A stretch of 64,000 nt of DNA from IMG/VR virus record IMGVR_UViG_3300029288_000148, positions 1 through 64,000 of that record; one strand, given 5' to 3'. A program made the position numbers and the translations under genes. Shown here in pieces: positions 1 through 64,000 of this stretch. The notes beneath the pieces were generated by a model. The model was not told where the DNA came from. It worked only from the letters and a program-made list of their open reading frames with translations, and made no database searches. Each line of letters begins with the position of its first letter. Within the stretch, counting starts at the first letter, position 1. This stretch comes from a virus. Its lineage: Duplodnaviria; Caudoviricetes.

Positions 1-177
1 TTCATCTGAAACCTCGATAGATTCAAGATACCAGTCAATGTCATTTACACGCCATGTCCAAGCAACATCTGTATGAATTATATTCCCAATTCTTTGATGT
101 GCATAATGCTTTATTCCACGTAAACAAATTGGCAAGTCCCTTTCGGACTCTATTCGTCTTTCAATGTAGATTTTCAT
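1..177 (-). CDS. hypothetical protein, runs off window edge
   Basis: Hand-translated open frame MKIYIERRIESERDLP...WYLESIEVSDE, directly downstream of ORF 179-409; not in ORF track. Confidence 0.5.
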   Translation of the reverse strand, partial: MKIYIERRIESERDLPICLRGIKHYAHQRIGNIIHTDVAWTWRVNDIDWYLESIEVSDE

Positions 178-178
178 T

Positions 179-409
179 CTATCCATTAATTTTATAATTA
201 TTATGCCCTTGCGCTCCATTTCCCCAAACGGCATTCCCATTTAATATTTTTCTCATACACTGATCGCATATATCCATTATTTGAATAGATAAATACGGCT
301 TACAGTTTCGTCCCTCGGTTTGTTCAGTTGTAAATATTACCTGAATCTTTTGTTCTTGAAAATGTGCTTTTTCTTCACATATATCACAAGTAATTACTGT
401 TGTTTTCAT
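179..409 (-). CDS. small Zn-binding hypothetical protein
   Basis: CDIC...CDQC pairs; tightly packed with neighbours. Confidence 0.6.
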   Translation of the reverse strand: MKTTVITCDICEEKAHFQEQKIQVIFTTEQTEGRNCKPYLSIQIMDICDQCMRKILNGNAVWGNGAQGHNNYKING

Positions 410-588
410 TCTGTTTCAATTTTAATTGTTTCTTCCGTTGTTTCCGTACAGGTCACTATCCCTGTACCACTACAGGCGGGGCAGGTAGTTGTTAAGTCAT
501 CTATATAAGGATTAAAGTTTGGAGTAGGTACTATCTTTGCCCCTTGACATGAAGGGCAGATAATAGGATAAGATTTGGTTGTTTTCAT
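406..588 (-). CDS. DnaJ-type zinc-finger small protein
   Basis: CPSCQGAK and CPACSGTG (CxxCxGxG-like) motifs; ATGA overlaps. Confidence 0.6.
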   Translation of the reverse strand: MKTTKSYPIICPSCQGAKIVPTPNFNPYIDDLTTTCPACSGTGIVTCTETTEETIKIETE

Positions 589-764
589 TGATTAAATGAT
601 TTTTTAAGTTCATATAATTTACCAACTTCAGCTTTTAATATCCTTTGCTTTTTTGCTAAGTTGTTAATTTCAATTTTGTTTACTCGTAATTCATGTTGAG
701 CATTATATAACTCTCTTTCAATCATATTAAGACATCTCTGATAAACTTCTTTTCTGACATTCAT
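585..764 (-). CDS. 59-aa coiled-coil hypothetical protein
   Basis: Hand-translated MNVRKEVYQR...ELKKSFNQ*; fills the gap with ATGA overlaps at both ends. Confidence 0.6.
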   Translation of the reverse strand: MNVRKEVYQRCLNMIERELYNAQHELRVNKIEINNLAKKQRILKAEVGKLYELKKSFNQ

Positions 765-1063
765 ATCTTATTCCGTTTAATTGTTTCTCCTATTGCCCAC
801 TTTGCAGCCATAATAAAAAGCCCCTGTTCTTCATCATTAAGCCAATTCATCCAATTATGATCATGTAAATTAATTTGACCATTTAAACTTTCTTCTTTTA
901 TTTCCTCCTCGCTTGGTACATCTATCGACAGGGATAGGATGTAATCAACGCTTTTATGTATTGCTATCTTTTGCCAATCAAGTGCCTCAGAATTTCCATG
1001 AATACGCTTTGTATTTTCAAAAATGTATTCAACTGATTCAATTATTTCTTCTTTCCTTGCCAT
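761..1063 (-). CDS. hypothetical protein
   Basis: ORF in operon orientation with A-rich start context. Confidence 0.6.
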   Translation of the reverse strand: MARKEEIIESVEYIFENTKRIHGNSEALDWQKIAIHKSVDYILSLSIDVPSEEEIKEESLNGQINLHDHNWMNWLNDEEQGLFIMAAKWAIGETIKRNKI

Positions 1064-1065
1064 TT

Positions 1066-1275
1066 CTATTCTGTTTTAAGTGTTATATTACCATCTTCAT
1101 ACTTTTCAAATTTATCATGTCTTGAAGGCATGTGAATACTTCCATTTGATAATTTTAGAAAATGCCCAACCACTGCACAACCGTCACGTTCTTCACTTAT
1201 TAATTTATCCCCAAAGAACTCTAATGCAGCATCAGACATATACCCCTTATACTCATATTCCTCTACTGTTTCCAT
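1066..1275 (-). CDS. hypothetical protein
   Basis: ORF in operon orientation. Confidence 0.55.
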   Translation of the reverse strand: METVEEYEYKGYMSDAALEFFGDKLISEERDGCAVVGHFLKLSNGSIHMPSRHDKFEKYEDGNITLKTE

Positions 1276-1317
1276 TTCTATTCTGTTTTATTATTTGTCT
1301 ATTAATTTTATTACATG

Positions 1318-1515
1318 TTATAAAACAGTTTGCTCAGTAAAATCGTGTCCACATATTTCACAGTAACATTCTGTCTCGGATTGGTAAACCTTTTCGTAAG
1401 GATGAACGCAAACCGATTTTATAACAGCAAATAAATCCAATAGCTGCTCTTTCGCTTCAATTGGCTCTATTACCCTATCATAAAGTGAATCTAAAATTTG
1501 GTCTATCTTTTCCAT
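1318..1515 (-). CDS. small Zn-ribbon hypothetical protein
   Basis: CVHP...CEIC motif. Confidence 0.55.
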   Translation of the reverse strand: MEKIDQILDSLYDRVIEPIEAKEQLLDLFAVIKSVCVHPYEKVYQSETECYCEICGHDFTEQTVL

Positions 1516-1558
1516 ATCACTACTGTATTTATTTGCATTCCGTTTTGCTCAATAAGAT

Positions 1559-2059
1559 TTATTTGATTGGTTCCCATTCATCAAATCCTAAACAATAACT
1601 GCAAGGTTTTGAAATAGGTGAAAGAACTTTATTTCTACAATTTCTGCAAGTTTTATCTTCCTCTCTTATCTCTGCCAACTCCTTATCAACGTCCTTTATT
1701 TTTGACAGGTTCGGAGTTGCTTTTTCGATACAGTCATTCAGGTAATTCTCAGGGATCGGTTCTGTCGTGCTTGCAGTTATTACACTCGGATAACAATCAC
1801 AGGACTGTACCATCCAGCTATGAACTTTTTGGCATCGTGGACAAATCCAACCGGAAGGCATGGGTGTTCCCTTTATCTCGGCAACTTCAACCTTATCAAT
1901 TTCCCTCTCTATCCATTGCCTTACAGGTTCTCCGCTTCCTACAACATTATGACTTATCCACCATTCGCCTTTGTAGATATACAGCTTATAACCATGCCCT
2001 TCGGTATCTTCTGGCATTCCGAGTGAATCGGTAATGGCTTTAATTATCTGTTCTTTCAT
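1559..2059 (-). CDS. hypothetical protein with two Cys clusters
   Basis: CPRC..CDC and CRNC..CSYC motifs. Confidence 0.6.
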   Translation of the reverse strand: MKEQIIKAITDSLGMPEDTEGHGYKLYIYKGEWWISHNVVGSGEPVRQWIEREIDKVEVAEIKGTPMPSGWICPRCQKVHSWMVQSCDCYPSVITASTTEPIPENYLNDCIEKATPNLSKIKDVDKELAEIREEDKTCRNCRNKVLSPISKPCSYCLGFDEWEPIK

Positions 2060-2093
2060 CCCCTATTTTGCTTTACTTTTTGTCATTCTGTTT

Positions 2094-2423
2094 CTATTTT
2101 GTGTCTTGTATCTCAAAATAATAATGTCCGCCAGTGTGCCATTCAACATATCTCATCTTAAATTGTGTGAGATAAACATTAGACAGTATTGCTTCAATGA
2201 TTTCTTCATTACCACTCCATCCGCCGGTATGTAGTTCAAGTTTTATTTTGCCTTTATACTTTCGGTGTAGTTTAAATCCAGAATCACCAAGGTACCAGCC
2301 CTCGCTAAGTAGGTTTACAAACTGCATAACCGGCATGGTTTCATAGGTGTAATCCTTGATGAATGTCAGATAGTCATCAGTCGGATAACCGCCATTATCG
2401 AGTAATGTATATAGTGTTTTCAT
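2094..2423 (-). CDS. hypothetical phage protein
   Basis: LELHTGGWSGNEEII...GGHYYF motif, recurrent in phage early genes. Confidence 0.6.
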   Translation of the reverse strand: MKTLYTLLDNGGYPTDDYLTFIKDYTYETMPVMQFVNLLSEGWYLGDSGFKLHRKYKGKIKLELHTGGWSGNEEIIEAILSNVYLTQFKMRYVEWHTGGHYYFEIQDTK

Positions 2424-2426
2424 AGC

Positions 2427-2795
2427 TTAATACTTTTTACCGTGTCTGTATTCTCTTGTGGCATTATAGACTAACTTTTGTTTTATGTGATATTCAATGT
2501 CAATATTCATAGCACCGCATAAATCAAATAGCCTTATAAAAGCATCAGCGATTTCATCTTCAAACGTATCTTTGATATACATTTCAAAATTAGTCTTCCA
2601 ATTACCGCCTAAATCAACGTTCTTTTTAAATTCTTTTGGTAAAGCATATTTAACCTTTCTGTCGGCTTCCATTGCTTCTGCAAGTTCGGAAACAATAAGC
2701 ATTAATAATGTTCCGGTTTCTCTTGGCTTGCCCCAAAAACCTTTGCTTTTAGCATAATCATTGATTTCTTTTGATAATTTATTTAATTCTGTCAT
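2427..2795 (-). CDS. MazG-like nucleotide pyrophosphohydrolase
   Basis: LMLIVSELAEAMEADR and EDEIADAFIRLFDL (ExxE...ExxD) motifs; C-terminal HGKKY. Confidence 0.8.
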   Translation of the reverse strand: MTELNKLSKEINDYAKSKGFWGKPRETGTLLMLIVSELAEAMEADRKVKYALPKEFKKNVDLGGNWKTNFEMYIKDTFEDEIADAFIRLFDLCGAMNIDIEYHIKQKLVYNATREYRHGKKY

Positions 2796-2805
2796 AGCTT
2801 TATCT

Positions 2806-3024
2806 TTATTTCCATGTCTGAAAATCTCCTCTAATATTATAAGTCATGTAAAATTTCTTACCGCACTTGGCGCATTTTACTTTCGTGTTTCCTGATTTAT
2901 TTTTGTTGATCCGGTTTAGTATTACTTCGGAACTGTCATCATGTATTTCACCACAATACGGACACTGATAAAGTGTGTCTGCCAGACATAGGATGCCGTT
3001 TTTAATTGGAATACATTTGCTCAT
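2806..3024 (-). CDS. Zn-ribbon small protein
   Basis: CPYC...CAKC. Confidence 0.6.
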   Translation of the reverse strand: MSKCIPIKNGILCLADTLYQCPYCGEIHDDSSEVILNRINKNKSGNTKVKCAKCGKKFYMTYNIRGDFQTWK

Positions 3025-3317
3025 TTTATCTTTATTATTCGTTTTACGTCTGTTTTTTCATAACAGTAACCACTATACCTGCATCTGCCGTTCTTACCGT
3101 TGCGGGGAGAATAGTCAGAACAGCACAACTTATTACAATCCTGCCCGACTTCTCCGCAATCCTGAAACTTCGTACAATAAAAATAACCTTGCCCTGTTAC
3201 TCTTTTTGCTTCGGTAATTTCCAGCTCATTAATCCCGGCATCATCCATTAATGCCTTAATAGTGTTCAGTCGATAGCACCGTTCATCATCAAGTTTTGAA
3301 AAATATAATTTGCTCAT
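3021..3317 (-). CDS. Cys-rich hypothetical protein
   Basis: C-terminal Cys cluster; ATGA overlaps. Confidence 0.6.
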   Translation of the reverse strand: MSKLYFSKLDDERCYRLNTIKALMDDAGINELEITEAKRVTGQGYFYCTKFQDCGEVGQDCNKLCCSDYSPRNGKNGRCRYSGYCYEKTDVKRIIKIK

Positions 3318-3415
3318 TGTTTTCTCTTTTTGTATTTCTCAACCTGCTCCAGATACTGGCTCCGTACTATAAATGCCAGAAACAGGAGAATGAGGATTAG
3401 TTTAATTGTTGTCAT
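3314..3415 (-). CDS. 33-aa single-TM peptide
   Basis: Hand-translated MTTIKLILILLFLAFIVRSQ...KQ*; ATGA overlaps both sides. Confidence 0.5.
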   Translation of the reverse strand: MTTIKLILILLFLAFIVRSQYLEQVEKYKKRKQ

Positions 3416-3534
3416 CTCAGTTTTAATTTGAGATACACGTAATCAAAAAAGTTCGCCATTAAAATAAATGGACTTATAACAATCAGCACTGCAACAGCAC
3501 CGATAATCTGAATAATAACAAGGGTTGTTTTCAT
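3412..3534 (-). CDS. 40-aa membrane peptide
   Basis: Hand-translated MKTTLVIIQIIGAVAVLIVISPF...LR*. Confidence 0.5.
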   Translation of the reverse strand: MKTTLVIIQIIGAVAVLIVISPFILMANFFDYVYLKLKLR

Positions 3535-3537
3535 GGT

Positions 3538-3771
3538 TTATTGTTTTAAGTTAGTACCAACGACTCTTAATTGATCCGGGAAGTACATTTCTATTGATCC
3601 CGATTTAATATTCTGGCAGACTGCCACAGTGTAATGAACTGGCATCATATTCCCCATTTCATTTGAAATCAGATCATACTTTAATCCGAAGTGCAAAAGA
3701 TAAAACAAATCCTTCTTCTCATACCCATCCTCCTCCCACGTAACTTCAACAACTGTTTTTATATGGCTCAT
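3538..3771 (-). CDS. hypothetical protein
   Basis: ORF in operon orientation. Confidence 0.55.
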   Translation of the reverse strand: MSHIKTVVEVTWEEDGYEKKDLFYLLHFGLKYDLISNEMGNMMPVHYTVAVCQNIKSGSIEMYFPDQLRVVGTNLKQ

Positions 3772-3772
3772 T

Positions 3773-4099
3773 TCACTTGTATTTCCAGATATGCCCTGCC
3801 CTCGTTTTCTTGCCTGTCTTTAAAGCTGCATTTATCCTCCTGTCAGTATATCCTACCGCTTTTGCCGCCACAAGCTGATCCTTATATTCAGCGATCTTGT
3901 CGCCGTTTAAATCACATTGAATGATGGCTTTTGAATTTGATCGTCCATAGTGCTTTGTCCCCTCCAGATATGCCAATGCCACCAGCTCTCTCAAATACTC
4001 CCTCGTTCTTTCTTCTTTCTCTGGATTGATTAAATCCTCTCTCCTCATCCAGAACATTATTCGCTTAACTACTCGCTCCTGATCCATTGCTAATAGCAA
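3773..4099 (-). CDS. stand-alone NUMOD1/IENR1 DNA-binding domain protein
   Basis: C-terminal IIQCDLNGDKIAEYKDQLVAAKAVG...AGHIWKY; no nuclease motif. Confidence 0.65.
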   Translation of the reverse strand: MLLAMDQERVVKRIMFWMRREDLINPEKEERTREYLRELVALAYLEGTKHYGRSNSKAIIQCDLNGDKIAEYKDQLVAAKAVGYTDRRINAALKTGKKTRAGHIWKYK

Positions 4100-5193
4100 T
4101 TAAGATCTATCTTCTTAAATTCATTCTCTACCTGATCCTCTGTCGGAACCTCCTTTATCCTGACCGAAAATGTCCTATTTTTTGCCCCTTTCCTTTCTGC
4201 CCATGAGCAAACACCCAGCTTGCCGAAGTCCAGTACCTCTGCGCCAAAGACGTTCATAGTCTTTAACAAATGGTTCTTAATCCCGGTCTTTTCTTCATCA
4301 ACTCTGGAACTAAGTTTATTCAGGAAGGTGTATTGTTTGCAAAGGTCATATTGATCGATATTCCCTTCAATAACATCCCGCTCCTTCAAAAATCTTTCTT
4401 CCATGAACTCCTTGTATGCCTCAGATCGGTCCGGCTCTGGCTCATACTGCTGCACCAAGGCTTCATATTTCTCGTATTCGGCAATATTCCCGTTCATCTC
4501 AGCAATCTTAGACTTCTCATAAGCTTCTTTACCAGGCAATACTCTATTTTCCCAAAACATCTTCGATATTGAAATGATCTTCTCGCAAAGCTCATCATCT
4601 CTCTGTACTTTCTCAACCCGGAATTGATTGCCGTCCTGAAGTATTGCGATCTCTGCATAATTTGTTTCCAGAATAATCATGTAAACATGTACCTGAATCA
4701 AAAAACTCAAGGGCATTTGATCTTGCCACATTTGTGCTGACCAGTAACTAAGTGTCTTTATCTCCAACACCGCTTCGGTTTCCAATGGTTCTCCAGTAAT
4801 AAGGTTGATCCCCCCTTTAATATTCTGTACTCGGTCAAACGATCCAAACAGCCAAGGATATGAAGGATTGACAACGAAACCATTTATTCTCCGGCATTGT
4901 CTGACAATCTTATTGTTCTTGTAATTATCTATCCATCCTTCGTCGCTGCCATCCCAATATTCCCAAAGTTCCGCAATCTTATCTTCCATAAACCTACCCA
5001 TGAACATCTTTGAGTTATCAAAGGTCTGATGAGAAACAGAACCAATTTTCTCATGGAACAATCGCACGACAGTATTATATTTGTCAAGGCCAAGCACACA
5101 AGCCATTTCTGAGCCGCCTATACCACTCCTTCGGTAATTAAACCATTCCTCGGTATGTTGAGGGATTCTTGTAATTATTAAGTCACTTCTCAT
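4090..5193 (-). CDS. YqaJ-like viral recombinase / lambda-type exonuclease
   Basis: TEEWFNYRRSGIGGSE, WLFGSFDR, VLEIKT and QVHVYM motifs. Confidence 0.9.
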   Translation of the reverse strand: MRSDLIITRIPQHTEEWFNYRRSGIGGSEMACVLGLDKYNTVVRLFHEKIGSVSHQTFDNSKMFMGRFMEDKIAELWEYWDGSDEGWIDNYKNNKIVRQCRRINGFVVNPSYPWLFGSFDRVQNIKGGINLITGEPLETEAVLEIKTLSYWSAQMWQDQMPLSFLIQVHVYMIILETNYAEIAILQDGNQFRVEKVQRDDELCEKIISISKMFWENRVLPGKEAYEKSKIAEMNGNIAEYEKYEALVQQYEPEPDRSEAYKEFMEERFLKERDVIEGNIDQYDLCKQYTFLNKLSSRVDEEKTGIKNHLLKTMNVFGAEVLDFGKLGVCSWAERKGAKNRTFSVRIKEVPTEDQVENEFKKIDLNCY

Positions 5194-5194
5194 C

Positions 5195-5632
5195 TTATTT
5201 CAGATTTAATGCAGCCGGTTTCTTAATATCAAGATTGAGTGGCTCAATTGCCTTATACATCTCGGAGAAAATTTCATTCAGAAAATCAGCCTGCATCTCC
5301 ATCATCTCAGCCTCCTGCTTCCCGTTGTTGCTGATATTATCATACCATTCCGAATACCATTTACATAGGCTATTCGTGAGACGTTCATGCTCCAATGTTA
5401 AGTCCATCCCTGCCCTATGCATTTTCTTATAAAAAGCATTACGGAGCTTGATCTTCTCAAACTTAGCCTCGCCAAGTTTCTTTTGCTCATCACTGGCCCA
5501 TTTATAATGAACATCAGTGACAATCTTAAAAGCCTTATCCTCTTCAATCTCTAACGGGTCCAATACGTCCCGCTTAAATTGATCCAAAATTTTTGCGAAC
5601 GAATAATCGTTTACCATTTTTTCTTCACTCAT
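5195..5632 (-). CDS. helical hypothetical protein
   Basis: ORF in operon orientation. Confidence 0.6.
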   Translation of the reverse strand: MSEEKMVNDYSFAKILDQFKRDVLDPLEIEEDKAFKIVTDVHYKWASDEQKKLGEAKFEKIKLRNAFYKKMHRAGMDLTLEHERLTNSLCKWYSEWYDNISNNGKQEAEMMEMQADFLNEIFSEMYKAIEPLNLDIKKPAALNLK

Positions 5633-5915
5633 AGATATAAAATATTTTATCTTCGGTTGTGTAATAATGTAACTTTCCTTCGATATGTATTGCGCTTGCA
5701 GACTTTCTTGAGTACTGAATCCTGTCTCCCTTCTTCACTTCTTCGCATCTCGGTCCACAATCAATAACCAATCCGCTCTGTGGCTTTTCCTTTGCTGTCC
5801 GGGGAATCAGTATCCCTTTGCGTGTTTTCTCAGGTAATTCGTCTGGCAAAACCAATACTGCATTACCCTGCTCCTCATAGTTAGAATGGGAGATTGTCGT
5901 CAATTTCGTCATCAT
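5625..5915 (-). CDS. groES: GroES/Cpn10 co-chaperonin
   Basis: GNAVLVLP, mobile loop KTRKGILIP, KPQSGLVIDCGP, VKKGDRI, EDKIF; start overlaps primase C-terminus by 35 nt. Confidence 0.85.
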   Translation of the reverse strand: MMTKLTTISHSNYEEQGNAVLVLPDELPEKTRKGILIPRTAKEKPQSGLVIDCGPRCEEVKKGDRIQYSRKSASAIHIEGKLHYYTTEDKIFYIYE

Positions 5916-7848
5916 CTTTTATTTTGGGGTTTAACTTTTTGTTTTCTGCATCACCAAAAACATCTTCTTGTACGCTCTGCTTGCCGTCCTTCCTAATAAC
6001 AGAGAACCGCCCATACTCATCCATGGAGAATTTTATGATACGCTCCTTGCCTATCTCCTCAAACCGGATCTTCTCAGTCTTTAATATTGTTGGGGCGGTG
6101 TCATCAACAAAGACTTTATCCTCCTCAGATGCGTTTTCAGGTATCTCTCCGCTTGGTCTTTTTTTCATTTTGTTACGATGCAAAATGATGCCGATGTCTG
6201 CTTTCTCTTTCCAAGCGGAGGACCCCTTTATATCATAAAGATTTGGCATTTTGTAATTGATCCCCTGAAACTCGATCTTCCTTGGATGAACAATCACAAT
6301 ACCATGAACATTATATGCCTCATTGAAACTTATCAAATAGTCAAGCTGCTGAGAAATAAATGATGTTTCTGTAATATTCTTAGGCTGCTCATGCTCAATC
6401 TTGTTCCAGGCATCAATGACATAGCCAAAAATATCTTCTGTCTTTTTTAAATAAATCAGGTATTTCAATATCGATTCAAGGGTGTTGATCTTCTCTGCGG
6501 TTATCTTATTGCCCCATGTCTCAAAGCTATTCCGGTCCGGAGAAACAATGAAAAAATGCTGACCAATAAACCTCATCGTTCTATCCCTTAAATCTTTTGA
6601 CATAGAGTTATACTGACCATCCTGAAACTTTTTACCCGCAATAACCTCTGCCAGCTTTGCATACTCCCTTGCTACCGGCCTGTTCTCCGGTGTGAACATT
6701 GCCCACTTAATATTTTTTGTGTGATTGTATCTGACAAACTCAGACAAGTACCATCTGGCAAAAACACTTTTACCCACCCCTGGACTGCCTGAAAGGAAAG
6801 TTATATGCGGCTGCTTTAGAGTAAACAATTCGTCAACTTCTCTTATACCAATGCCAAGCCCCGGAACAAACCCATGCTTTGCATATTTGTCTAACTCATC
6901 CGCAATGTCAATAGGTCTTATTACCCCTTTTACCGGGAATGATGAAAGATTATCAAAACACTCGTCAACGCCTTTCTTACCCAAGGCCGGAAGTTCCTTT
7001 TTTGCATTACCATTATATACTTCATTGATGTCTTTATAGCCAACAGGATAGTTTATATACTTACAGCGCACCTTGCCAAAGATGACTGCCAGATAATTCA
7101 TTAAAAGTTTCCCTGGCTCATCATTATCTGTGGAGAATATAATCAGGTCAACATTCTCCGGATCAAAAAAACTCTTTACATAAGGGTCCTCCGCGTATTC
7201 AAATTCTTTTTCAAAGGTCTTGGCCTTCGGACTTGGTGCGCCCTGCGGCACTGAAACAACATTGTTATATCCGCACTGCTTCCATGTCAGCATGTCAATC
7301 TCTCCTTCGGTGCATAAAACATATTTCTTTGCTTCCGGATCCTCATCCCTCTCAAATCTTATTGACTGCATCCCAAAGAATATCGACTTGGTCCCAAATT
7401 CCTTGTTCATCTGCCACCACTTTGGCCCTCCTGCTTCCTCGTACCGGATATTCAGATATTTGACGTTTACAAGCGTTTTGTTAATGTAAAAAGGAAATCC
7501 AATGATCGGCTTACCACCAAGAGTATATTCAAACACCCCTTCTCTGAGTGCTATTCCCTGATTTATTCCTCTGCTTTCAAAATACTCTCTCACTTCTTTA
7601 CTGTATGTTTTTGGTAGCTGCTTTGGCATCTTGCTATTCTCGACAACATTTTTGTATTTGTCCTGAATATCCAAATTGCCACTGAAGCCACAAGACCAAC
7701 ATTTGTACCATCTGTTCCCTAATTCATTATTCACTGTCAATGACTGTCTACCCTTGTGCTTTCTTGTTGAATCACAATTCGGACAGGTTGTATAAAAACG
7801 CTGTTGCGTTGAACTCATTTTGATTCCTAACTCTTCAAAACTACTCAT
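5881..7848 (-). CDS. T7 gp4/Twinkle-like primase-helicase
   Basis: CPNC..CWSC zinc domain; TOPRIM CTEGEIDMLT and STDNDEPG; Walker A GSPGVGKS; VIDAWN and HPRK helicase motifs. Start placed at the ATG overlapping the HNH stop (track gives 7863). Confidence 0.9.
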   Translation of the reverse strand: MSSFEELGIKMSSTQQRFYTTCPNCDSTRKHKGRQSLTVNNELGNRWYKCWSCGFSGNLDIQDKYKNVVENSKMPKQLPKTYSKEVREYFESRGINQGIALREGVFEYTLGGKPIIGFPFYINKTLVNVKYLNIRYEEAGGPKWWQMNKEFGTKSIFFGMQSIRFERDEDPEAKKYVLCTEGEIDMLTWKQCGYNNVVSVPQGAPSPKAKTFEKEFEYAEDPYVKSFFDPENVDLIIFSTDNDEPGKLLMNYLAVIFGKVRCKYINYPVGYKDINEVYNGNAKKELPALGKKGVDECFDNLSSFPVKGVIRPIDIADELDKYAKHGFVPGLGIGIREVDELFTLKQPHITFLSGSPGVGKSVFARWYLSEFVRYNHTKNIKWAMFTPENRPVAREYAKLAEVIAGKKFQDGQYNSMSKDLRDRTMRFIGQHFFIVSPDRNSFETWGNKITAEKINTLESILKYLIYLKKTEDIFGYVIDAWNKIEHEQPKNITETSFISQQLDYLISFNEAYNVHGIVIVHPRKIEFQGINYKMPNLYDIKGSSAWKEKADIGIILHRNKMKKRPSGEIPENASEEDKVFVDDTAPTILKTEKIRFEEIGKERIIKFSMDEYGRFSVIRKDGKQSVQEDVFGDAENKKLNPKIKDDDEIDDNLPF

Positions 7849-8441
7849 ATAGCAATCTTCCATTTATAACCACCTGCAGATTTCCTGACACCAATACAGC
7901 AAGCAGAGATATGGGTTTTAGCTATATTAAGTTGACGCTGAGCTTCGCTTGCAGATATAAAACTTACACTTTCATTTGTTTTGATATTTATTCCGATCAC
8001 TGGGATGGCTCGACCTATAATACCGTTTTTTATCTCAATATTTTCATTCTTATGATTTTCTGCAAATGTCCCCAAAGTTAAATTATCCAATGTATATGGC
8101 TTTAGACTGTTTTTCCTGTCGCATGAAGGAGAAAGAAGTCTATTATATCCTGAATTAACCCAATTGTTATAAAGGGAATCAAATAAGGGATTAAGATATA
8201 TCCATTCGGCTAATTGATCTTTGCTGTAATCAGGATATGGATGGCCTCTTAGTTTTGAATTTGCTCTTTGTGATCCATAAATTTGAGTAATTCGCCCATC
8301 TTTAGACCTTCTATAATCAGATGCTTCTTTATTGAAACAAACTTTGCAAAGACTACGTACCCCGTATTTCCCCCCCCTTTTATCATTATAGAAACAACTT
8401 AATGGGAGTAGTTTTTTACACTTGTGACATCTTTTATTCAT
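7845..8441 (-). CDS. free-standing HNH-like homing endonuclease with C-terminal NUMOD1
   Basis: N-terminal CxxC..CxxC; His-Me-finger-like SCDRKNSLKPYTLDN..EN; C-terminal FISASEAQRQL..SAGGYKW. Confidence 0.75.
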   Translation of the reverse strand: MNKRCHKCKKLLPLSCFYNDKRGGKYGVRSLCKVCFNKEASDYRRSKDGRITQIYGSQRANSKLRGHPYPDYSKDQLAEWIYLNPLFDSLYNNWVNSGYNRLLSPSCDRKNSLKPYTLDNLTLGTFAENHKNENIEIKNGIIGRAIPVIGINIKTNESVSFISASEAQRQLNIAKTHISACCIGVRKSAGGYKWKIAI

Positions 8442-8740
8442 CGTAAATATTGCTCTGATTTCTTATTCCGTAAAATAAACTTTTGGCCCTTCCCCTTTGA
8501 ATCTCTGAACGGATAAACAACATCTAATTCAAAAATAATCTCACCTTTTATTAGCGCCGGTCTTGTTTTATAATTCACGGTAGAAAGAGTGAGTTGAGAA
8601 AGATCTGCAAACTGGTTGATCGTAAAAACATTATATAGCATCCATTCCTTTACATCTTCTTTTGGCTTTTTTATTTTATTGGCCAGGTTTTCAATTAATT
8701 CCGGGTCTGTTTTTACTAATCTTATTATTACCTTTTCCAT
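8438..8740 (-). CDS. hypothetical protein, possible HTH
   Basis: FTINQFADLSQLTLSTVNY resembles an HTH; first gene after the promoter at 8760-8790. Confidence 0.45.
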   Translation of the reverse strand: MEKVIIRLVKTDPELIENLANKIKKPKEDVKEWMLYNVFTINQFADLSQLTLSTVNYKTRPALIKGEIIFELDVVYPFRDSKGKGQKFILRNKKSEQYLR

Positions 8741-8759
8741 AATGAAATGATTTTTGTTA

Positions 8760-8790
8760 CAAATTTACGTAAGTTTATTTAATTAACAAA
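8760..8790 (-). promoter_or_regulatory. Bacteroidetes primary-sigma promoter
   Basis: Minus strand TTTG (8790-8787) - 19 nt - TAAATTTG (8767-8760), matching the -33/-7 consensus. Confidence 0.8.
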
Positions 8791-8815
8791 TATTTTAACA
8801 TAATTATTTTTCAAC

Positions 8816-8845
8816 AAAAAGAGGGGACCCATTACAAGTCCCCTC
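8816..8845 (-). terminator. intrinsic terminator ending the structural operon
   Basis: 8-bp stem GAGGGGAC/GTCCCCTC, 9-nt loop, followed by TTTTTG on minus strand. Confidence 0.8.
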
Positions 8846-8870
8846 CAACCTGAAAAATGAAAAAAACAAC

Positions 8871-9470
8871 TCAACGCATCTGAAACAACTTTATTCCTGC
8901 TTTTAAAGATATAGTTTTTTGGCTTGACTGATAACCCACCCCCAGATAACCCTTCCTGAACGCATAGAGAAGCTCTGGGTTGAATGAATTGACTGTGGCG
9001 GGTATATCCACTCCAAGATAGACATAACGTGCATAATTAGTGTTAAAATAGGTTTTATGCTCAATTACCTGCTGCGGTCTGAGAATTTTATACTCAAAAA
9101 CATTCCCTATTGGCATGTTTTGGCTTATGGTATCAATAAGGTTTACGGTTATAAGGCTATCCCCCCATGCCCTCTCGTAAATAAATAGATCGTAAAAGTC
9201 TGCTATTATATTAAAGGTGTCCACTTGGTTTGCCGCAACAATTGAATCGATCCATGCCTTGTCCCTTACGATCCGGTCCTTCCACTTAACAATATACTCC
9301 GGCGGTTTGTCCGGGATCGAATGTGTTGTGGTGTCCTTAATATAAAAGGTGTCCACAACCGTTTCAGGACATGGGTTTTTCTTCGGATAATATTTATATC
9401 CTCCATAGAACGCACCTGCCAATAATGCGATCAATGCCACGATAATAATGATTGTTTCTGCTTTCTTCAT
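8871..9470 (-). CDS. membrane-anchored periplasmic protein, putative spanin-like lysis protein
   Basis: N-terminal TM; D-S/T-rich stalk; C-terminal amphipathic beta strands (GYLGVGY..LKAGIKLF). Confidence 0.5.
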   Translation of the reverse strand: MKKAETIIIIVALIALLAGAFYGGYKYYPKKNPCPETVVDTFYIKDTTTHSIPDKPPEYIVKWKDRIVRDKAWIDSIVAANQVDTFNIIADFYDLFIYERAWGDSLITVNLIDTISQNMPIGNVFEYKILRPQQVIEHKTYFNTNYARYVYLGVDIPATVNSFNPELLYAFRKGYLGVGYQSSQKTISLKAGIKLFQMR

Positions 9471-9472
9471 GA

Positions 9473-12400
9473 TTACTCTATTTTAAATGTTCCAACTACT
9501 CTGTCCATTGCCTGATCCCATGCTACTCCGTACAGATGCTCAAGCTGTGTCTTGTCTGTCCCTGGCTGCATGTTCTCGCTCTTGCTCTTATAGCTTCGCG
9601 GATCAGTCCCAACCAATGACTTGACTGCCCTGCCATATTCCTCAGTAAGCTTTTCGTTGAATATCCTCGCCTGTTGTAAAGATAGTTCAATTTTCTCCGC
9701 TCCTCTTGATATGGTGCGTGTCTGCTTGATCTCTTTAAAGCCTCCAAACTCTTTCAGCAATCCCCAGACCTTCTCATCTTTCTCCCGAAGCATCAGCCAG
9801 TAAGGATTGTAAAGAAGCTTTTGTTGTTTCAAAGATTCGGTTACTTCGGCCTTATCTACTTTCAGGTTCTTTATCACATCATCCATCTCTTTGCTGAAAT
9901 CGAAATATCCTTTGCCTCCATCTTTGAACTCCTCCCATGAATCCCGGAACCGTATTGCTGTTTCGTGAATGATCAGATCAAGCCGGTCATTTTCCTTTCT
10001 TGCCTCAACATTGGTCATCATGTCATTCTTTAAATTGGCAATCTTCAAATCCCTGATACCTGACATTGTTTGACGAAACTTATTTATTGCAGTCTTATTT
10101 CCTTCATAGAAAGAGAATAGATCCTCGTTCTCCGGTTCAGCCATAAGTTTTTCAAGTCTTTCAAAATCTTCTTTAATTACATGATTATTGAATGACCTGT
10201 TAAGCTTCTCCATCTCGTCAAGCTTGGAATAGAAGTCAGATACATAACTGCTATATGGACCAATGGGTGTTTCTGTCACAAATGCTTTCGTAAATGGCAT
10301 ACGGCTTAATGTAGTAAACAGATCATCCGGCTTCGATTCTACCAAGCCAAGTTCTTGGAGTATCTCGTCCGTTATTCTAACAGCTCCTATCCCTGCACCA
10401 CCGAAATAGCTCTTTATGTAATGCTCCATCTTCAAGGGGCTTGCCCCAACTGCATTTCCGATTGATTTGAGTATTTCCGGTGTTGATTCAAAATACTGTT
10501 CTTCAGGTTTGAGCATGGCTAATGTTTCAGGGATTATCGGCTTCCCTGTATAAGCCTTCTTATTCATTACCATCTCTACCTTTGGTCTGACAATAAAAGG
10601 AATAAGTTCTGAAACATTGCTTATTGGCGAAAAATCTTTAAACAACTCTCTTGCCAAAGACTGTGCTGTTCGGGGATCGTCTTTTGCTGCAAAGTCAAGT
10701 GCCGATTCTACTGTTGAAGCAAATACCATCCCCAAAAATCCTTTTGGCAGTGGGAAATAATTATCTGTCCCAGGGATCCTTATATTAAACATTCCTATTC
10801 TTCTCCATTCTGGAAGGGACTGATAACGTTCCGTGGCCTCCTCATCCCAGTTATTCGCAAGCCAATTCACAATAGCCGGAGCTGTTATTGCCAATCCTTT
10901 TAAGAAAAACTTCTTCGGGTCTCTGCCTACTGCCTCAGTCATCATTCTGGTATGCTGTAACCTGGCATTTAAGAATGGGTATAATGGCAGAATACTCCTC
11001 ATGGCTGCACCGTGGATGCCATAGTCGGCAGATATATCTCTCGATTCTATCGCTGCGGCATATACGTCTCCGGTCTTTTTGTATGCGTTCTTAAATGCTC
11101 CTACCCTGGTGCCCATTTCTGACATACGGGAAAAGTCCTGTAAAGCCAAAAGGGGATTTCTTGAATATGTTTTCCATTTACGATTAAGCGGCCTTCCTAC
11201 TTTCCTTTCTGCGTATTTCTCCTCAAGTAGTTTATCGGATGCTGTAAGAAATGACTGATCTGCTCCACTTGCCATCCATTTCTGAAACATATCATCTTTC
11301 TTTATTGAAGAAAAAATCCCTTTTACAAAATCCACTGGCGAATATCCATGTTTTGAATAAAACCATGCAGATATTTGGTCACGACCTACGTTGCGCACCG
11401 GGAATGTCGGGTCAAACACAACGGCTCCTGCCTGTAACCAACGGGACGGCATACTCATTATTCTGATCAAATGGCTAACCTTTGGCTCGTTTTGAAACAG
11501 ATTATTGTAAGTCTCTGCGTCAACATCATAATATTTGATTTTACCTTCTTCCCAGACACTCAGAATCTTCCCTTTTGGTGCCTTATGCTCCATGATCCAA
11601 GTCATTTCCCCTGTCTTTACATCAAATGCAGGCTTAATGACATTGTTATTTTCGATGAACTGAATCAAAGACTTATCCTCTTTAAGCAAAAACTTATCGC
11701 CCTTGCTTTCTTTTAGTCCGTAGTTCTGAATATCAAATAGCGCATCCCGGACGTTCCGATTATGAATGTTATGCTCTGCTGCAGACAGGATATTATAAGT
11801 ATTCTCAATCATACTGGAAAAAATATCCCGGACCTGTCTTTCTGATCCAAGTCTTTTCCACATTCCCTTTTCGGACGTTGCTAAAACATCCTTGCCCGTG
11901 CCAGCCATTCCCTTACTCTTTTCAAACTCCTCAAATACTCTTCTTAATGGTACATAATACTGGTGCTCCTTCTTAATCTTCTCAATAACCTCTCTCGATA
12001 TTTTCCCCGATTCAGCATAGAAATCGAGCAATGCTTCATTATACTTCTGAACCTTTGATTGAAAGTCCCAAAGCTCCCTCACCCCATATTGCTTTTCGTA
12101 CAGGTCAATCTTTGCCTTGGCATCAGCTATTGGCATAACTGCCTGTTCTGGCTTCCTGTTCTGGTAAGATTCCAAACTATCTTTTGCAAGCAAATAATCC
12201 GAATAATCCCCGTATTTTTTTGAACCTTGAAATAATTTATGGGTTTTTAACACAGACATAAGACCTTCAATGTCTGTTCTTATCTCAATGTCTTTCCCTC
12301 GCTTAAAATAAGGGTGGTATAACAACCATTGCTGCGCCCTGCCATCAATACCCATCATGGCCTTTGCGGAAGCATACGGGTCCTTAAACATCACTGCATT

Positions 12401-15400
12401 GCTGCCAACAACCTTCTTCCATTCTTCTGAAAGGTTTTTCATGTACTGCAAGTGGTTCACATAAGAATATAAGAACTTGTCCGGATCCCACGATTTTATT
12501 AATCCTTCAAACCAAGGATCTTTTTTCTCGTTTTCAATATAACGTCTTGCTCTCGGATCAAGGTCAGCGTAATCCTTAAACTCCTTCCTTGCTGTTTCCA
12601 GTGCCTCTTTTATCGGTGGTGCCGCATCAAGCATTTTTTCAAACCAAGCATGGAATTTCGGAAGCTCTGTCTCAACTTTTTTGGAATCTGCAATATAATT
12701 CCAGGTAAATTCCGCAATGGCTTCTGTCTTGCTTCTTGCACTCACCGGATAATTAATGTCCATGAGAAAGTCTGCAAGCTCTTTTTTGAAATAGTCACGC
12801 TGTAATACTCCTGCTACAATATTATCTCCATATTTTGCCCGTAACTGAGCTAATCGCTTTTCTCTGGCTGCAAGTTGTGGCTGAAGCTTTGTCTTTAACT
12901 CGTTAGCCTTAATTACAGATATTCTTGGAAGATTAGTTTTTTTATCAATCTCCTTGGCATCACGGTCAATCTTATCAAAGTCACGGTAAATTCTTCCCTT
13001 GTACTTCACGCCAACAGACCTAATTTCTGCAGCTACATCAGCATATTTCTCCGGAAGGTTCTTTGCGCCAACAACATTTCTGAAATCAAATATCTGGAAA
13101 TCGAGCCAATGTCCCAGTTCGTGCGAAAGTACCCGGAAGTCTTTTAATCCTTTTATTCTGACAATACCGCTATCAGGGAAGAATACCCCTGCAGCATTTT
13201 TCAAAAACCTCTTTATCATACCTGACCTTACACCTCCTCCGGGTTTCCTCTTGAGGTTATTAATAAGATTCCTGCTTATCTGCGAAAGTGTCATAGAATT
13301 ATTCAGGTCGCTGCCTCCGTAGGCTGGATCCTCCTTTGTACTTAATGGCAACTGATCGCCAAATCCAATAGCCTCGGCATCCTGTTTTGTTTCCGTCTTT
13401 ATGGTGTTGCCGGCCCTGTCGTTCTTATCCCTCCACCTGCGATTCTTCGATGCTCTTGTTCCAAGTGCTTCTTTGCGCTGTGGTAATCCTTCTGGCTTTG
13501 ATGGCGGTACATCCGGCTTCTCTTTCCAATATCCTTTTTCAATGTTTTCCAGAATATCCTTTGTGCTCATAAAGAATGGTTTCTCTATAAGCTGATTCTT
13601 GGTGTCAAACATTGATACATCGGCACCAATATTATTAGCCTTCCACTCAAGATCGACAAAAAACTCTCCGTCCTTATCCTCGAATAACTTGCCCTTAATA
13701 TCAGAAATCTCGGTTAATGGCAGCAAATCATAGTGTCCTCTTTCCTGTGCTGTCAATTTTCTGCCATAGGTAAGCGTTTCAAATCTCTCCCCTGGTTCCA
13801 GTTCTGCCCTTACAAATCCCTCTTTAGGATATGTGCCAATATCAAAAGGTCTTGATGTCAATCGATATTTATACTCTTTGGCTCCTTCTGGCGCTTTCTC
13901 GGCCCTTACTTCTTTTATTTCTGGTTTCTGTTCAGTAAGCCATTTGTTTACTTCCTTCATTATGGCATGTATCCCCGATTCTGCAACTGGGACTTTTTCC
14001 CCCTTGAGAAATGACATTAATCCCTGCCTGTATTTTTTATTACTATCGCCTGAAAGACCATAAATAGCATCACTAATCATCTTATTCCTATCCCAATCAC
14101 TTACAGCAATTTTTGTCTTTTCTTTTATAGAATTAAGATAATCCTCATATTTTACATATCCAGGTATTTCTTCTGGTACAAACTTTTCTTTTGGTGCTTC
14201 TACTCCTCCCTCGGTAAACTTTTTCAGGTTAGCGTTAATATCCCTCTGCAGCTTGCCCAACTTAACTCCGGTATATTCTTCAAAGAAATTCTTCCAGTTC
14301 TTATTGTTGTAAAAATTTCTGTCCTGAAGTGCCTTTAAATTCTTTGCATCAATCTCCTTTTTAAGTGCAGTAAAATGCTTTGTATTTACCTCTATACTCT
14401 TTGCCTTTGCCTTTTCTATATCCTCGGCAGAGTATTTTATGCCACGCTTCTGCCCGTCCTCTATCGCTCTCTCAAGTGCCTTCTGTGACATTTCATTGAC
14501 ATACTTCGTGACAATATCCGGTTCGGTAGGTCTTACTTCTGGCATCTCCGGCTTCCGCTCTTCCGGCAATACTTCTTCTGCCTTAAACTCATAACGGGAT
14601 AATGCCTCATTCTCTCTGCCAATAGGTATTCCTTCTGCATCCGCTAATAACTGGCGTCTTGCTGATTCTCTTGCCTTTGCTTCTGTCAGATCAGGACTGC
14701 TTGTAAGGTATGCCCTTCTCCATTTTTCCTCACCTTTCTTCCGATAAAAAGTTTTAAATACCTTATCTCCTCTATCAAGTGCTCTGTTTATTAAGTCAAC
14801 ATCTTGATTTGAATCATAATCTGCCACCTCCGGTGATCTTAGTTCTGGCAGTTCTTTTTCTACTTTTGGTGTAACAGATTTTGCTTTCTCAATATCGCTC
14901 CTGTATTTCTCAATTAAATCATAAGCCTCTCTTGGTTTGTTTAACAACTCTGATACCTTATAACCTAATTCCCCGCCTCCCTGGAGCCAAGATATATATT
15001 TACCCGAATCCAGACTATCAGTATATTTTTCAACACCCATAACATCAGCAACCATATCAAGTAATTTCTGTGTAACGGGTGTTCTTGTATTAGGCTGATA
15101 TTCCGGAAAGCTCTCCCGATCACTAACTATTTCCGGTTTCTCTGGTGCTGCTGCAAATAGATCCCCTTGCGTTAACACTTCCTCTATCTTGCCTTTTCTT
15201 TCACTATTTAAGTCATCAATCTCTCTTTGCAACTGCGCGGCTCTCTCCTCAAAAGGTTTCCGGATTCTTTCTACTGCACCCTCAAGATCAAATCCCTGCT
15301 CCTCTCTTTTAATAATCTCATCCGGATCAACGGGCTTATTGTCCCCAAATAGACCTACTCTTTCTTTATTTGCCTTATCAATGGCGTCTTGAATCTTTTT

Positions 15401-18400
15401 AGGGATCAATTTAAGTTCCTCTTGCTTATCAGCAATCTTTTTATCGTACTCCTTATTGATCTTATCAATTTGCGCCTGTTGTTCAGGTGTTGCTTTGATC
15501 TCAGACTTTACAGGCTTTTCTTCTGGGACAGATTTGCCCTGATCTTTGCCAGCTTCATCGCCAGCTTTATCAAGTTCGGAGACGGCTTCTCTTTCTTCGT
15601 CTGCCCGTTCTGATTCGATTCGTTCGCGTTCTGCGTCTTCATCTTTAAGTATTTTTTTAACTCGTTCAACATCATTCTTATCAATAATTCCGTATTCGAC
15701 TGCTTTGTCAATATTGTCCAAGGTCAAATCTCCATAGTCCTTCGCAAATGCAACAACCTTCTCATTTGCGATTTCTTCCATTACATCCTTAATTTTAATA
15801 GGTCTGCCTATTTCTTTACCTGGCTTGAGATTGAGTACTCCTCTTTTAAACATATTTTCCAAACCATCAATAACAGCTTGTGTATCAACATTTGCATTGC
15901 CCTTTAAAATATCATCTATTGCCTTGTCTCTTGTTTTAACATCTCCCGGCAAGTCGAGATCATATAAATATACTCTTGCCTCTAACATCATATCAAGGAA
16001 AGTCTTAAACTCCCCCTCCGGAATATCTGCAAGCTTTTTATTGTCGCCCCTGACTGCCGTTTTTCTGACCTTACTGCCGTTTTTCTTGACAACAAGTTTT
16101 TTGCCTTCCATGCCAATTGAATACTTGTCCTTTTCGGATTCGCCCATCAATCGCCGAATGTGACTTCTTATCTCCCCCTGCCTTGATTTGGTTGTGCCCT
16201 TGGCATTATATTCACTCACTAACCCCGCAATCCGATCATTTATGCGAATAGCCTTTTCTTCTGGTGTTTCGACCTTCTTTGGCTCAATGGGTTTTTCTGG
16301 CTCTGACGGCTTCTCCTCTTTGATCTCAGGTGTTTCAGCCTTAACTTCTGGTTTCTCGACAACCCCTTCTTTCCCGGGATCCACAACAATCACGTCCGGG
16401 ATCTCCTCTTTTATAACATCCTCCGGTTTAATATCTCCTTTAGGAATAAAACTGTAATATTTCGCCACAAGTTTATTCTCCTCCGGTGTTCTTTCATTAA
16501 CATTTTTCTCAAGTGCAGATACCAGTAAGGCATCATCAAATCCCTCCTCTTTTAATTTCTCAATGATCTTTGTCTTTTCTTCAATCGGTAATGAAGCAGC
16601 CTTCTCCTGAATCTTCATGTCATTCAATTGCGCCTGATTACGGATAGCAAAAGATTCTGCCTCCTCCGGTGTGCCAAACTTTTTCCTTTCCACTAACACA
16701 CCTTCTTTGTTGACCATATCTACATATACCCCGTTTTGCGTAATCTTATCTCCATAAAGATTAATATCTTCCATTGCGGTTCCCCTCGATGCCCAAAGAA
16801 GCTTCTGTTTTAATCTCGCAGGGATATTTTCATTTTGCAGGATCATACCCAAATACGCATCATCATGTGCGAGTTTCCTTACAAGTGTTTTGTAGTCCTT
16901 TCCCCCAACCGATTCTATCTCATACGGCACAAGATCAACAGCAAATATCCCTTCCCCTGCCTTGTTTGGATTGTATGCTACTGATTTATAAAAGTTCATC
17001 GCCGCTTTTTTCGGATCTTCTATTGCTGATGGTATCCTCCCAACTTTATGTGAAAGCTTTAGCATAGCAAGCATAGCAGCCGTACTAATAAAATCATCTT
17101 TCGTTGCCGGCCTGCCTTCAAGTAATGCTCCTCCTCCTGCGAATAATGCGCTCTCTGCAGTCAGCCCTCCTATTCCTATTGCTCCCTTTGCACCCAATCG
17201 TCCAATAGCATTAGGGATCATTGATGCCTTTTGCGCAAGCATTGATGCCCCAATTCCAAAACCTCCTACGCCAAGACCAAGAACAGAACTCTCCATGCCA
17301 TGTTTAAACACCTGTGACAATCTTATATCATCAAATGATGCATCAGGCACCGCCCATTGCCCAAGGGCATCTGTTATGGCAGAATACGATCCAAGGGCAG
17401 CCGATGAACTACCCATGCCCTGTAATGCTATTGTAGTTCTTTCTGCAGCTTTCAATGCAAACTCCCCAGCAAGCCTCTCCGGAATACCTACCTTAATCAT
17501 TTTCTTAGTAGAATTTTCCATTATTTTCTTCACAAATGGAGCTGCGGCTTTCTTTGTAATAGTCGTTCCAAGTTTCCCCCCAAGACCAAATGCCGGCATG
17601 TCTAAAAGAAATCCCAATACCATTGCCGTTACATCGGTCATAGTGTCGCTGTCATACTTACTCAGCCATTCCTCCGGTGCTCTTGATTCGCCATTAATAA
17701 TGTTATCTGCCAACCCAGTTATGGTTTGATTATACGCCCTGCCAAGGATATATGTAAGCTTTGACGGAGTTTTTAGAAGCATATTAAGGCGATCCTTCTC
17801 CTTTAAAAGTGCAGCTCTCTCCTCAGAAACAATCGGTTTTGAAATAAATGGTCCTGCCGTCGGAAGTATTGTGCCTACCGATTGTTGCTCTGCCGGCAAT
17901 GCAGCAAGTTTCTTGTCTATTTCAGCTAATTCGGCTTCCGTCTTTGTTTTGAAATAGTCTTCGCCAAGTGTTTCACTGATTACTTTTTGTCCAATACGCT
18001 GTTCCTTAAACCCTGCTTTCGGTTCTTCAATCTTTAGCTCTGGCTTTTTTAAATGATCGAATCGCTGTTCCGTAAGATAGTTTCCTATGGAGAATTGCAG
18101 GGTGCTTTTAAAAATATCCTTCCCTGTATATCTGTCTTTCTCTTTTTGTGTTGTTAATAAATCTGAATCTTCTTCTACGTCTTCTGGTTTGGAGACGGTC
18201 TCGGGAAATCCTTCCTCTACTTCCGGCTCTGTTGCTTTACCCTTACGAACCTGGGCAAACATATCTTCAAATACTTTTGCGCTTGGCAAACCATAGTCGC
18301 CAGCTTCTTTTTTTTTTAACCCAAAGGTGTATAAGAACTCATTATAGTCAGAAGGTATCGCATAATTATCTTCCAGTAATTGCTTATGTAGCAAAGAAGC

Positions 18401-18526
18401 ATTTGAAGTGTCTTTAAAAGTCTTTTCAAAAATAGCATAGTCTTCCGGTACCGCATACTGATCTTTCAATAACTGCTGGTGTAGTAAGTCTAAGTCCGGG
18501 TGTTTTTTTACTTCTTGATCTGCCAT
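9473..18526 (-). CDS. 3017-aa polyvalent DNA-ejection/internal virion protein (DarA_C-like, zincin HExxH, LPD38-like domains)
   Basis: YKYRLTSRPFDIGTYP..LTY..LT..E..HYDL (~13718-13878); VLSHELGHWLD (~13100-13130) with downstream EAIAE; PFLNARLQ..LPEWRR..PLPKG (~10300-10980); follows two smaller cargo genes. Confidence 0.75.
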   Translation of the reverse strand: MADQEVKKHPDLDLLHQQLLKDQYAVPEDYAIFEKTFKDTSNASLLHKQLLEDNYAIPSDYNEFLYTFGLKKKEAGDYGLPSAKVFEDMFAQVRKGKATEPEVEEGFPETVSKPEDVEEDSDLLTTQKEKDRYTGKDIFKSTLQFSIGNYLTEQRFDHLKKPELKIEEPKAGFKEQRIGQKVISETLGEDYFKTKTEAELAEIDKKLAALPAEQQSVGTILPTAGPFISKPIVSEERAALLKEKDRLNMLLKTPSKLTYILGRAYNQTITGLADNIINGESRAPEEWLSKYDSDTMTDVTAMVLGFLLDMPAFGLGGKLGTTITKKAAAPFVKKIMENSTKKMIKVGIPERLAGEFALKAAERTTIALQGMGSSSAALGSYSAITDALGQWAVPDASFDDIRLSQVFKHGMESSVLGLGVGGFGIGASMLAQKASMIPNAIGRLGAKGAIGIGGLTAESALFAGGGALLEGRPATKDDFISTAAMLAMLKLSHKVGRIPSAIEDPKKAAMNFYKSVAYNPNKAGEGIFAVDLVPYEIESVGGKDYKTLVRKLAHDDAYLGMILQNENIPARLKQKLLWASRGTAMEDINLYGDKITQNGVYVDMVNKEGVLVERKKFGTPEEAESFAIRNQAQLNDMKIQEKAASLPIEEKTKIIEKLKEEGFDDALLVSALEKNVNERTPEENKLVAKYYSFIPKGDIKPEDVIKEEIPDVIVVDPGKEGVVEKPEVKAETPEIKEEKPSEPEKPIEPKKVETPEEKAIRINDRIAGLVSEYNAKGTTKSRQGEIRSHIRRLMGESEKDKYSIGMEGKKLVVKKNGSKVRKTAVRGDNKKLADIPEGEFKTFLDMMLEARVYLYDLDLPGDVKTRDKAIDDILKGNANVDTQAVIDGLENMFKRGVLNLKPGKEIGRPIKIKDVMEEIANEKVVAFAKDYGDLTLDNIDKAVEYGIIDKNDVERVKKILKDEDAERERIESERADEEREAVSELDKAGDEAGKDQGKSVPEEKPVKSEIKATPEQQAQIDKINKEYDKKIADKQEELKLIPKKIQDAIDKANKERVGLFGDNKPVDPDEIIKREEQGFDLEGAVERIRKPFEERAAQLQREIDDLNSERKGKIEEVLTQGDLFAAAPEKPEIVSDRESFPEYQPNTRTPVTQKLLDMVADVMGVEKYTDSLDSGKYISWLQGGGELGYKVSELLNKPREAYDLIEKYRSDIEKAKSVTPKVEKELPELRSPEVADYDSNQDVDLINRALDRGDKVFKTFYRKKGEEKWRRAYLTSSPDLTEAKARESARRQLLADAEGIPIGRENEALSRYEFKAEEVLPEERKPEMPEVRPTEPDIVTKYVNEMSQKALERAIEDGQKRGIKYSAEDIEKAKAKSIEVNTKHFTALKKEIDAKNLKALQDRNFYNNKNWKNFFEEYTGVKLGKLQRDINANLKKFTEGGVEAPKEKFVPEEIPGYVKYEDYLNSIKEKTKIAVSDWDRNKMISDAIYGLSGDSNKKYRQGLMSFLKGEKVPVAESGIHAIMKEVNKWLTEQKPEIKEVRAEKAPEGAKEYKYRLTSRPFDIGTYPKEGFVRAELEPGERFETLTYGRKLTAQERGHYDLLPLTEISDIKGKLFEDKDGEFFVDLEWKANNIGADVSMFDTKNQLIEKPFFMSTKDILENIEKGYWKEKPDVPPSKPEGLPQRKEALGTRASKNRRWRDKNDRAGNTIKTETKQDAEAIGFGDQLPLSTKEDPAYGGSDLNNSMTLSQISRNLINNLKRKPGGGVRSGMIKRFLKNAAGVFFPDSGIVRIKGLKDFRVLSHELGHWLDFQIFDFRNVVGAKNLPEKYADVAAEIRSVGVKYKGRIYRDFDKIDRDAKEIDKKTNLPRISVIKANELKTKLQPQLAAREKRLAQLRAKYGDNIVAGVLQRDYFKKELADFLMDINYPVSARSKTEAIAEFTWNYIADSKKVETELPKFHAWFEKMLDAAPPIKEALETARKEFKDYADLDPRARRYIENEKKDPWFEGLIKSWDPDKFLYSYVNHLQYMKNLSEEWKKVVGSNAVMFKDPYASAKAMMGIDGRAQQWLLYHPYFKRGKDIEIRTDIEGLMSVLKTHKLFQGSKKYGDYSDYLLAKDSLESYQNRKPEQAVMPIADAKAKIDLYEKQYGVRELWDFQSKVQKYNEALLDFYAESGKISREVIEKIKKEHQYYVPLRRVFEEFEKSKGMAGTGKDVLATSEKGMWKRLGSERQVRDIFSSMIENTYNILSAAEHNIHNRNVRDALFDIQNYGLKESKGDKFLLKEDKSLIQFIENNNVIKPAFDVKTGEMTWIMEHKAPKGKILSVWEEGKIKYYDVDAETYNNLFQNEPKVSHLIRIMSMPSRWLQAGAVVFDPTFPVRNVGRDQISAWFYSKHGYSPVDFVKGIFSSIKKDDMFQKWMASGADQSFLTASDKLLEEKYAERKVGRPLNRKWKTYSRNPLLALQDFSRMSEMGTRVGAFKNAYKKTGDVYAAAIESRDISADYGIHGAAMRSILPLYPFLNARLQHTRMMTEAVGRDPKKFFLKGLAITAPAIVNWLANNWDEEATERYQSLPEWRRIGMFNIRIPGTDNYFPLPKGFLGMVFASTVESALDFAAKDDPRTAQSLARELFKDFSPISNVSELIPFIVRPKVEMVMNKKAYTGKPIIPETLAMLKPEEQYFESTPEILKSIGNAVGASPLKMEHYIKSYFGGAGIGAVRITDEILQELGLVESKPDDLFTTLSRMPFTKAFVTETPIGPYSSYVSDFYSKLDEMEKLNRSFNNHVIKEDFERLEKLMAEPENEDLFSFYEGNKTAINKFRQTMSGIRDLKIANLKNDMMTNVEARKENDRLDLIIHETAIRFRDSWEEFKDGGKGYFDFSKEMDDVIKNLKVDKAEVTESLKQQKLLYNPYWLMLREKDEKVWGLLKEFGGFKEIKQTRTISRGAEKIELSLQQARIFNEKLTEEYGRAVKSLVGTDPRSYKSKSENMQPGTDKTQLEHLYGVAWDQAMDRVVGTFKIE

Positions 18527-18539
18527 GTTATTTCATTTA

Positions 18540-19976
18540 TCAACGTCCTGTTTTTCCGGGAATATAAACATCGGGTTTCCCATACTCCTTGCCGCCAACA
18601 CCTTTTTTCTCAACCCTCGGTATTTCTCCGGGTGTTCTGAAGTCCTTACCCCCAATACTTTTATATTGAGGTTCTGTGTCTCCAAACACATCCTTAAATC
18701 GCTTTATAACACCATCGACCTCAACCGGCAATTCATCTACCCTGTCTCCAAGGTTCTTCCTCGGCACTGCAATAGTTTCATTGTTGCGAGCATAAGGGAA
18801 ATCACTGCTCTGCGTCAATCTGAATAAAAACTCATCCCTTTGTGCATCGTAAAACTCCAAAGTACCTTCCAAGTCTCCTCCTCCCTCCATCGGTTCCCAT
18901 TCATCGCCATAAAATCTCGATGCTCCTTTTGCTCCAATAGGTATCCGGAATGTTGTATTTGAATCAAATTCCCACGGTGCCTGATAAGTCCTCCCCGCTG
19001 CCCCCGTGCCATATATGAGCGGGGTTTTCTTTTCCATCCCGGCTTTCATATTAACACTCTGACCAAGGAAGCTGAAATTTAATCCTCCTTTTCCGGATCC
19101 TCCTCTGACAGTAGTTCTTTCCTTGGAAGCATATTCTGGTAAGAATCTTCTCCTTATCCAATCCTCCAATGTCTCACCTTCCTTCTTTTCAACTGCATAA
19201 GCTTTCTCCGTAGATATTCTTATATCCTCCGGTGCGCTGCGAACATTAGAGGCTGCTTTGTTTATTGCAGCATCAATCCTCTTTGTTGAAGTATATTCCC
19301 TGTGAGTAATAGTTGTCTTTCCCGTTGCAGGATCAAACTGAATATCGTCCGGATGAACATCCGTACCTTTAATAAGATTGTCAAATTGTGTTGCAAAGTA
19401 TTTTCCAATGTCTGCCGGCTGGAATTTGTTCATCAATAAGTTCCCCTGTAATATCTTTGATCTCTCCAACACATTTCCTTCGGAAGTAAAATATTTCTCA
19501 AGCCTCTTTGCTGATTCTGCCCAATCAACGGTCTGATCGTTTAATGGTTTCTGTTTCTGTACTTCAATTATCTTCTTATACTCATCCACGGCGGCCTTGT
19601 TCCTTTGCCAAACATCATTCTTTTGTTTTATCTCAAGTAACTTTTGATTGAAAGCTTTTGATAATTTCTGTTCTCCAATGTTCTCCGGTCTTATAAGGTT
19701 CATCCCTTTTGCAGCAACATCAACCCATTGGGATCTCAATTCATTCAATTCATTGCTGATCTCATCAAATCCTTTCTGGTCCTCCCAGCTCTTTATATCA
19801 ACCTCGTCAAATCGGTCAAGACCTTTTTGCATCTCGGCCTCCTGTTGTTTACGCCTCTGAAAAGCTACCTGAGACAGCGTTGCCTTTGCCTGCTTCATCT
19901 CCTGAATAGGATCATAAGAAGACTCCCCGTAAAAAGGTGCTGCTATAAAATTGGGATCAAGTTTACCGTTTGCCAT
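18540..19976 (-). CDS. putative internal virion (ejection) protein
   Basis: Helical N-terminus; position between pilot-like gene and giant cargo gene. Confidence 0.55.
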   Translation of the reverse strand: MANGKLDPNFIAAPFYGESSYDPIQEMKQAKATLSQVAFQRRKQQEAEMQKGLDRFDEVDIKSWEDQKGFDEISNELNELRSQWVDVAAKGMNLIRPENIGEQKLSKAFNQKLLEIKQKNDVWQRNKAAVDEYKKIIEVQKQKPLNDQTVDWAESAKRLEKYFTSEGNVLERSKILQGNLLMNKFQPADIGKYFATQFDNLIKGTDVHPDDIQFDPATGKTTITHREYTSTKRIDAAINKAASNVRSAPEDIRISTEKAYAVEKKEGETLEDWIRRRFLPEYASKERTTVRGGSGKGGLNFSFLGQSVNMKAGMEKKTPLIYGTGAAGRTYQAPWEFDSNTTFRIPIGAKGASRFYGDEWEPMEGGGDLEGTLEFYDAQRDEFLFRLTQSSDFPYARNNETIAVPRKNLGDRVDELPVEVDGVIKRFKDVFGDTEPQYKSIGGKDFRTPGEIPRVEKKGVGGKEYGKPDVYIPGKTGR

Positions 19977-19977
19977 T

Positions 19978-20727
19978 TTAATACTTATTTCTCAAATAAT
20001 CCTGAAAGGTATAATCTCCTGTGCTTAAACCAAAATTATTAGTTGTGGCAGGAGCTGAAATATCTGTAGCATTTTTATTTGTTATTTTTTTAATTAATTC
20101 ATCAATTTCCTTTGCTGAGAACTGTCCGGTCCCGGTATTATATCCCTTCCCATACAATGCTGTATAAATGTCCGGCTGTGCTGCTGCGGATGCCACGCCG
20201 GCAATGTTTTTCACCCCTGCCATCATATTCTGCGCACCGGCGTTTCTCAACTGCATGGCTTTCTCTGCTGCCTGAAGATATGGAAGTTCTTTGTTCCAGT
20301 AGTCAACACGCCTTTCTTCCTCATAAGCGGGACCGGAAAGTACATTCATATAATCACCTCTTGCCCCGGATACCTGTTGTGCTGTCAATCTTGCAAGATC
20401 AGCTATGGATGACTGTTCACCCTGAACAAGTTTGCCAAGCATGCCATAAGCCTCAGAACCGGCACCTAACTGCGTAGCAGCCCTTATTCCTGCCGATGTA
20501 GCCCCTTTTATCTCGTTGCGGTACAACTCTCCACCAGGAATGTCCTGATCCAATGTACGCCCATAAGAATAACCCAGAAGGCGTTTTATTGCATCCGATG
20601 TTTCCGCTGTTGGCCTTGGATTTTGCTTCTCAAGTTTATTGGCTCTGGACATCTGCACCGCTCCGGAAATACCCTGTATTGCCGAAGATGCCGCACCTAT
20701 TAATGCCATTAATGTTATCGGGTCCAT
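19978..20727 (-). CDS. putative DNA pilot/ejection protein
   Basis: MDPITLMALIGAASSAIQGISGA Gly/Ala-rich N-terminus typical of podovirus ejection proteins. Confidence 0.6.
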   Translation of the reverse strand: MDPITLMALIGAASSAIQGISGAVQMSRANKLEKQNPRPTAETSDAIKRLLGYSYGRTLDQDIPGGELYRNEIKGATSAGIRAATQLGAGSEAYGMLGKLVQGEQSSIADLARLTAQQVSGARGDYMNVLSGPAYEEERRVDYWNKELPYLQAAEKAMQLRNAGAQNMMAGVKNIAGVASAAAQPDIYTALYGKGYNTGTGQFSAKEIDELIKKITNKNATDISAPATTNNFGLSTGDYTFQDYLRNKY

Positions 20728-20739
20728 ATCTTTTTTCTT

Positions 20740-23523
20740 TTAATAACTTCGTTCACTGTTTGTTGAAAAAACTATTGCAGAATAAATTCTGACTTTTTCC
20801 TCATGCTCAGTTGTCTGCAGTCTGACTAAGCAATATCTTCCTCTCATCTCCCTGCCATTCATAGTCCTTGCATTCTCTGTTGCAAAAGTACCAGGAGTAT
20901 TCTGATCTTTTAATATCTGACCATAATAAACTCCCTCTCTATTTTCCCAGACGGCAATGTATGTTTCCATCAGCGCATAACCAGCCTCTTTGGGAATGGT
21001 AACATATCTTGACAAGGAATCCATTTGATGATCACAATAAAGAGCAAGAGCATTAAACACCTTTACTTTCCCGGGATTTATGTTAGAAGGAAATTGTACT
21101 TCTGCAAAAACATTCTCTCCGGCCCACTTCAAATATCCCTGACCTTCATCAACATTCATTATATAAAGACGCTGATTGTAAATGTGTGCAAAGAAATTAC
21201 CAAGATGAACATATCCGTCTGTTGGCTGGTTTAACCTCGAAATCCACTGGCCACGGTTCTCACTAAATATAGCACCGGTTATTTCTTCTTTTACCCGGAA
21301 AGTAACCCAAATCTCATTATGTTCTACGTTTGCCCCGGACCGGACCTCAAGATTACCGCTACCTCCGTTTAACTGAATCCATCTTAACAGATCCTTAAAC
21401 CACCGCTTCATCTTTATATCAGAAATCTCAATCTGCCCGTTTGCCGCAGACCGGATATACTTCCCTTCGGTGTTATCCCAATAATATAGGTATCGATCAT
21501 TGTTGAGAATACTATCCGGGTGTTGACAGCCATAATCATTCTCCATAGGTCTTTGCGTGCCAAGAAGATTATCTATAAGGGTGAATTGTTCTGTGCCATC
21601 AGGATTAAATGTTTGTATTCTTTGAATATAAACACTCGTTTCCTTGTGCATCTGCACCACTTTCAAAGTAAATCCTATCTCCCTCAGTCCGGTTATTGCT
21701 CCATTCTTTTTCGGAAAGTCGATATAATCCTCAAAAGTGAAATGTGCCAGGTTGTTTATCTGTGTACCGGTAATAAGAAATCCTCCGTGCCTTAATCTCT
21801 CCGGCAAAACATTTTGTCTTAACGGGATCTTGGAATATAAGAATGGCCATCCCTGAGAAGTAAGCTTTGTCTGGTTTTCCCACCAATCGCTCGGCGCATT
21901 GCTTTCTGCCCAAAACTGATATATCTGATCCGATTCATCACGGTAGTTTAGCCGAATATATTTCCATGCATCATTGGCAGTATTATAAACTTGCGCATAA
22001 GTCTCCGTTATCTTATTTTCATTTATGTACTGATCAATGTCTCCCTTGTGATATTTGTGTCCAAATTCATTTGTGGCAATATCATAAACCATCCCTGTCC
22101 CGTAGTAAGTAGTAATGCCCAATCCCTTCCTTGGTCTATAAATCTCGACAAGAATATTATCCATTCCCTCAAAGTCTGTCGGATGATCAATAGCCTGTAT
22201 TAAAAGCCAATCAACTCCTATTGCCTCTCCATACTGTGTGCCGGTCTGTTCTATCTCATAGTCATAAACGTCTGTATATTCTGTAACAACTCCTGTTCCA
22301 TCGTCAATGCATGCAATTAATCTCATTCGGTCTCCCTCTTCCCAAATATAATCCGGCACTTTCCATCTTCTGTTTTGGTTCCTTGTATGATCAATAGTGT
22401 CTTGTATCATTACAGAATATCGATCATTGCCAATATCATAAATGGCATTTGCCCTCATCTGAACAAAGAAGTCCATTGATACATTGCCGGCATATACTAT
22501 CTCATAAGTATCTGCCCAAGACGGGGGATTGTGACCTATCTTAAAGGTAAGAAGCGCAATTGATGAAAGTAATATCCCAGGATCTTCTTCTGCATACCAC
22601 GGCAAATAAACCTCCATGGCTGAACACCTGATCACTGAACACTGCCTCCCGCAATTATCTTTGTAAACAATACCAAAGCTATGTGTTGCTCCATTTTTCA
22701 GCACAGGATATTTGGCAGTCAGGCCAAGGTCAAGGATATATGCTGTGACTGTCCATCCTTCAAAGACTGTGTTTATGTCGCCTGGCTCAATATACGGTGA
22801 CTGAACAAATCTTCCTGATCTATACAATACCGCAATTTTATAATCTGATGGATGCCCAACAAAAGGTATCTCATTCGCCGTCATAGATGCCTGTAGTCCA
22901 TTCTTTACGTCAAGATAAGTATTGCCTGCCACTGCAAGATAGGACGCTATCTTATCAAACCCAGGACCTTGTACGCGGACATAATAAAAGCACCCCTCTC
23001 TTATAGTTAAAGGAATAGAAATAAAAAACGATCCTTCAATATTTCGATAAATAGTACTCGATCCATCCTCTCCTCTTTCATAATCCCAATATCCTCCCCC
23101 ATAAGGTGTCCCTGGCTCTTTTGTATTATTATCTGCATTTGCCCTCCAAATAATCTGCACTCCAAATGTATCTGGATGAGAAACCAAATCTCCCTTTTTA
23201 TAATTATAGCTCGGCAACCAGTTCTGTACTGTTATAGTAGTATAAGTTATCGGTGACTGAGTAAGTTTTGTTCTTAAATCATACTGTGATGCTTCTGGAG
23301 CTTTATTTTCATAATCTATTTCTGTTTCAACAATTGGTTCTACTCCGTCATAACCTTCAGTAATACTTCCCAGAACAATAGCATTTCCACAAATTAACTC
23401 CATGTGCCCGGCCTTAATAGGAACATAAGTAAATGGTTCTGCAACCTCCCCTGCAGAAATAACCTCTTTTACCCTGTCGTTGTAAAAGTTATACCTAATA
23501 TCCGTGTTATGACCGTAAATCAT
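20740..23523 (-). CDS. tail muzzle/stabilisation protein (P22 gp10/crAss-like), C-terminal fragment, with inserted CBM5/12-like module
   Basis: Starts mid-family at YNFYND..PFTYVPIKA..ELICGN....ITEGYD; later HSFGIVYKD..GRQ, GFTLKVVQ, REGVYY, EMRGRY; NWLPSYNYKKGD..YWDY insert. Confidence 0.75.
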   Translation of the reverse strand: MIYGHNTDIRYNFYNDRVKEVISAGEVAEPFTYVPIKAGHMELICGNAIVLGSITEGYDGVEPIVETEIDYENKAPEASQYDLRTKLTQSPITYTTITVQNWLPSYNYKKGDLVSHPDTFGVQIIWRANADNNTKEPGTPYGGGYWDYERGEDGSSTIYRNIEGSFFISIPLTIREGCFYYVRVQGPGFDKIASYLAVAGNTYLDVKNGLQASMTANEIPFVGHPSDYKIAVLYRSGRFVQSPYIEPGDINTVFEGWTVTAYILDLGLTAKYPVLKNGATHSFGIVYKDNCGRQCSVIRCSAMEVYLPWYAEEDPGILLSSIALLTFKIGHNPPSWADTYEIVYAGNVSMDFFVQMRANAIYDIGNDRYSVMIQDTIDHTRNQNRRWKVPDYIWEEGDRMRLIACIDDGTGVVTEYTDVYDYEIEQTGTQYGEAIGVDWLLIQAIDHPTDFEGMDNILVEIYRPRKGLGITTYYGTGMVYDIATNEFGHKYHKGDIDQYINENKITETYAQVYNTANDAWKYIRLNYRDESDQIYQFWAESNAPSDWWENQTKLTSQGWPFLYSKIPLRQNVLPERLRHGGFLITGTQINNLAHFTFEDYIDFPKKNGAITGLREIGFTLKVVQMHKETSVYIQRIQTFNPDGTEQFTLIDNLLGTQRPMENDYGCQHPDSILNNDRYLYYWDNTEGKYIRSAANGQIEISDIKMKRWFKDLLRWIQLNGGSGNLEVRSGANVEHNEIWVTFRVKEEITGAIFSENRGQWISRLNQPTDGYVHLGNFFAHIYNQRLYIMNVDEGQGYLKWAGENVFAEVQFPSNINPGKVKVFNALALYCDHQMDSLSRYVTIPKEAGYALMETYIAVWENREGVYYGQILKDQNTPGTFATENARTMNGREMRGRYCLVRLQTTEHEEKVRIYSAIVFSTNSERSY

Positions 23524-23532
23524 TTCTTTTTG

Positions 23533-23952
23533 TTAAGTGATGTAAATAACCCCACGGGCATTCCATGTTATTGTGGATGTGCCATTGGTAACAATCTGGT
23601 TTATCAGCATATTTATAATACACAGGATTCTTGATGTCGCTGGATTGCCAGAATTTACATAAATGGCAATATATTGATAGTCCAAGTATGCCCCTGGCCC
23701 AATTACCGGATTGCTGGTAAAATCCAAATAGGCATTATTCCCCTCATAACCAGCCGTATTTCCCGTCAATTTAAACCCCCCGGCCGTATATACTCCTCCG
23801 GTGTCCGTAACTTCATTTGCAGATACCTGTGAGATGTACTGCTGATTTGCTGCGTCCTGAACATGCGTGTCTTTTAGCAACATCGCATAAATATTCTCTC
23901 CTGCCCAGTCTGTTGCAATTTTGTTTTTTTCGAATTTTGGAATTATACTCAT
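23533..23952 (-). CDS. small beta-rich virion structural protein
   Basis: ANEVT..GGVYTAGG..L and TNGTSTITWNA motifs of a widespread phage tail protein family. Confidence 0.6.
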   Translation of the reverse strand: MSIIPKFEKNKIATDWAGENIYAMLLKDTHVQDAANQQYISQVSANEVTDTGGVYTAGGFKLTGNTAGYEGNNAYLDFTSNPVIGPGAYLDYQYIAIYVNSGNPATSRILCIINMLINQIVTNGTSTITWNARGVIYIT

Positions 23953-23964
23953 GATTTTAAAATT

Positions 23965-25746
23965 TTAAAATTCTTCACTTCTCAAATATACTGCAATAGT
24001 TTCTCCGGCGTTAGGGACAGAGATTAAATTAATAATTACCATATTTTCTTGTAAATTATTTGCGGAGAACGATCCGGCACTTCCCTTCCAAACGCCATTA
24101 ACTAATTCTCTCCAATAAATTGTAAATACTTCGCCCGCCGCCTTCCCTGGATATGTCGGAGTAAAGGTTAGTGCTATTTCAAGGTAGCCCACATAGGCTG
24201 ATGCGCTTTTTGTCAAATAATCTATTGTTAGTCCATTCGGATCTGAAAATCCCACCAATAACGAACAATATATCGGGACTGATGGTATTACAGGATGTTC
24301 ATCTTGCAATACATCTAACGAGAAAATGCTTCCTGCGATATTTTGCATAATGACACTCCCTGTTAGTGGATTGTAAGTATCATTATTAACAATTGGATAC
24401 ATCCTTATCGTTTCCCCATTTGCAATATTATCCAATGCAACTAAGTTATTCCCAAGAGAATCTATTACTTGCATCCATGAGGGGAACGAAGATAATATTG
24501 CATCTCCTGGCCCTACGGATATTGTTACTGCCTTTGCTGCTGATATTCCTATCTCTGCGAAACTCTCATTATAAACCCATTCAAGAGAACTTTCAGATAG
24601 ATTAACATATACATTTGTTATGGTTGGCACTCTTATGCTTAATGCCATAGTCCCATATAATGGAGCGACTACGGCTGAGTTTGTTATTATCGGAAGCTTT
24701 ATTGTCAATGCCATTGTTGAATAGCTTGGCATTGTCAACTTACTACCCTCTGCAAGTATTGTCTGAGATACTTCTTCAATCCCAAACTTATCAATCTCCT
24801 CGACTAAAAACCACGTTGAAGGATCTTGGCTACTTCTTCCAATAATCCTTATCTTCCTTACCTCCTCACCTCCGGTGTTGACGACTATCTCAAGTGCATT
24901 GTTCTGTGAAATAATCTCGGTGGCTTGCCCTGTTGCTACTTCCTCTTCTGCTTGCGGTAATGCAACAATGCTGGCTGGGGAATAAGTACTTTGTCTGAAA
25001 TCAAGGTAAACATAGTTGTATGCAAACTGAAATAATGTTTGCCGAAGTCCGTTTATCTTTCTCGAATCATCAGTCTTATAAGTAACAACAGGCGGCTTGT
25101 CCGGAGGAATAGGTGCAAAATAAAAGTTCTTAACATTCATGGAATAATATGCCTCGTCAATAAGGCAAAGCTGTTCCCAGTATGTTGTTTCGCTTCGCGG
25201 ATCAAAATTCGTTCCCGGGACAATACATTTATAAAAATGCTTTCCTTTTGAAACGATCTGTCCTGCCTGATAAAAAACTGTTTCATCCCATGCAGTAGTT
25301 GTTGGGTATGGATCGTAGCCAATACCATAGAAGAATGACTTTTTCGCCCTTTCAATATCTATTTGATAAACCGGATTTAAATTATCGGTAAATATCAATT
25401 TGCCATGGACAACCCTTGCATTACGAATCCTGTTCAACTTATTCAACCCAAGTGCATTGTTATCATTGAAATAAACAACGGCAATAACTCTTGTGTCGAT
25501 CTCTATCTCAAATATCCAATCACGGTTATAATAAGTATCAAGATAAATGAGATACAGTTTCCGGTGTTCTTTGTCAATAGCTTTTCCCAAAAGGAATGTC
25601 GTGTACTTTGAATGAGTTCCCGGATTGATCGTTCCAGTATCTTTTATCAGCCTGACAGAAAGATAATAAGTTTTGAGTGTAACGGCTTTTATCGCTTCTG
25701 CACTATCATAAGACAAATAGAAATATTTTCCAAGAAGATCACTCAT
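23965..25746 (-). CDS. muzzle middle fragment fused to repeat and BACON-like domains
   Basis: LGKAIDKEHRKLY, LIFTDNLNP..IDI, FQFAYNYVY.D..STYSP, NTGGEEVRKIRI; CBM5/12-like insert; then TMAL.I..P.ITN x2 and a BACON-like segment (LSESSLEW..PSWMQV..TGSV..LQ). Confidence 0.7.
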   Translation of the reverse strand: MSDLLGKYFYLSYDSAEAIKAVTLKTYYLSVRLIKDTGTINPGTHSKYTTFLLGKAIDKEHRKLYLIYLDTYYNRDWIFEIEIDTRVIAVVYFNDNNALGLNKLNRIRNARVVHGKLIFTDNLNPVYQIDIERAKKSFFYGIGYDPYPTTTAWDETVFYQAGQIVSKGKHFYKCIVPGTNFDPRSETTYWEQLCLIDEAYYSMNVKNFYFAPIPPDKPPVVTYKTDDSRKINGLRQTLFQFAYNYVYLDFRQSTYSPASIVALPQAEEEVATGQATEIISQNNALEIVVNTGGEEVRKIRIIGRSSQDPSTWFLVEEIDKFGIEEVSQTILAEGSKLTMPSYSTMALTIKLPIITNSAVVAPLYGTMALSIRVPTITNVYVNLSESSLEWVYNESFAEIGISAAKAVTISVGPGDAILSSFPSWMQVIDSLGNNLVALDNIANGETIRMYPIVNNDTYNPLTGSVIMQNIAGSIFSLDVLQDEHPVIPSVPIYCSLLVGFSDPNGLTIDYLTKSASAYVGYLEIALTFTPTYPGKAAGEVFTIYWRELVNGVWKGSAGSFSANNLQENMVIINLISVPNAGETIAVYLRSEEF

Positions 25747-25747
25747 C

Positions 25748-28219
25748 CTATAAAGTAATTACTTCAATTATGTAATTCATCAAAACATCGTCCGTTGATG
25801 AGCTATCAACACTCACGGACATTATTATATTCCCCGAACTAAGAGAACTTGTTATTGTAATACCAACATTGTCGCCATAATATTCCACCGATTGATCTGT
25901 TAATGGGTTTTTGTTAATGATAAACACTGTCCCCATCTGGTCATTTGATCCTCGTCTTGCAGCATAGTCTATTATAACTGCGCTATCTGTTGATAAATTT
26001 CCTACGACAATATTGGTTACAGCTCCATAAGGAAGTATCCCTTCAGGAATGACAGGTTCAGGTTCTTCTTCAGGAAGAACATTCGTTATACAATTAATAC
26101 TATTCTGCTCAAATTGAGGATTCCCTCCAATTTCATCCCATGATACTCCATTGTCAACCGATCTCCAAATATCTCCGGTGTCATCACCTATTAAGATAAC
26201 TCCATCAGCAATATGCGTAGCGCATAGTATCGATGTGGCAATTCCCAAAACATTTATTTCTGTTGTAAAATCATCATCAGTATAACTTATGCTTTCAGTG
26301 TTACAGCTAAATAGTATCCTTGATCCATTTGCGCCAATTATGAAATTTACCTTATTACTACCAAAGCTTCCCATGTCTGCCCAACTCTCTCCTCCGTCAG
26401 CCGATCTCCATATATGACCATCAGTATCTCCCGCATATATATTTGATGAACTATCTGTATAGGCTGCAGAAAAACCACCTGCCTGTTTTAAGGAATAAGT
26501 TGCGCTATCAATAGTCCAATTATAAATACCTGTACTGGTAATAAGTATTACATTCGTTTCGTCAATGAAAGAAGATCCATAAAGTACTCCCAGATTTAAT
26601 CCGGAAGACTTAAATGTTGCTCCACCATCTATACTGTAATTAAGGTTCCCAAGGGCATCAGAAACTACAACTACCTCCTGAAATGCTCCGATGTGGTAAA
26701 TATGATCCGATCCGGCACTCCCAGCATAAGTATAATATCCTGTTGAATAGTTAATAACTCTGCCTTGGTCGGTGCTATAAATTATATCACCATTTCCAAG
26801 TCTTGCAAAACTTGTCGGATTGCCCAGATTAAAACTGCCTTCATTTACAAATGTTATTCCAACGTCAACGGATCTGAGAATTAATCCACCTATCGATGTC
26901 CCTGCCAAGATGAAACTTTCGGAATCGATACTCAGCGATTTAACAAGTCGAACATTGGCTACTACAAGATTTTTATCTAAATGTTCTGTTGTCCAAAAAA
27001 CTCCACTATTAGAAACAAGGTAAGGCATATAAATCTCTGTTTCATCAAACATTTCGCTTGTTGCAAAAAATGCAAATTCTTTTATACTGGAAAAAGAGGC
27101 ATCAATCTTATTTCTATATCCTCCCCCAAGCGCAGTAAATCCTGATTCGTTTGTTGCTCCGGTATTAGGGGCGTTCCAATGAACTAATCCAGTTTCCTTC
27201 ATCTTCCCGCCTGCGTTATATGCTCCACCAATCGCACTCGCTAATTTTGCCCAATCCTGTAATGTAGGAACTCTCCACCCTTCTTCATGAACACCATTAC
27301 GAAGCATATAGGCTATTCCCTTGGCATTTGTATAGGCATAGGCGCTATAGATAATGCCATAATCGCGATATGTAACCGGATCGTTATCATACCAACAATA
27401 TCCTCCATTATGCCCTGCACTGCCATCTTCTGCAAGCCAATCCGCATCTAAGGTAAGGTTTGGTATTGCTGTCCCGTCAGCGTATTTTGTGACTATTAGG
27501 TTTTCGATAAGCCAAACTTGGTTGCCAACAACAACTTCTGTGTAAATATTCCCATCCAGATCAGTAAGCACACCAATGTCAGCGTCTTTCAGCCAAAACG
27601 TAGCTTTCTCTTTTAAAAGCTTAAATATCGTATCAAACATTCCACAGGGAAGTGCGGTAAAATTACTTGAGTTATCTGCTAAAAGGTTTGGCGATGCCCA
27701 ATGAGTAAGTCCGGCCTCCTTCATCTTTGCCCCAGCCACTAATGCACCGCCAAGATATGACATCAATTCGTCAAAATCTGATTCAAAAGGCACCCTCCAC
27801 CCTGCAGGCGCAAAATCCCCTTGTTGTATCATATCCCAATTATAAAGCCCCCCACAGGACACCCTGTTTTCTTCATCATCATTAAATACTTTGCTCCCGG
27901 GATAATCAAAATCCCAATTCTTTCCCATCCATACCTGATCTCCAATTGCGACTTCCGGATAACCCTCGTAAATGAATTGTGATCCAATGGCCCCGCCATA
28001 ATAACCAGGAATAGAGGCGTCAATCAATAGCTCCACCTCTGCAAGTAAGGTTTCCATTAATCCAAACCCTTGCTGTTCGTCACTGGAAGCCACCCTTACG
28101 TTCAGGGCATCGAGATATTCTCCGTTTAAGAAATTCTCAACATCCTCTGGAGAATGATCTTTATTCATCCCCAGCGAAAAACGCCGCTCATCGTGATTTT
28201 GTCCCTGATTCTGCCTCAT
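25748..28219 (-). CDS. muzzle N-terminal fragment fused to two FISUMP (Fib_succ_major) domains, BNR beta-propeller and C-terminal beta domain
   Basis: FSLGMNKD..NGEYLDALNVRV muzzle N-terminus; IGDQVWMGKN/VGNQVWLIENL and GWRVP FISUMP motifs; repeated S.DGG.TW Asp-boxes. Confidence 0.75.
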   Translation of the reverse strand: MRQNQGQNHDERRFSLGMNKDHSPEDVENFLNGEYLDALNVRVASSDEQQGFGLMETLLAEVELLIDASIPGYYGGAIGSQFIYEGYPEVAIGDQVWMGKNWDFDYPGSKVFNDDEENRVSCGGLYNWDMIQQGDFAPAGWRVPFESDFDELMSYLGGALVAGAKMKEAGLTHWASPNLLADNSSNFTALPCGMFDTIFKLLKEKATFWLKDADIGVLTDLDGNIYTEVVVGNQVWLIENLIVTKYADGTAIPNLTLDADWLAEDGSAGHNGGYCWYDNDPVTYRDYGIIYSAYAYTNAKGIAYMLRNGVHEEGWRVPTLQDWAKLASAIGGAYNAGGKMKETGLVHWNAPNTGATNESGFTALGGGYRNKIDASFSSIKEFAFFATSEMFDETEIYMPYLVSNSGVFWTTEHLDKNLVVANVRLVKSLSIDSESFILAGTSIGGLILRSVDVGITFVNEGSFNLGNPTSFARLGNGDIIYSTDQGRVINYSTGYYTYAGSAGSDHIYHIGAFQEVVVVSDALGNLNYSIDGGATFKSSGLNLGVLYGSSFIDETNVILITSTGIYNWTIDSATYSLKQAGGFSAAYTDSSSNIYAGDTDGHIWRSADGGESWADMGSFGSNKVNFIIGANGSRILFSCNTESISYTDDDFTTEINVLGIATSILCATHIADGVILIGDDTGDIWRSVDNGVSWDEIGGNPQFEQNSINCITNVLPEEEPEPVIPEGILPYGAVTNIVVGNLSTDSAVIIDYAARRGSNDQMGTVFIINKNPLTDQSVEYYGDNVGITITSSLSSGNIIMSVSVDSSSTDDVLMNYIIEVITL

Positions 28220-28986
28220 CTCTTAGGTGTCTGTCTATAAGTCTTGTACAGCATCCGTTTGTACTCGTCTTTTGTAAATGCTGACTGAAAATATCTTAAT
28301 GCCTCGATTTCTTCTTCATGTCCTCTTTTTCTTCTTTCTTTTTCGGTATAAGGTGTTCTTGAATCAAATTCAACCATTTGCCACAAAATGTATGTTCTTA
28401 TGGCCGGCACACATTCTCTGGGAATAGCTGAAGATCCTGTTGCTTTTACTCCGGAAGAAATATATTCCAGAACAATTTGGGATCTTGGCACCGATCCGGT
28501 AAACACAATTGTCCCCATCTCCCTGTCAAAACGGTAATAAGCATCATCAATGCCTCCGGGCATGCCATATAACCCCCCGACAAACTGCCCTCCTCGAAAA
28601 TGATCTGAAAAATATACCAATGATGCTGCATCAACCGTGTCATCTGCATCTGTATTCCCTACAGGCGTTCCGTCCGGAAATGTCCTTGGTAAAAGTATTT
28701 GTTGGTGGTTTGTTAATACCCTTAGTTTGCCATTTATCGGAACACCTATCTTCAGCCAATCCACAAAGTCTGCCGGAAGCGTAACTACTTTTGCTGAGTT
28801 CATTTCAAGATATACAACTTCGTAATTGTCGATATGGAAAAGATTTAACTCTGTATATCCGCTTATTGCAAGTTGCATAAGTCTGTAATAATGCCTCATG
28901 GAATAGTCTCCAAGCAGGTTTAAGACACTCATGACAATATATCTTAGTGTAACTACTCCCGGGGTTTTTGGTGAATCAAAGCTCAT
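28216..28986 (-). CDS. tail ring / head-tail connector protein
   Basis: LPADFVDWLKIGV and VLEYISSG motifs of crAss-like ring proteins; position. Confidence 0.65.
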   Translation of the reverse strand: MSFDSPKTPGVVTLRYIVMSVLNLLGDYSMRHYYRLMQLAISGYTELNLFHIDNYEVVYLEMNSAKVVTLPADFVDWLKIGVPINGKLRVLTNHQQILLPRTFPDGTPVGNTDADDTVDAASLVYFSDHFRGGQFVGGLYGMPGGIDDAYYRFDREMGTIVFTGSVPRSQIVLEYISSGVKATGSSAIPRECVPAIRTYILWQMVEFDSRTPYTEKERRKRGHEEEIEALRYFQSAFTKDEYKRMLYKTYRQTPKR

Positions 28987-28997
28987 TTATTTCATTA

Positions 28998-29687
28998 TTA
29001 AAATTGGTTTGGCCTGTTGGCTACCTGGTCCGGAGCTAAATCCTGTGGTGGTTTATTTCTCAAAAACTCCACAGTTTGCTTTACAAGAATATCTTCCTGT
29101 CCTGCGGGCATAGCAATATCATCATAATCACCTATCTGATCAAGGGGCACGATCATTTTTACATTAAGAGTAAATGGGTCAAACATCGAATATAGATTGT
29201 ATGTCGATAGCGGGATTTTTGCAAGCCTTAAAATATGCGATGCCCCCGCAAGCAGTGTGTTATTCATCTCAAGCCGAAAAGTAGGAGTTGCATCAATTGA
29301 CGATACTTCAAGTTCGTTAAAGATTGCAACAGCAGTATTGTCAAGATATGCAAAAACTATATTATCGTCTCCTTTCACCGCAACTTCTCTTATCCCCATA
29401 TTGTCCGGAAGCTGCATTGGGGGATATGGTAATCTTATATGACCGCTTACAAGGCTTCCGGCAGTAACGGCATCATATAATTCAAGCTCATACGTATATG
29501 TCCACGCATCAAGCTGGCTGTAATCGGTAAACTTCTTACAGTTTAACCATACTTGGTACACAACCTGGTTAAACGCATTTTCCAGATATTTCTTTATGAT
29601 AGCAGGATGATATTGTCCAATCATATCATCCGGATGCCCACTGGCAAGGAAATCTCCCACCAAATCGACCAGGTTTTCTTTTTTCAT
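28998..29687 (-). CDS. putative tail ring protein
   Basis: Helix-beta-helix layout like neighbours; position between ring genes. Confidence 0.55.
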   Translation of the reverse strand: MKKENLVDLVGDFLASGHPDDMIGQYHPAIIKKYLENAFNQVVYQVWLNCKKFTDYSQLDAWTYTYELELYDAVTAGSLVSGHIRLPYPPMQLPDNMGIREVAVKGDDNIVFAYLDNTAVAIFNELEVSSIDATPTFRLEMNNTLLAGASHILRLAKIPLSTYNLYSMFDPFTLNVKMIVPLDQIGDYDDIAMPAGQEDILVKQTVEFLRNKPPQDLAPDQVANRPNQF

Positions 29688-29849
29688 TTACCGTCTCTTT
29701 TTTGAAGATGATTTCTTTCCCTGCGTCCAACCGCCGCCGGCCTTCCGCTTAATTCCGATGCTGTCACTGCATATACCGTAAGCCGAAGATTTACTCTTAC
29801 CTGATGACATTACTTTCTTAATACAGCGTTCAAGTTTTTTGGGTGCCAT
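29688..29849 (-). CDS. 53-aa very basic protein
   Basis: Hand-translated MAPKKLERCIKKVMSSGKSKSSAYGICSDSIGIKRKAGGGWTQGKKSSSKKRR*; stop abuts next ATG. Confidence 0.65.
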   Translation of the reverse strand: MAPKKLERCIKKVMSSGKSKSSAYGICSDSIGIKRKAGGGWTQGKKSSSKKRR

Positions 29850-29859
29850 GGTTTAAATT

Positions 29860-30564
29860 TTAAGTTCCTGTTTGTTTTTTCATTTCCGAGTATTGAAGAA
29901 TGTCCGCGTCTCTTAGGTTTATCCCAAGATAGCCAAGCATCATAGCCACCAAAGAGAGCTTTTCGTCTTCAGGCCATTCAAATTCAACCGAAGCTGCTGC
30001 ATTGTACGTAATATATCCAGCATACTGATTGTATGAAAAAACCGGATCAATAGGGAATCTCCAATAGTAAAAATCAACAACAGTAACCGTTATCGGATAA
30101 ATCTGTATTCCCGCACTTCTCATCACCCCTATCGGATAAGTTGTTGTTGGTCTTTTTGTATAATTACTCCTTCTTGCTGCAGCCTGCGTTTCGGTCAATA
30201 TCTCTACTTGGCGGGGGATAACTTCTGGGGCAACGCCAGTAAATACCGTTTGGTTATATACTATCTGGTCCCTGTGTGCATAATCCTCTGGATACGGAAG
30301 TAATCCCGCAACTGCCGGAGTGTTTATCAATGGAGTGGCTTTAAACTTCCTCAAATCGTCTGCATTCTTCAGCGTGATCTCAACATACTCCCTTGGAACC
30401 GGTCTCCCTGGCTGATACTCCTCCGGCAATCCAAACTTCTTTTTGAACTTGTCGATATTGACAACTTTTATTAACTGACGAAATCTTTCCGGAGTTAGCA
30501 CATTGCCACCGTAATCTTTGTTTAAGATTAGTTCCATCAGGCTATACATGTCGAATAGTGTCAC
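29860..30564 (-). CDS. crAss-like head-proximal ring (neck) protein
   Basis: LILNKDYGGNVLTPERF..L N-terminus, LLPYPEDY, YWRFPIDP, FEWP motifs; GTG start. Confidence 0.65.
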   Translation of the reverse strand: MTLFDMYSLMELILNKDYGGNVLTPERFRQLIKVVNIDKFKKKFGLPEEYQPGRPVPREYVEITLKNADDLRKFKATPLINTPAVAGLLPYPEDYAHRDQIVYNQTVFTGVAPEVIPRQVEILTETQAAARRSNYTKRPTTTYPIGVMRSAGIQIYPITVTVVDFYYWRFPIDPVFSYNQYAGYITYNAAASVEFEWPEDEKLSLVAMMLGYLGINLRDADILQYSEMKKQTGT

Positions 30565-30584
30565 TTCCTTATTTTTTTTTAAAA

Positions 30585-30710
30585 TTATTTGTCAAATTCA
30601 TTTATCGTATCCCTCTGTACTTCCGGGCATGGTCGAAACTTTGAATGAGCCTTCCAGCCTCCCCAGAAACATACTGCCACGAGTGTTATTACCAAATACC
30701 AGTTTTTCAT
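30585..30710 (-). pseudogene. truncated paralogue (41 aa) of the 8871-9470 spanin-like protein
   Basis: Hand-translated MKNWYLVITLVAVCFWGGWKAHSKFRPCPEVQRDTINEFDK* aligns to AFYGGYKYYPKKNPCPETVVDT. Confidence 0.5.
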
Positions 30711-30824
30711 ATCATTTTCTTTACTGCCCATGTGGTTCGATTACTTATTGTGTATTCTGACATAGTTATTTTCTGTGTTCATGGTTCGTTCGGTATTACA
30801 TGTTTGGTTCTCCTTTGGTTTTTA

Positions 30825-30908
30825 TTACGCCTTCCATCCTCCCCAGAAAGCAAGTATCAGCAAAAAGACAAACAGTCCTCCGGTAATGTATTTAAGTAGC
30901 TTTGTCAT
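30825..30908 (-). pseudogene. second truncated paralogue (27 aa) of the same protein
   Basis: MTKLLKYITGGLFVFLLILAFWGGWKA* then TAA; 21-nt near-identity (1 mismatch) between 30829-30849 and 30649-30669. Confidence 0.45.
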
Positions 30909-31165
30909 TGCGTTTCTTTTGTATGCTCATCAAGTTTCTTTTCAATCCGGTTAAGCTGTTCCAGTACAAGGTTAAACTCATCACGGCTCACTTTTGATCC
31001 TTGCAGTCTTTCGATGTTGTTTTCGTTGTGAGTCGCCCGAAGCTCAAGTGTAGCTGCTTTTGCGGAAATTACACCCCATGTTGTTACCCCTGCAAGGATA
31101 ATTGATACCAAGCCGGATAATGCCCACTGAGGAAGGGTTACATACTTTTCTTTGTCAAGTGTCAT
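30905..31165 (-). CDS. single-TM coiled-coil lysis-cassette protein
   Basis: One TM then heptad coil ending RIEKKLD. Confidence 0.5.
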   Translation of the reverse strand: MTLDKEKYVTLPQWALSGLVSIILAGVTTWGVISAKAATLELRATHNENNIERLQGSKVSRDEFNLVLEQLNRIEKKLDEHTKETQ

Positions 31166-31211
31166 CTTTAATTGTATTAATCATAATTACCGCAAATAGT
31201 TTTAAGTCATC

Positions 31212-31511
31212 TCACTTATTATTTATTCCTACCACTGTCGAATTATCCGGATTAAACACCTTCGCCACCTTTTTAAATAACATCTGTCCTGACATTCCCA
31301 AGACAACGGAGCTGATAAATGTGATAGTGTAAATAGATGCAATCTCTTCCTTTGCATAAACAAGCACTCCTCCGCAAATAATGTTAAGTAAAGTCGATCC
31401 TATGTTCTGTTTAAAGAAAATAGAAAACTTATAATCCGGTTTTGTTAGTGCCTCATTGAACCCTAAAAGAAGGCTTATGGCCGCACCAATTAAAATAGCT
31501 ACGTAATACAT
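31212..31511 (-). CDS. putative holin (about 3 TM)
   Basis: Hydrophobic segments; lysis cassette context. Confidence 0.5.
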   Translation of the reverse strand: MYYVAILIGAAISLLLGFNEALTKPDYKFSIFFKQNIGSTLLNIICGGVLVYAKEEIASIYTITFISSVVLGMSGQMLFKKVAKVFNPDNSTVVGINNK

Positions 31512-31513
31512 CG

Positions 31514-31915
31514 CTAAACCTCCTTTTCGATCCCTAAAGCCCGGAGAATCATTTTCACAAGCTCTATATCAAAGAATCCATTAGCAACTAATCCGGCAGC
31601 TACACCATATATAATAGTATTAAGCCAGCTAAGTTCAGCCATAAACCCGATATTAACAAGATTGCCGACAATTATAAGTACGAGTGCCACTAACCATGCT
31701 ACTATCTGTTTCATGAATCCGGCAGTCTTAAATAGTGTATTAAGGAAAGCTGCAAGGAATACAGTTACAGCCGCTACCCCTGCAAGGGAGCCAAGCCATA
31801 CGTTTATATTTGCAAACAGTTCCAACCAGTTTGTAGGAGGATCAACAGCCTGACCGAAAGTCGGGAGAATAAGAACAAACATCAAAGCAAAAAACATCAT
31901 TAACTTTTTCATCAT
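31514..31915 (-). CDS. multi-TM membrane protein with signal peptide, holin-like
   Basis: MMKKLMMFFALMFVLILPTFG|Q then about 3 TM segments; GLVANGFFD motif. Confidence 0.55.
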   Translation of the reverse strand: MMKKLMMFFALMFVLILPTFGQAVDPPTNWLELFANINVWLGSLAGVAAVTVFLAAFLNTLFKTAGFMKQIVAWLVALVLIIVGNLVNIGFMAELSWLNTIIYGVAAGLVANGFFDIELVKMILRALGIEKEV

Positions 31916-31936
31916 TTTCTTTTTTAAATTAATATT

Positions 31937-32026
31937 TCAACCTTTATAAATTATTAATAAAACAATCGCTGCAATTATACCAAGCATTACTGCCCATTCG
32001 CTTATTTCTCTAAGTGTGCTTTTCAT
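31937..32026 (-). CDS. 29-aa TM peptide
   Basis: Hand-translated MKSTLREISEWAVMLGIIAAIVLLIIYKG*; ATGA overlap with upstream gene. Confidence 0.45.
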   Translation of the reverse strand: MKSTLREISEWAVMLGIIAAIVLLIIYKG

Positions 32027-32475
32027 ACGATCACAACTTTAAACTTTTCATCCATTACATCCCAAAGCGCATCCATAGCTTTTGAGCTATCGGCAACGTC
32101 AAGCATCCCGTCCTGATTCAGGTCATAGAAATATAAACCTGGAAGAATACACCCCTCTGAATCTTTCTGGTACCCTGCTACGAAGTTTCCCACATGAACG
32201 AGTATTCCACTACGTCCACGGACATAAAGCAACCTGAACACCTTTCCTTTTGTCTGGTGCAGTTCTTTAACTGCATTGTATTCTCCTTCCGGGATGCAAC
32301 TCACATTACGTTGATTTGAAACCCAAGGTAATTCCAATGCCTTACACCTATAAAGCAATTCCTCTCCGTTCATCGCATAAACTGATGACATAGTTAAGTT
32401 TGGCTTGTATGTCCGACTTAATAAGAGCTTTTTTGATATGTCGCTAAAGGTTGACATATTTATATTCTTACCCAT
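32023..32475 (-). CDS. DUF5675-family protein, probable endolysin
   Basis: LELPW..N..NVSCIPEGEY, RSGILVHVGN, DSEGCILPG; next to holin-like genes. Confidence 0.75.
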   Translation of the reverse strand: MGKNINMSTFSDISKKLLLSRTYKPNLTMSSVYAMNGEELLYRCKALELPWVSNQRNVSCIPEGEYNAVKELHQTKGKVFRLLYVRGRSGILVHVGNFVAGYQKDSEGCILPGLYFYDLNQDGMLDVADSSKAMDALWDVMDEKFKVVIV

Positions 32476-34172
32476 TTACCATTATAAAATACCCACTTAA
32501 TGCCATTTTTAACAAATGATGTTGTCTTTGTTGTAAACTCTAAATCTTCACCATATTGTGTGCCAACTTCATTTGTGGCATAAGCTCGAACATGAAATGT
32601 TGATCCTTCGGTTAATCCAGTAATATTCGCCACATAAGCACCTGTTGTGCCACTAACAGTAACAACATTATCAGTCAAATCAGGATTTGCGCCAGTACTC
32701 CAAACAACACCCCTTGCAGAAATAGTTCCACCACCATCATCATATACATTCCCACCGACTGAGCAAGTTGTTTTTGACGGATATGCACCAGTTGTAAAAA
32801 TGACAAGTGGTTCAATCTCCTCTCCGGGATCAGGATCATTATATTCGTAAGCCCCTATACTTGGGGGAGTACCCCATAATATTGAATCGGCATCATAAGT
32901 TAATCCAACATCAACTCCTATTCCCCGTAATTGAGATGTAGATGATAATCGCAAAAACTTATTATAGCAATCATTATCAGGTAGTGATCCATCGGCTTGT
33001 CTTGGTGCAGTTAATCCAGTTGAATCAATTGATTGAAAATCCAAATTATTAACGGTAAGTCCTGATATGTCCCATGAGTTATGGTCATGCGTATATACAG
33101 CACCAGATCGGGTAAAAACACTTCCTGATACATTCCCGTATGACACATTATTTCGAAATATCCTCAAGTATTCATCTGCATCATACCCAGTACTTAACCT
33201 ACTTATATTAAATCCAGAACCTTTATTTGCGTAGGATATATTGTTATAATATTGAGAAATTAATATATAATTACCATACCACTCATTGGTAAAGAAGCCA
33301 CTACCGTCATTATATAAAGCAAAACAATTATATACCTCACGCCTTAATTCATCAGAGGGCTGCTCTATCCAGCCTAATTTATAGCCTGATCCATCGGGCA
33401 TAAATATGTTCGTATTGCAAAATGACCAGCACCCTACACATTTAATATAACCACATGATGATACATTAAATCCCTGATCTGAACAATGCCATGCTCTGCA
33501 ATTATAAAAATATGTCTCACCTGTAGTACTGGTACGATTAACTACATCAAAACCAGTACCAGCATTTCCAGTAGTAAGACTATCACAAATATTATATGCA
33601 TCACAATTAGTAAAAACATGTTGACCATCATTTGAACCTGAAAAGGATGAATAAAATCCAGCACCCTCACAGTTGTAAGCAACACAATTTTCCACTGCCA
33701 CAATTCCGTAATTAAAAAACCAACCTACTCCTTGAGAACCTGTCTCGGCAGTATATTGTTTAAAATTTCTTACTGTTAATCCCTGAAATTTTACATAATA
33801 AATAGGATTACTTGAATCTCCACGTATGCCAACATTTTTATAACCAACAGGGCTTAATGGATCAGAATTACTGCCATCAAGTATGGGCGTTTCTCCGGGA
33901 TAATTAATATAAACTATCCAATTATCTGTTGTCCCATCACGAGTTGGACATATCCCTGCTCCATTTGTTACGGTTGTCGGATATACACCTCCTCTTATAA
34001 AAACAGTATCCCCTGGATTAACATTAGTTGTAGTCATAGCATATTGCCATGTTGCCCATGGACTCGCTAATGTTCCAGCATTGCCATTATCCCCCGTTGT
34101 AGCTACATAATAAGTATTTGCACGAACAATGGCATTGAAACAAATAAATAATATTATTAATATTTTTTTCAT
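32460..34172 (-). CDS. secreted PL9-like right-handed beta-helix lyase with C-terminal FN3-like domain
   Basis: Signal MKKILIILFICFNAIVRA (true start 34172); TYYVATTG; NC.A[YW].C coils; DGSGYKLG; LTAPRQADGSLP; PSIGAYEY; VRAYATN..GTQYG. Confidence 0.7.
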   Translation of the reverse strand: MKKILIILFICFNAIVRANTYYVATTGDNGNAGTLASPWATWQYAMTTTNVNPGDTVFIRGGVYPTTVTNGAGICPTRDGTTDNWIVYINYPGETPILDGSNSDPLSPVGYKNVGIRGDSSNPIYYVKFQGLTVRNFKQYTAETGSQGVGWFFNYGIVAVENCVAYNCEGAGFYSSFSGSNDGQHVFTNCDAYNICDSLTTGNAGTGFDVVNRTSTTGETYFYNCRAWHCSDQGFNVSSCGYIKCVGCWSFCNTNIFMPDGSGYKLGWIEQPSDELRREVYNCFALYNDGSGFFTNEWYGNYILISQYYNNISYANKGSGFNISRLSTGYDADEYLRIFRNNVSYGNVSGSVFTRSGAVYTHDHNSWDISGLTVNNLDFQSIDSTGLTAPRQADGSLPDNDCYNKFLRLSSTSQLRGIGVDVGLTYDADSILWGTPPSIGAYEYNDPDPGEEIEPLVIFTTGAYPSKTTCSVGGNVYDDGGGTISARGVVWSTGANPDLTDNVVTVSGTTGAYVANITGLTEGSTFHVRAYATNEVGTQYGEDLEFTTKTTSFVKNGIKWVFYNGKWVRI

Positions 34173-34173
34173 A

Positions 34174-36429
34174 TTAAAATGGATAGGTTTTCCCATTACC
34201 GCCATTATATAATTCTGTTATTTCGTCTGCGGTTAAAGCACGCGACCATACACCCACTTCGTCTACATAAGAACCAACCATTGATCCATAATCATTTCTA
34301 CCTATTCTAAAATTATTTACATTAGTTACCGGAGTTAAAGTAAACGCATCTGTAATAGGTTCTCCACCATTAAGATACAACTTATGTATATTGTCATTAT
34401 CGCTCCAAGTATAAACAATATGATACCATTGTCCTGTTGTAAGTGTTGTTGTATGTTCAAATTGATCACGTGCGCTTGAACTTGCTATTTGCGCCCTTAT
34501 TGTATATGGAGCTGTTGTTCCGTATAACCATATATGATACCCTTCACGATCAGTAGTAAAATTTATTTTGCCTACTAAATTATTTGCTGATGTCGTTGGA
34601 TCAGAAACGCAATAAACCCACACAGATATTGATCCCTCGCCTCCTACTGATAAATCCTCTGTATTTCCCATGTCAAAGTAGCCAGTATTGCTAAATAAAA
34701 CACTTCTTCCACTTATAGCTTCAGCCTGATCTTCGGTTACAGTTCCTCCTTCAGTACCATCATTACTTCCAATTTCATCAGTAGCAGTTGTCCCAGATGT
34801 ATGATCTAATTTATAATAAGCTACCAGTCCGGTAAGTAAGGATGATTGGTTATTATTAGTTACTGAAGTATTTGTAAATGGTGCAGCGTGATAACCTGCG
34901 CTATCCTGTAAATAAGGCCAGTCTCTCGCATAACTAAGCGTATATGTTAAGTTTTTATGTGAGATACTATCAAGTGCAATAAATAGACTATCATGTCCTA
35001 TACTTATGCCATTCAAACCATAGGTTGTTCCTTCTTCTTTAAGTGTAAACGCTGTTTGTGGTGGCACACTATCTTGATCAAGATACTTATTCCAGACAAC
35101 CAAAACAGTATCATCCGCAAATTCCCCTACTTCTATTTTACTAATTATAGGTCTATACCCATTGTTAGTTACCGTCTTATTTGTAAATGACTTGACTTCA
35201 TTTTCGTCACTATCCTGCAAAGGGCCTAATAATGGTTTTGTGTATGCAAGTTTTAATGTTGTGTCTGCTTGTGGAGTTTGATCAAGTACGAGAAATAGTG
35301 TATCATTTGATATGGATACATTTGTAACATCAATAGTATCAACTTCTGATCCATATTCAAAATAAAAAGTTGTAGTTGCCGGAATAGAATCAGCGACTAA
35401 ATTTTCAGACATTACAACTCGTAAAAGCCTTGCAGCACTATCACCAACCTCTGCACTTTCAAATGTTGGTGGCAATACAGATGTTATCTCTGTTTGTAAA
35501 TCAGTAAATGCAGTAAGGAGCGAATCATGTCTATAATAAATATATGTGCTATCCCATGCAACATTAGCCATTATGCTATCGACTTGTCGCTGAGTGTAGT
35601 ATTGACCTCTTGTAGTAACAAGTGTATCACCAACCAAAACTGCAACATCTCCTAAATCTTCAATATCCGAAGCAATAATATGTACTCCTAATGTATCAGC
35701 ACCATCATAGAAAGCAATTCGACTATTAACTAATCCTATTGAGTCAATCGAAAGAGAAGTACCTCCAACATTCAAAGAATTAGCTGTTACAAGCCCTGAT
35801 GTAGTTATTGTTGTCGGAGTCGATATACTTCCTCCTATTGTCAGGTTATTACTTCCAAGTGCTAAATCTGCACCAACTGTTAAAGTACCGTCTGAATGAG
35901 TTATTGTTTCGGCATTGTTGAATCTGATAACACTCGCTGAATCTAAATCAACATCATCAAAAGGATAAGTTGCACTACCTAAATCTATTGTTCCTGCTGC
36001 ATTTGGAAGAAGGTTAGTGTTTATTGCTACACTGGCAAGATTTGATAATGCTTTATTGGCATAAGCGGCATTTGCTTCACTTGTTAGAATATAATTAGTC
36101 AACATACCTGCTGTATCTGCCCTGTTAATATATGGCACAAGCATAGTATTTGTATCTGCAACCATTACAACTAATGGACGTAATACATTTAAACTATCTT
36201 CTATTTCGCCTCTTACATCAAGTATAGATGCACCAGTAGTAGTATAAGAAGCACCACCAATGTATATTACAACTTCTCCTGTCACTAATTTAACTGAATC
36301 AATTAAATCAAGTGTATTGCCACCTATTCGTATCCCACCATTGGCATGTATAGGATATTTAAATCTGTTTTGCCCATAAGCACCTATGGCAGCAAGCATA
36401 AATAATATTGTAATTAAAATCTTTTTCAT
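34174..36429 (-). CDS. signal-peptide tail-fibre-like protein with SwmB-like Ig repeats and C-terminal LamG domain
   Basis: MKKILITILFMLAAIGAYG|Q; PTFESAEV..V.IS..TL.L repeats; LVAYYKLD..SISVWV..WYHIVYT..DEVGVWSRALTADEI. Confidence 0.7.
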   Translation of the reverse strand: MKKILITILFMLAAIGAYGQNRFKYPIHANGGIRIGGNTLDLIDSVKLVTGEVVIYIGGASYTTTGASILDVRGEIEDSLNVLRPLVVMVADTNTMLVPYINRADTAGMLTNYILTSEANAAYANKALSNLASVAINTNLLPNAAGTIDLGSATYPFDDVDLDSASVIRFNNAETITHSDGTLTVGADLALGSNNLTIGGSISTPTTITTSGLVTANSLNVGGTSLSIDSIGLVNSRIAFYDGADTLGVHIIASDIEDLGDVAVLVGDTLVTTRGQYYTQRQVDSIMANVAWDSTYIYYRHDSLLTAFTDLQTEITSVLPPTFESAEVGDSAARLLRVVMSENLVADSIPATTTFYFEYGSEVDTIDVTNVSISNDTLFLVLDQTPQADTTLKLAYTKPLLGPLQDSDENEVKSFTNKTVTNNGYRPIISKIEVGEFADDTVLVVWNKYLDQDSVPPQTAFTLKEEGTTYGLNGISIGHDSLFIALDSISHKNLTYTLSYARDWPYLQDSAGYHAAPFTNTSVTNNNQSSLLTGLVAYYKLDHTSGTTATDEIGSNDGTEGGTVTEDQAEAISGRSVLFSNTGYFDMGNTEDLSVGGEGSISVWVYCVSDPTTSANNLVGKINFTTDREGYHIWLYGTTAPYTIRAQIASSSARDQFEHTTTLTTGQWYHIVYTWSDNDNIHKLYLNGGEPITDAFTLTPVTNVNNFRIGRNDYGSMVGSYVDEVGVWSRALTADEITELYNGGNGKTYPF

Positions 36430-36441
36430 ATTATCTTTAAA

Positions 36442-36792
36442 TTATATTACTGATGTACTATAAACTGTTTCCCAATCTGTATCTTCAACCCCATCAAAAC
36501 CTAATGGCGTTAATTCATTATCTATATAATAAACACATGCTCTTACCTGTTGCCTGTATCCTGCCACTCCATCATCAATAGTCATTATTATACTATCCTC
36601 ATCAAGTTCAAGTTGTACTATATTAAGTTCCCATGTAACACCACCGTCTGAAGAAAAGTCAATAACATACATTCCATCCCTTTCTCCTTTTCTATACCAA
36701 CATAGTCCACTCGAAACAATAGTCCAGGGTGATGCTTCTCCAACTTGTCTGCTAAAAGGTATCCCTATTGCTGTTCCTATACAAATACTCAT
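36442..36792 (-). CDS. small putative virion protein with internal duplication
   Basis: IGTAIGIPF N-terminus; two copies of YR...R...Y.ID....G...WE. Confidence 0.5.
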   Translation of the reverse strand: MSICIGTAIGIPFSRQVGEASPWTIVSSGLCWYRKGERDGMYVIDFSSDGGVTWELNIVQLELDEDSIIMTIDDGVAGYRQQVRACVYYIDNELTPLGFDGVEDTDWETVYSTSVI

Positions 36793-36795
36793 GGT

Positions 36796-38559
36796 TTATT
36801 GTATAATTATTATAAATTTCCCGTCTGTTGTTTTCATAAACCTTGTTCTTATTGCGTCAGGTGTTGCAAAAACTTTATTCCCTGTTGTTGGAGTACCATA
36901 ATATTCATAAGCACCTATATCAACCTCTGTTCCTTCCCATGGTACTTCTTTTTGTCCATAATCGCTTGTCAACCCCACGTCTATACCCGTATCAATGGCG
37001 GGAGAAAAAGATTGTAATTCATAACTCCCCGCCTGAAACATTGGCGCATCCTGAATATTATCTTCTATAATATCTCCACTTATATCTGCACTATTCCATG
37101 TAGCAACTGAAATATTGGGTGTGCCCCGATAATAAATTATATTTGTTGCACCTAAAGTATATATAAGATTGTTTTTAAATACATTATCTAAAACTGTTGC
37201 TCCACTTGATACATAAATTGCAGTGTCATCACAAGCATAAATAATATTATTGATAAACTCATTATCATACTTATCAGTATAAGTTGCACCATGTATAAGC
37301 CCAATGCCATAATCTTCACAATGAGCAATTATATTATTATAAAACTTCATATTATTTGCCGTTCCTGGCGTAAGTCCTCCTATCCATAAACCGCCTCCCG
37401 CATTAATATTTTTAGGGTAATGTGCTGGTGCATTAACTGTATCAATGATATTATAATAGAACTTTAAATTCTCGCCTTGTACCTGCATTCGTGCCTGTAT
37501 ATTATGTATATAGTTACGATAAATCTCATTACCATCACCATTAGTATAAAGCACACCAAGCCAACCTCCATAATCAACATCAGGAGCAGTTATCTCATTA
37601 TCATAAACTTTTACATTGTCAATCCTATCTGCGTCTGTACTTTCAAGAACAATAGATGTATGTCCCCAATTTTTGAAGTAATTATCATGTATAGACCATG
37701 TATTTGATATACCACCAACCTTAATGCCATCTCCGGTATATTTTGCTTCCCAATCTGAAACAAATGTATTTTCTGTATCAAAATTGCAGTTCTTTATTTC
37801 TACATCTCTTGTATCAACAGATGCATAAGCATTTATTCCATAAAATCCTTTAATATCGCAACTATCTATCACTATTCCATCTGCATCATCAACTATCACC
37901 CCTATATATGCATGTTCAATATCAAGATTATTAATAGTAACATAATTAACCCCATTGAGATATATCCCTGAATATGATGATGTTGCCTTTTCAATATAAG
38001 TAAATGTCGTTGCTGGATTTGTTTCAGAATAAATAAATAAACTATCATCACCATTCCAATACCATGGTTTTGATGCTGTTGGTGGGAATGATTCAGGTCT
38101 CTCAACTTCAATACTATCAATCCATAATCTTATTGCTGTCCAATAAGAAGGTGTTCTTATTTCTTCCTGATACCATACGTTAGGTCTTGTTGCCTCCCAT
38201 GGCCTTGACCAATTACTCGCACCCGACCAACCAACAACTGTATCCCTTGCTGTAATAATAGGCTTTTCTCCCGTACCATAAGATGTTATAACAATTGGAT
38301 GTCCGGAAGTTCCACTTCCACTAAGCCTAAGTGTTGTATCTGAGTGTATTGATAATATCCATTTAGCATCACAATTAAAATGTATAGAATCATCCGGCTG
38401 ATATGTAACAGATATTAATTGTCTGATAGTTTTCCATGCCTGAGCAGGACTTTCGCCATCATTACCATCATCTCCTGAATTAGATATATAATAATTTTTA
38501 TCCTGACTATTCAGAATCAGTCCAATAAAAAGAAATAATATGATAAATACATTTCTCAT
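36796..38559 (-). CDS. secreted right-handed beta-helix protein (choice-of-anchor Q-like tail)
   Basis: MRNVFIILFLFIGLILNS|Q; YYISNSGDDGNDG; IYRNYIH/FYNNII coils; SPAIDTG..DIGAYEY. Confidence 0.7.
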   Translation of the reverse strand: MRNVFIILFLFIGLILNSQDKNYYISNSGDDGNDGESPAQAWKTIRQLISVTYQPDDSIHFNCDAKWILSIHSDTTLRLSGSGTSGHPIVITSYGTGEKPIITARDTVVGWSGASNWSRPWEATRPNVWYQEEIRTPSYWTAIRLWIDSIEVERPESFPPTASKPWYWNGDDSLFIYSETNPATTFTYIEKATSSYSGIYLNGVNYVTINNLDIEHAYIGVIVDDADGIVIDSCDIKGFYGINAYASVDTRDVEIKNCNFDTENTFVSDWEAKYTGDGIKVGGISNTWSIHDNYFKNWGHTSIVLESTDADRIDNVKVYDNEITAPDVDYGGWLGVLYTNGDGNEIYRNYIHNIQARMQVQGENLKFYYNIIDTVNAPAHYPKNINAGGGLWIGGLTPGTANNMKFYNNIIAHCEDYGIGLIHGATYTDKYDNEFINNIIYACDDTAIYVSSGATVLDNVFKNNLIYTLGATNIIYYRGTPNISVATWNSADISGDIIEDNIQDAPMFQAGSYELQSFSPAIDTGIDVGLTSDYGQKEVPWEGTEVDIGAYEYYGTPTTGNKVFATPDAIRTRFMKTTDGKFIIIIQ

Positions 38560-40379
38560 TCAGTAAATGGATGGGTTGTTGTTGAATTATATAACAAGGT
38601 TACATCGGCTGGTGTAAATGCCTGATGCCATATAGCGCATTCATCCATATAACCACGAAAGTTTAATGCACCATTTGTAGTATAATTACCGAAATATATA
38701 TTAGAATTAGATGAGTGTAATGTTCCGCTAAATGTATAATTAGCATCATAAGCTGTCGTTACGTCAACATTATTAACATATATTAAATTAGTTTTTCCAT
38801 CTCCCCTATGAACGAAAACTACATGATATACAGTACTATCTGAAATTGCTGCAGTAGATATAGAGCTATATTCTGTTCCAGTAGAATTATATGTCCTAAA
38901 CATTATTTTACCATCTGTATCTATATAAGCTCTATGAGTAAGTACTGGTGTTGCAGTATTTGTTATTGCAAAAATATAATCTGCTGTTGAAGCACCTATT
39001 GAATCAGCCCATATCCATGCAGATACTGTAAATAATGCATCAGGATTAACATTAACATTATAAGGCACTCTAATCTGACTTTTATATCCAATATGCCTAT
39101 TGTAATTATACTTTGCGTGTGCCGTAGTTGCTGTTGTGGCAGCACCTAAAACAGCTTCCTGAATATCATTTGCATCCGCTCCCGCTGTACCGCTTGTCTC
39201 ATCAAGTTTATAATAAACAGCTAAACTATCAAGTAATGGTGATTCCTGACCCTCTAATGACAAATAATTCCATGAAATAGGTTCTCTTATTCGTATTTCA
39301 ACCCATTCATCATCTGTCCAATCAGGTCTCACAAATATTGTATCTTCATTTATACGATAACTACTATCTCTTGTATTTATAGCACCCGTATGAAACCAAT
39401 GTAAATCACCTCGTCTATATACATCAAGCTGTTTACCTATAAATGCTGAATGAATAATAGTACTATCCCCCGAAGATGGAGCACCTGTGGTTGTCCCTAT
39501 AATAAACTTTAATATATCACCCGTAAAAGAGCCACCACCACCTGATCCTATATATCCCTGGACATAAGAGGGTGTAGCAACATAATCATTATCACTTGCA
39601 CCATCTGTTGTATCTGCTAATGCAATACCTATTACTGCATTATCTAACCTTTCCTGTATAGTATCATTAACTAATTCTGCTGTTTGTAAGCGTGGCATAT
39701 AATTACCCTCAGATACTCCGGTACTATCTGCTGTTCCTACCGTTGCCGTTGCTGTCCGGAAGTCTGCCGCACTTAATGCATTAACTCCATTTGTAGCTGT
39801 TATTTGCGGAAAGGTTATTGCTGAGGGATTAGGCAGCATAAAGAATGCTGATCCAACTGTTGTTGCTCCAAGGGATGTTCGTCCGTCTGCAGCGATAAGA
39901 TCAGTATTACCACCATCCCATTTAAGCCTATCCGTGTAGGCTGTGTTCCAGTTTGCAACTGGCATCGCAACACCACTAATTGTAGGTACGGTTGATATTT
40001 CTATGCTGGTAAACCACCCCTTTAAAATCCTATCTGCTATTGTCCCTATTGATGAGGCACCTAAATTACTATAATAATTTACCGCCGTTAATCCTGTCAC
40101 ATAAATAGACGATACTCGATCTATTGAATTACCTATTCCCCCTGTTATTAATAAATTATTACTACCCAAATCAAAATTTCCTCCGGAAAGCGTCAATTTG
40201 TTTATTGACTGAGTAAGAGACAAATCGTTATTGAAATTGATATTGGCTCCCGATCCCTGTAGATAAAATGTCGGTGTTGTCTTTTTTAGGGTTAAATTAG
40301 ATTCCATAAGCCTGGTTGATTGACAATAAGCCATGATCCCTACAAAAAACAATATGAATAGGAAAATCAGTTTTTTCAT
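38556..40379 (-). CDS. signal-peptide tail-fibre-like protein with C-terminal LamG domain
   Basis: MKKLIFLFILFFVGIMAYC|Q; phage fibre motif NWNTAY..GRTSLG.TTVG..PNPSAITF; YYKLDE..FTVSAWI..MDECAIW. Confidence 0.7.
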   Translation of the reverse strand: MKKLIFLFILFFVGIMAYCQSTRLMESNLTLKKTTPTFYLQGSGANINFNNDLSLTQSINKLTLSGGNFDLGSNNLLITGGIGNSIDRVSSIYVTGLTAVNYYSNLGASSIGTIADRILKGWFTSIEISTVPTISGVAMPVANWNTAYTDRLKWDGGNTDLIAADGRTSLGATTVGSAFFMLPNPSAITFPQITATNGVNALSAADFRTATATVGTADSTGVSEGNYMPRLQTAELVNDTIQERLDNAVIGIALADTTDGASDNDYVATPSYVQGYIGSGGGGSFTGDILKFIIGTTTGAPSSGDSTIIHSAFIGKQLDVYRRGDLHWFHTGAINTRDSSYRINEDTIFVRPDWTDDEWVEIRIREPISWNYLSLEGQESPLLDSLAVYYKLDETSGTAGADANDIQEAVLGAATTATTAHAKYNYNRHIGYKSQIRVPYNVNVNPDALFTVSAWIWADSIGASTADYIFAITNTATPVLTHRAYIDTDGKIMFRTYNSTGTEYSSISTAAISDSTVYHVVFVHRGDGKTNLIYVNNVDVTTAYDANYTFSGTLHSSNSNIYFGNYTTNGALNFRGYMDECAIWHQAFTPADVTLLYNSTTTHPFTE

Positions 40380-40690
40380 AACGTAATGATTGATAAGTTG
40401 TAATTGAAAGTAATATCATCTACGGATGCGTTATCAACTGTACAGTTTAACCTGAACACACCTGCATTATTGTCTGCGGCTATCGAAAGCCCCACATCAT
40501 CGCCAAATGAATCAGGGTTATAATCCGGAGCGTCAAGCGCTCCTTTATTTAGGATGCTAAAACGCCCTGCCCTCCTTAAAGCACCTCGTATCGCCGACCA
40601 TGCAACTATTATCCCATGATCCGTATTTGATGCACCAACATTTATGTTTGTTACAGCGTTGTGAGTGAGCGTATCATGTAATGTTGCCAT
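40376..40690 (-). CDS. small beta protein paralogous to the C-terminal domain of 25748-28219
   Basis: Manual alignment AVTNI.VG..TD..RG..NK..GD.VG..VD..DD..NY..ITL. Confidence 0.65.
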   Translation of the reverse strand: MATLHDTLTHNAVTNINVGASNTDHGIIVAWSAIRGALRRAGRFSILNKGALDAPDYNPDSFGDDVGLSIAADNNAGVFRLNCTVDNASVDDITFNYNLSIITL

Positions 40691-40697
40691 AAGAATA

Positions 40698-41027
40698 TTA
40701 CTTTAAAAAGAATACTTGAAACTTACATCCGGCAGCAGGAACTAATTTCGTAAACCGTCCCGGGAAAAATATATTGTAAGGATAGGTGTATGTCAAATAC
40801 TTTGCCGCTACGGGTGTCGATGCTCCTGCTTTCCCACCATGAGCAATAGTTGTTTGCTCCTCCATTTCATCGAAGGTGCCGCCTGCCGCATCTAAGCTTA
40901 TGAAAGTAGTTACAATCCTCCCTCCGAGGTCTTCATTTACCCCTCCTTCAATAATATCAAAAGCTTCGGGGTTCCCTGCACCTCCGGCTATTATCTGTTT
41001 AGGGTCTTTAAAGTTTTGGTATCCCAT
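40698..41027 (-). CDS. small putative virion protein
   Basis: C-terminal FPGRFTKL..G motif of small jelly-roll virion proteins. Confidence 0.5.
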   Translation of the reverse strand: MGYQNFKDPKQIIAGGAGNPEAFDIIEGGVNEDLGGRIVTTFISLDAAGGTFDEMEEQTTIAHGGKAGASTPVAAKYLTYTYPYNIFFPGRFTKLVPAAGCKFQVFFLK

Positions 41028-41066
41028 GATTTTATAATTTTTATTGTAAAATTAATCAAATTTCTA

Positions 41067-41106
41067 TCAAACAAAGACACCGGATGCGATAACATACCCG
41101 GTGTCT
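41067..41106 (-). terminator. intrinsic terminator
   Basis: 9-bp stem AGACACCGG/CCGGTGTCT followed by TTTGTTTG on minus strand. Confidence 0.7.
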
Positions 41107-41151
41107 AAAATCATAGCCTGAAATGAAAGATAATTCTCATCGTTCAATGTT

Positions 41152-42051
41152 TCATGTCTCCACGTCTTCACTGACAACAACTCTCGTTTTCCTTGCCTTT
41201 CCAACAAGATCAACCATCTCCTGAAAGTTCTTGTTGCCGTTATAATAGTCCAAAAGGACCTGGTGCGGGTCTGATCCCGGAGTTATCTTGCATATTCCTT
41301 CGACCTTCTTACCAGCTTCAACCCACTGCCATTCCTTCTTCGATCCGTCAAACTTGATTCTTCCGGCATCAATAAGGCTTTGGATCTTCACTCTTACCTT
41401 CAGATAATCTTCCGATCCGGAGATGTCAATAAAATGTGCATAACCTTTGTCGCCATTTCTTTTGATAACATGATCAAGGGCAATCTTCACCTGTGGAAAT
41501 GTCAACTGATCAACATTTTTCACAAAATACGACTTGGCAATAGCTCTCAGTCGTTCTTCTGGCAGTCCAATATCTTTCCCAAATATCAATGCGCTTGCCT
41601 GTGATCTCAGCGATTCAGCATCGGCTCTCTTTTCTGCTTCGGAAATGAGGTCCTCAAACATAAACTTATGCGTTTTCCCGGGACTTTTCCCATTTTGACA
41701 AAACTGCGACTTCATATAAAGAAACCAAGCAAGCTCTTTGTCCTTCTCTTCGAGTACAAGCGCTCCATTAAACCGTAAGTTTTTCGGGACAAACTTTCTC
41801 ACTCCATGCTCTTTGACGATCACATTATTCGCATATCTCCATACCTCTGAGCCGGTAGGTGTATGAACAACGGACCTTAATGGGAAAGACATAGAATTAG
41901 GCTTATCAGGCAATTTGTTTTGTGCGGTCCTGCTTTTTTTTACTCTCCCTTCCGGATAAACAATTTTCAAAGGAAACCTTTTAAATTTGTCATAAAGCGG
42001 TTTCATGTCGTTCGGTGCCAACTGATACATCTCATCATTCTTGTATAACAT
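41152..42051 (-). CDS. conserved crAss-like capsid-module protein (post-MCP gene)
   Basis: Position after MCP; length and style match the gene that follows MCP in crAss-like genomes. Confidence 0.5.
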   Translation of the reverse strand: MLYKNDEMYQLAPNDMKPLYDKFKRFPLKIVYPEGRVKKSRTAQNKLPDKPNSMSFPLRSVVHTPTGSEVWRYANNVIVKEHGVRKFVPKNLRFNGALVLEEKDKELAWFLYMKSQFCQNGKSPGKTHKFMFEDLISEAEKRADAESLRSQASALIFGKDIGLPEERLRAIAKSYFVKNVDQLTFPQVKIALDHVIKRNGDKGYAHFIDISGSEDYLKVRVKIQSLIDAGRIKFDGSKKEWQWVEAGKKVEGICKITPGSDPHQVLLDYYNGNKNFQEMVDLVGKARKTRVVVSEDVET

Positions 42052-42081
42052 AACTTTTGTATTAATTAGTTAATCATTCTT

Positions 42082-42210
42082 TTATTTTGCTCTCTTGCGG
42101 CCTACTGGTCTTCCAATTGGTCCCCGGCCTTGTCCTTTGCCAAGCCCCATTCCCTGCCCTTTGCTTTTTATCTTCGATCCGGGGCATGGTTTGTTTGTAG
42201 CTTTTTTCAT
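42082..42210 (-). CDS. 42-aa basic Gly-rich protein
   Basis: Hand-translated MKKATNKPCPGSKIKSKGQGMGLGKGQGRGPIGRPVGRKRAK*. Confidence 0.6.
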   Translation of the reverse strand: MKKATNKPCPGSKIKSKGQGMGLGKGQGRGPIGRPVGRKRAK

Positions 42211-42230
42211 TTCAATATTTATTTTTTATT

Positions 42231-42259
42231 AAAAAAGCCGGTGTTTCTCGGCCACCGGC
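42231..42259 (-). terminator. intrinsic terminator after major capsid gene
   Basis: Stem GCCGGTG/CACCGGC followed by T6 on minus strand. Confidence 0.75.
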
Positions 42260-42280
42260 AGCCGTCCATATCTGGATCTC

Positions 42281-43660
42281 TTAGGAGGGTTCCATAAGAA
42301 GAAACTGGTTTCCACCACGGAAATGTGCGCCGATATGTGCACGCATATAAGTGTTCCTGCTGTCAAATTCTGTGACTTTCAGACCTTCGCCTGCGCCACC
42401 TACCTGCCATACTTCCATCCTGCGGTTATACTTACCAAGACCACGGTAACGGCATCCTATTGATGCAACCATATTACCGGAAACAGGATCCTTACGTCTG
42501 TTGATAGGCATCCAAATACCTAACTGCGGAGCCTCATATCCTGCGGCACCATAGAGTTTCGGATTATTGAAAACGCCCATCCTTTTCATAAGGAACGTCC
42601 TTTCGGACTTCGTAAGGTAAGTAAAGTTGACCGATGCACTCAGAGCTTCATTGCTGTTGAAAAGCACCGAATTAGTTGCCTGTTTTGCATAATTGATGTT
42701 TGTGTTGGCAAAATAGGTAACAAGTGAATTTTCAATGTCCTGATGAAGTGTTATCCCCAAGAGGCCAAGAATGTAATTCCCTGCATGTTCACGGTCAAGG
42801 GTATTGTCCATTTCGTCAAATTCATCAATGTCAAATGCCCCTGATGTATATGACTGTTCGTTTCCTACCCTGCGGATATATGGTACCAGACCTTCGGTTG
42901 TCTTAATCGGCCTTCCGGTATCTGGGTCAATAAGTCCGGTGGTATTGGTTGTGATCTTGTTCCACAGAAGTGCACCGTCAATTTTCAGTGCCATTCTGTA
43001 GTCAATGTCAACCTGACCAAGAAAATAATATGCGGGAATAGCCTGTCCTCTGGATGTCACATTAAACCATGTCTGGTTCACCATTTCTGTTCCGGTGTTA
43101 CCAATGGTTTCTTTGATGATCTGAGCCACATTGTCATATCTCCATACTCCCCGAAGGGCTGCGTCCGGCTGTCCTGATCCTTCTGACCAAGCGTCGGTAA
43201 AGATCACAAGCTCATCACCTGCTGTAAGTGCAGGAAACTGATCAGAAACCTCATTGGGTTCGCAAGTGATTATCGGTGCTGTCGGATCGGTAACGTCAAT
43301 GTCAACAATCGATCCCGGTACTTCGTTCTGGAATAATATCTGATCCCAAAGACGAGGATAATAATTGTTGTTTACGTCAAGGTCAATAGTGTCAAGCGTA
43401 AATGAAATAGGATCGCCGACTGCCGGCTGTACCACATTCTCTTTTACGTGAATTATTTCATGGATACGGTTTTCTTCCCAGTGTCCATATTCATCCAGCG
43501 ATACTTGTTCTTCAAATCCCATGGATCTGAGTAGCTGGAAATAAGATGCTCCCTGATCTCCAAAACGGCTGAAAAGCACGTTCTGATTTTCTGGCTTGTG
43601 AATATCAAAGCCTGATACGATGTCAGAGGCGTATATTTGTGCAATAGCTTCTGGTCCCAT
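42281..43660 (-). CDS. major capsid protein (crAss-like HK97 fold)
   Basis: HKPE..SRFGDQ..GHWEENR; YDNVAQIIKE; KTTEGL; follows portal and scaffold; 459 aa. Confidence 0.85.
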   Translation of the reverse strand: MGPEAIAQIYASDIVSGFDIHKPENQNVLFSRFGDQGASYFQLLRSMGFEEQVSLDEYGHWEENRIHEIIHVKENVVQPAVGDPISFTLDTIDLDVNNNYYPRLWDQILFQNEVPGSIVDIDVTDPTAPIITCEPNEVSDQFPALTAGDELVIFTDAWSEGSGQPDAALRGVWRYDNVAQIIKETIGNTGTEMVNQTWFNVTSRGQAIPAYYFLGQVDIDYRMALKIDGALLWNKITTNTTGLIDPDTGRPIKTTEGLVPYIRRVGNEQSYTSGAFDIDEFDEMDNTLDREHAGNYILGLLGITLHQDIENSLVTYFANTNINYAKQATNSVLFNSNEALSASVNFTYLTKSERTFLMKRMGVFNNPKLYGAAGYEAPQLGIWMPINRRKDPVSGNMVASIGCRYRGLGKYNRRMEVWQVGGAGEGLKVTEFDSRNTYMRAHIGAHFRGGNQFLLMEPS

Positions 43661-43717
43661 TTTATTAAAATGTTTTTAAAATGTTTTACATAAATACTTT
43701 CGCCTCTTACTTACTGT

Positions 43718-44905
43718 TTAGATCCTGCCCATCTCGGCTTCAAAAATCTTCTTGGCTTGCTCATCCCTCTCATCAGGCTGTTCGACTTGCTTACCTGCCG
43801 TATCTTCCGGACTAATAGGAGAAGGATTGTGATATTTCTCCCTTACCTCTTTATCTGTAAGACTTCGCGCTTTCTCAAATACGGTGTGCAAAATCTTATC
43901 AAAATTCCTCATGATGATCTCAGAATACATAAACTTAGCCGTGTTTGTGATATTATCATTACTGGCATCCATGCGTTTGCCTACGGCGTTATTAATGGCT
44001 TCTGATTCGATAGCCTTCATAACATCTTCCGAAACAACGAAATTTGTCAAAGGCTCTTTCGATCCGGGAAGGTAAAGGGGTATCTGAGATAATTTCTCTC
44101 CCATTGCCCTGCTTGCAGTACTCCAAATGGTTTTTGCCTGTGTTTCCTGCTCTGGGGTCCATTTCTGATCTTTTACATCCTCATCCTGGACAGGTTCGGG
44201 AAGTTTTAATTTCCCTTTCAACTCCTGGAGTTTAACTTTGGCTCTATGGCCTTCTTCGGCCAAACCAATCTTATTAACCTCCAATTCATCTTCTTCAACT
44301 GATTCAGGATCCACATTGAACGTCTTCTCGATGTGCTTGCGAAGCTGTGGTTCCCTACTGGCGAGATTTGGGTTTTCCATAAGTCTTGATAGCACAATAG
44401 CATCCATGTCATCCATGTTTGCCATATCTGCGCTGTTAAGCCTGCTGAAAACATCAAAACTCTTAATTCCCGTATTCCTTACAAACTCATTGAATAAAGC
44501 CACGTCATCATTCGCGAAATTTGTTTTTGGCTTTATAGAGAGCTTGCTGCTCAATTCTTCCTTTTCTGCAGAAAGAGATTCGATCTGCTGTCTCAGCGTC
44601 TCAACCTCTTTAAGTCTTTCCGGGATATTTATTTTTTTCAGATCCTCCACTGAAGTAAACTGATCACCGAAAATCTCTTTCAGTATGCCAGTCTCGTCAG
44701 GTTTGGATCCTGCTTCGCTCGTTGGTTTATTTTCTACCGGAGGTGCTGCCGGGACTGCCGGGGCTGCCGGGGTCACTGGTGGCTGCTCCGTCTTCTGAGG
44801 TGGTGTTTCTCCGATCTGACTCATCAGTTCGCCCACATCAATACCCTCAATGCCTTTCAACGCCTCAAATTCTGCCTGTCTGCCTTCTGGAATTTTTTTA
44901 CTCAT
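43718..44905 (-). CDS. capsid scaffolding-like protein
   Basis: Acidic Pro-rich N-terminus, coiled coils, between portal and MCP. Confidence 0.65.
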   Translation of the reverse strand: MSKKIPEGRQAEFEALKGIEGIDVGELMSQIGETPPQKTEQPPVTPAAPAVPAAPPVENKPTSEAGSKPDETGILKEIFGDQFTSVEDLKKINIPERLKEVETLRQQIESLSAEKEELSSKLSIKPKTNFANDDVALFNEFVRNTGIKSFDVFSRLNSADMANMDDMDAIVLSRLMENPNLASREPQLRKHIEKTFNVDPESVEEDELEVNKIGLAEEGHRAKVKLQELKGKLKLPEPVQDEDVKDQKWTPEQETQAKTIWSTASRAMGEKLSQIPLYLPGSKEPLTNFVVSEDVMKAIESEAINNAVGKRMDASNDNITNTAKFMYSEIIMRNFDKILHTVFEKARSLTDKEVREKYHNPSPISPEDTAGKQVEQPDERDEQAKKIFEAEMGRI

Positions 44906-44924
44906 AGCAAGTGTTTAAGTTTTA

Positions 44925-44932
44925 CAAATTTA
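44925..44932 (-). promoter_or_regulatory. -7 element TAAATTTG upstream of scaffold/MCP
   Basis: Exact TAnnTTTG 20 nt before the start; no canonical -33. Confidence 0.5.
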
Positions 44933-44938
44933 TGAAAA

Positions 44939-47257
44939 TTATTTTGCCGATTGTCCTGTTGCCGCACCCTGCGGAATTGCCGTCTTCTCTATTGCGTTCA
45001 TAGTTGTCTGTAACGCAATCATTTCCTTTTCTCTTTCAAACTTTATAGCCTCGTATTTCTCTGTTAATTCCAACTCCGCTGCTTTGTATCTTATCTTTTC
45101 GTCTGTCTCAATCCTAAGCCTTTCAATTTCCGTCTGATTCTTTAATTGTATTCCCTCCAATTCCCTCTGCTTATCCAAAAGCATGTTTTCTCTTTGCAGT
45201 TGAAGTTGTTTTTCTTTGTTCTTTCTGCTTCGATAATTGAGAAATGCTTCGGCATATTTCAGGTTTCCATTTTCAAGAAGTCTTTCGATGAGGAGAAAAT
45301 CTGAAAGCTCAATACTTTTCGTTCCGTCCTGATCGGGTGTCATGGCTGTCATGGCTGCCTGTAAAATAACTTCCTTGCGTTTCTCTGTGGGTTTTGCCTC
45401 GTATTTGATATAATAGTTTGCATCAACAACGTCTGCGCTAACGCTTACTATTTGTACCCCTACTCTGCCAAGGACCGGGATGTATCCTTCATAAGCTTTT
45501 TTGTTATGTTTTATTAAGAGTTGCATGCGCATAGCTGCGTTCTTAGCCACCCTTTCCTTTACGTTGATATAAGCTGCATATATCGGTCTTAATGCGTTAT
45601 TTGTTGCGGCAATGGCTAATTCTGAACCTCCTACAGACTGTTCTGGGTTAGGGTTTGACGCATCGGCGATCTGGTTTACTCCGGTTACTTCCCTGATGAA
45701 GTTGATATATAAATCGAAAATCTTTATAAACTCGTCAAGCTGTCCTCCAATACCTCCTTGTAACTCCTGTATTGGCCGGTATCCTCCGGGAATGTTTGGC
45801 TGCCCCTTGTGGGTTGTTGCCTTGTAAATAAGATCACCTGTTTCCTTGCGCATCTGCAGAAGCTCCAATGGCTCCATCTTATTGCCGCCAAGCTTCATGT
45901 TTTGCAGTGCAGTATATTCTATCGATATTCCCGAAGGGGCTGCTTGTGCAAGTGCGTTTTGTAGTTTTATGTGAGCAAGTGCTATTTGGTGAAGACAGGG
46001 CTCTGCAGACTGAACAATAGCTTTATCCGGACGACTGTAAAAATGATAGGAAAGGTTTACTTCTTTATCTCCGGGCCTTGGTATGTCATGCTGCAACCCA
46101 AAATCAAAGACAATGTTTGTTCCGACAACCCATTTGGCTTTATAGACAACGTGAATATCATAAACATCTGTTTTGCGCTTATCGGTAGCCTTAACCGTTC
46201 CCCATTCTTCTTCGTATGTAAGCTCGTCCCCGTACTGATTCTTCCTTGTCGTCCAATATTCGCTATTAACAGACTTAAACTCGAAATCCAAAACATCGAG
46301 CATGAAATCGCTCCACTTACAAGTACTGGTAAGTTTTGAAAATTCCGCCCCAAGGTCCATATCGTTAAGCTGTGGGTTGCCATTTACTGCATTAAACTTC
46401 TTTGCGGCTTTTTGTAGTTCGGCAATATCCACATTTGGATCCTGTTTTGCAATCTCGTTTACTGACATCTGCAAAAGCTCTCCGGCCCAGACCATACCTT
46501 TAGAATCATAAGACTTTGATCTCTGTCCAATAAACATTACCGGATCAACATATCTGCTTTTAACTTTCTTAGAAAAATTATCTGTATAGTCTTTTGCGCA
46601 ACAGGCATGAAAAGTCACAAAATCTCTTATAAGCCTCCGCTTAACTTCCTTCCAATCGGATATATAAAACGTATAATCAAGCCCTTCTTCCAACTCGGTC
46701 TCCCTGCTCAGTTTAAATCCTCCCATGCCGGAATAAAGATCAAGCTCATCAACCGATTCTGGCATAAACTGTGCGCCGCTTTCAATGCCAAGCCCCTTTT
46801 CGATCTCACTAACTATGTCGTGGAACTTCATGTTAAAGGCTGTGCGTAACTTTAATTCCTCTTTCTCCCCTGTGCTTTTCGGATCAACGGCAGTAGCGAC
46901 TACCTGATGCTCTGTTTGCTCCATCATGCCCTCAATGACACGCATGAATTTTGGCATTACGGAAAATACATCAAAGGAAACATTCATATACCCTTCCATG
47001 CTGCCATCTGCCTCGCTTTCATCAAGGAGTATTTTTTGATAACGAAGGACATCCTGATTGCCATTTGCCAGGTCTCTTAACTCAGAAATTTCTTTTAGCT
47101 TGTTGTAGGGGATACAGGTACGATCTTTTAACCACAGGGAAATAATTGCCTCACCATATTTTTTTGCCCATTCCTTGTTCTTTTTCTTTGGGTTGATATT
47201 ATCTTCCGGAAAAGAATATGAGCCTGTTGTATATTGTTCGTAATAGGGTAATGCCAT
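44939..47257 (-). CDS. portal protein (crAss-like)
   Basis: DVFSVMPKF, AKWVVGT..FDFG, IREVTGVNQIAD; directly after terminase; 772 aa. Confidence 0.85.
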   Translation of the reverse strand: MALPYYEQYTTGSYSFPEDNINPKKKNKEWAKKYGEAIISLWLKDRTCIPYNKLKEISELRDLANGNQDVLRYQKILLDESEADGSMEGYMNVSFDVFSVMPKFMRVIEGMMEQTEHQVVATAVDPKSTGEKEELKLRTAFNMKFHDIVSEIEKGLGIESGAQFMPESVDELDLYSGMGGFKLSRETELEEGLDYTFYISDWKEVKRRLIRDFVTFHACCAKDYTDNFSKKVKSRYVDPVMFIGQRSKSYDSKGMVWAGELLQMSVNEIAKQDPNVDIAELQKAAKKFNAVNGNPQLNDMDLGAEFSKLTSTCKWSDFMLDVLDFEFKSVNSEYWTTRKNQYGDELTYEEEWGTVKATDKRKTDVYDIHVVYKAKWVVGTNIVFDFGLQHDIPRPGDKEVNLSYHFYSRPDKAIVQSAEPCLHQIALAHIKLQNALAQAAPSGISIEYTALQNMKLGGNKMEPLELLQMRKETGDLIYKATTHKGQPNIPGGYRPIQELQGGIGGQLDEFIKIFDLYINFIREVTGVNQIADASNPNPEQSVGGSELAIAATNNALRPIYAAYINVKERVAKNAAMRMQLLIKHNKKAYEGYIPVLGRVGVQIVSVSADVVDANYYIKYEAKPTEKRKEVILQAAMTAMTPDQDGTKSIELSDFLLIERLLENGNLKYAEAFLNYRSRKNKEKQLQLQRENMLLDKQRELEGIQLKNQTEIERLRIETDEKIRYKAAELELTEKYEAIKFEREKEMIALQTTMNAIEKTAIPQGAATGQSAK

Positions 47258-47288
47258 TACAGGAAATTTTGTATAAAATTACAATAAT

Positions 47289-49541
47289 TTAATGAATCCT
47301 TGCGTACATGGGATATTTCCTTTTTTTGACAAACTTATCAAGTGAATATTCCTCATTATCAAGTTTGGCTATCTCGTCATAGATGCCATGGGTGCCAAGA
47401 AGCGCATAACCTCCGGCTGTAAATAAGTCCCAATTGGTCATATCCTCTGGTCCCTCAATATCTCTGCACTCCTCGAGTACCTCGGAATGCTTCTCTATGT
47501 CGGCCTCATTTTCGATCCATGTCATATACTCCGTGAAAATATCCTGCTTGATCTTTTCTCCGGTCTGCCCTCCTGGTGTCTTGCCAAACTCAAAGGTTTT
47601 TGGATCCACTTTGTAAAGCAAGTATCCGCTATATCCACGACTGTCAAAATAGTCCCAAAGGAATGGCACGTTTATTTCCGGGAACATCTGCACCCCGTAA
47701 TAAACGCACATCATCAGCATATCTTCGCCATAAAGGTTTTTGTCAAAGGTTCTGTTTGAATAAGTACAGGCAAAGGATCTTTTCATAGAAAAATCGCCAT
47801 CTTTTATCTGGCCCTTCTTAATGACTGCGCCACCACCATTGGATTTTCTATTTTGTTCTGTCTTGTTAAACTTAAATGGGTCTCCTCCGGCCACTCCCCA
47901 TTGCATGTTCCCAGGCTTCCAGCACTCTTCCTCGTCACTCCACCATTTCCTGTTTGATTCGCCCTCATTTAGCTGGTGACTAACAATAAACTTGCCATTT
48001 GTTTTCGGTACAAAGACTACTTTTGTGTCTTTTTCGTTGTTCTTCCAGACAAAATCTCCCCTTACAGTAAGTCCCTTGGCAAAAGACAACTCATCAATGT
48101 ATGATTCAAGTTTGTGCATGTTAAACCCGGAAGATTTTGCTGCTGTCCTGAAACATTCCGCAAACCGTAATGGGTAAAGTCTTATTTCTTCTGATAAACC
48201 CTCCTGATCCCCGGCATCGATATACCCTTTGCGCCGGTTCATAAGGTATTCTCTCGCCCCAATCCTTCTTCCAATAAACTCTGCCTGCTGTTTTGTAGGA
48301 TTGTGAATAATACTCATGCCATACTCGTCAATAAACCCCTGTAATCCATCATCTGCTGGCATAAATAATACTGCAAGCCCTGATCGTGTCTGTCCATTGG
48401 GTGTTCTTTCATAATAATTACTCATCTGGCACTGATGCTTGAATATCCGACCACCCCCACGCTCCATCTCGCCGACTGTTGAGGTTTTTATGGTAAAACC
48501 AATGATCTCCGATCCCATTACAAGGCACTCTTTGACAACCGTGTGCCGGTCCCAGCACGAAAGACCTTTTTTCAGCTTTCCAACCTCATCGTCATGATGA
48601 AAATAAAGCTTATCCCCGTCATACGCTGACGGATCGGCCATCTCGAAGTTTATTCCTGATTCAAGACCAAGCTCTGACATTGATAATGATCCCCGGGAGG
48701 ATAGTCTTTTTGCCGGTGGTGCAAAGGAAAGCTCTGCTTTTGGAGAAGTAGATCCTTCATAGTTCGGTTTAAAGAAGAATGGCAGTTTCTTCCATGGGCC
48801 TACAAGGTGCCTTAGAAAGCATTTGCGGGCCTGAACATCGTTCATGGACTGAATACCTCCCCACGCACCAAGCGTTCGGCTTATAATCTCGTAGTTAATA
48901 CATTCAGCCTTATATGTCGCTCCTTCACGTCTGTGTTTAGGGTAGTTGAAACCATAAAAGAGCCTTTTGCCAAATTCTATCCATTCATAGTCGCCGTATT
49001 TGTTTTTTACAGCAAACCCCTTTGCATTACACTCAGGGGCTTTTGTCTCAGTGAATATTTTCCGGGCAAATAAGAAGAACCTTCGGTCCCGGTCCCTGTA
49101 TTTTGGCAGTCCAACATCAATATTCCACCATCCGCAATAGAAATAATGCCATCCATCAATGTATGTAGGCTTGCCATTATTGAAAAACCAGTATCCATTT
49201 AGCCTGTGGTACCATGCTTTCTCAATAAACTCGATCTCTTTGTCATAAATGTCCTTATTATTCTCAAGCTCCTCCCAAATCTCATCAAGGGTTTCAAATT
49301 TTGACTGTAATTCCTTTAGTCTTTTCGGTATTTTGGGCGGTTGCCACTTCTGTTGCTCTGCCGGTACGCCAAATCCATCGATCAAATGATATTCCGGTGG
49401 CGCGGGAAGGTCTATTCGTATTGGAGTAAGGTCTTTATCGTCCGTGTTTACCCATAAATACCTGTCGGCCTCGTCATACTCCCCAAGTATCCGAGGGTCA
49501 ACTTCCTTTCCATAGCGTTTTATGAGATATAATGGATTCAT
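47289..49541 (-). CDS. terminase large subunit (crAss-like)
   Basis: KHRREGATY Walker A variant, YDGDKLYFHHDDEVGK Walker B, STVGEM, nuclease AGGDPF, NWDL. Confidence 0.9.
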   Translation of the reverse strand: MNPLYLIKRYGKEVDPRILGEYDEADRYLWVNTDDKDLTPIRIDLPAPPEYHLIDGFGVPAEQQKWQPPKIPKRLKELQSKFETLDEIWEELENNKDIYDKEIEFIEKAWYHRLNGYWFFNNGKPTYIDGWHYFYCGWWNIDVGLPKYRDRDRRFFLFARKIFTETKAPECNAKGFAVKNKYGDYEWIEFGKRLFYGFNYPKHRREGATYKAECINYEIISRTLGAWGGIQSMNDVQARKCFLRHLVGPWKKLPFFFKPNYEGSTSPKAELSFAPPAKRLSSRGSLSMSELGLESGINFEMADPSAYDGDKLYFHHDDEVGKLKKGLSCWDRHTVVKECLVMGSEIIGFTIKTSTVGEMERGGGRIFKHQCQMSNYYERTPNGQTRSGLAVLFMPADDGLQGFIDEYGMSIIHNPTKQQAEFIGRRIGAREYLMNRRKGYIDAGDQEGLSEEIRLYPLRFAECFRTAAKSSGFNMHKLESYIDELSFAKGLTVRGDFVWKNNEKDTKVVFVPKTNGKFIVSHQLNEGESNRKWWSDEEECWKPGNMQWGVAGGDPFKFNKTEQNRKSNGGGAVIKKGQIKDGDFSMKRSFACTYSNRTFDKNLYGEDMLMMCVYYGVQMFPEINVPFLWDYFDSRGYSGYLLYKVDPKTFEFGKTPGGQTGEKIKQDIFTEYMTWIENEADIEKHSEVLEECRDIEGPEDMTNWDLFTAGGYALLGTHGIYDEIAKLDNEEYSLDKFVKKRKYPMYARIH

Positions 49542-49547
49542 TTATAG

Positions 49548-50135
49548 TCAATTGTGTATAAATAGCGGGCGCTTTATGCTTCTTATTCTCAAATTTGATT
49601 TTCTGCAATATTCTGAACATTTTACCGCATAGATACCATCGGCCTCTACCTTTACGCTGTCAAATCCCACCTTCTTCGCCACATCAACCCGGACAATAAA
49701 CGACCCCATATCTATCTGTCCAACTTTGATATGAGTTTGGAGAACATCATAGTTAATGTAATTGTGCACAGTGTCACAATAAACCATACCTACCTGAGTT
49801 TTTGCCGCATTAAACATATACTCTACAAATTTAGGCACATAATAATTGTCATCATTGGTAATAAGCACAAAATCTTTATGGTTGAAAGCCAGTTTCGATA
49901 ATCCATAATTCCGGTTTGGATGTCCGTATTGCCCGAGTCTCTTTGGTGTTTCTTCAAACTTTATTCGCGGGTCACAATAACTGCTAATGATTTTCTTGAT
50001 CTTGTCTGATGCTGGTCCATCGTGAATAATATGCAACTCCCAATTAGGGTTTGTTTGAGTTAGCAAACAATCGATCATTATTCGGAGCGGTATTGCCCGC
50101 TCAAAGGCTACACAAATAATGTAAAGTTTCATCAT
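49548..50135 (-). CDS. GT2-family glycosyltransferase
   Basis: IICVAFER..LLTQTNPNWELHIIHDG; LITNDDNYY; start moved to MMKLY. Confidence 0.8.
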   Translation of the reverse strand: MMKLYIICVAFERAIPLRIMIDCLLTQTNPNWELHIIHDGPASDKIKKIISSYCDPRIKFEETPKRLGQYGHPNRNYGLSKLAFNHKDFVLITNDDNYYVPKFVEYMFNAAKTQVGMVYCDTVHNYINYDVLQTHIKVGQIDMGSFIVRVDVAKKVGFDSVKVEADGIYAVKCSEYCRKSNLRIRSIKRPLFIHN

Positions 50136-50863
50136 TTTGTCATTATTTTCTGAATATACTTCCAGTATTGGGTGTCTGGAATATAAACACATTCTTTTTT
50201 ATCCCAAATCCAATTTCTTTTCTCCCAATCAAGATAATGACCACCCCAGACCTTGTGCATGCCATTTTCCCAAGCCTTTCTTCTTCTTTTTAACTTCTCA
50301 ATGCTTTGCTCTTTTGGCTTACATGCTCCATAATTGACAATTACCCCATTAACCATTTTTGGTCTTTGCTCTGGCAGGGATATTGCATCAGCTCCAATTT
50401 TAAAATCCGGGTGATATTTTGCAACCATATACCTTACTTTTGCCTGGGGTATTCCGTAAAAGAAATGGTCTTGCATAGGAAGTGCAAACTTTTCTCCTGT
50501 ATTAACCACTTCAAGAACCTTTAGGAGTAAATAATTATAATTCTGTTTATCGGCATGCCAGATCATCTCCTTTATGGGCTCATCAAAAATAAAATACATA
50601 TCTGCAGCAGTATAAATAAACCAATCTGGCTTAACTTTGTGTATCTCCTGAATGAGTGCTTTTTGAAGCATGGGCAACTCAAACATACCATTTGTATCAA
50701 ACCGAACAACCCTCATTTGTTGCTTTAACAAATACTCATAAGTTCCATCAGTTGACATATTATCTACAAAAACGAAGTCACATCCCTGAGATCGATAATA
50801 TTCAATAAATTCCGGAAGATATGGTCTTTCATTATATACAAATAGGCATGCAAATATTTTCAT
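50132..50863 (-). CDS. GT2-like (Glyco_tranf_2_4) glycosyltransferase
   Basis: VYNERPYLPEFIEYY..VDNMSTDGT; DWFIYTAAD. Confidence 0.75.
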   Translation of the reverse strand: MKIFACLFVYNERPYLPEFIEYYRSQGCDFVFVDNMSTDGTYEYLLKQQMRVVRFDTNGMFELPMLQKALIQEIHKVKPDWFIYTAADMYFIFDEPIKEMIWHADKQNYNYLLLKVLEVVNTGEKFALPMQDHFFYGIPQAKVRYMVAKYHPDFKIGADAISLPEQRPKMVNGVIVNYGACKPKEQSIEKLKRRRKAWENGMHKVWGGHYLDWEKRNWIWDKKECVYIPDTQYWKYIQKIMTK

Positions 50864-51588
50864 AAAGTCATCATTTTTTGTTTAATATAGTCGGGTAGTC
50901 CTGTTTCGGCTAATTTTTTATCTGTGTTTTTGAATGGAGGTTTTATAGTCTTGTAATATTCGATGCGCCCTTTTGAGATTTGATTATAACCATCTGTCTC
51001 AATGGCATCTTCAAATAAAATATCCAAATGTTTTATTATTGCTTTTGGTTTTTGAGACAGGATAACGCTCATCAAATGATTATCGATAAAACGCTCAAGA
51101 TTGCTTTCCGGGATCTTCCTGGCAAACTCAGACTTAAAAGCCATAGAAAGGTTTGTTCTTTGTTTTGCGTCATATAAAATCATTTTTTTTAATGCAAAAC
51201 TATAAAAGTAACCCTTGCATATATCTACCCAATCAGCTCCTTGTATTATGGCATTATGGTTGGTTGATAGTCTTTTTGATGAGGGATAAACATCTGCTGC
51301 TTGAAGTAAAAATGAAATACTATGACTATCTATTGCCCTGCCCATAATATGCCATTTTTGCGATAATGGCACCCAATCCTCCAATCCTATGTAAGTTATT
51401 TTTCTGCACCTTGGCAATCGGTCAAAATAATCATAAAAAAACTTTGGTCCTAATTGGTTTTTATGCCGCTCCTCACAAATAATTAATTCCCACTCATGGT
51501 GCACTACCTGGTTGCATAATCCCTCCATTGGAAGCCACGCAATTTCTTTTGCGTTATATACCGGCATTGCTACTGACTGGACAATCAT
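50860..51588 (-). CDS. GT2-like glycosyltransferase
   Basis: SVAMPVYNA..WELIICEE; LQAADVY. Confidence 0.65.
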   Translation of the reverse strand: MIVQSVAMPVYNAKEIAWLPMEGLCNQVVHHEWELIICEERHKNQLGPKFFYDYFDRLPRCRKITYIGLEDWVPLSQKWHIMGRAIDSHSISFLLQAADVYPSSKRLSTNHNAIIQGADWVDICKGYFYSFALKKMILYDAKQRTNLSMAFKSEFARKIPESNLERFIDNHLMSVILSQKPKAIIKHLDILFEDAIETDGYNQISKGRIEYYKTIKPPFKNTDKKLAETGLPDYIKQKMMTL

Positions 51589-52319
51589 ACTTTTGAATAA
51601 AGATATTTTGCATAAAATTCATGAACCTTTCTTTCTACTTCCGTCCCCGTTAGCCCCAACACCAGTCCGCCCCCAATAATATTGTTTACATCAATAACAA
51701 AAGGGTTTCCGTCATAAACCATAAGATCCAGTCCGGCAAAATCAACACCAAACTTATTACACCTGCTAACAAGGTCCCTTTCCTGCTCAAGTGTAAAAAG
51801 GCTTCTTTTGTCAACAATCTCATGCTTTACATATTGCGATGCGAAAGGAGTTGTTTTAAACTGCTTTACAAGAAGTCCGGCTCCTTCGGCATAGTAATAG
51901 CGATAGCTGTAATATAAATCCTTGTCTTTGTTTTCAATAAATACCTGATAAATAAATCCCTCTTTTTTGGGTGCAGGACATGTTATTATTTTATGCAAAT
52001 CATGACGAGATTGATAAATAGACTTTTCCACACAAACGCCCTTGTGTAACCTGGGATCTATGGTTAAGTCTCCAAATATCTCATTTACTCTTTCTTTGCC
52101 AATATCCCAACACCCACGATTAATAACATTTTTATCTGTAAGAGTAAAATTATCCGGAATAATATCTTTTTTTGTATAGCTCCAAAAAATATGAAGATCA
52201 TATTTTTCTTTTGAGTTATTTGTAAATTTTATGCCATACTCATTACAGATTTGAAATACCCTGCATTTAGGTAAAAGAGGGTCTGGATAAAATAAAATTT
52301 TTAATTCTTTGTTTTTCAT
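51585..52319 (-). CDS. ATP-grasp-like protein
   Basis: CVEKS, IYQVFI, FGVDFAGLDLM..GNPFVIDVN. Confidence 0.6.
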   Translation of the reverse strand: MKNKELKILFYPDPLLPKCRVFQICNEYGIKFTNNSKEKYDLHIFWSYTKKDIIPDNFTLTDKNVINRGCWDIGKERVNEIFGDLTIDPRLHKGVCVEKSIYQSRHDLHKIITCPAPKKEGFIYQVFIENKDKDLYYSYRYYYAEGAGLLVKQFKTTPFASQYVKHEIVDKRSLFTLEQERDLVSRCNKFGVDFAGLDLMVYDGNPFVIDVNNIIGGGLVLGLTGTEVERKVHEFYAKYLYSKV

Positions 52320-52942
52320 CTGCCTTGCATTTTAAAAACATCCCTCCCTGGCTCCTTAAACTCCCCTTTAAAAATATGCTTGTCCTTGTTCATACATATC
52401 CATTGTTCCGCATGGTATCTCCATGCCTGATCAAGTGTTGAGATTTTTGGAAGGCCGTTTACATACTCTCTGTTGAACCAAAAGAAGTTTCCGGAATAAT
52501 GGTCCGGGTTGTGCATAGGATTCACCCCTGATGCTCCATAACCCTTCTCTGCCACATTCTGATAATGTTCTAACCATCGATTTAGAATTGCCTCATTGAG
52601 CCATTCTCTCCAAACATTAATAACCGTATCGGCAGGTTTTGTCACTGCTTTGGTATGAAAATAAAACCCCACATATTCTGAATTGTCGTTTTCGATCAAT
52701 TGAATTGTGGGAAACTCGTATTTGGAAATGTCGTGGGAATAATACCTGATCTTTAATTTTGAATAAACATTCACAACATGCTTCTCGAGCAAAAACTTTT
52801 CCTCTGCTTTACCAAGGCACCCGATGTTTATTTCCTCACAGCGATCATATAAACCGGAGTTTATCATTATCCTCAACTGCCCCATGAGTATTGAGTACCA
52901 GTGGTTGATCAAAAGGCAATGATAAAATCCGACTACTCTCAT
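52316..52942 (-). CDS. putative glycosyltransferase (viral YFHTK type)
   Basis: KYEFPTI..YFHTKAV..HYSGNFFW..RY.AEQWI motifs seen in viral glycan genes. Confidence 0.55.
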   Translation of the reverse strand: MRVVGFYHCLLINHWYSILMGQLRIMINSGLYDRCEEINIGCLGKAEEKFLLEKHVVNVYSKLKIRYYSHDISKYEFPTIQLIENDNSEYVGFYFHTKAVTKPADTVINVWREWLNEAILNRWLEHYQNVAEKGYGASGVNPMHNPDHYSGNFFWFNREYVNGLPKISTLDQAWRYHAEQWICMNKDKHIFKGEFKEPGRDVFKMQGR

Positions 52943-53577
52943 AAGCTCTTTATTGAAATTGGCGCCTCTCCGTCCTGCAACTTCTTTGCAATATCCTCCG
53001 GGCGCAACTGTAACCTTTCGTTCTCCATGTAGCGAAGTATCTCATCTTTAAGTAAAGAATTTGTATCCTGGTTTAAGAGTTCTATCAGGTTGTCTTCCAG
53101 TTCATCCTTTAATTCCCTGGCTTTTGTTATGTTCTTTGTGTCGCCGCCAAGGATCTCGAGCATTAGGTTGTAATAGGCTGCCTCTACGGTTATTTGGTAC
53201 GAAAATTTGTATGAGCGGTGTAGCCTTACAAACTCAACAATTTTCATATTCACAACCCTGTTTCGGCCTTTTAAAAAATCTTCCACTGGATCTGTGAACA
53301 CTCCACCACCTATATCTTCAAAACCTACATCATGTGCTGCTTCGACTTTCCTTTTGAGAATATCAGTGAATTTTTTCCGATAAGGAGATTGTTTGTCGTA
53401 AACACAGAATATCCATTTAAGGAGTTTGTTGTTTGCAATCCCTTCGCCTGGATCGAGTTTAAAAGCCCTGATCTTTCCAAGGTCTTTATAAACCTTCAAA
53501 ATATTTTCTCCATCCGGGACCCGTATTGGGTTGAATAGCATTGACTGAAACTCCTTATCTGAAAATTGAGTTTTCAT
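52939..53577 (-). CDS. conserved phage protein, possible terminase small subunit
   Basis: WIFCVYDKQSPY..RK motif; upstream of terL if the GT block is treated as an insertion. Confidence 0.35.
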   Translation of the reverse strand: MKTQFSDKEFQSMLFNPIRVPDGENILKVYKDLGKIRAFKLDPGEGIANNKLLKWIFCVYDKQSPYRKKFTDILKRKVEAAHDVGFEDIGGGVFTDPVEDFLKGRNRVVNMKIVEFVRLHRSYKFSYQITVEAAYYNLMLEILGGDTKNITKARELKDELEDNLIELLNQDTNSLLKDEILRYMENERLQLRPEDIAKKLQDGEAPISIKSL

Positions 53578-53882
53578 CCTCTTTCGTCATTCTGTATTTC
53601 CCGAAACAATTCTTCTTCCTTTTCCGATAATCCCTCTGGGGGATCGTATTCTTTCTTTAGTCGCTCATAACATTTCTCCTCCCAGCCCGGGTGAATATCT
53701 TCTTCTTCGTAAAGATAATATTCAAGCTCAAATTTTCTACCACATCCCGGACAGCCTGTTTTATTAAGCGTTTGTAGTTCGTCTTTTGTCCATGCACTTC
53801 CACATGAGGGACAGCTAAATTCATAAGGTTTCAATTTCATGATTTTAATACTGCTAAAATGTTTTTGCGCTGTATTCTCCAA
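53574..53882 (-). CDS. Zn-ribbon hypothetical protein
   Basis: CPSC..CPGC; likely start at MKLKPY. Confidence 0.55.
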   Translation of the reverse strand: MENTAQKHFSSIKIMKLKPYEFSCPSCGSAWTKDELQTLNKTGCPGCGRKFELEYYLYEEEDIHPGWEEKCYERLKKEYDPPEGLSEKEEELFREIQNDERG

Positions 53883-54544
53883 AACTTTTTGCCGCCATCG
53901 GCCTTTTGATGGAGTTCATATTCGAGCGGAATATCGGTAATTCTTCTTGTAACAACAATATCCCCTATCTCTACGTTCACTCCCCTGTCAGAATACTTAT
54001 CGACATATTCCTCAACCGGTTTTCCGATATGACGTACAATGCCATAATTGACATCAGTATTTGAAAAACTTTTTAGTTTTACTGGTTCAAGACCCGCTTT
54101 CCCAAGTTTCTCTTTTAATGCCAGCCAATCCGGATCCTCTGATGGTTCTACCAAAAGATAGCCGTTAATAGGAAATAATTTCCCATCCCGTATTGCTGCA
54201 AAAATGTACTGGTATTTGATAAAGATATACCGTGCATTTCCCTCAACAATAGCATTGAATGTTTCTTTTCGGAAAGCATTGGCTACGGCAAGATAATAGA
54301 TAAACACTTTATCGCCTATCTTTAATTCCATATCTGTTTTCCAAGGCATCCCGATATTTGGCTTCCCTGAATAATGAAGTTTTGATGGCAGTGCCATGAC
54401 TTCCCCGATGATGGTCACATGCTTTTCTACCTCGTAGGTCGTGTCTATGTAAAGCTCCAATCCGCTTTTCAGACGCACAGAGTTGTTCTCTGGGTCAAGC
54501 TTTATTAGTACGTTGTTGCCGTGGGTTTTGCCTTCTGTTTTCAT
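53837..54544 (-). CDS. tandem two-domain GroES-like co-chaperonin
   Basis: GNNVLIK..LKSGLEL..GEV..LKIGDKV, then INGYLLVEP..GIVRHIG..VEIGDIV..NILAVL. Confidence 0.75.
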   Translation of the reverse strand: MKTEGKTHGNNVLIKLDPENNSVRLKSGLELYIDTTYEVEKHVTIIGEVMALPSKLHYSGKPNIGMPWKTDMELKIGDKVFIYYLAVANAFRKETFNAIVEGNARYIFIKYQYIFAAIRDGKLFPINGYLLVEPSEDPDWLALKEKLGKAGLEPVKLKSFSNTDVNYGIVRHIGKPVEEYVDKYSDRGVNVEIGDIVVTRRITDIPLEYELHQKADGGKKFWRIQRKNILAVLKS

Positions 54545-54839
54545 AGTCTTTATTCCAAATCGCTACTACCTTACCGTTAATATCTTGAAAAATAACCTGC
54601 TTTTTCTTTTGTAATGTCTCAAACCGTTTACTCATTGCCCGCTTATCTTTCCGGGACAGAGCATTAAACGCCTGCAGCTCCGATTTGCGAAGGCTTATTG
54701 GTTGCCCCTTATAATTGATCGTAATATACTCATCAACTACTGCTATTGCCTTAACTGGTTCGGGTTTTGATATTGGCCTCCGCAAAAGCCAATACCAAAT
54801 TGCCCGAATAACTTTTTTTAGGTAAGTTAAAATCATCAC
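54495..54839 (-). CDS. hypothetical protein
   Basis: ORF in operon orientation. Confidence 0.5.
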   Translation of the reverse strand: MMILTYLKKVIRAIWYWLLRRPISKPEPVKAIAVVDEYITINYKGQPISLRKSELQAFNALSRKDKRAMSKRFETLQKKKQVIFQDINGKVVAIWNKDYENRRQNPRQQRTNKA

Positions 54840-55213
54840 CTGCCGAAAAATGCTTTTAACTTCTTTTCCTGGGCGTGGAGCTCGTCATTAAGATCCTTCA
54901 ACTCCTTGGTGCCCTCTGCCTGGACTTTTGGATCAGAACTCCTTTTCTTTGCCCTGATAACCCTCATGCGATCCCCGATCTCCTGCAAGGTAAGTATGCC
55001 TTCAGGTTTTTTTGGTGCGGCTGCCGGCGGCGCAACAACTTCTTCTTCTTTCTGAGGAAGCGGTTCTTCTTCAAAATCTACGTCAGTAATTTCCGAATCC
55101 ATGTCCGGAGTTGGAATTTCTTCTGTCGGGGGAACTTCTTGGGAAATTTCTTCATCGATCATTTCTCTCGAAACTTCCTCAATGGTCAGCTTTTTGCTTT
55201 TTCTTTTTGCCAT
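54836..55213 (-). CDS. acidic low-complexity / coiled-coil protein
   Basis: E/P-rich linker and C-terminal helix. Confidence 0.55.
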   Translation of the reverse strand: MAKRKSKKLTIEEVSREMIDEEISQEVPPTEEIPTPDMDSEITDVDFEEEPLPQKEEEVVAPPAAAPKKPEGILTLQEIGDRMRVIRAKKRSSDPKVQAEGTKELKDLNDELHAQEKKLKAFFGR

Positions 55214-55219
55214 GACTAA

Positions 55220-55447
55220 TTAAGTTTTAAAAAAACGTGTTGTAAATTTATGAATTTTATCTGAAAGAGGATAGCCCCCCACTTTCGTGAGGGACCTCTC
55301 CTTGCCATGAAAACAAGAAAGCAGATTACCGTCGGCATCGGTATTGACACCAAAGGTACGCTTTTCTGTATTATAATATTTCTTCATCATCCTGATTGTA
55401 CTTTTTATTTTTAGCTTTTGCTTTTTCTTGGGCAGCCCATACTTCAA
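55220..55447 (-). CDS. hypothetical protein
   Basis: ORF; real start probably MMKKYY near 55390. Confidence 0.45.
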   Translation of the reverse strand: MKYGLPKKKQKLKIKSTIRMMKKYYNTEKRTFGVNTDADGNLLSCFHGKERSLTKVGGYPLSDKIHKFTTRFFKT

Positions 55448-56381
55448 AACTTGGTAATTCCAAATTTTTTATCTCTGCTCTCCTTTCTTGATCAGCCATA
55501 TCCCATTCATATAACTCCTTTGCCCTTTTCTCACCTTCTTCCCAGTCTGCTTTTGCTTCTTCCCATGTCCGATGCCTTCTTCGGAATGGCTCATCAGGGT
55601 ATTTTTCTATTTGTTCCTGATTATATAGGTTTGCTAATTCTATCCATCTCTGCATTTCGGGATCAATAGGTTCAATAGGTTTAATATTCTTATTATCCCT
55701 TTCTTCAGGATTTGGATTTGGATTTGGATTTATAGTTTCTGGTGGTATTAATTGAATTTCTGGTTCAGTTATTTTTTTCTCTTTTTCTTTTTCTTTTTCT
55801 TCTTTATTTACTTTACTTTGTGTAATTTCTGTTCCAGAAATGCCACTTTCTGTGTCTATAATATCATTTTCTGTGTCAGTAATACTATTTTCTGTATCTA
55901 TAATATTATTTTTAATATGTTTAATTTCTGGGACAGAAATACTATTTCCGGCGTCAATAATTCCATTCTTGGTATATTTATTCCGAATCCTTAAATTTAA
56001 TGAATCACATATTTCAATAAAATTTAATGGCATCCTATTCCTTTTTAGGTAAGCATATTTTATCCCTTTAATAAAATTAAGAGACCAAATAATTTTATTT
56101 TCCCATAATTCAGGATGAATAGAATCTAACTCCGCAAGTGTATTATAAATTTCCTGCAATTCACTTTCTGGAAGTTTCATATAAGCGGAAAGATATTGCC
56201 AATCCTCTTTCTTTCGGCAGTCAATAAAATGGTTGTCGCTTTTACCTAACAACTCGAGGGTTTTAAACCATACAGCATATCCTTTAAATGGATGCTTTGT
56301 TTCCAGTACAAATAAAGATTTGCCATGTTCGCATTGGTGTGGAAAATAATCCACTACATTTTTTTTAGGACGACCAGCCAT
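55371..56381 (-). CDS. DUF4373 / Lin1244-like phage replication initiator
   Basis: MAGRPKK..VDYFPH..GYAVWFKTLELLG N-terminus; central repeats; SKVNKE linker. Confidence 0.75.
   Translation of the reverse strand: MAGRPKKNVVDYFPHQCEHGKSLFVLETKHPFKGYAVWFKTLELLGKSDNHFIDCRKKEDWQYLSAYMKLPESELQEIYNTLAELDSIHPELWENKIIWSLNFIKGIKYAYLKRNRMPLNFIEICDSLNLRIRNKYTKNGIIDAGNSISVPEIKHIKNNIIDTENSITDTENDIIDTESGISGTEITQSKVNKEEKEKEKEKKITEPEIQLIPPETINPNPNPNPEERDNKNIKPIEPIDPEMQRWIELANLYNQEQIEKYPDEPFRRRHRTWEEAKADWEEGEKRAKELYEWDMADQERRAEIKNLELPSFEVWAAQEKAKAKNKKYNQDDEEIL
55826..55966. repeat. six 21-bp iteron-like repeats, putative replication origin
   Basis: Units at 55826, 55847, 55868, 55889, 55925, 55946, e.g. tttctgtgtctataatatcat; two contain TTTCTG-N3-CAGAAA; adjacent pyrimidine/AT tract ~55770-55820. 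Confidence 0.65.
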
Positions 56382-56520
56382 AACTAAAATATAAATGCCT
56401 CCGGGTTAAAAGAGAAAACCACATTGGGAACACGTGACTGAACCTTTGTGGTTTTTCTTTGCCCGGAGGCAATATTTTTAATATAAGATATGTTACTTTC
56501 ATGCGTCACGTGTTTTACCC
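56382..56520 (-). promoter_or_regulatory. structured 5' leader of the initiator gene
   Basis: ~30-bp imperfect hairpin (GCCTCCGGG..ACCACA/TGTGGT..CCCGGAGGC) whose loop GTCACGTGTT is complementary to 5' AACACGTGAC. Confidence 0.6.
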
Positions 56521-56522
56521 TG

Positions 56523-56553
56523 CAAACATAAAACTTATTTTTAATATTTCAAA
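56523..56553 (-). promoter_or_regulatory. Bacteroidetes primary-sigma promoter for the initiator
   Basis: TTTG (56553-56550) - 19 nt - TATGTTTG (56530-56523). Confidence 0.8.
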
Positions 56554-56670
56554 AAAAGATCCCTCCAATAGAAGCCAGGAACGATTGATTGAGCTACTTT
56601 TGTGAAAAAGAGTGAAGTCATCAACCCGGTGGTTTCCTGGTAATTTAAAGAACGCCAGAGGGATCATTTT
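56551..56670 (-). ncRNA. candidate structured RNA / extended terminator
   Basis: Nested stems GATCCCTC/GAGGGATC, CCAGGAA/TTCCTGG, CTTTT/AAAAG; ends in T7 on minus strand. Confidence 0.4.
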
Positions 56671-56676
56671 TAAAAC

Positions 56677-57540
56677 TTATGGTATTTTGTTTTTCTTCAG
56701 GAACGCCGTAACTCTTTTGTGAAGGTCCTCATCTTCCCGGTACAGCCTCATAAACACCCGGGACATCCAATTGCCTCCCTTTTTTGTCGTGCCCCACAAA
56801 TGCGTGTATTTGATCTTCTTGTCGATCTCCATGGCATCTTCGGCAAGCACCTGTACCTTATTCCTCATGCCGTGCATTTTAATAAGGCTGGCGGCAAAGT
56901 ATTGTTCGTGGAATAGGTTTTGATGGATCAGCACATTTGCGTACTCCTGATAGAAAAGAAGCTGGTTCTCTTCGGCAAATATGTATTCCTCACTACACTC
57001 TTTCCATTCATGAAAAAAGTCAAGGTTATGCCCTCCGCAAATGCCACAGTTATACGCGAAGTCAGTGACCTCGTTATCTACGATCTTTTGGGGTTTAATG
57101 GGAGCAGCCGCAAAGCATGGCCGGAGCATGTCGTAATACTTATAGCCCTCCACATTCATTGGTTCGTGGCTCTGGAAGCATAGTTCGGCATTGAGGATAC
57201 GCTTGGGAAACTTTTGCCAAAGAAACACATCATTGTCCAGGTGGATAAATGGTTCTGTTTGTTCGCAATATGCCATAAGCTTGCCGTATGCCCAAAAGAA
57301 CCGTGACACATCTTTCATGTCGTTCATCTTATTGGAATAGCTTGTTATTGGCAGTTTGAGCTTCTTAAACATTTCGATAAAGAAGTCATTTGCCACCATC
57401 TCCACTTTTGGGAACTGTCGTGAGGCGCACAGCACAGACAGTGCCGTGGTATAGAGAAAGTCACTGTAGCGGAAGAACCCGCATTTATTGTCGAAATTAT
57501 TTTCCGGATTGAAATACGAAAACACTGCTTTTTGTATCAT
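56677..57540 (-). CDS. DUF6734-like protein (GT-A-like, DxD)
   Basis: ALSVLCA, WAYGKL.AY..QTEPFIHLDNDVFLW, YNCGICGG, EQY, YTHLWG. Confidence 0.7.
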   Translation of the reverse strand: MIQKAVFSYFNPENNFDNKCGFFRYSDFLYTTALSVLCASRQFPKVEMVANDFFIEMFKKLKLPITSYSNKMNDMKDVSRFFWAYGKLMAYCEQTEPFIHLDNDVFLWQKFPKRILNAELCFQSHEPMNVEGYKYYDMLRPCFAAAPIKPQKIVDNEVTDFAYNCGICGGHNLDFFHEWKECSEEYIFAEENQLLFYQEYANVLIHQNLFHEQYFAASLIKMHGMRNKVQVLAEDAMEIDKKIKYTHLWGTTKKGGNWMSRVFMRLYREDEDLHKRVTAFLKKNKIP

Positions 57541-57571
57541 GTCTATTTTTTAATAATTGCCGATTATTAAT

Positions 57572-57619
57572 AAAAAAGGGGCAGGGGTGTGTTTGGAAGC
57601 ACTCGTTGATCCCCTGCCC
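57572..57619 (-). terminator. terminator-like hairpin
   Basis: 9-bp stem GGGCAGGGG/CCCCTGCCC, 23-nt loop, T6 on minus strand. Confidence 0.6.
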
Positions 57620-57682
57620 AATTGGGGAGCCTGATTCAAATTTGTGAAAGTCACTAAAAGGTCTGCCTGATCTACTACTGTC

Positions 57683-57928
57683 TTATACAAACTTTCCCCC
57701 AATAACATCGCCAAGATAATATCCGGTTGTGTCTGCGTATCCTGAACACAGGATAGCTTTTGCCGTTTCATATCTCCAGCGCCATTCATTGCGGTCAATG
57801 ACCTGGGTTACGCATTTGTGGATGTTGTGATACTGATCACGATCCTGCCACCCTTCCGGCTCGTGGTTTACTTTCTCTACCACAAAGCAGTTAAGGTCAA
57901 CTTTCGACTGAACATAAATTGTTGCCAT
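57683..57928 (-). CDS. 81-aa protein, paralogue of 58190-58447
   Basis: C-terminal WRWRYETAKAILCSGYADTTGYYLGDVIGGKFV. Confidence 0.7.
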   Translation of the reverse strand: MATIYVQSKVDLNCFVVEKVNHEPEGWQDRDQYHNIHKCVTQVIDRNEWRWRYETAKAILCSGYADTTGYYLGDVIGGKFV

Positions 57929-57961
57929 TTTTCTTTATTTTGTTTTTTTTAGTTTTTATTA

Positions 57962-58171
57962 TTAAAAAGGAAATTCTGTTCCATATTGCATTAACAGAAA
58001 TCCAAGGTACACATAAAAGTTCAATTCATCCGGCGACACCATGTCATACCGACTTTGCCCTGAAAGAGTGAATGTAGTTTGTTTTCTTTCCTTATGACTA
58101 CCTTCAGGATCAATTTCACTGGCCTGAACATGGACTTTGATCCTTGATCTTACATATCGTGTGACTGCCAT
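57962..58171 (-). CDS. 69-aa hypothetical protein
   Basis: ORF between the two paralogues with A-rich start. Confidence 0.6.
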   Translation of the reverse strand: MAVTRYVRSRIKVHVQASEIDPEGSHKERKQTTFTLSGQSRYDMVSPDELNFYVYLGFLLMQYGTEFPF

Positions 58172-58189
58172 AGCGTAAGTTTTAAAAGG

Positions 58190-58447
58190 TTATACAAACT
58201 TACCACCAATAACGTCGCCCAGGTAATAGCCTGTGGTATCAGCATAGCCACCGCAAAGAATTGCAATAGCCGTTTCCCATCTCCACCGCCAATCATTATA
58301 GTCCATATTGATCGGCCTGCAGTGATGTTTCTGCACCCACTGTTCTTCCCTTTCCTCAACACCCCTCCGTGTTTGTGGATCTGTCTTGTCGTTCTCAGTC
58401 ATCACTAATGCTTTGAGATCAACGTATGCTCTGCAATTTACTGCCAT
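58190..58447 (-). CDS. 85-aa protein, paralogue of 57683-57928
   Basis: C-terminal WRWRWETAIAILCGGYADTTGYYLGDVIGGKFV. Confidence 0.7.
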   Translation of the reverse strand: MAVNCRAYVDLKALVMTENDKTDPQTRRGVEEREEQWVQKHHCRPINMDYNDWRWRWETAIAILCGGYADTTGYYLGDVIGGKFV

Positions 58448-58459
58448 GATTTTCTGAGT

Positions 58460-59047
58460 TTAGATGGTTGGAGGAATTTCAATGTGTTTGATAATACCAA
58501 ACGAAATGTTTGTACCATCATCACCGTATGGCATGATATACACATTCACATTGAATGGCATGCCAGAAACATCAAGTGCAAGATTTATTTTCTCATCATC
58601 AGCACTTGTTACCGGAGATTCATCTGCTGCGAGAACAAATGAGGTGCCAAAGGTTCTGTCATAAGCAAAAATAAATCCGCAAGTAGTTGCAACATTATTG
58701 CTTCTGACCTTTGCGGACATATTCAATATAGAGTTGGCTTCATCAAAAAGAAGATCCCCCATCCATACTTCTACAGGTTCTTCTTCAGCAAGTCGCCACC
58801 CCCTTGTAATCACAAGTGCAGAATCCTCTACCCTTGCTAAGTATTCCGGTAAAAGAAGCTCCATCACTGGCGCATCTTTCACCCATTTTTCCTGTGCACG
58901 ATCTCTGCCGGGCCGCCTTTGGAGAGCACCTTTGTTGTAGTCCCAGGTGATTTCCTGTTCAAGCGAACTGTGCCGGCTCTTGACTCGTACATTGCGAAGG
59001 ATATAATTGTTCGTTATACCCTGTCGTCCAAGTTCAATTCTGGGCAT
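58460..59047 (-). CDS. hypothetical protein with FN3/Ig-like C-terminal half
   Basis: CGFIFA..F...Y.MPYG...SFG pattern resembles FN3 strands. Confidence 0.5.
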   Translation of the reverse strand: MPRIELGRQGITNNYILRNVRVKSRHSSLEQEITWDYNKGALQRRPGRDRAQEKWVKDAPVMELLLPEYLARVEDSALVITRGWRLAEEEPVEVWMGDLLFDEANSILNMSAKVRSNNVATTCGFIFAYDRTFGTSFVLAADESPVTSADDEKINLALDVSGMPFNVNVYIMPYGDDGTNISFGIIKHIEIPPTI

Positions 59048-59135
59048 TTTTCACTTTTTTTAAATGTTTACACTAAAAATTAGAATTGATAAATAAAAGA
59101 ACTATTGGACAGTAAAGATAAACTTTTTTGATCAA

Positions 59136-60311
59136 TCAAAATAATTTTTGCTGTATTGGACCAGTTTCTTTTTTAGGCTCCGGCACCCAAGCATCTATTC
59201 TCGCCTGTGCTATCTTGCAGTATTCTTCCTCTTTCTCAATGCCAATAAACGAAAACCCCTCTGTTTTAGCACCGATGCCAGTTGTACCACTCCCCATAAA
59301 TGGATCAAGTACAATCCCGTGCGGGGGCGTAATGAGTTTGCAGAGATAGCGCATCAGGGATACTGGCTTAACAGTAGGATGATTGTTTTTACCCTGCTTT
59401 GAAACAAGCCTTGTTGCTATCCTGCCTCGATCACTTTCCTCAGAACACCATGGTCTGGAACTATCAAATTGTTCATCAAATCCCTCCAATCCTTTATTCC
59501 TTTCGCTCTTGCTCGCCTTGGCAGCATAAAAAAATCTCGAAGCAGAAGCGATGCCGTCACCATGAAATGACTTGCCGTCATCGCCCTTTTGAGCAAAGTC
59601 ACCATAAATTCCTCGGCTATCTCCATTCTGACCGCTCTTAACAGGAGCGAAAGCCCCGGCGTTTACAGGGAATTGTCCAATCACTTCTTCGCTTCCATCA
59701 TGGATGACATTGGCAGGGAAACGACCTTGTGGCAAATTGGTATCACCAATATATTTTCCTGCATTATCCCCACCACAAGAAGCATGGAACTGAGCACCAG
59801 TAATATCCGTTCTTGGTGTTTTTCGTCTGTTTTGATCCCCTTCCAATCCTTCCTTATCCCACTCCACCCTGCATCCATCAATATTAATCCCTCCTGTTCC
59901 CCATTTAAGAACATTTGCTACAACTGTCTTTTCAGAGATAGGTTTCCGAGCAAGTGTCCATAATTCCATGGCCGGTTTAAGCGCGGTACCAAATCCATTC
60001 CCAAGATTAAGCGACTTCGGGAATCCGCTGCCGTAAATCCAGGCAATAAGATCCCGTATCTCAAATCCTGCATCTTCGATATTAACTGCCATTCTGTGCT
60101 GTGTCCGAGTACCACAAGCACAAAGTAAATGCCCCCCAGGCTTTAATATTCTTAGGGCTTCATACCACACATATACTTTTGGCACATCGTAGTCCCATTT
60201 CTTATTCATAAAGGAAATGCCATACGGAGGATCTGTGACAATAGCATCGACGGAATTTGCCTTCATTTGTTTTAAAGCAGTCCAGCAATCAGAATTTATC
60301 AGGCTAATCAT
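59136..60311 (-). CDS. beta-class N4/N6 DNA methyltransferase
   Basis: DAIVTDPPYG (motif IV) before HPTVKP and VLDPFMGSGTT (motif I); start moved to MISLI. Confidence 0.9.
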   Translation of the reverse strand: MISLINSDCWTALKQMKANSVDAIVTDPPYGISFMNKKWDYDVPKVYVWYEALRILKPGGHLLCACGTRTQHRMAVNIEDAGFEIRDLIAWIYGSGFPKSLNLGNGFGTALKPAMELWTLARKPISEKTVVANVLKWGTGGINIDGCRVEWDKEGLEGDQNRRKTPRTDITGAQFHASCGGDNAGKYIGDTNLPQGRFPANVIHDGSEEVIGQFPVNAGAFAPVKSGQNGDSRGIYGDFAQKGDDGKSFHGDGIASASRFFYAAKASKSERNKGLEGFDEQFDSSRPWCSEESDRGRIATRLVSKQGKNNHPTVKPVSLMRYLCKLITPPHGIVLDPFMGSGTTGIGAKTEGFSFIGIEKEEEYCKIAQARIDAWVPEPKKETGPIQQKLF

Positions 60312-60703
60312 ATCTTTTTTCTTAACAACGCGAACACTCCACAATTTTCTTTATCATCTACCGGCTTATCACAAACAACAAACACTACTCTTTCCGGAAC
60401 ATTCTCCGAATGAATATGCGGAACAATCCTCCAGGTATTTTCTATCACAAAAGAAGAAAGGGCAGCACACTTTAAAATCGCACCACCCTTTCCATTTTTC
60501 CTTAATCGATATGTATTGCCAACGGAAATGTAAAAATCACTCGGCCTATCTCCTTGAAATATATCCACACCATCAATTAAACACAACCTCGTTACAGCCA
60601 CACCAGAGAACACCACACGCCCGGACCGATGAAACGACACCGTGGCAAGGCCCCGTCTTATTCGTGGCCCCAAACTCTCCGGAGTAACTTTATTTAACTC
60701 CAT
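60308..60703 (-). CDS. hypothetical protein
   Basis: ORF with ATGA overlap to the methyltransferase. Confidence 0.55.
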   Translation of the reverse strand: MELNKVTPESLGPRIRRGLATVSFHRSGRVVFSGVAVTRLCLIDGVDIFQGDRPSDFYISVGNTYRLRKNGKGGAILKCAALSSFVIENTWRIVPHIHSENVPERVVFVVCDKPVDDKENCGVFALLRKKI

Positions 60704-60709
60704 AGGAAA

Positions 60710-60868
60710 TTAATTCAAGTTAAAATCCTCAAACTCCAATATAAGCATCCCAACATAAATATACCCCAGTAACTCAGCAATAAGCTTTGCCTGTTCCACA
60801 CTATCAGCAATAATCCTTCGCTCTTTGTGAGAACCATCTCTTAACACTTCATCTGCCAGATAAATCAT
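60710..60868 (-). CDS. 52-aa hypothetical protein
   Basis: Hand-translated MIYLADEVLRDGSHKERRIIADSVEQAKLIAELLG...NLN*. Confidence 0.5.
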   Translation of the reverse strand: MIYLADEVLRDGSHKERRIIADSVEQAKLIAELLGYIYVGMLILEFEDFNLN

Positions 60869-61218
60869 TTCTTACCAGTATTATTCTCATTAACAATCGT
60901 CGGCTTCATCACCAGTATCGATACCCCTGCTCTCCCCATCTCAACCCTCAACTTTGCCTCCACCTCTTTAGCAAGGCAATCCACACAAACCCCCTTCTTC
61001 CCACACAACACCATAAACCAGTACAGCACATCCGCCATGTCCATCCTCAAATACCTTCCTCCCTCATCCTGCCAAATAACATCCGCAGCATCCTTCTGAG
61101 TTAATCGTAACTCCAATAACCGTACAGCACATAGCAAAGAACTCATTGCCTCTTTATCCCCTACATGCTCACTGAAAGCACCTACCAACTCAAATACACT
61201 CTCTACCCTTGTCTTCAT
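60865..61218 (-). CDS. degenerate MazG-like helical protein
   Basis: MDMADVLYWFMVLCGKKGV resembles E.AD...Y...LA...G of NTP-PPases. Confidence 0.35.
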   Translation of the reverse strand: MKTRVESVFELVGAFSEHVGDKEAMSSLLCAVRLLELRLTQKDAADVIWQDEGGRYLRMDMADVLYWFMVLCGKKGVCVDCLAKEVEAKLRVEMGRAGVSILVMKPTIVNENNTGKK

Positions 61219-61224
61219 AGCTTA

Positions 61225-62091
61225 TTAAATTATTCTTTTTGATATAAATCCAGATGCTCCCTTATGTCCGCCTCCACCTCTTTTTTTAGCAATAACAGAA
61301 CAATCAACTTTTCCATTATCATTGTATAGCGAATAACTGAATTGTCTGTTTTCATACCAAAAACAAGCAAATCCATCATAACCATCTGCATGGTAATTAA
61401 TGCCAAAATTGACAGGATTTAATCTCCAGTCGTTCACACAAGCAAATAACTTGCCATCAAGCCATATTTCGAATTTCTTGGCATATTTCTGTCGGGCTTC
61501 AACGCATAGGTATTCATAGATTGCTTTGCCTTTAGTTGAAATCCTGTCAAGAATATTCATTTCAACTCCTGTGTTTTTAAGAGAATTAGTTAATTTTGAA
61601 AAAGCATCTTCTACATTTGTAATTTCCTGCCTTGCTCCGTATTGAAACTCCAATACCTTTAATTCTTCGTCTGTTCCTTTATGTCCAAAACAGTCATATC
61701 TACCAAGTAGCCTCACAAGTTCAGGCATTTTGATTCCATCAAATAGGTGCATCCACGTTAATTCACAGGCAGCATAGTCCGAAAATTGTAACCCTTTAAA
61801 TGGATTCCCTTTTCTGAAATAATTCCTACATTCATCAATAGCTGATTTATGGTGATCAATCCATGTTACATTGAAAGGATCAAGCAAAGATTCCATTGTC
61901 CCCATTGGAAATGAAATATCAACCATGGCAAGCTCAGAATGCTTTTCCCCAGAAAGAACTGGTAATGGTTGCCCATAATCCCAGCCAATTAATTCTAATT
62001 CCCCATCAATCTTCTCTTGCTCATGCCATAACTTAATTATCGCAGCTGACATCCAGCCATCTAAATCTCTCGAATGATAAATGCAAATCAT
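61225..62091 (-). CDS. DHH/DHHA1 phosphoesterase
   Basis: IYHSRDLDG, MVDIS, WIDHHKSA, GRYD, GGGGHKGASGF. Confidence 0.9.
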   Translation of the reverse strand: MICIYHSRDLDGWMSAAIIKLWHEQEKIDGELELIGWDYGQPLPVLSGEKHSELAMVDISFPMGTMESLLDPFNVTWIDHHKSAIDECRNYFRKGNPFKGLQFSDYAACELTWMHLFDGIKMPELVRLLGRYDCFGHKGTDEELKVLEFQYGARQEITNVEDAFSKLTNSLKNTGVEMNILDRISTKGKAIYEYLCVEARQKYAKKFEIWLDGKLFACVNDWRLNPVNFGINYHADGYDGFACFWYENRQFSYSLYNDNGKVDCSVIAKKRGGGGHKGASGFISKRII

Positions 62092-62124
62092 AATTTTTAG
62101 TTTTTTAGTTAATAAATCAATTCC

Positions 62125-62400
62125 TTATCTGTATTTAACCAAATTCCTATTCCTCAATCCTCCCTCCTGCCTCCCAGGGTAAAACGTGCTACTCCTCAAT
62201 ATCAAATTATCACCCTCTACCAATACATTCCTCCCTAAACGAGTAAACACATACACCAACCTATAAACAGGTATATTACTCAACTCACTCAACACCGCCT
62301 TCGTCCTACAAGCTACAATCAAGCAATCCTTCAACTCCCTTACATCATACCCCCCATTCAAAGATATTAAGATATATATGTCCTTTTCTCTACTCCTCAT
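62125..62400 (-). CDS. hypothetical protein, first gene of leftward operon
   Basis: Start moved to MRSREK because the longer start overlaps the promoter. Confidence 0.45.
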   Translation of the reverse strand: MRSREKDIYILISLNGGYDVRELKDCLIVACRTKAVLSELSNIPVYRLVYVFTRLGRNVLVEGDNLILRSSTFYPGRQEGGLRNRNLVKYR

Positions 62401-62407
62401 AATTACC

Positions 62408-62459
62408 AATTGTATATCTATAACACAACCGTACAAAGATAAATTAAATTGTATATCTA
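62408..62459 (-). promoter_or_regulatory. leftward promoter (-7 TATCTTTG at 62441-62434) flanked by two 13-bp direct repeats
   Basis: AATTGTATATCTA at 62408-62420 and 62447-62459. Confidence 0.55.
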
Positions 62460-62676
62460 CATACATAAACGGATACTTTTATTTTAAAATAAAATTAATT
62501 TTACCCAAAGTGAGTACCTGAGTGCGGTCCATGTATATATTTGGGGCTCGCATCCGCGAACCGAAATCGAAAACCCGAACCCGCCCCCCTGCCTGTGAGC
62601 ATCTCCGATGTTTCGCACACCTTAAAATAAAGCGCTCATCCCTGCCGGATCGCCAAAAAAGCAGTTTTCATGATCT

Positions 62677-62699
62677 GGGCCAGTAGGGGAGGGGAGGGG
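62677..62699 (+). other. G-quadruplex-capable tract
   Basis: GGG-CCAGTA-GGGG-A-GGGG-A-GGGG. Confidence 0.45.
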
Positions 62700-62902
62700 T
62701 GCGCAATACCCTTTTATTTTGCCTATTTGACATAATATTAATTATAAGCAAATTGGGGTGTGTAGCTGTCATTGTCTGAGTGCCCGCATATATGGTCATT
62801 TGCGGCGTTGTTTGTCCGGTTTCTGTCACAACAAAAATGATCAATCCATGTAATAATCTGATCTAATTAGTGTTAGTGCAGATATTAATTAGTTTTGGTA
62901 TG

Positions 62903-62933
62903 TTTGTCAGGTTGATGGGAATGTGTAAATTTG
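62903..62933 (+). promoter_or_regulatory. Bacteroidetes primary-sigma promoter (rightward)
   Basis: TTTG (62903-62906) - 19 nt - TAAATTTG (62926-62933), 16 nt before ATG. Confidence 0.8.
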
Positions 62934-62949
62934 CAATAAATCGGCAATA

Positions 62950-63543
62950 ATGGAAAATAGTGAAATAACTGGCTCGGGACTGTCCCCGTTCTCTCCTGTC
63001 TCTCCTTCCTCTCCTGTGTTATCTTCTGACTTGCTTACCTTATTCGGTGCGCTGGATAATGGTAAGCGTCGGATCTTCCGCAAGCTATATACTTATCTCT
63101 GGCGCTATCTCAGGCCATTGGACAATTATTCAATATTGCAGGATTACTGGGCGTTTCATTATGTTATTACTGATGTTTATAAACTGCCCTTCGGCTTGGT
63201 TGCGCTCCTGTCTTGGCTGTACCAGGTATCGGGCAAAGGTGTGAATATAATTGATTCAAGGCGGTTTTATAATACTCGTCCGGTTGCAATGAGCGTGCGC
63301 AATCATTATGAATATATGTCCGTATTGCGCAAGTCTGGATATATTACCCGTTATACTCGTGATCCTTCTGCCCCTTATCTCCTGCGCTCTGTCAGTCGTC
63401 AGCCTATATTTATCAAGGTGACTGCGGAGGGGTGCAAGTTGATTGAGAACATTGAGCGGGATACATATAACTTAATTATGCGCTCAGTTATGCGTGAAGT
63501 GACAACAGGCGCACCGAAACGCAAGAGACGAAAAAAGGCCTGA
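62950..63543 (+). CDS. winged-helix (MarR-like) DNA-binding protein
   Basis: Helix then LRKSGYITR..IFIKVTAEGCKLI wing; only supported plus-strand gene, with its own promoter. Confidence 0.6.
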   Translation: MENSEITGSGLSPFSPVSPSSPVLSSDLLTLFGALDNGKRRIFRKLYTYLWRYLRPLDNYSILQDYWAFHYVITDVYKLPFGLVALLSWLYQVSGKGVNIIDSRRFYNTRPVAMSVRNHYEYMSVLRKSGYITRYTRDPSAPYLLRSVSRQPIFIKVTAEGCKLIENIERDTYNLIMRSVMREVTTGAPKRKRRKKA

Positions 63544-63581
63544 GCAATGCCCAGACCTCGTTAAATCGGTTTATTTGGCCT

Positions 63582-63797
63582 CTATTCGAGTTTAGCCTCA
63601 AAGTCTTTTATTGAGCGTTCGTAATATGCAAGCTGTTGCAATGTCATTGGTTCATGTTCGGGCGCAAACTTCGGCAAAGCGTGTCTTAATATTGCTTTAC
63701 AGGTGCTTATGCAATCCTTTAGGTTCTCATCCTTCGCCCTGCAAACATTGTGCAGGCGTCTTATCTCTGCCCTCATGGCCTCATAATTATCTGTCAT
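63582..63797 (-). CDS. hypothetical protein
   Basis: ORF convergent with the wHTH gene. Confidence 0.5.
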   Translation of the reverse strand: MTDNYEAMRAEIRRLHNVCRAKDENLKDCISTCKAILRHALPKFAPEHEPMTLQQLAYYERSIKDFEAKLE

Positions 63798-63816
63798 TGT
63801 ATTGGTTTTAATAGGT

Positions 63817-64000
63817 TTATACTATTGTAGCCTCTTGGTTGATCTTTGCGTGGTTTAATACTTCCTTTGCATATTGCAACATTGCATGGGTTAAATTAAC
63901 CTGAAATATCTGGCTCCTCATGCTTGGGATCATGCCGAAGGCCGACTTATCGGCCTCCTCTTGCTCCTCCCTGACTTGCTTGATTATCTGGGCATATCTG
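63817..64000 (-). CDS. partial hypothetical protein (3' end)
   Basis: Open frame RYAQIIKQVREEQ...QEATIV* entering from the window edge. Confidence 0.45.
   Translation of the reverse strand, partial: RYAQIIKQVREEQEEADKSAFGMIPSMRSQIFQVNLTHAMLQYAKEVLNHAKINQEATIV

Follow-up and report, generated by a model that had tools for sequence, protein, structure and literature searches.

Is the tail muzzle of this phage built from three separately translated chains, or do the three reading frames in which it is found conceal one protein, whether recoded, rejoined or wrongly assembled? The question is raised by a 64,000-nt stretch of DNA (‘the window’) from an environmental crAss-like phage, whose record is complete at 75,772 bp with direct terminal repeats, and whose TerL is nearest to those of Cellulophaga phi13:2 and of Flavobacterium and Maribacter phages (26–31% identical), not to those of gut Crassvirales. 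To our knowledge, the muzzle is the most conserved and the least understood part of the crAss-type tail, and has been assumed to be a single giant chain. A first-pass annotation of the window had listed ORFs of 823, 593, 139 and 927 aa and read three of them as consecutive segments of one muzzle; the ORFs are found exactly as claimed, all on the minus strand (Table 1, where they are labelled F1, F2, g139 and F3). From the evidence set out below, we consider it very probable that the locus encodes a genuine three-chain muzzle of crAss type, homologous to gp44 and the nozzle proteins.

Table 1. Reading frames of the split muzzle locus and the segments recognised within them (positions in the window)
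Feature	Position	Strand	Description
F1	25748..28219	−	823-aa ORF; muzzle fragment 1 with adhesin arm
F1 aa 14–62	28034..28180	−	Ring-joining (R) module; alignment with unsplit N-termini
F1 aa 90–213	27581..27952	−	FISUMP domain 1, without the last ~30 model positions
F1 aa 229–427	26939..27535	−	FISUMP domain 2, complete; PF09603 1–187, 96 bits
F1 aa ~430–715	26075..26932	−	BNR/Ycf48/sortilin-type beta-propeller
F1 aa 727–823	25751..26041	−	C-terminal beta domain
F2	23965..25746	−	593-aa ORF; muzzle fragment 2 with arm
F2 aa 7–36	25639..25728	−	Leader; probably the end strands that FISUMP domain 1 lacks
F2 aa 42–322	24781..25623	−	Predicted propeller blades 1–2 and IG1; BLASTP, phrog_14478, gp44 fold
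F2 aa 326–375	24622..24771	−	Linker with two strand-like repeats
F2 aa 380–486	24289..24609	−	BACON-like beta-sandwich
F2 aa 490–593	23968..24279	−	Second Ig-like beta-sandwich; all-beta model
g139	23533..23952	−	139-aa ORF; phrog_644; putative small tail-associated protein
F3	20740..23523	−	927-aa ORF; muzzle fragment 3: rest of propeller, IG2, crass domain, C-terminus
F3 aa 1–56	23356..23523	−	New N-terminus and segment between IG1 and IG2
F3 aa 57–547	21883..23355	−	IG2 and crass-domain region; confidently modelled, within gp44 315–1371
F3 aa 548–927	20743..21882	−	Remaining blades, and strands predicted to pair with the F1 module; propeller matches

Three reading frames tile one muzzle

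By BLASTP, the three fragments fall one after the other on a single unsplit homologue of 1230 aa (P0092): F1 17–71 on residues 12–63 (E = 4e-6), F2 42–318 on 59–332 (E = 1e-47) and F3 11–926 on 351–1229 (E = 2e-143), and the same collinear tiling is repeated against a second unsplit protein, in locus L005. The order proposed in the first-pass annotation is therefore correct, with its lengths slightly too generous: a muzzle part is present in F1, but is nearer 50–60 aa than the ~75 aa given, and the muzzle parts of F1, F2 and F3 sum to ~1250 aa, which is close to full length (1230–1256 aa in unsplit relatives) but short of the ~1300 aa suggested. The profile phrog_14478 also matches F2 (profile positions 165–278) and F3 at collinear positions.

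A comparison with gp44 of Bacteroides phage crAss001 (PDB 7QOK/7QOL, Bayfield et al. 2023, PMC10172136; Pfam crAss_MUZ_C, PF25729), as recommended by the first-pass annotation, gives the same picture, with the predicted folds of F2 and F3 tiling the reference protein in order. In gp44, IG1 sits between the second and third blades of a seven-blade propeller, and the third blade holds an inserted IG2 together with the crass domain (PMC10172136). The F2 model (26–322) aligns to gp44 (7QOK_A) 62–269, with Z 9.0, 188 residues aligned and an rmsd of 4.2 Å, the best structural match in a search that covered 48,161 chains. For F3, whose model is of moderate confidence (mean pLDDT 68.5), gp44 is the tied-best VIA-align match, F3 54–922 lying on gp44 315–1371 (Z 9.0, 458 aligned; rmsd 23.7 Å overall, because the domains are placed differently), and the best Foldseek match is the crAss001 muzzle 7QOL_P (E = 2.5e-13). 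Since F2 ends on gp44 residue 269 and F3 starts on 315, and the published domain limits are 163–292 for IG1 and from 318 for IG2 (PMC10172136), the second break lies between IG1 and IG2. The predicted folds thus follow the gp44 order of ring-joining module, propeller, IG1, and IG2 with crass domain, and the two loci also share a genomic place, between ring-type virion genes and cargo genes.

By sequence, gp44 was not reached in phmmer searches of PDB sequences with F1, F2 and F3 or with an unsplit-muzzle profile, and the F3 of the window has no Pfam match even at E 10; crAss_MUZ_C (PF25729) does exceed its cut-off of 27 bits in P0031 (28.4 bits), a homologue that is 51% identical to F3, and in the unsplit relative P0098 (30.0 bits). 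A relationship to gp44 is probable, and is supported by transitive homology and by predicted folds whose global TM is low.

A clade-wide split without a recoding signal

The window locus, with the order 256-aa gene, F1, F2, ~140-aa gene, F3, 249-aa gene, has flanks that match those of unsplit muzzle genes in nine loci, where the order is 254-aa gene, muzzle, 212–274-aa gene. The split order recurs in 16 related loci, and the split forms group in a single clade with SH-aLRT 100, whose sister group and outgroups are unsplit; the split arose once, as a derived state. Muzzles of the unsplit sister group (P0090–P0096, 1230–1256 aa; L002 and L005) are 31–37% identical over all three fragments and share the window’s flanking genes, but consist of one chain, without the FISUMP insert behind the ring-joining module and with only an 18-aa loop at the site of split 2. 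In one of the 16 related split loci (L028), F1 and F2 are re-fused in a single frame of 861 aa, and the two chains are therefore neighbours in the particle. F3 and F2 gave no match in a tblastn search of 50,697 phage records, and the literature search turned up no earlier description of a crAss-type muzzle encoded in pieces.

Rejoining at the RNA or DNA level, which the first-pass annotation had kept as a second option, does not fit these loci. A single chain could in principle be restored by readthrough, stop-codon reassignment, frameshifting, ribosomal hopping, splicing or DNA rearrangement, and it is true that F2, the 139-aa gene and F3 share one reading frame in the window, and that zeta crAss-like phages have recoded muzzle genes, which also look broken under the standard code (PMC12386605). 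There, however, an in-frame TGA is read as Trp and one chain results (PMC12386605), whereas the junction stops of the window are TAG, TAA and TAA (mostly TAA in relatives), and each of the three muzzle ORFs has its own start and stop, unlike the one polypeptide per protomer of the gp44 type. The frames agree in only 4 of 10 loci at the first junction, 7 of 9 at the second and 6 of 10 at the third, and the gaps run from −8 to +18 nt across relatives, some of them containing further stops; most of the 95 F3 homologues listed begin at the same methionine. Long ORFs remain uninterrupted under code 11 (one reaches 3017 aa), no tRNA gene was found in the 64,000-nt window, and the pairing of in-frame TGA or TAG with a suppressor tRNA that would mark reassignment is absent from it. 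Nor did the contigs yield a credible joined form of the DNA, the apparent ‘joints’ having sides of 20–38 letters and low likeness, and coming from other organisms or repeats. On this evidence a single restored chain is highly improbable. Inteins and introns were also considered and rejected: neither Pfam nor NCBIfam detects an intein or a homing endonuclease in F1 or F2, and the sequence between the muzzle parts is not intronic but encodes protein domains that are folded and conserved. A promoter and terminator scan of positions 19900–29100, made without Bacteroidota-type promoters, returned counts near those of shuffled sequence, and nothing at the junctions.

That the stops are assembly errors, or that the locus is a pseudogene in a defective phage, is barely credible, and has only the unusual arrangement in its favour. 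Against it stand the complete record with its terminal repeats and the same architecture in the 16 loci, which come from different samples and in which F3 is fully open and 46–59% identical; because the split is conserved, artefact and decay are refuted. Mapping across the junctions, a check that the first-pass annotation had called for, agrees: contigs from an independent study bridge junctions 1 and 3 unchanged, with no indel at any junction covered, junction 2 being the one that no contig bridges by 31 letters on both sides.

Ring-joining module, arms and the small gene

Four residues of F1 (G17, D21, Y35 and G53) are invariant, and common to the N-termini of seven unsplit muzzles. With F1 1–90, a word-index search recovered only 4 close relatives, as that method is limited, and wider coverage came from the loci and a full HMM search; the R-module profile matches 2379 cluster representatives, and lies within the first 67 residues in each of the best 150. 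F1 homologues at the same position in relatives have total lengths of 432–1107 aa. The two FISUMP domains reported for F1 in the first-pass annotation are both present, as PF09603 matches above cut-off (150.6 bits in total against 33.9 for Pfam; 134.2 against 41.65 for TIGR02145). The first covers positions 1–155 of 187 in PF09603 and 11–139 of 176 in TIGR02145, and its stretch is kept in all F1 homologues at 46–58% identity. For the BNR-type propeller (430–718), Atlas structural matches reach TM 0.77–0.83 over 254–280 residues and four Asp-box-like motifs are present, but Pfam BNR and Sortilin stay below cut-off (E 0.006–0.015); the beta domain at the C-terminus is 37% identical (E = 2e-13) to a free-standing 104-aa ORF elsewhere in the genome, at 40376–40690.

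The position of split 1 turns on the leader of F2. Its motif SVRLIKD resembles FISUMP ends, and hhalign aligns its profile to the far end (the final 30 of 209 positions) of a 10-sequence FISUMP profile (P = 0.0013, probability 19%). The leader has no Pfam or NCBIfam match, was negative in hhalign against a single FISUMP sequence, and against a 4-sequence FISUMP profile scored no better than shuffled leaders. We propose, with moderate confidence, that it represents the end strands of FISUMP domain 1; split 1 would then probably lie inside a FISUMP domain inserted behind the R module, not directly in the muzzle chain.

F2 has at least 110 cluster representatives, in which the N-terminal 330 aa are conserved and C-terminal extensions range from 43 to ~900 aa. 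The repeats described in the first-pass annotation correspond to a period-22 repeat in the linker, with a strand-like pair at 330–375; a similar pair occurs in most of the 44 F2 homologues listed, including short forms of 392–394 aa, and the linker has a pLDDT below 50 in F2 folded alone. For the BACON-like domain behind it the fold matches the BACON domain of B. ovatus GH5 (3ZMR_B 42–131; Z 10.5, rmsd 2.2 Å, 87 aligned, VIA-align), but Pfam BACON (PF13004) finds no match in the window’s F2; the equivalent domain of F2 in L011 scores 28.8 bits against a cut-off of 25. The last domain is modelled at pLDDT ~85–95, and tandem Ig-like matches dominate the Foldseek list. In relatives, the F2 extensions carry BACON, FN3, beta-helix and FISUMP domains (as surveyed by clustering of extensions and a Pfam scan of selected proteins), while the F1 arms carry LRR, FN3, Lcl_C and BNR domains. 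The arms are thus variable, and their domain types suggest that they bind receptors.

In F3, the first 56 residues are highly conserved (FYND, FTYVPIKAGH) and align to P0092 351–400; they have a pLDDT below 50 in F3 folded alone, and just precede the part aligned to gp44 from 315. Relatives have insertions of ~90 aa near F3 residue 450, and length variation among muzzles comes from surface insertions (PMC10172136). Other muzzle break points were also seen among relatives.

The 139-aa gene is present between F2 and F3 as described, and is no chance neighbour. It accompanies the split: each split locus examined has a homologue of 138–150 aa immediately upstream of F3, and none was found beside the unsplit sister muzzles (L002 and L005) or in three complete genomes of more distant unsplit phages. 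In actinophages, distant homologues occur at the ends of minor-tail clusters. We infer that g139 is an arm-associated tail protein. An Atlas match (score 0.87) points to a fibre protein of the GP4 gp80 type; no relationship to the Gp80-annotated gene of L005 was found by hhalign, a PDB profile search gave a chance match only, and Pfam on 12 members of the family gave nothing consistent. The gp80 assignment is speculation on our part.

A three-chain model and its known counterparts

Prediction of the complex, another of the checks proposed in the first-pass annotation, places F1 1–75 on F3 and F2 with an ipSAE of 0.87 in three runs, where the best of 3 controls gave 0.00. The ipSAE mark is reached by 58 of 80 solved complexes and by 2 of 110 mismatched pairs, in a calibration that our job, with four chains, custom alignments and F3 in two pieces, does not resemble; the value scores the docking of F1 only, and may derive in part from the model’s memory of single-chain nozzle and muzzle folds. 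The runs share at least 77% of contacts, with partner pLDDT of at least 72. In the predicted complex, F1 6–69 contacts F3 704–708, 735–765, 779–818 and 896–922, and the module pairs strand by strand with F3 780–820 and 910–922, segments that are disordered without F1 (767–803 being disordered in F3 folded alone).

Together, the tiling, the clade-wide split, the variable arms and the predicted docking of F1 favour the split-protein scaffold with module-bearing C-termini that the first-pass annotation had put forward, and we propose the following model. F1 would supply the ~50-aa ring-joining module of the protomer, F2 propeller blades 1–2 and IG1, and F3 the remaining blades, IG2, the crass domain and the C-terminus, with the parts reassembling through strand and blade complementation, without a covalent link; the genes are closely spaced, which suggests that their translation is coupled and yields the chains in roughly equal amounts. 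Both breaks would fall at surface connections, from R to blade 1 and from IG1 to IG2, and each would free a C-terminus bearing arrays of glycan-binding-type domains: here two FISUMP domains, a BNR propeller and a small beta domain on F1, and the strand-repeat linker, BACON-like domain and Ig-like domain on F2; in relatives FN3 arrays, LRR, Lcl_C or a beta-helix at the same positions. If the muzzle is a hexamer like gp44, as we infer, twelve peripheral arms would surround the tail tip, which may serve as an exchangeable platform for host recognition.

A distinctly unlikely variant is that F3, perhaps with the N-terminus of F2, is the working muzzle, and that F1 is a tail fibre that has kept a muzzle-derived docking peptide, possibly docking at another site or with a different stoichiometry. 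The F1 module is short (~50 aa), it heads ~80 of the best 147 representatives with C-termini that are not muzzle-like (some of these being truncated ORFs), and podophage fibres commonly dock by short N-terminal peptides, as crAss001 gp22 does on the hub (PMC10172136). Yet the same module forms the first 60 residues of the muzzle in unsplit relatives, neither F3 nor F2 contains a replacement for it, the F3 strands with which it is predicted to pair are disordered in its absence, and in L028 it is covalently linked to F2; in practice, moreover, this variant differs little from three chains. We also entertain, as unlikely, that the locus is an attachment system of the ‘nozzle-rope’ kind that arose independently of that in Pseudomonas podophage A1002. 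The strand-like repeats, kept even in forms of F2 that have lost domains, would then be docking sites, to which g139 would bind by beta-sheet augmentation, in the manner of GP4 and of the A1002 fibre dimers, and split 1 would be held together by a FISUMP lectin domain to which F1 and F2 each contribute a part. Were this so, the muzzle would be a three-chain scaffold with two different inter-chain ‘zippers’ and exchangeable fibres.

The three-chain muzzle that we favour has a parallel in A1002, in which the normally single nozzle protein is split into a nozzle-rope (gp39) and a nozzle-base (gp42), the chains complete platform and propeller by strand complementation, and one piece continues into a host-attachment extension (PMC13730344, PLoS Biol 2026). 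In the window, completion of the protomer’s platform and propeller by separate chains is a matter of prediction. A1002 differs from it in having two pieces, not three, another break point and another phage lineage, and in that its extension is a rope docking separate fibre dimers, whereas those of the window are strings of lectin-like domains; with break point and lineage different, the two splits are most likely independent events. The contrast with gp44 is simpler: one chain of 1.4 kaa there, and here a chain cut twice, with a long C-terminal arm at each cut and an extra small gene. Set beside the A1002 split and the further break points in relatives, the present clade suggests that tails have evolved repeatedly through fission of their nozzle or muzzle at sites of insertion.

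On this reading, a whole clade builds its muzzle from three chains and carries variable domains of glycan-binding type on the two new ends. The split would mark those surface connections of the fold that tolerate a break, which is useful both for engineering and for reading cryo-EM maps, and automated gene calling and annotation will present the pieces as hypothetical proteins or adhesins without relation to one another. Finally, the tail tip, beyond the side fibres, becomes a candidate site of host-range determination in uncultured phages of Bacteroidota type.

Three ORFs along one muzzle

The 75,772-bp virus record to which the window belongs is complete, with direct terminal repeats, and comes from landfill-type metagenomes. 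Genes of terminase, portal and capsid type are found upstream of its muzzle block. The terminase shares 26-31% identity with its counterparts in Cellulophaga phi13:2 and in Flavobacterium and Maribacter phages, a likeness that marks the phage as an environmental crAss-like podophage, its host probably a member of the Bacteroidota. As the first-pass annotation had proposed, three of its ORFs (F1, F2 and F3) are consecutive muzzle segments, falling in order and without overlap on P0092, an unsplit homologue of 1230 aa: F1 17-71 on residues 12-63 (E 4e-6), F2 42-318 on 59-332 (E 1e-47) and F3 11-926 on 351-1229 (E 2e-143). The tiling was repeated on a second unsplit protein, the positions at which PHROG 14478 matches F2 and F3 are collinear in the profile, and G17, D21, Y35 and G53 of the short F1 part are invariant and common to the N-termini of seven unsplit proteins.

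Genes of the split muzzle and the interposed gene g139; the genes of the muzzle region lie on the minus strand throughout
Feature	Position	Strand	Product
F1	28219..25748	-	823-aa ORF
F2	25746..23965	-	593-aa ORF
g139	23952..23533	-	139-aa ORF
F3	23523..20740	-	927-aa ORF

The solved muzzle of crAss001 (gp44) was not reached from these proteins by any sequence search; the predicted folds of F2 and F3 match it, again in order. Foldseek with the F3 fold gave 7QOL_P as top match (E 2.5e-13), with F3 54-922 aligned to gp44 315-1371 (Z 9.0), and a method independent of Foldseek, searching 48,161 chains, aligned F2 26-322 to gp44 62-269 (Z 9.0, 188 residues aligned, rmsd 4.2 Å). The Pfam model crAss_MUZ_C scores above its cut-off in an F3 homologue 51% identical to the window's F3, which does not itself pass. 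In gp44, IG1 spans 163-292 and IG2 starts with residue 318 (PMC10172136); set against these limits, the modelled ends of F2 and F3 place the second break where IG1 connects to IG2, at what is an 18-residue loop in an unsplit relative. The first, between F1 and F2, lies behind the ring-joining module that forms the N-terminal segment of the muzzle.

Status and origin of the split

The gene order (256-aa gene, F1, F2, ~140-aa gene, F3, 249-aa gene) is repeated at 16 related loci drawn from many samples, in one of which F1 and F2 are re-fused; one more contig, cut upstream, retains the ~140-aa gene and F3, and nine unsplit loci carry a single gene of 1158-1250 aa between the same neighbours. Among 95 listed F3 homologues, the majority share the start methionine. 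Contigs of an independent study cover the F1/F2 and g139/F3 junctions without indels, which speaks against assembly error. Zeta crAss-like phages have muzzle genes broken by TGA codons that are reassigned (PMC12386605), and recoding of this kind would restore a single chain; it is inapplicable here, however, as the stops at the junctions are mostly TAA, reading frames vary among relatives (with junction gaps of -8 to +18 nt) and the window holds no tRNA gene. Code 11 leaves the long ORFs open. The same TAA stops, varying frames and the lack of indels at the two junctions covered speak against rejoining at the RNA or DNA level, which the annotation had already thought the less likely course, and we conclude that the split is neither an error nor recoding.

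F2, g139 and F3 do share one frame in the window (junctions 23953-23964 and 23524-23532), as do F2/g139 in seven of nine loci and g139/F3 in six of ten; this is commoner than one in three, but the loci are related, and the sharing may only reflect a cassette that was inserted in frame in their ancestor.

In a maximum-likelihood tree a single clade (SH-aLRT 100) holds every split form; its sister group and the outgroups are unsplit, so that the split is a derived state of single origin. FISUMP domain 1 of F1 ends at model position 155 of 187, and a leader conserved in F2 (residues 7-36, with SVRLIKD at its end) matches the final 30 positions of a FISUMP profile (P 0.0013; weaker tests were negative); the first break probably cuts an inserted FISUMP domain. 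At one locus (L028:2247-4832) F1 and F2 form one 861-aa ORF, running from the R (ring-joining) module through FISUMP, Lcl_C, the F2 leader and blades 1-2 with IG1 to the linker. Its nearest relatives (L029, L030) keep F1 and F2 apart, in three-piece form, and it looks like a secondary, natural re-fusion of the split gene; the common frame implies that the F1 and F2 chains adjoin in the particle.

A profile of the 60-aa ring-joining module matched 2379 representatives; the best 150 listed all have the module within their first 67 residues. The best 147 include 37 full-length muzzles and some 80 proteins in which the module is followed by other sequence; several leave the muzzle profile at other positions. 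Muzzle fission may thus be recurrent. Six giant proteins of 3174-3827 aa (P0261, P0265, P0267, P0268, P0304 and P0313), headed by the muzzle N-terminal module, match the unsplit profile to about position 1135 and continue for some 2000 residues; here the trend runs the other way, with an extension of great length fused to the muzzle.

Arms, inserted genes and neighbours

The putative adhesin arms assigned by the annotation were recovered. Beyond its muzzle part F1 carries two FISUMP domains (the first truncated, the second complete), a probable BNR/Ycf48-type propeller and a small beta domain, and F2 two strand-like repeats in a linker, then a BACON-like sandwich (Z 10.5 against 3ZMR_B) and a second Ig-like domain. 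The last 97 residues of F1 (25751-26041, minus strand) are 37% identical (E 2e-13) to a free-standing 104-aa ORF (40376-40690, minus strand), and this shared beta domain could serve in docking or oligomerisation, connecting F1 with the upstream fibre-like gene block. Among relatives, F1 arms carry LRR, FN3 or Lcl_C, and F2 extensions range from 43 to ~900 residues, with FN3 arrays, BACON, beta-helix or FISUMP; such variability points to a hot spot of module exchange and fits a putative role of the arms in host recognition.

In three near-identical loci (L008:4762-7551, likewise L009 and L010) a 929-aa gene lies between a short F2 (394 aa) and the g139 homologue; its product, a Pel9A-like right-handed beta-helix (63.5 bits), appears to be of tailspike or depolymerase type, inserted at the same hot spot. 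A CBM5/12-like motif sits within the muzzle part of F2 (aa 152-190; 25177-25293, minus strand), scoring below the Pfam cut-off (E 0.0034) and E 0.42 against chitinase A1 (1ED7). It occurs in unsplit P0092 as well and so predates the split. The F3 homologue P0032 has a comparable motif (101-136), again sub-threshold.

The 139-aa gene noted between F2 and F3 is present and belongs to phrog_644. It directly precedes F3 in every split locus and was not found in three complete unsplit genomes; in actinophages, minor-tail clusters end with distant homologues. An Atlas lead to a GP4 gp80-type fibre dimer failed a profile test.

The 256-aa gene directly upstream of the muzzle is variable: it is tandemly duplicated in L013 (1491-3134), its counterparts in L004 (2847-3923) and L017 (2250-3329) carry an insert of ~100 aa, and GIY-YIG/NUMOD and I-HmuI-like endonuclease genes adjoin it in L004 (2121-2846) and L005 (8642-9232). 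Downstream of the muzzle block, a giant ORF of 3017 aa (9473-18526, minus strand) resembles a polyvalent cargo protein more than any recognisable virion RNA polymerase, given precomputed DarA_C and LPD38 matches on its equivalents in relatives.

Proposed assembly and known nozzles

Complex prediction with F1 1-75 as partner of F2 1-330 and two propeller-bearing parts of F3 docked the F1 N-terminus on F3 and F2 (ipSAE 0.87 over three runs; the best of three controls scored 0.00), although the job is unlike the tool's calibration set and the score may partly reflect learned single-chain nozzle folds. Of 80 solved complexes, 58 attain this ipSAE mark, as do 2 of 110 mismatched pairs; the runs had at least 77% of their contacts in agreement, with a partner pLDDT of at least 72. 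F1 6-69 is predicted to pair with F3 779-818 and 896-922 and to touch F2 66-93; folded alone, F3 shows disorder at 767-803. The prediction supports, without proving, binding of F1 1-75 to the F2 and F3 parts. We propose that the three chains would rebuild one protomer by complementing each other's strands and blades, with coupled translation favoured by the close spacing of their genes. Tiling, a single split clade and the docking prediction all agree with the annotation's idea of a natural split-protein scaffold.

The closest known protein, gp44, is one chain, whereas the muzzle here is three. In design, its nearest known counterpart is the two-piece nozzle that was published in November 2026 for the Pseudomonas phage A1002; there the propeller is completed by two chains, one bearing the fibre attachment (PMC13730344). 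Full-text literature searches turned up no account of a crAss-type muzzle that is split. The three-chain muzzle is not a new principle, but it is well supported computationally and of real interest to phage structural biologists.

Follow-up and report, generated by a model that had tools for sequence, protein, structure and literature searches.

Four fibre- and tailspike-type proteins with host secretion signals in an uncultured crAss-like phage probably mature outside the cytoplasm

In the cultured crassviruses crAss001 and phi14:2, fibres dock by short N-terminal segments on hubs or hexon pockets of the particle (PMC10172136). The mosaic adhesive trimer (MAT) fibres of Bdellovibrio show that phage-tail-fibre-like fibres can fold after Sec export (PMC10769870), and work on P. 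gingivalis prophages noted Q-rule leaders on phage proteins (PMC10367356). The O-glycosylation sequon, D-(S/T)-(A/I/L/V/M/T), carries glycan at nearly all of its occurrences in non-cytoplasmic proteins, and sites introduced by engineering are glycosylated too (PMC12871550); the word 'phage' does not occur in that review. By its terminase, the nearest cultured relatives of the phage studied here are the group of Cellulophaga phage phi18:3 (NC_021794, Pachyviridae), a cultured phage whose gp085-gp087 (547, 785 and 559 aa) are annotated as structural/tail proteins 'based on experimental MS/MS proteomics'. We found no discussion in print of the phi18:3 leaders, and no published description of an exported, sugar-tagged set of phage fibres and enzymes. 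To our knowledge, maturation outside the cytoplasm is not a known way for tailed phages to build their host-recognition parts, and we know of no tailed phage that adds exported parts to its own particle.

We analyzed a window of 64,000 nucleotides (positions 1 to 64,000 of IMG/VR record IMGVR_UViG_3300029288_000148) from the complete 75.8-kb genome of an uncultured crAss-/Pachyviridae-like phage of Bacteroidota. Four co-oriented late ORFs (Table 1) are flanked by capsid genes on one side and by lysis and neck genes on the other, in the slot that holds the virion fibres in crAss001 and its close relatives; other crAss-like contigs repeat the same gene order, and the block is poorer in GC than its flanks. 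The four products are fibre- or tailspike-type proteins with a host secretion signal, and they probably mature outside the cytoplasm. Our best reading, to which we give a probability of roughly 0.45, is that they are exported, capped with pyroglutamate, O-glycosylated and then docked on particles once lysis merges the compartments. Tentatively, the set may be a late-expressed host-recognition tool-kit that is routed through host Sec rather than folded in the cytoplasm; it comprises two lectin-tipped fibres and two beta-helix enzymes that probably degrade glycans.

Table 1. Features of the leader-bearing block and adjoining genes in the window.
Feature	Position (nt)	Strand	Architecture
104-aa leaderless protein, candidate docking/adaptor domain	40376..40690	-	
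P0004, 607 aa fibre	38556..40379	-	leader, shaft, NWNTAY-type domain, beta-sandwich, LamG tip
P0003, 587 aa	36796..38559	-	leader, right-handed beta-helix enzyme
116-aa leaderless 'stub', candidate particle-to-exported-fibre adaptor	36442..36792	-	
P0002, 751 aa fibre	34174..36429	-	leader, shaft, Ig-like repeats, LamG tip
P0001, 581 aa	32460..34205	-	leader, PL9/Pel9A-like beta-helix, FN3-like domain
DUF5675 protein, 150 aa, likely endolysin-type L,D-carboxypeptidase	32023..32475	-	
Three small membrane proteins, 133/99/86 aa, holin/spanin-like block	30905..31915	-	

All four ORFs begin with predicted leaders of the classical Sec/SPI type, called by a simple n/h/c rule: the n-region is basic, the hydrophobic core runs for 12-16 residues without a charge, and the cut site has the small-x-small pattern. 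These features and the coordinates bear out the initial annotation, which had placed four large ORFs with signal peptides between the capsid and neck genes, and they confirm the Gln that it saw directly after the cut in three of them: cleavage is predicted at AYG↓Q in the 751-aa, AYC↓Q in the 607-aa, LNS↓Q in the 587-aa and VRA↓N in the 581-aa protein. For the 581-aa ORF, the likely start codon is the 12th (nt 34172); the leaders of P0004, P0003 and P0002 span nt 40323-40379, 38506-38559 and 36373-36429, respectively. The rule flags ~9 of the 92 ORFs in the genome, all four among them, and in an AlphaFold2 model of the 607-aa protein residues 2-18 form a lone helix. Leaders are kept in nearly all homologues of the 751-aa fibre and in 72 of 148 cluster representatives that share the domains of the 607-aa fibre. 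Of 88 leader-bearing homologues, 62 have Gln at the end of the hydrophobic run (70%, against a background of 2.3%), a preference that matters only if signal peptidase I cuts there. Since dozens of distant homologues keep the leaders, which follow the Q-rule of Bacteroidota, export is well supported by this comparison.

To quantify the sequons, we compared their counts with 20,000 shuffles of each mature chain. The strongest excess is that of the 751-aa protein (20 sequons, 5.1 expected, P=5e-5), followed by nominal excesses in the 587-aa (7 vs 2.6, P=0.013) and 607-aa (8 vs 3.6, P=0.023) proteins, while the 581-aa protein is not enriched (4 vs 2.1, P=0.14); after correction for 92 ORFs, only the 751-aa excess survives. 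In this comparison with shuffled sequences, proposed in the initial annotation, enrichment is thus strong in one protein, nominal in two and absent in the last. Its counts agree with ours except for the 581-aa protein, to which it gave 3, and its controls match our recount (terminase 0, portal 0, MCP 1, muzzle ORFs 3, 2 and 3). As it also stated, all sequons of the 751-aa protein (residues 44-509) precede the LamG domain (residues 580-737); part of them fall in Ig-like repeats, whose strands often begin D-S/T-L.

The same test had been suggested for homologues: among the 148 representatives, the observed/expected ratio (O/E) is 2.06 with a leader and 0.94 without (Mann-Whitney P=2e-10), while five control motifs of equal degeneracy are flat in this comparison. 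The contrast holds outside the homologous region (2.01 vs 0.92), and leaderless proteins of the same phage lineage have an O/E of 0.86. Homologues of the 751-aa fibre combine leaders with a 3-4-fold excess, and sequon positions in this family are kept in 59% of aligned cells, compared with 25% for control motifs. These comparisons indicate that the excess follows the leader, not the fold; they show selection for the sites, from which glycosylation itself would follow, and make host O-glycosylation of the leader-bearing fibres well supported. The earlier interpretation is partly supported: export and host O-glycosylation are upheld in this respect, and the two beta-helix enzymes lack a clear sequon excess. 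An observation that runs against our best reading is that the excess is absent from these enzymes and also from nine leader-bearing cassette proteins of the closest relatives (O/E 0.97).

The description of the set as fibre-like and built for glycosylation fits two of the ORFs, P0004 and P0002; the other two are the beta-helix enzymes. P0004 has a conserved N-terminal shaft, an NWNTAY-type phage-fibre domain (about nt 39714-39983), a beta-sandwich, and a LamG lectin tip (nt 38601-39080; Laminin_G_3, Pfam E 2.9e-16) that is modelled confidently as a ConA-like jelly roll. Its residues 1-420 have 1384 homologues at E≤1e-3, and the NWNTAY..GRTSLG stretch is a widespread phage-fibre domain, as had been proposed. 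P0002 has a conserved mature N-terminus, a fibre shaft, two Ig-like SWM-type repeats (a weak SWM_repeat match), and a LamG tip (nt 34219-34692; Laminin_G_3, Pfam E 5.5e-20), so that both LamG assignments stand. Both fibre classes have conserved mature N-termini and variable tips, and the leader stands where leaderless relatives have their virion-anchor N-terminus.

P0003 matches Beta_helix (E 3.8e-22) and choice_anch_Q (30.3 bits for the C-terminal 130 residues and 27.3 bits for the full-length chain; cut-off 25). Its N-terminus resembles PDB 7v6m and lacto-N-biosidase, and its short C-terminal strand is common to the leader-bearing beta-helix proteins L053, L054, L056, L152 and P0178. P0001 contains a BT0360-like N-terminal domain, a PL9/Pel9A-like beta-helix of polysaccharide-lyase type (Pel9A-like_beta_helix, about nt 33120-34121; E 8.2e-13, 48.5 bits, cut-off 25.2), and an FN3-like domain of a kind common in secreted Bacteroidota enzymes. 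It aligns with secreted bacterial PelN from the leader onward, with a score (134 bits) far under the 740-bit equivalog cut-off of the PelN model.

The end of P0001 is overlapped by the start of the first lysis gene, whose product (DUF5675, E 6.8e-20) shares 32% identity (E 2e-9) with crAss001 gp30, whose annotation is L,D-carboxypeptidase, and is likely an enzyme of this endolysin type by sequence. The three small membrane proteins have hydrophobic N-termini, and that of the 133-aa one resembles a leader and is followed by more TM segments; in L029, the leader-bearing genes are followed by a homologue of the 99-aa protein. The layout of the lysis block matches phi18:3 gp088-092 and crAss001 gp27-30.

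Two leaderless genes accompany the set. The 104-aa gene overlaps its upstream neighbour by a few bases at its start and the 607-aa fibre gene at its stop, and its product is 37% identical to the last 95 aa of an 823-aa muzzle-fused ORF (25748-28219). The same domain occurs in two copies directly upstream of a P0004-type leader-bearing fibre (L055) and as the C-terminus of a 238-aa protein (L153) whose N-terminus weakly resembles T4 gp9/gp10 connectors (phrog_958 1.4e-4, PF07880 0.014). The 116-aa stub is a small domain rich in beta structure, whose end, LTP.GF.G.E.TDWE, is conserved and whose fold model is poor (pLDDT 49.5); it is homologous to the N-terminal ~100 aa of a leaderless beta-helix protein of 826 aa (L051). 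It is in frame with both P0003 and P0002, with one TAA stop between it and each of them. In at least 8 loci its domain immediately precedes a leader-bearing protein, and it also occurs as a C-terminal fusion on a leader-bearing enzyme (P0178, 87% identity) and on a siphovirus Dit (P0179/L152; phrog_33 1.6e-6); a siphovirus-like contig has leader-bearing genes placed between Dit and Tal. From these relationships, the 104-aa protein is a candidate docking or adaptor domain and the stub a candidate adaptor between particle and exported fibre.

In the sequence of events that we favor, the four genes would, judging from the layout, be co-transcribed and translationally coupled with the virion and lysis genes. 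The leaders would send the chains across the inner membrane for cutting by signal peptidase I, and host glutaminyl cyclase would cyclise the new N-terminal Gln in three of the four, as the sequence and the Q-rule suggest. In the periplasm the chains would fold and trimerise, and the general O-glycosylation system of the host would decorate the 20 sites of the 751-aa fibre and the 8 and 7 sites of two others. In the weakest step, a holin would open the inner membrane, lysis would follow, and the exported proteins would meet finished particles and dock through the adaptors encoded immediately upstream and the C-terminal domain of the 823-aa ORF. Outside the cell, the glycan-coated fibres might bind host surface glycans by LamG while the beta-helices cut capsule or EPS.

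Docking on virions, also proposed in the initial annotation, gains indirect support from the adaptor-domain fusions and from the leader-bearing phi18:3 proteins annotated as MS/MS-detected. The fibre slot that the genes occupy, the gene order repeated in other crAss-like contigs and the leader-bearing genes between Dit and Tal point the same way. Several observations run against it. The cultured crassviruses use leaderless fibres; the phi18:3 proteins are non-homologous and sequon-poor, and their MS match is compatible with co-purification; carbohydrate-binding modules of an ordinary kind might be all that the stub and 104-aa domains are, and gene fission could account for their adjacency. A leader in place of the virion-anchor N-terminus would also be expected if the proteins had been released from the particle, and so it agrees with a doubtful but serious alternative: that the four proteins never join the particle and are periplasmic or released effectors. 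Conceivably, lectin/depolymerase complexes would degrade or bind nascent capsule, EPS and glycoproteins from within; after lysis, free glycan-shielded enzymes might perhaps strip neighbouring cells or debris, aiding release and preventing trapping or superinfection. This is topologically simple, and it suits the PelN alignment from the leader onward, the choice-of-anchor motif of P0003, typical of secreted bacterial proteins, and the low GC of the block, a hint of acquisition. Exported phage proteins encoded beside receptor-binding genes are familiar (T5 Llp, T1/phi80 Cor, lambda Lom); free phage depolymerases and periplasmic lyases (for example AlgL) are also known. The P. gingivalis prophage Q-rule proteins have likewise been read as envelope modifiers (PMC10367356). 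The muzzle ORFs carry other adhesin modules, so the phage may not need the four proteins to infect. Against effectors, the source genome has no leaderless paralogue with the same LamG tip, which leaves masking of receptors with the virion's own specificity unsupported. What effectors would also not explain is the conserved pairing with the leaderless stub and 104-aa domains, the fusions of these domains to Dit and a connector-like protein, the leader-bearing genes between Dit and Tal, and the MS/MS-annotated phi18:3 proteins; moreover, accessory genes that take up ~8 kb, or a tenth of the genome, would be costly.

Domain and profile searches found no T9SS C-terminal domain, lipobox or beta-barrel in the four proteins. 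The Bacteroidota surface is known to be reached by these routes; for effectors, the default is thus to stay soluble in the periplasm, and display on the infected cell, the other outcome named in the initial annotation, is left without a known sorting signal. We consider it improbable that a coat of these fibres forms on the infected cell and alters adhesion or keeps other phages out, and equally so that their conserved post-leader domain binds an envelope component in the manner of MAT fibres, which are surface-localised, with a signal peptide, a conserved ~130-aa domain and variable tips (PMC10769870). The conserved mature N-termini and variable tips of both fibre classes fit this picture; but the phage seems to be lytic, and the full lysis block that comes immediately after the set leaves little time for a surface phenotype, and the leaderless adaptor partners would be unexplained. 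Least probable of all is that the N-termini are not working signal peptides but docking helices or mis-called starts, and that the sequon excess is compositional or fold-intrinsic. The simple leader rule, the Ig-like share of the 751-aa excess and the weak P values of three ORFs would allow this, whereas the Gln preference, the flat control motifs and the lack of excess in leaderless homologues with the same domains argue against it, as do the crAss001 fibre N-termini, which dock on the particle and are not hydrophobic.

Several known systems share features with the proposed exported, glycosylated and docked appendages. The window proteins bear both hallmarks of Bacteroidota secretion, the O-glycosylation sequon and the SPI Q-rule (PMC12871550; PMC5837995; PMC10653852), but known substrates are host proteins, whereas these are phage fibre paralogues among virion genes. 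With MAT fibres, which are phage-tail-fibre-like trimers, the two window fibres share the signal peptide, the conserved domain after it and swappable tips (PMC10769870); MAT fibres, however, are encoded by a bacterium of another phylum for its own surface, with no link to the sequon and no virion context. In crAss001 (gp21-gp26, gp29; PMC10172136) and phi14:2, the slot that separates head genes from lysis and ring genes is the same, and so is the repertoire: tailspike-like enzymes with beta-helices, a lectin, and branched fibres made of several proteins. The fibres of these two phages, however, have no leaders and no sequon excess and are assembled in the cytoplasm. Phage phi18:3 encodes three consecutive large proteins that have Sec-type leaders and Gln at +1, one fibre-repeat-like and one beta-helix-like, just upstream of holin-like genes and an endolysin, as in the window. 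These have no detectable sequence homology to the four ORFs and are depleted in sequons (3 vs 9.6 expected), and they are MS/MS-annotated virion proteins, whereas a place on the virion is only proposed for the window's proteins.

T5 Llp, T1/phi80 Cor and lambda Lom/Bor are likewise phage-encoded and Sec-exported, lie beside tail-fibre or lysis genes and act on the envelope. Llp, Cor and Lom are small proteins without fibre or tailspike domains, and none of this group, nor of the P. gingivalis prophage proteins, is known to be sequon-rich or paired with adaptor domains. In adaptor-plus-tailspike systems (K1-5/SP6 gp37-type adaptors; branched tailspikes as in CBA120 and G7C), spikes with genes of their own are joined to the tail by a small protein that is related to the anchor domain found in longer fibres. 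The 116-aa stub stands in this same relation to the 826-aa L051. All partners in the known systems are cytoplasmic, whereas the presumed cargo in the window carries a leader and its binding is putative.

The four ORFs singled out by the initial annotation (P0001 to P0004) are present at the coordinates it gave, and each begins like a secreted protein. In our own rule-based scan and by eye, all four N-termini look like a Sec/SPI signal peptide (leader), which calls for a basic n-region, a hydrophobic h-region of ~7-15 residues and small residues at -3/-1: the n-region is basic, the hydrophobic core carries no charge, and a small-x-small site follows. The residue at +1 of the predicted cut is Gln in P0002, P0003 and P0004, as had been claimed and as the Bacteroidota Q-rule describes, and Asn in P0001, which probably starts at its 12th codon. 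Among leader-bearing homologues the hydrophobic run ends in Gln in 62 of 88, compared with a background of 2.3%. A structure model of P0004 predicts a helix at residues 2-18, its lone N-terminal helix. No lipobox with Cys at +1 was found in any of the four ORFs: the only Cys in the P0004 leader is at -1, before the Gln, where homologues have A, S or G. The whole proteins gave no match to a T9SS C-terminal sorting domain (TIGR04183 / PF18962 or type B), and their last 130 residues gave none at E≤10. By known rules, the four proteins would be soluble in the periplasm.

The description of the set as fibre-like holds for P0002 and P0004, while P0001 and P0003 turned out to be tailspike-type enzymes built on a beta-helix. 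P0001 has a PL9/Pel9A-like beta-helix and, after it, an FN3-like domain of the sort typical for enzymes that Bacteroidota secrete; it matches PF22842 (Pel9A-like right-handed beta-helix) at 48.5 bits, above the cut-off of 25.2, and falls below the PelN equivalog level (134 bits vs a cut-off of 740). P0003 combines a right-handed beta-helix with a choice-of-anchor-Q motif. The LamG tips annotated on the two fibres correspond to C-terminal Laminin_G_3 profile matches (E 5.5e-20 for P0002, 2.9e-16 for P0004), and the C-terminal half of the P0004 model, a confidently predicted jelly roll, matches ConA-like jelly rolls of generic lectin type in the PDB, the shaft being of low confidence as a monomer. 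The NWNTAY domain of P0004 also occurs in leaderless fibres with typical tail-fibre N-termini, and the four ORFs sit in the slot equivalent to crAss001 gp22-26 and to the fibres of relatives. The cytoplasmic-type N-terminal particle anchor of fibres is absent here: a leader stands in its place, and anchor-type domains are carried by separate leaderless ORFs. PHROGs had no match for the four ORFs or for the two small leaderless proteins interleaved with them (a 116-aa stub and a 104-aa protein), and the GenBank phage collection had no near or protein-level match for the block (none for P0004, only marginal LamG or N-terminal matches for P0002 and P0003).

Two C-terminal motifs were seen alongside these domains. 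Leader-bearing beta-helix enzymes of different phages share a short terminal strand, (N/D)GK-(F/I)-I-x-I-(I/V)-(Q/K), at times duplicated, which may be a docking strand or a sorting signal; P0001 holds a related pair of strands. Many leader-bearing fibre homologues, not those of the window, end in G-R/N-K-P ... S-G-Y-K/R ... Y.

Positions of features in the window and in compared phage loci (L-numbers) or homologous proteins (other P-numbers), with sequon counts where calculated
Feature	Locus or protein	Position (strand)	Sequons observed / expected	Remark
P0001, 581 aa	window	32460..34205 (-)	4 / 2.1 (P=0.14)	leader-bearing
P0002, 751 aa	window	34174..36429 (-)	20 / 5.1 (P=5e-5)	leader-bearing
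Stub, 116 aa	window	36442..36792 (-)		leaderless
P0003, 587 aa	window	36796..38559 (-)	7 / 2.6 (P=0.013)	leader-bearing
P0004, 607 aa	window	38556..40379 (-)	8 / 3.6 (P=0.023)	leader-bearing
104-aa protein	window	40376..40690 (-)		leaderless
P0003, stub, P0002 in one frame	window	36427-36800 (-)		single stops between
Membrane-anchored protein, 199 aa	window	8871-9470 (-)	4 / 0.5 (z=5)	far from lysis block
Muzzle-fused ORF, 823 aa	window	25748-28219		
MCP-like gene	window	42281-43660		
Terminase	window	47289-49541		26-31% identical to Cellulophaga, Maribacter, Tenacibaculum and Flavobacterium podovirus terminases, Pachyviridae included
Portal	window			match phrog_6547
Other virion genes	window			ring-type virion proteins; split muzzle with FISUMP + CBM modules; 3017-aa giant ORF
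Overlapping-gene block	window	49548-50863 (-), on to 52942		just upstream of terL
Short terminal strand	window	36796-36840		end of P0003
Short terminal strand	L053	within 8183-9655		
Short terminal strand	L054	within 3185-4768		
Short terminal strand	L056	within 10225-11583		
Short terminal strand	L152	within 1808-4135		
GIY-YIG-like ORFs	L035	12810-13514, 18371-19183		
GIY-YIG-like ORFs	L050	17715-18473, 19863-20585		
Leader-bearing fibre gene	L058			after baseplate-like cluster
Leader-bearing fibre gene	L063 and others			large siphovirus-like family; after TMP, 740-aa protein, 123-aa protein
Leader-bearing genes	L152			between Dit and Tal
G-R/N-K-P ... S-G-Y-K/R ... Y end	P0009, P0013, P0014, P0016, P0022, P0077, P0089, P0119, P0127, P0146			

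The virus record is complete, 75,772 bp with direct terminal repeats, and its first 64 kb, the window, carries nearly all of its genes on the - strand. The host is most likely a member of Bacteroidota, and probably Flavobacteriia-like, an assignment whose sole basis is the terminase relatives, the Q-rule and the FISUMP domain. From a conserved 109-aa gene at 41027 to a DUF5675 gene, whose product is homologous to crAss001 gp30, an L,D-carboxypeptidase, neighbouring genes either overlap by 4 nt or lie only a few bases apart; small membrane proteins follow and form a lysis block. At positions 32000-40000 the GC content is 0.34-0.38, lower than the 0.40-0.43 of the capsid and ring genes on either side, as would suit a mobile cassette. 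Promoter and terminator scans found sites no more often than in shuffled sequence. The overlapping-gene block just upstream of terL is headed by two GT2-family glycosyltransferases (E 8.7e-12, 3.4e-11); the gene content of this slot differs among relatives. Presence of the glycosyltransferase cassette showed no association with leader-bearing cassettes, variable genes lying upstream of terL in relatives with and without leaders.

Comparison of 51 IMG/VR loci whose MCPs are 59-91% identical reveals a hypervariable cassette, bounded by the genes of the capsid side and by those for ring and lysis proteins. Many of these relatives have leaderless fibres there, with an N-terminal anchor in common, and leader-bearing cassette proteins occur in L006, L010, L011, L014, L016, L029 and L051. 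Homologues of P0002 occupy the same slot in other crAss-like contigs (Crass_capsid, crAss_MUZ_C), and L053 repeats the gene order of the window: leader-LamG fibre, leader-beta-helix, small leaderless stub, leader-fibre. Quite different phages also carry leader-bearing fibre genes in their tail modules. In a siphovirus-like family (L063, L069, L114 and ~30 similar IMG/VR loci), a fibre of 1100-1400 aa has a basic N-terminal extension of ~45 residues, then a leader-like or transmembrane segment, and ~13 sequons vs ~5 expected; two leader-bearing proteins and lysis genes follow. This arrangement may represent the same theme with a signal anchor in place of a cleavable leader. In L035 and L050, small ORFs whose N-termini are GIY-YIG-like recur between structural genes and probably encode homing endonucleases. 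An IMG/VR scan with the P0002 N-terminus gave no match, a host and prophage search in species genomes gave no relative with P0004, and phi13:2 lacks a fibre cassette at the corresponding position of the stretch examined. The only matches of a fibre-domain query in species genomes were six MAG contigs from several phyla; they are probably phage DNA that was binned with them and are not informative on the host.

The case for glycosylation begins with the sequon, D-(S/T)-(A/I/L/V/M/T), the Bacteroidota O-glycosylation site. Our recount reproduced the 20, 8 and 7 sequons first reported for P0002, P0004 and P0003, and the control counts as well, and raised P0001 from 3 to 4; against 20,000 shuffles of the mature chains, the suspected enrichment is clearly beyond chance for P0002 only, and not clearly so for the other three. 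Nearly all homologues of P0002 residues 1-540 have a leader and a 3-4-fold sequon excess, and no excess is found in leaderless fibre homologues or in one bacterial T9SS protein. (The sole clearly bacterial homologue, P0023, a T9SS cargo with Por_Secre_tail and beta-helix domains on a 719-kb contig, has 0 sequons vs 4.6 expected.) An exhaustive search with P0004 residues 1-420 returned 1384 homologues, and the best 148 representatives divide into 72 with a leader and 76 without, many of the latter having classical tail-fibre N-termini. In these 148, the observed/expected ratio (O/E) of D-[ST]-hydrophobic reaches 2.06 in the leader-bearing group and 0.94 in the leaderless one (P=2e-10), with no difference between the groups in the control motifs (reversed motif, E/N-[ST]-h, D-[ST]-non-h, D-[AG]-h). 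The contrast persists outside the query-homologous region (2.01 vs 0.92). In fibre families, then, the excess goes with the leader, and these comparisons indicate that it is tied to export at that level. P0002 sequon positions are retained in 59% of aligned cells vs 25% for pooled control motifs, a figure that is indicative only, since the ten homologues compared (34-53% identity) are interrelated.

Leaderless proteins of the same phage lineage have an O/E of 0.86, which rules out phylum-wide composition as the cause. We consider it very unlikely that the leaders are non-functional and the excess a compositional artefact. The excess does not extend to every leader-bearing protein: the beta-helix enzymes are not enriched (~25 sequons vs 19.5 expected over P0001, P0003 and five relatives), the O/E is 0.97 for nine leader-bearing proteins from the cassettes of the closest relatives, and the three leader-bearing virion proteins of Cellulophaga phage phi18:3 are depleted, so that it belongs to the two fibre families and not to exported phage proteins at large. 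Apart from the fibres, membrane-anchored proteins are sequon-rich in three phages: the 199-aa protein of the window and, in lysis modules, crAss001 gp27 (4 vs 0.3) and phi14:2 g076 (4 vs 0.6); judged by motif counts, periplasm-facing, spanin-like proteins of Bacteroidota phages may generally be O-glycosylated. According to a 2025 review (PMC12871550), which does not mention phages, almost every such site is used in the phylum's non-cytoplasmic proteins, proteins that the host exports are enriched in the motif, and engineered sites become glycosylated. We consider it probable that the four proteins are exported and the fibres O-glycosylated.

The two small leaderless proteins offer a possible link to the particle. 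The stub resembles the first ~100 residues of a leaderless beta-helix protein of 826 aa in L051, and lies directly upstream of a leader-bearing gene in at least 8 loci of diverse phages. A search for longer forms showed it at the C-terminal end of P0178, a P0003-like enzyme with a leader, the next gene encoding a P0002-like fibre; elsewhere it is fused to the C-terminus of the distal tail protein Dit (phrog_33 1.6e-6; phrog_6305 1.9e-15), in the order TMP, Dit+stub, leader-protein with P0002-type N-terminus, leader-beta-helix, Tal-like 1297-aa protein. The 104-aa protein shares 37% identity with the domain that ends the muzzle-fused 823-aa ORF, its type precedes P0004-type fibres in L055, and in L153 the domain is the tip of a leaderless protein of 238 aa with a weak N-terminal resemblance to the T4 gp9/gp10 fibre connectors. 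Mature N-termini are conserved in both fibre classes. We read a domain that sits on a virion hub in one phage and on an exported enzyme in another, always beside an exported fibre gene, as evidence of the Rosetta-stone type for a tie between the exported proteins and the particle; it could equally represent a carbohydrate-binding module and gene fission. The stub fold model has a pLDDT of 49.5, too low to be of use, and co-folding of three stub copies with three copies of P0002 residues 21-130, with our own alignments, scored 0.00, a value that counts neither for nor against binding. P0003, the stub and P0002 share one frame, with TAA plus one codon at the first junction, which is truly fused in P0178, and TAA plus four codons at the second; we rejected stop-codon read-through as a general mechanism, the stops being TAA and the frames differing in L053 and L056.

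The best single reading is that the proteins would be exported and would dock on particles once holin and lysis merge the compartments; we give it a probability of roughly 0.45. What the data show are the sequence features and their conservation, the leader-sequon statistic, the gene layout and the domain fusions, and all biochemical steps are inferred. Exported effectors that never join the particle are the next most probable reading, though the odds run against them: such a role would go with the soluble periplasmic fate predicted by known rules, and it would not explain the fusions to a Dit and to a connector-like protein. Display on the cell surface, as in the MAT fibres of Bdellovibrio, is improbable. 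Generalizing the docking reading, we propose tentatively that many Bacteroidota tailed phages run a second, extracytoplasmic assembly line, in which fibres and tailspikes would be Sec-exported, pyroGlu-capped and O-glycosylated by the host, and the glycosyltransferase cassette of the phage itself might edit the glycans. After the holin is triggered and before the outer membrane ruptures, the parts would be clipped onto finished particles via adaptor domains without leaders that belong to Dit, connector or muzzle proteins. Within one large fibre family, some half of the clusters at 50% identity would take this route.

Textbooks describe tailed-phage assembly as wholly cytoplasmic, and we know of no host-mediated glycosylation of tailed-phage receptor-binding parts. 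If the fibres are exported and glycosylated, phages that infect a phylum dominant in gut, soil and sea have the parts with which they select their host coated in glycans of host origin, with consequences for host range, protease and immune resistance, and mucus or biofilm adhesion. Host O-glycosylation, glutaminyl-cyclase and Sec pathways would then be phage dependency factors and possible resistance loci, and pipelines that discard leader-bearing proteins as non-structural would miss the receptor-binding proteins of many Bacteroidota phages. Even if the proteins are effectors, widespread exported fibre and depolymerase paralogues would constitute a new kind of phage effector.

Among cultured phages, the closest parallel is phi18:3, whose gp085, gp086 and gp087 have Sec-type leaders followed by Gln and lie just upstream of holin-like genes and the endolysin; GenBank gives their products, "based on experimental MS/MS proteomics analysis", as virion structural, structural and tail protein. 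They resemble the window's proteins in leader, Gln and prelysis position but are not homologous to them, and their sequons are depleted (3 vs 9.6 expected), opposite to the window's fibres. Because this cultured phage has the same architecture, the question is directly testable. The structure- or MS-verified fibres of crAss001 and phi14:2, unlike those of the window, have no leaders, and phage DGR target proteins are stated in the literature to be without signal peptides. Q-rule leaders have been reported on unknown proteins of P. gingivalis prophages (PMC10367356), and the MAT fibres provide a related published strand, the model for cell-surface display. Full-text literature searches yielded no account of phage virion modules with fibre or tailspike paralogues that bear leaders and are rich in sequons. 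To these precedents the window adds a four-protein set of fibres and enzymes, adaptor-domain fusions and a family-wide statistic.
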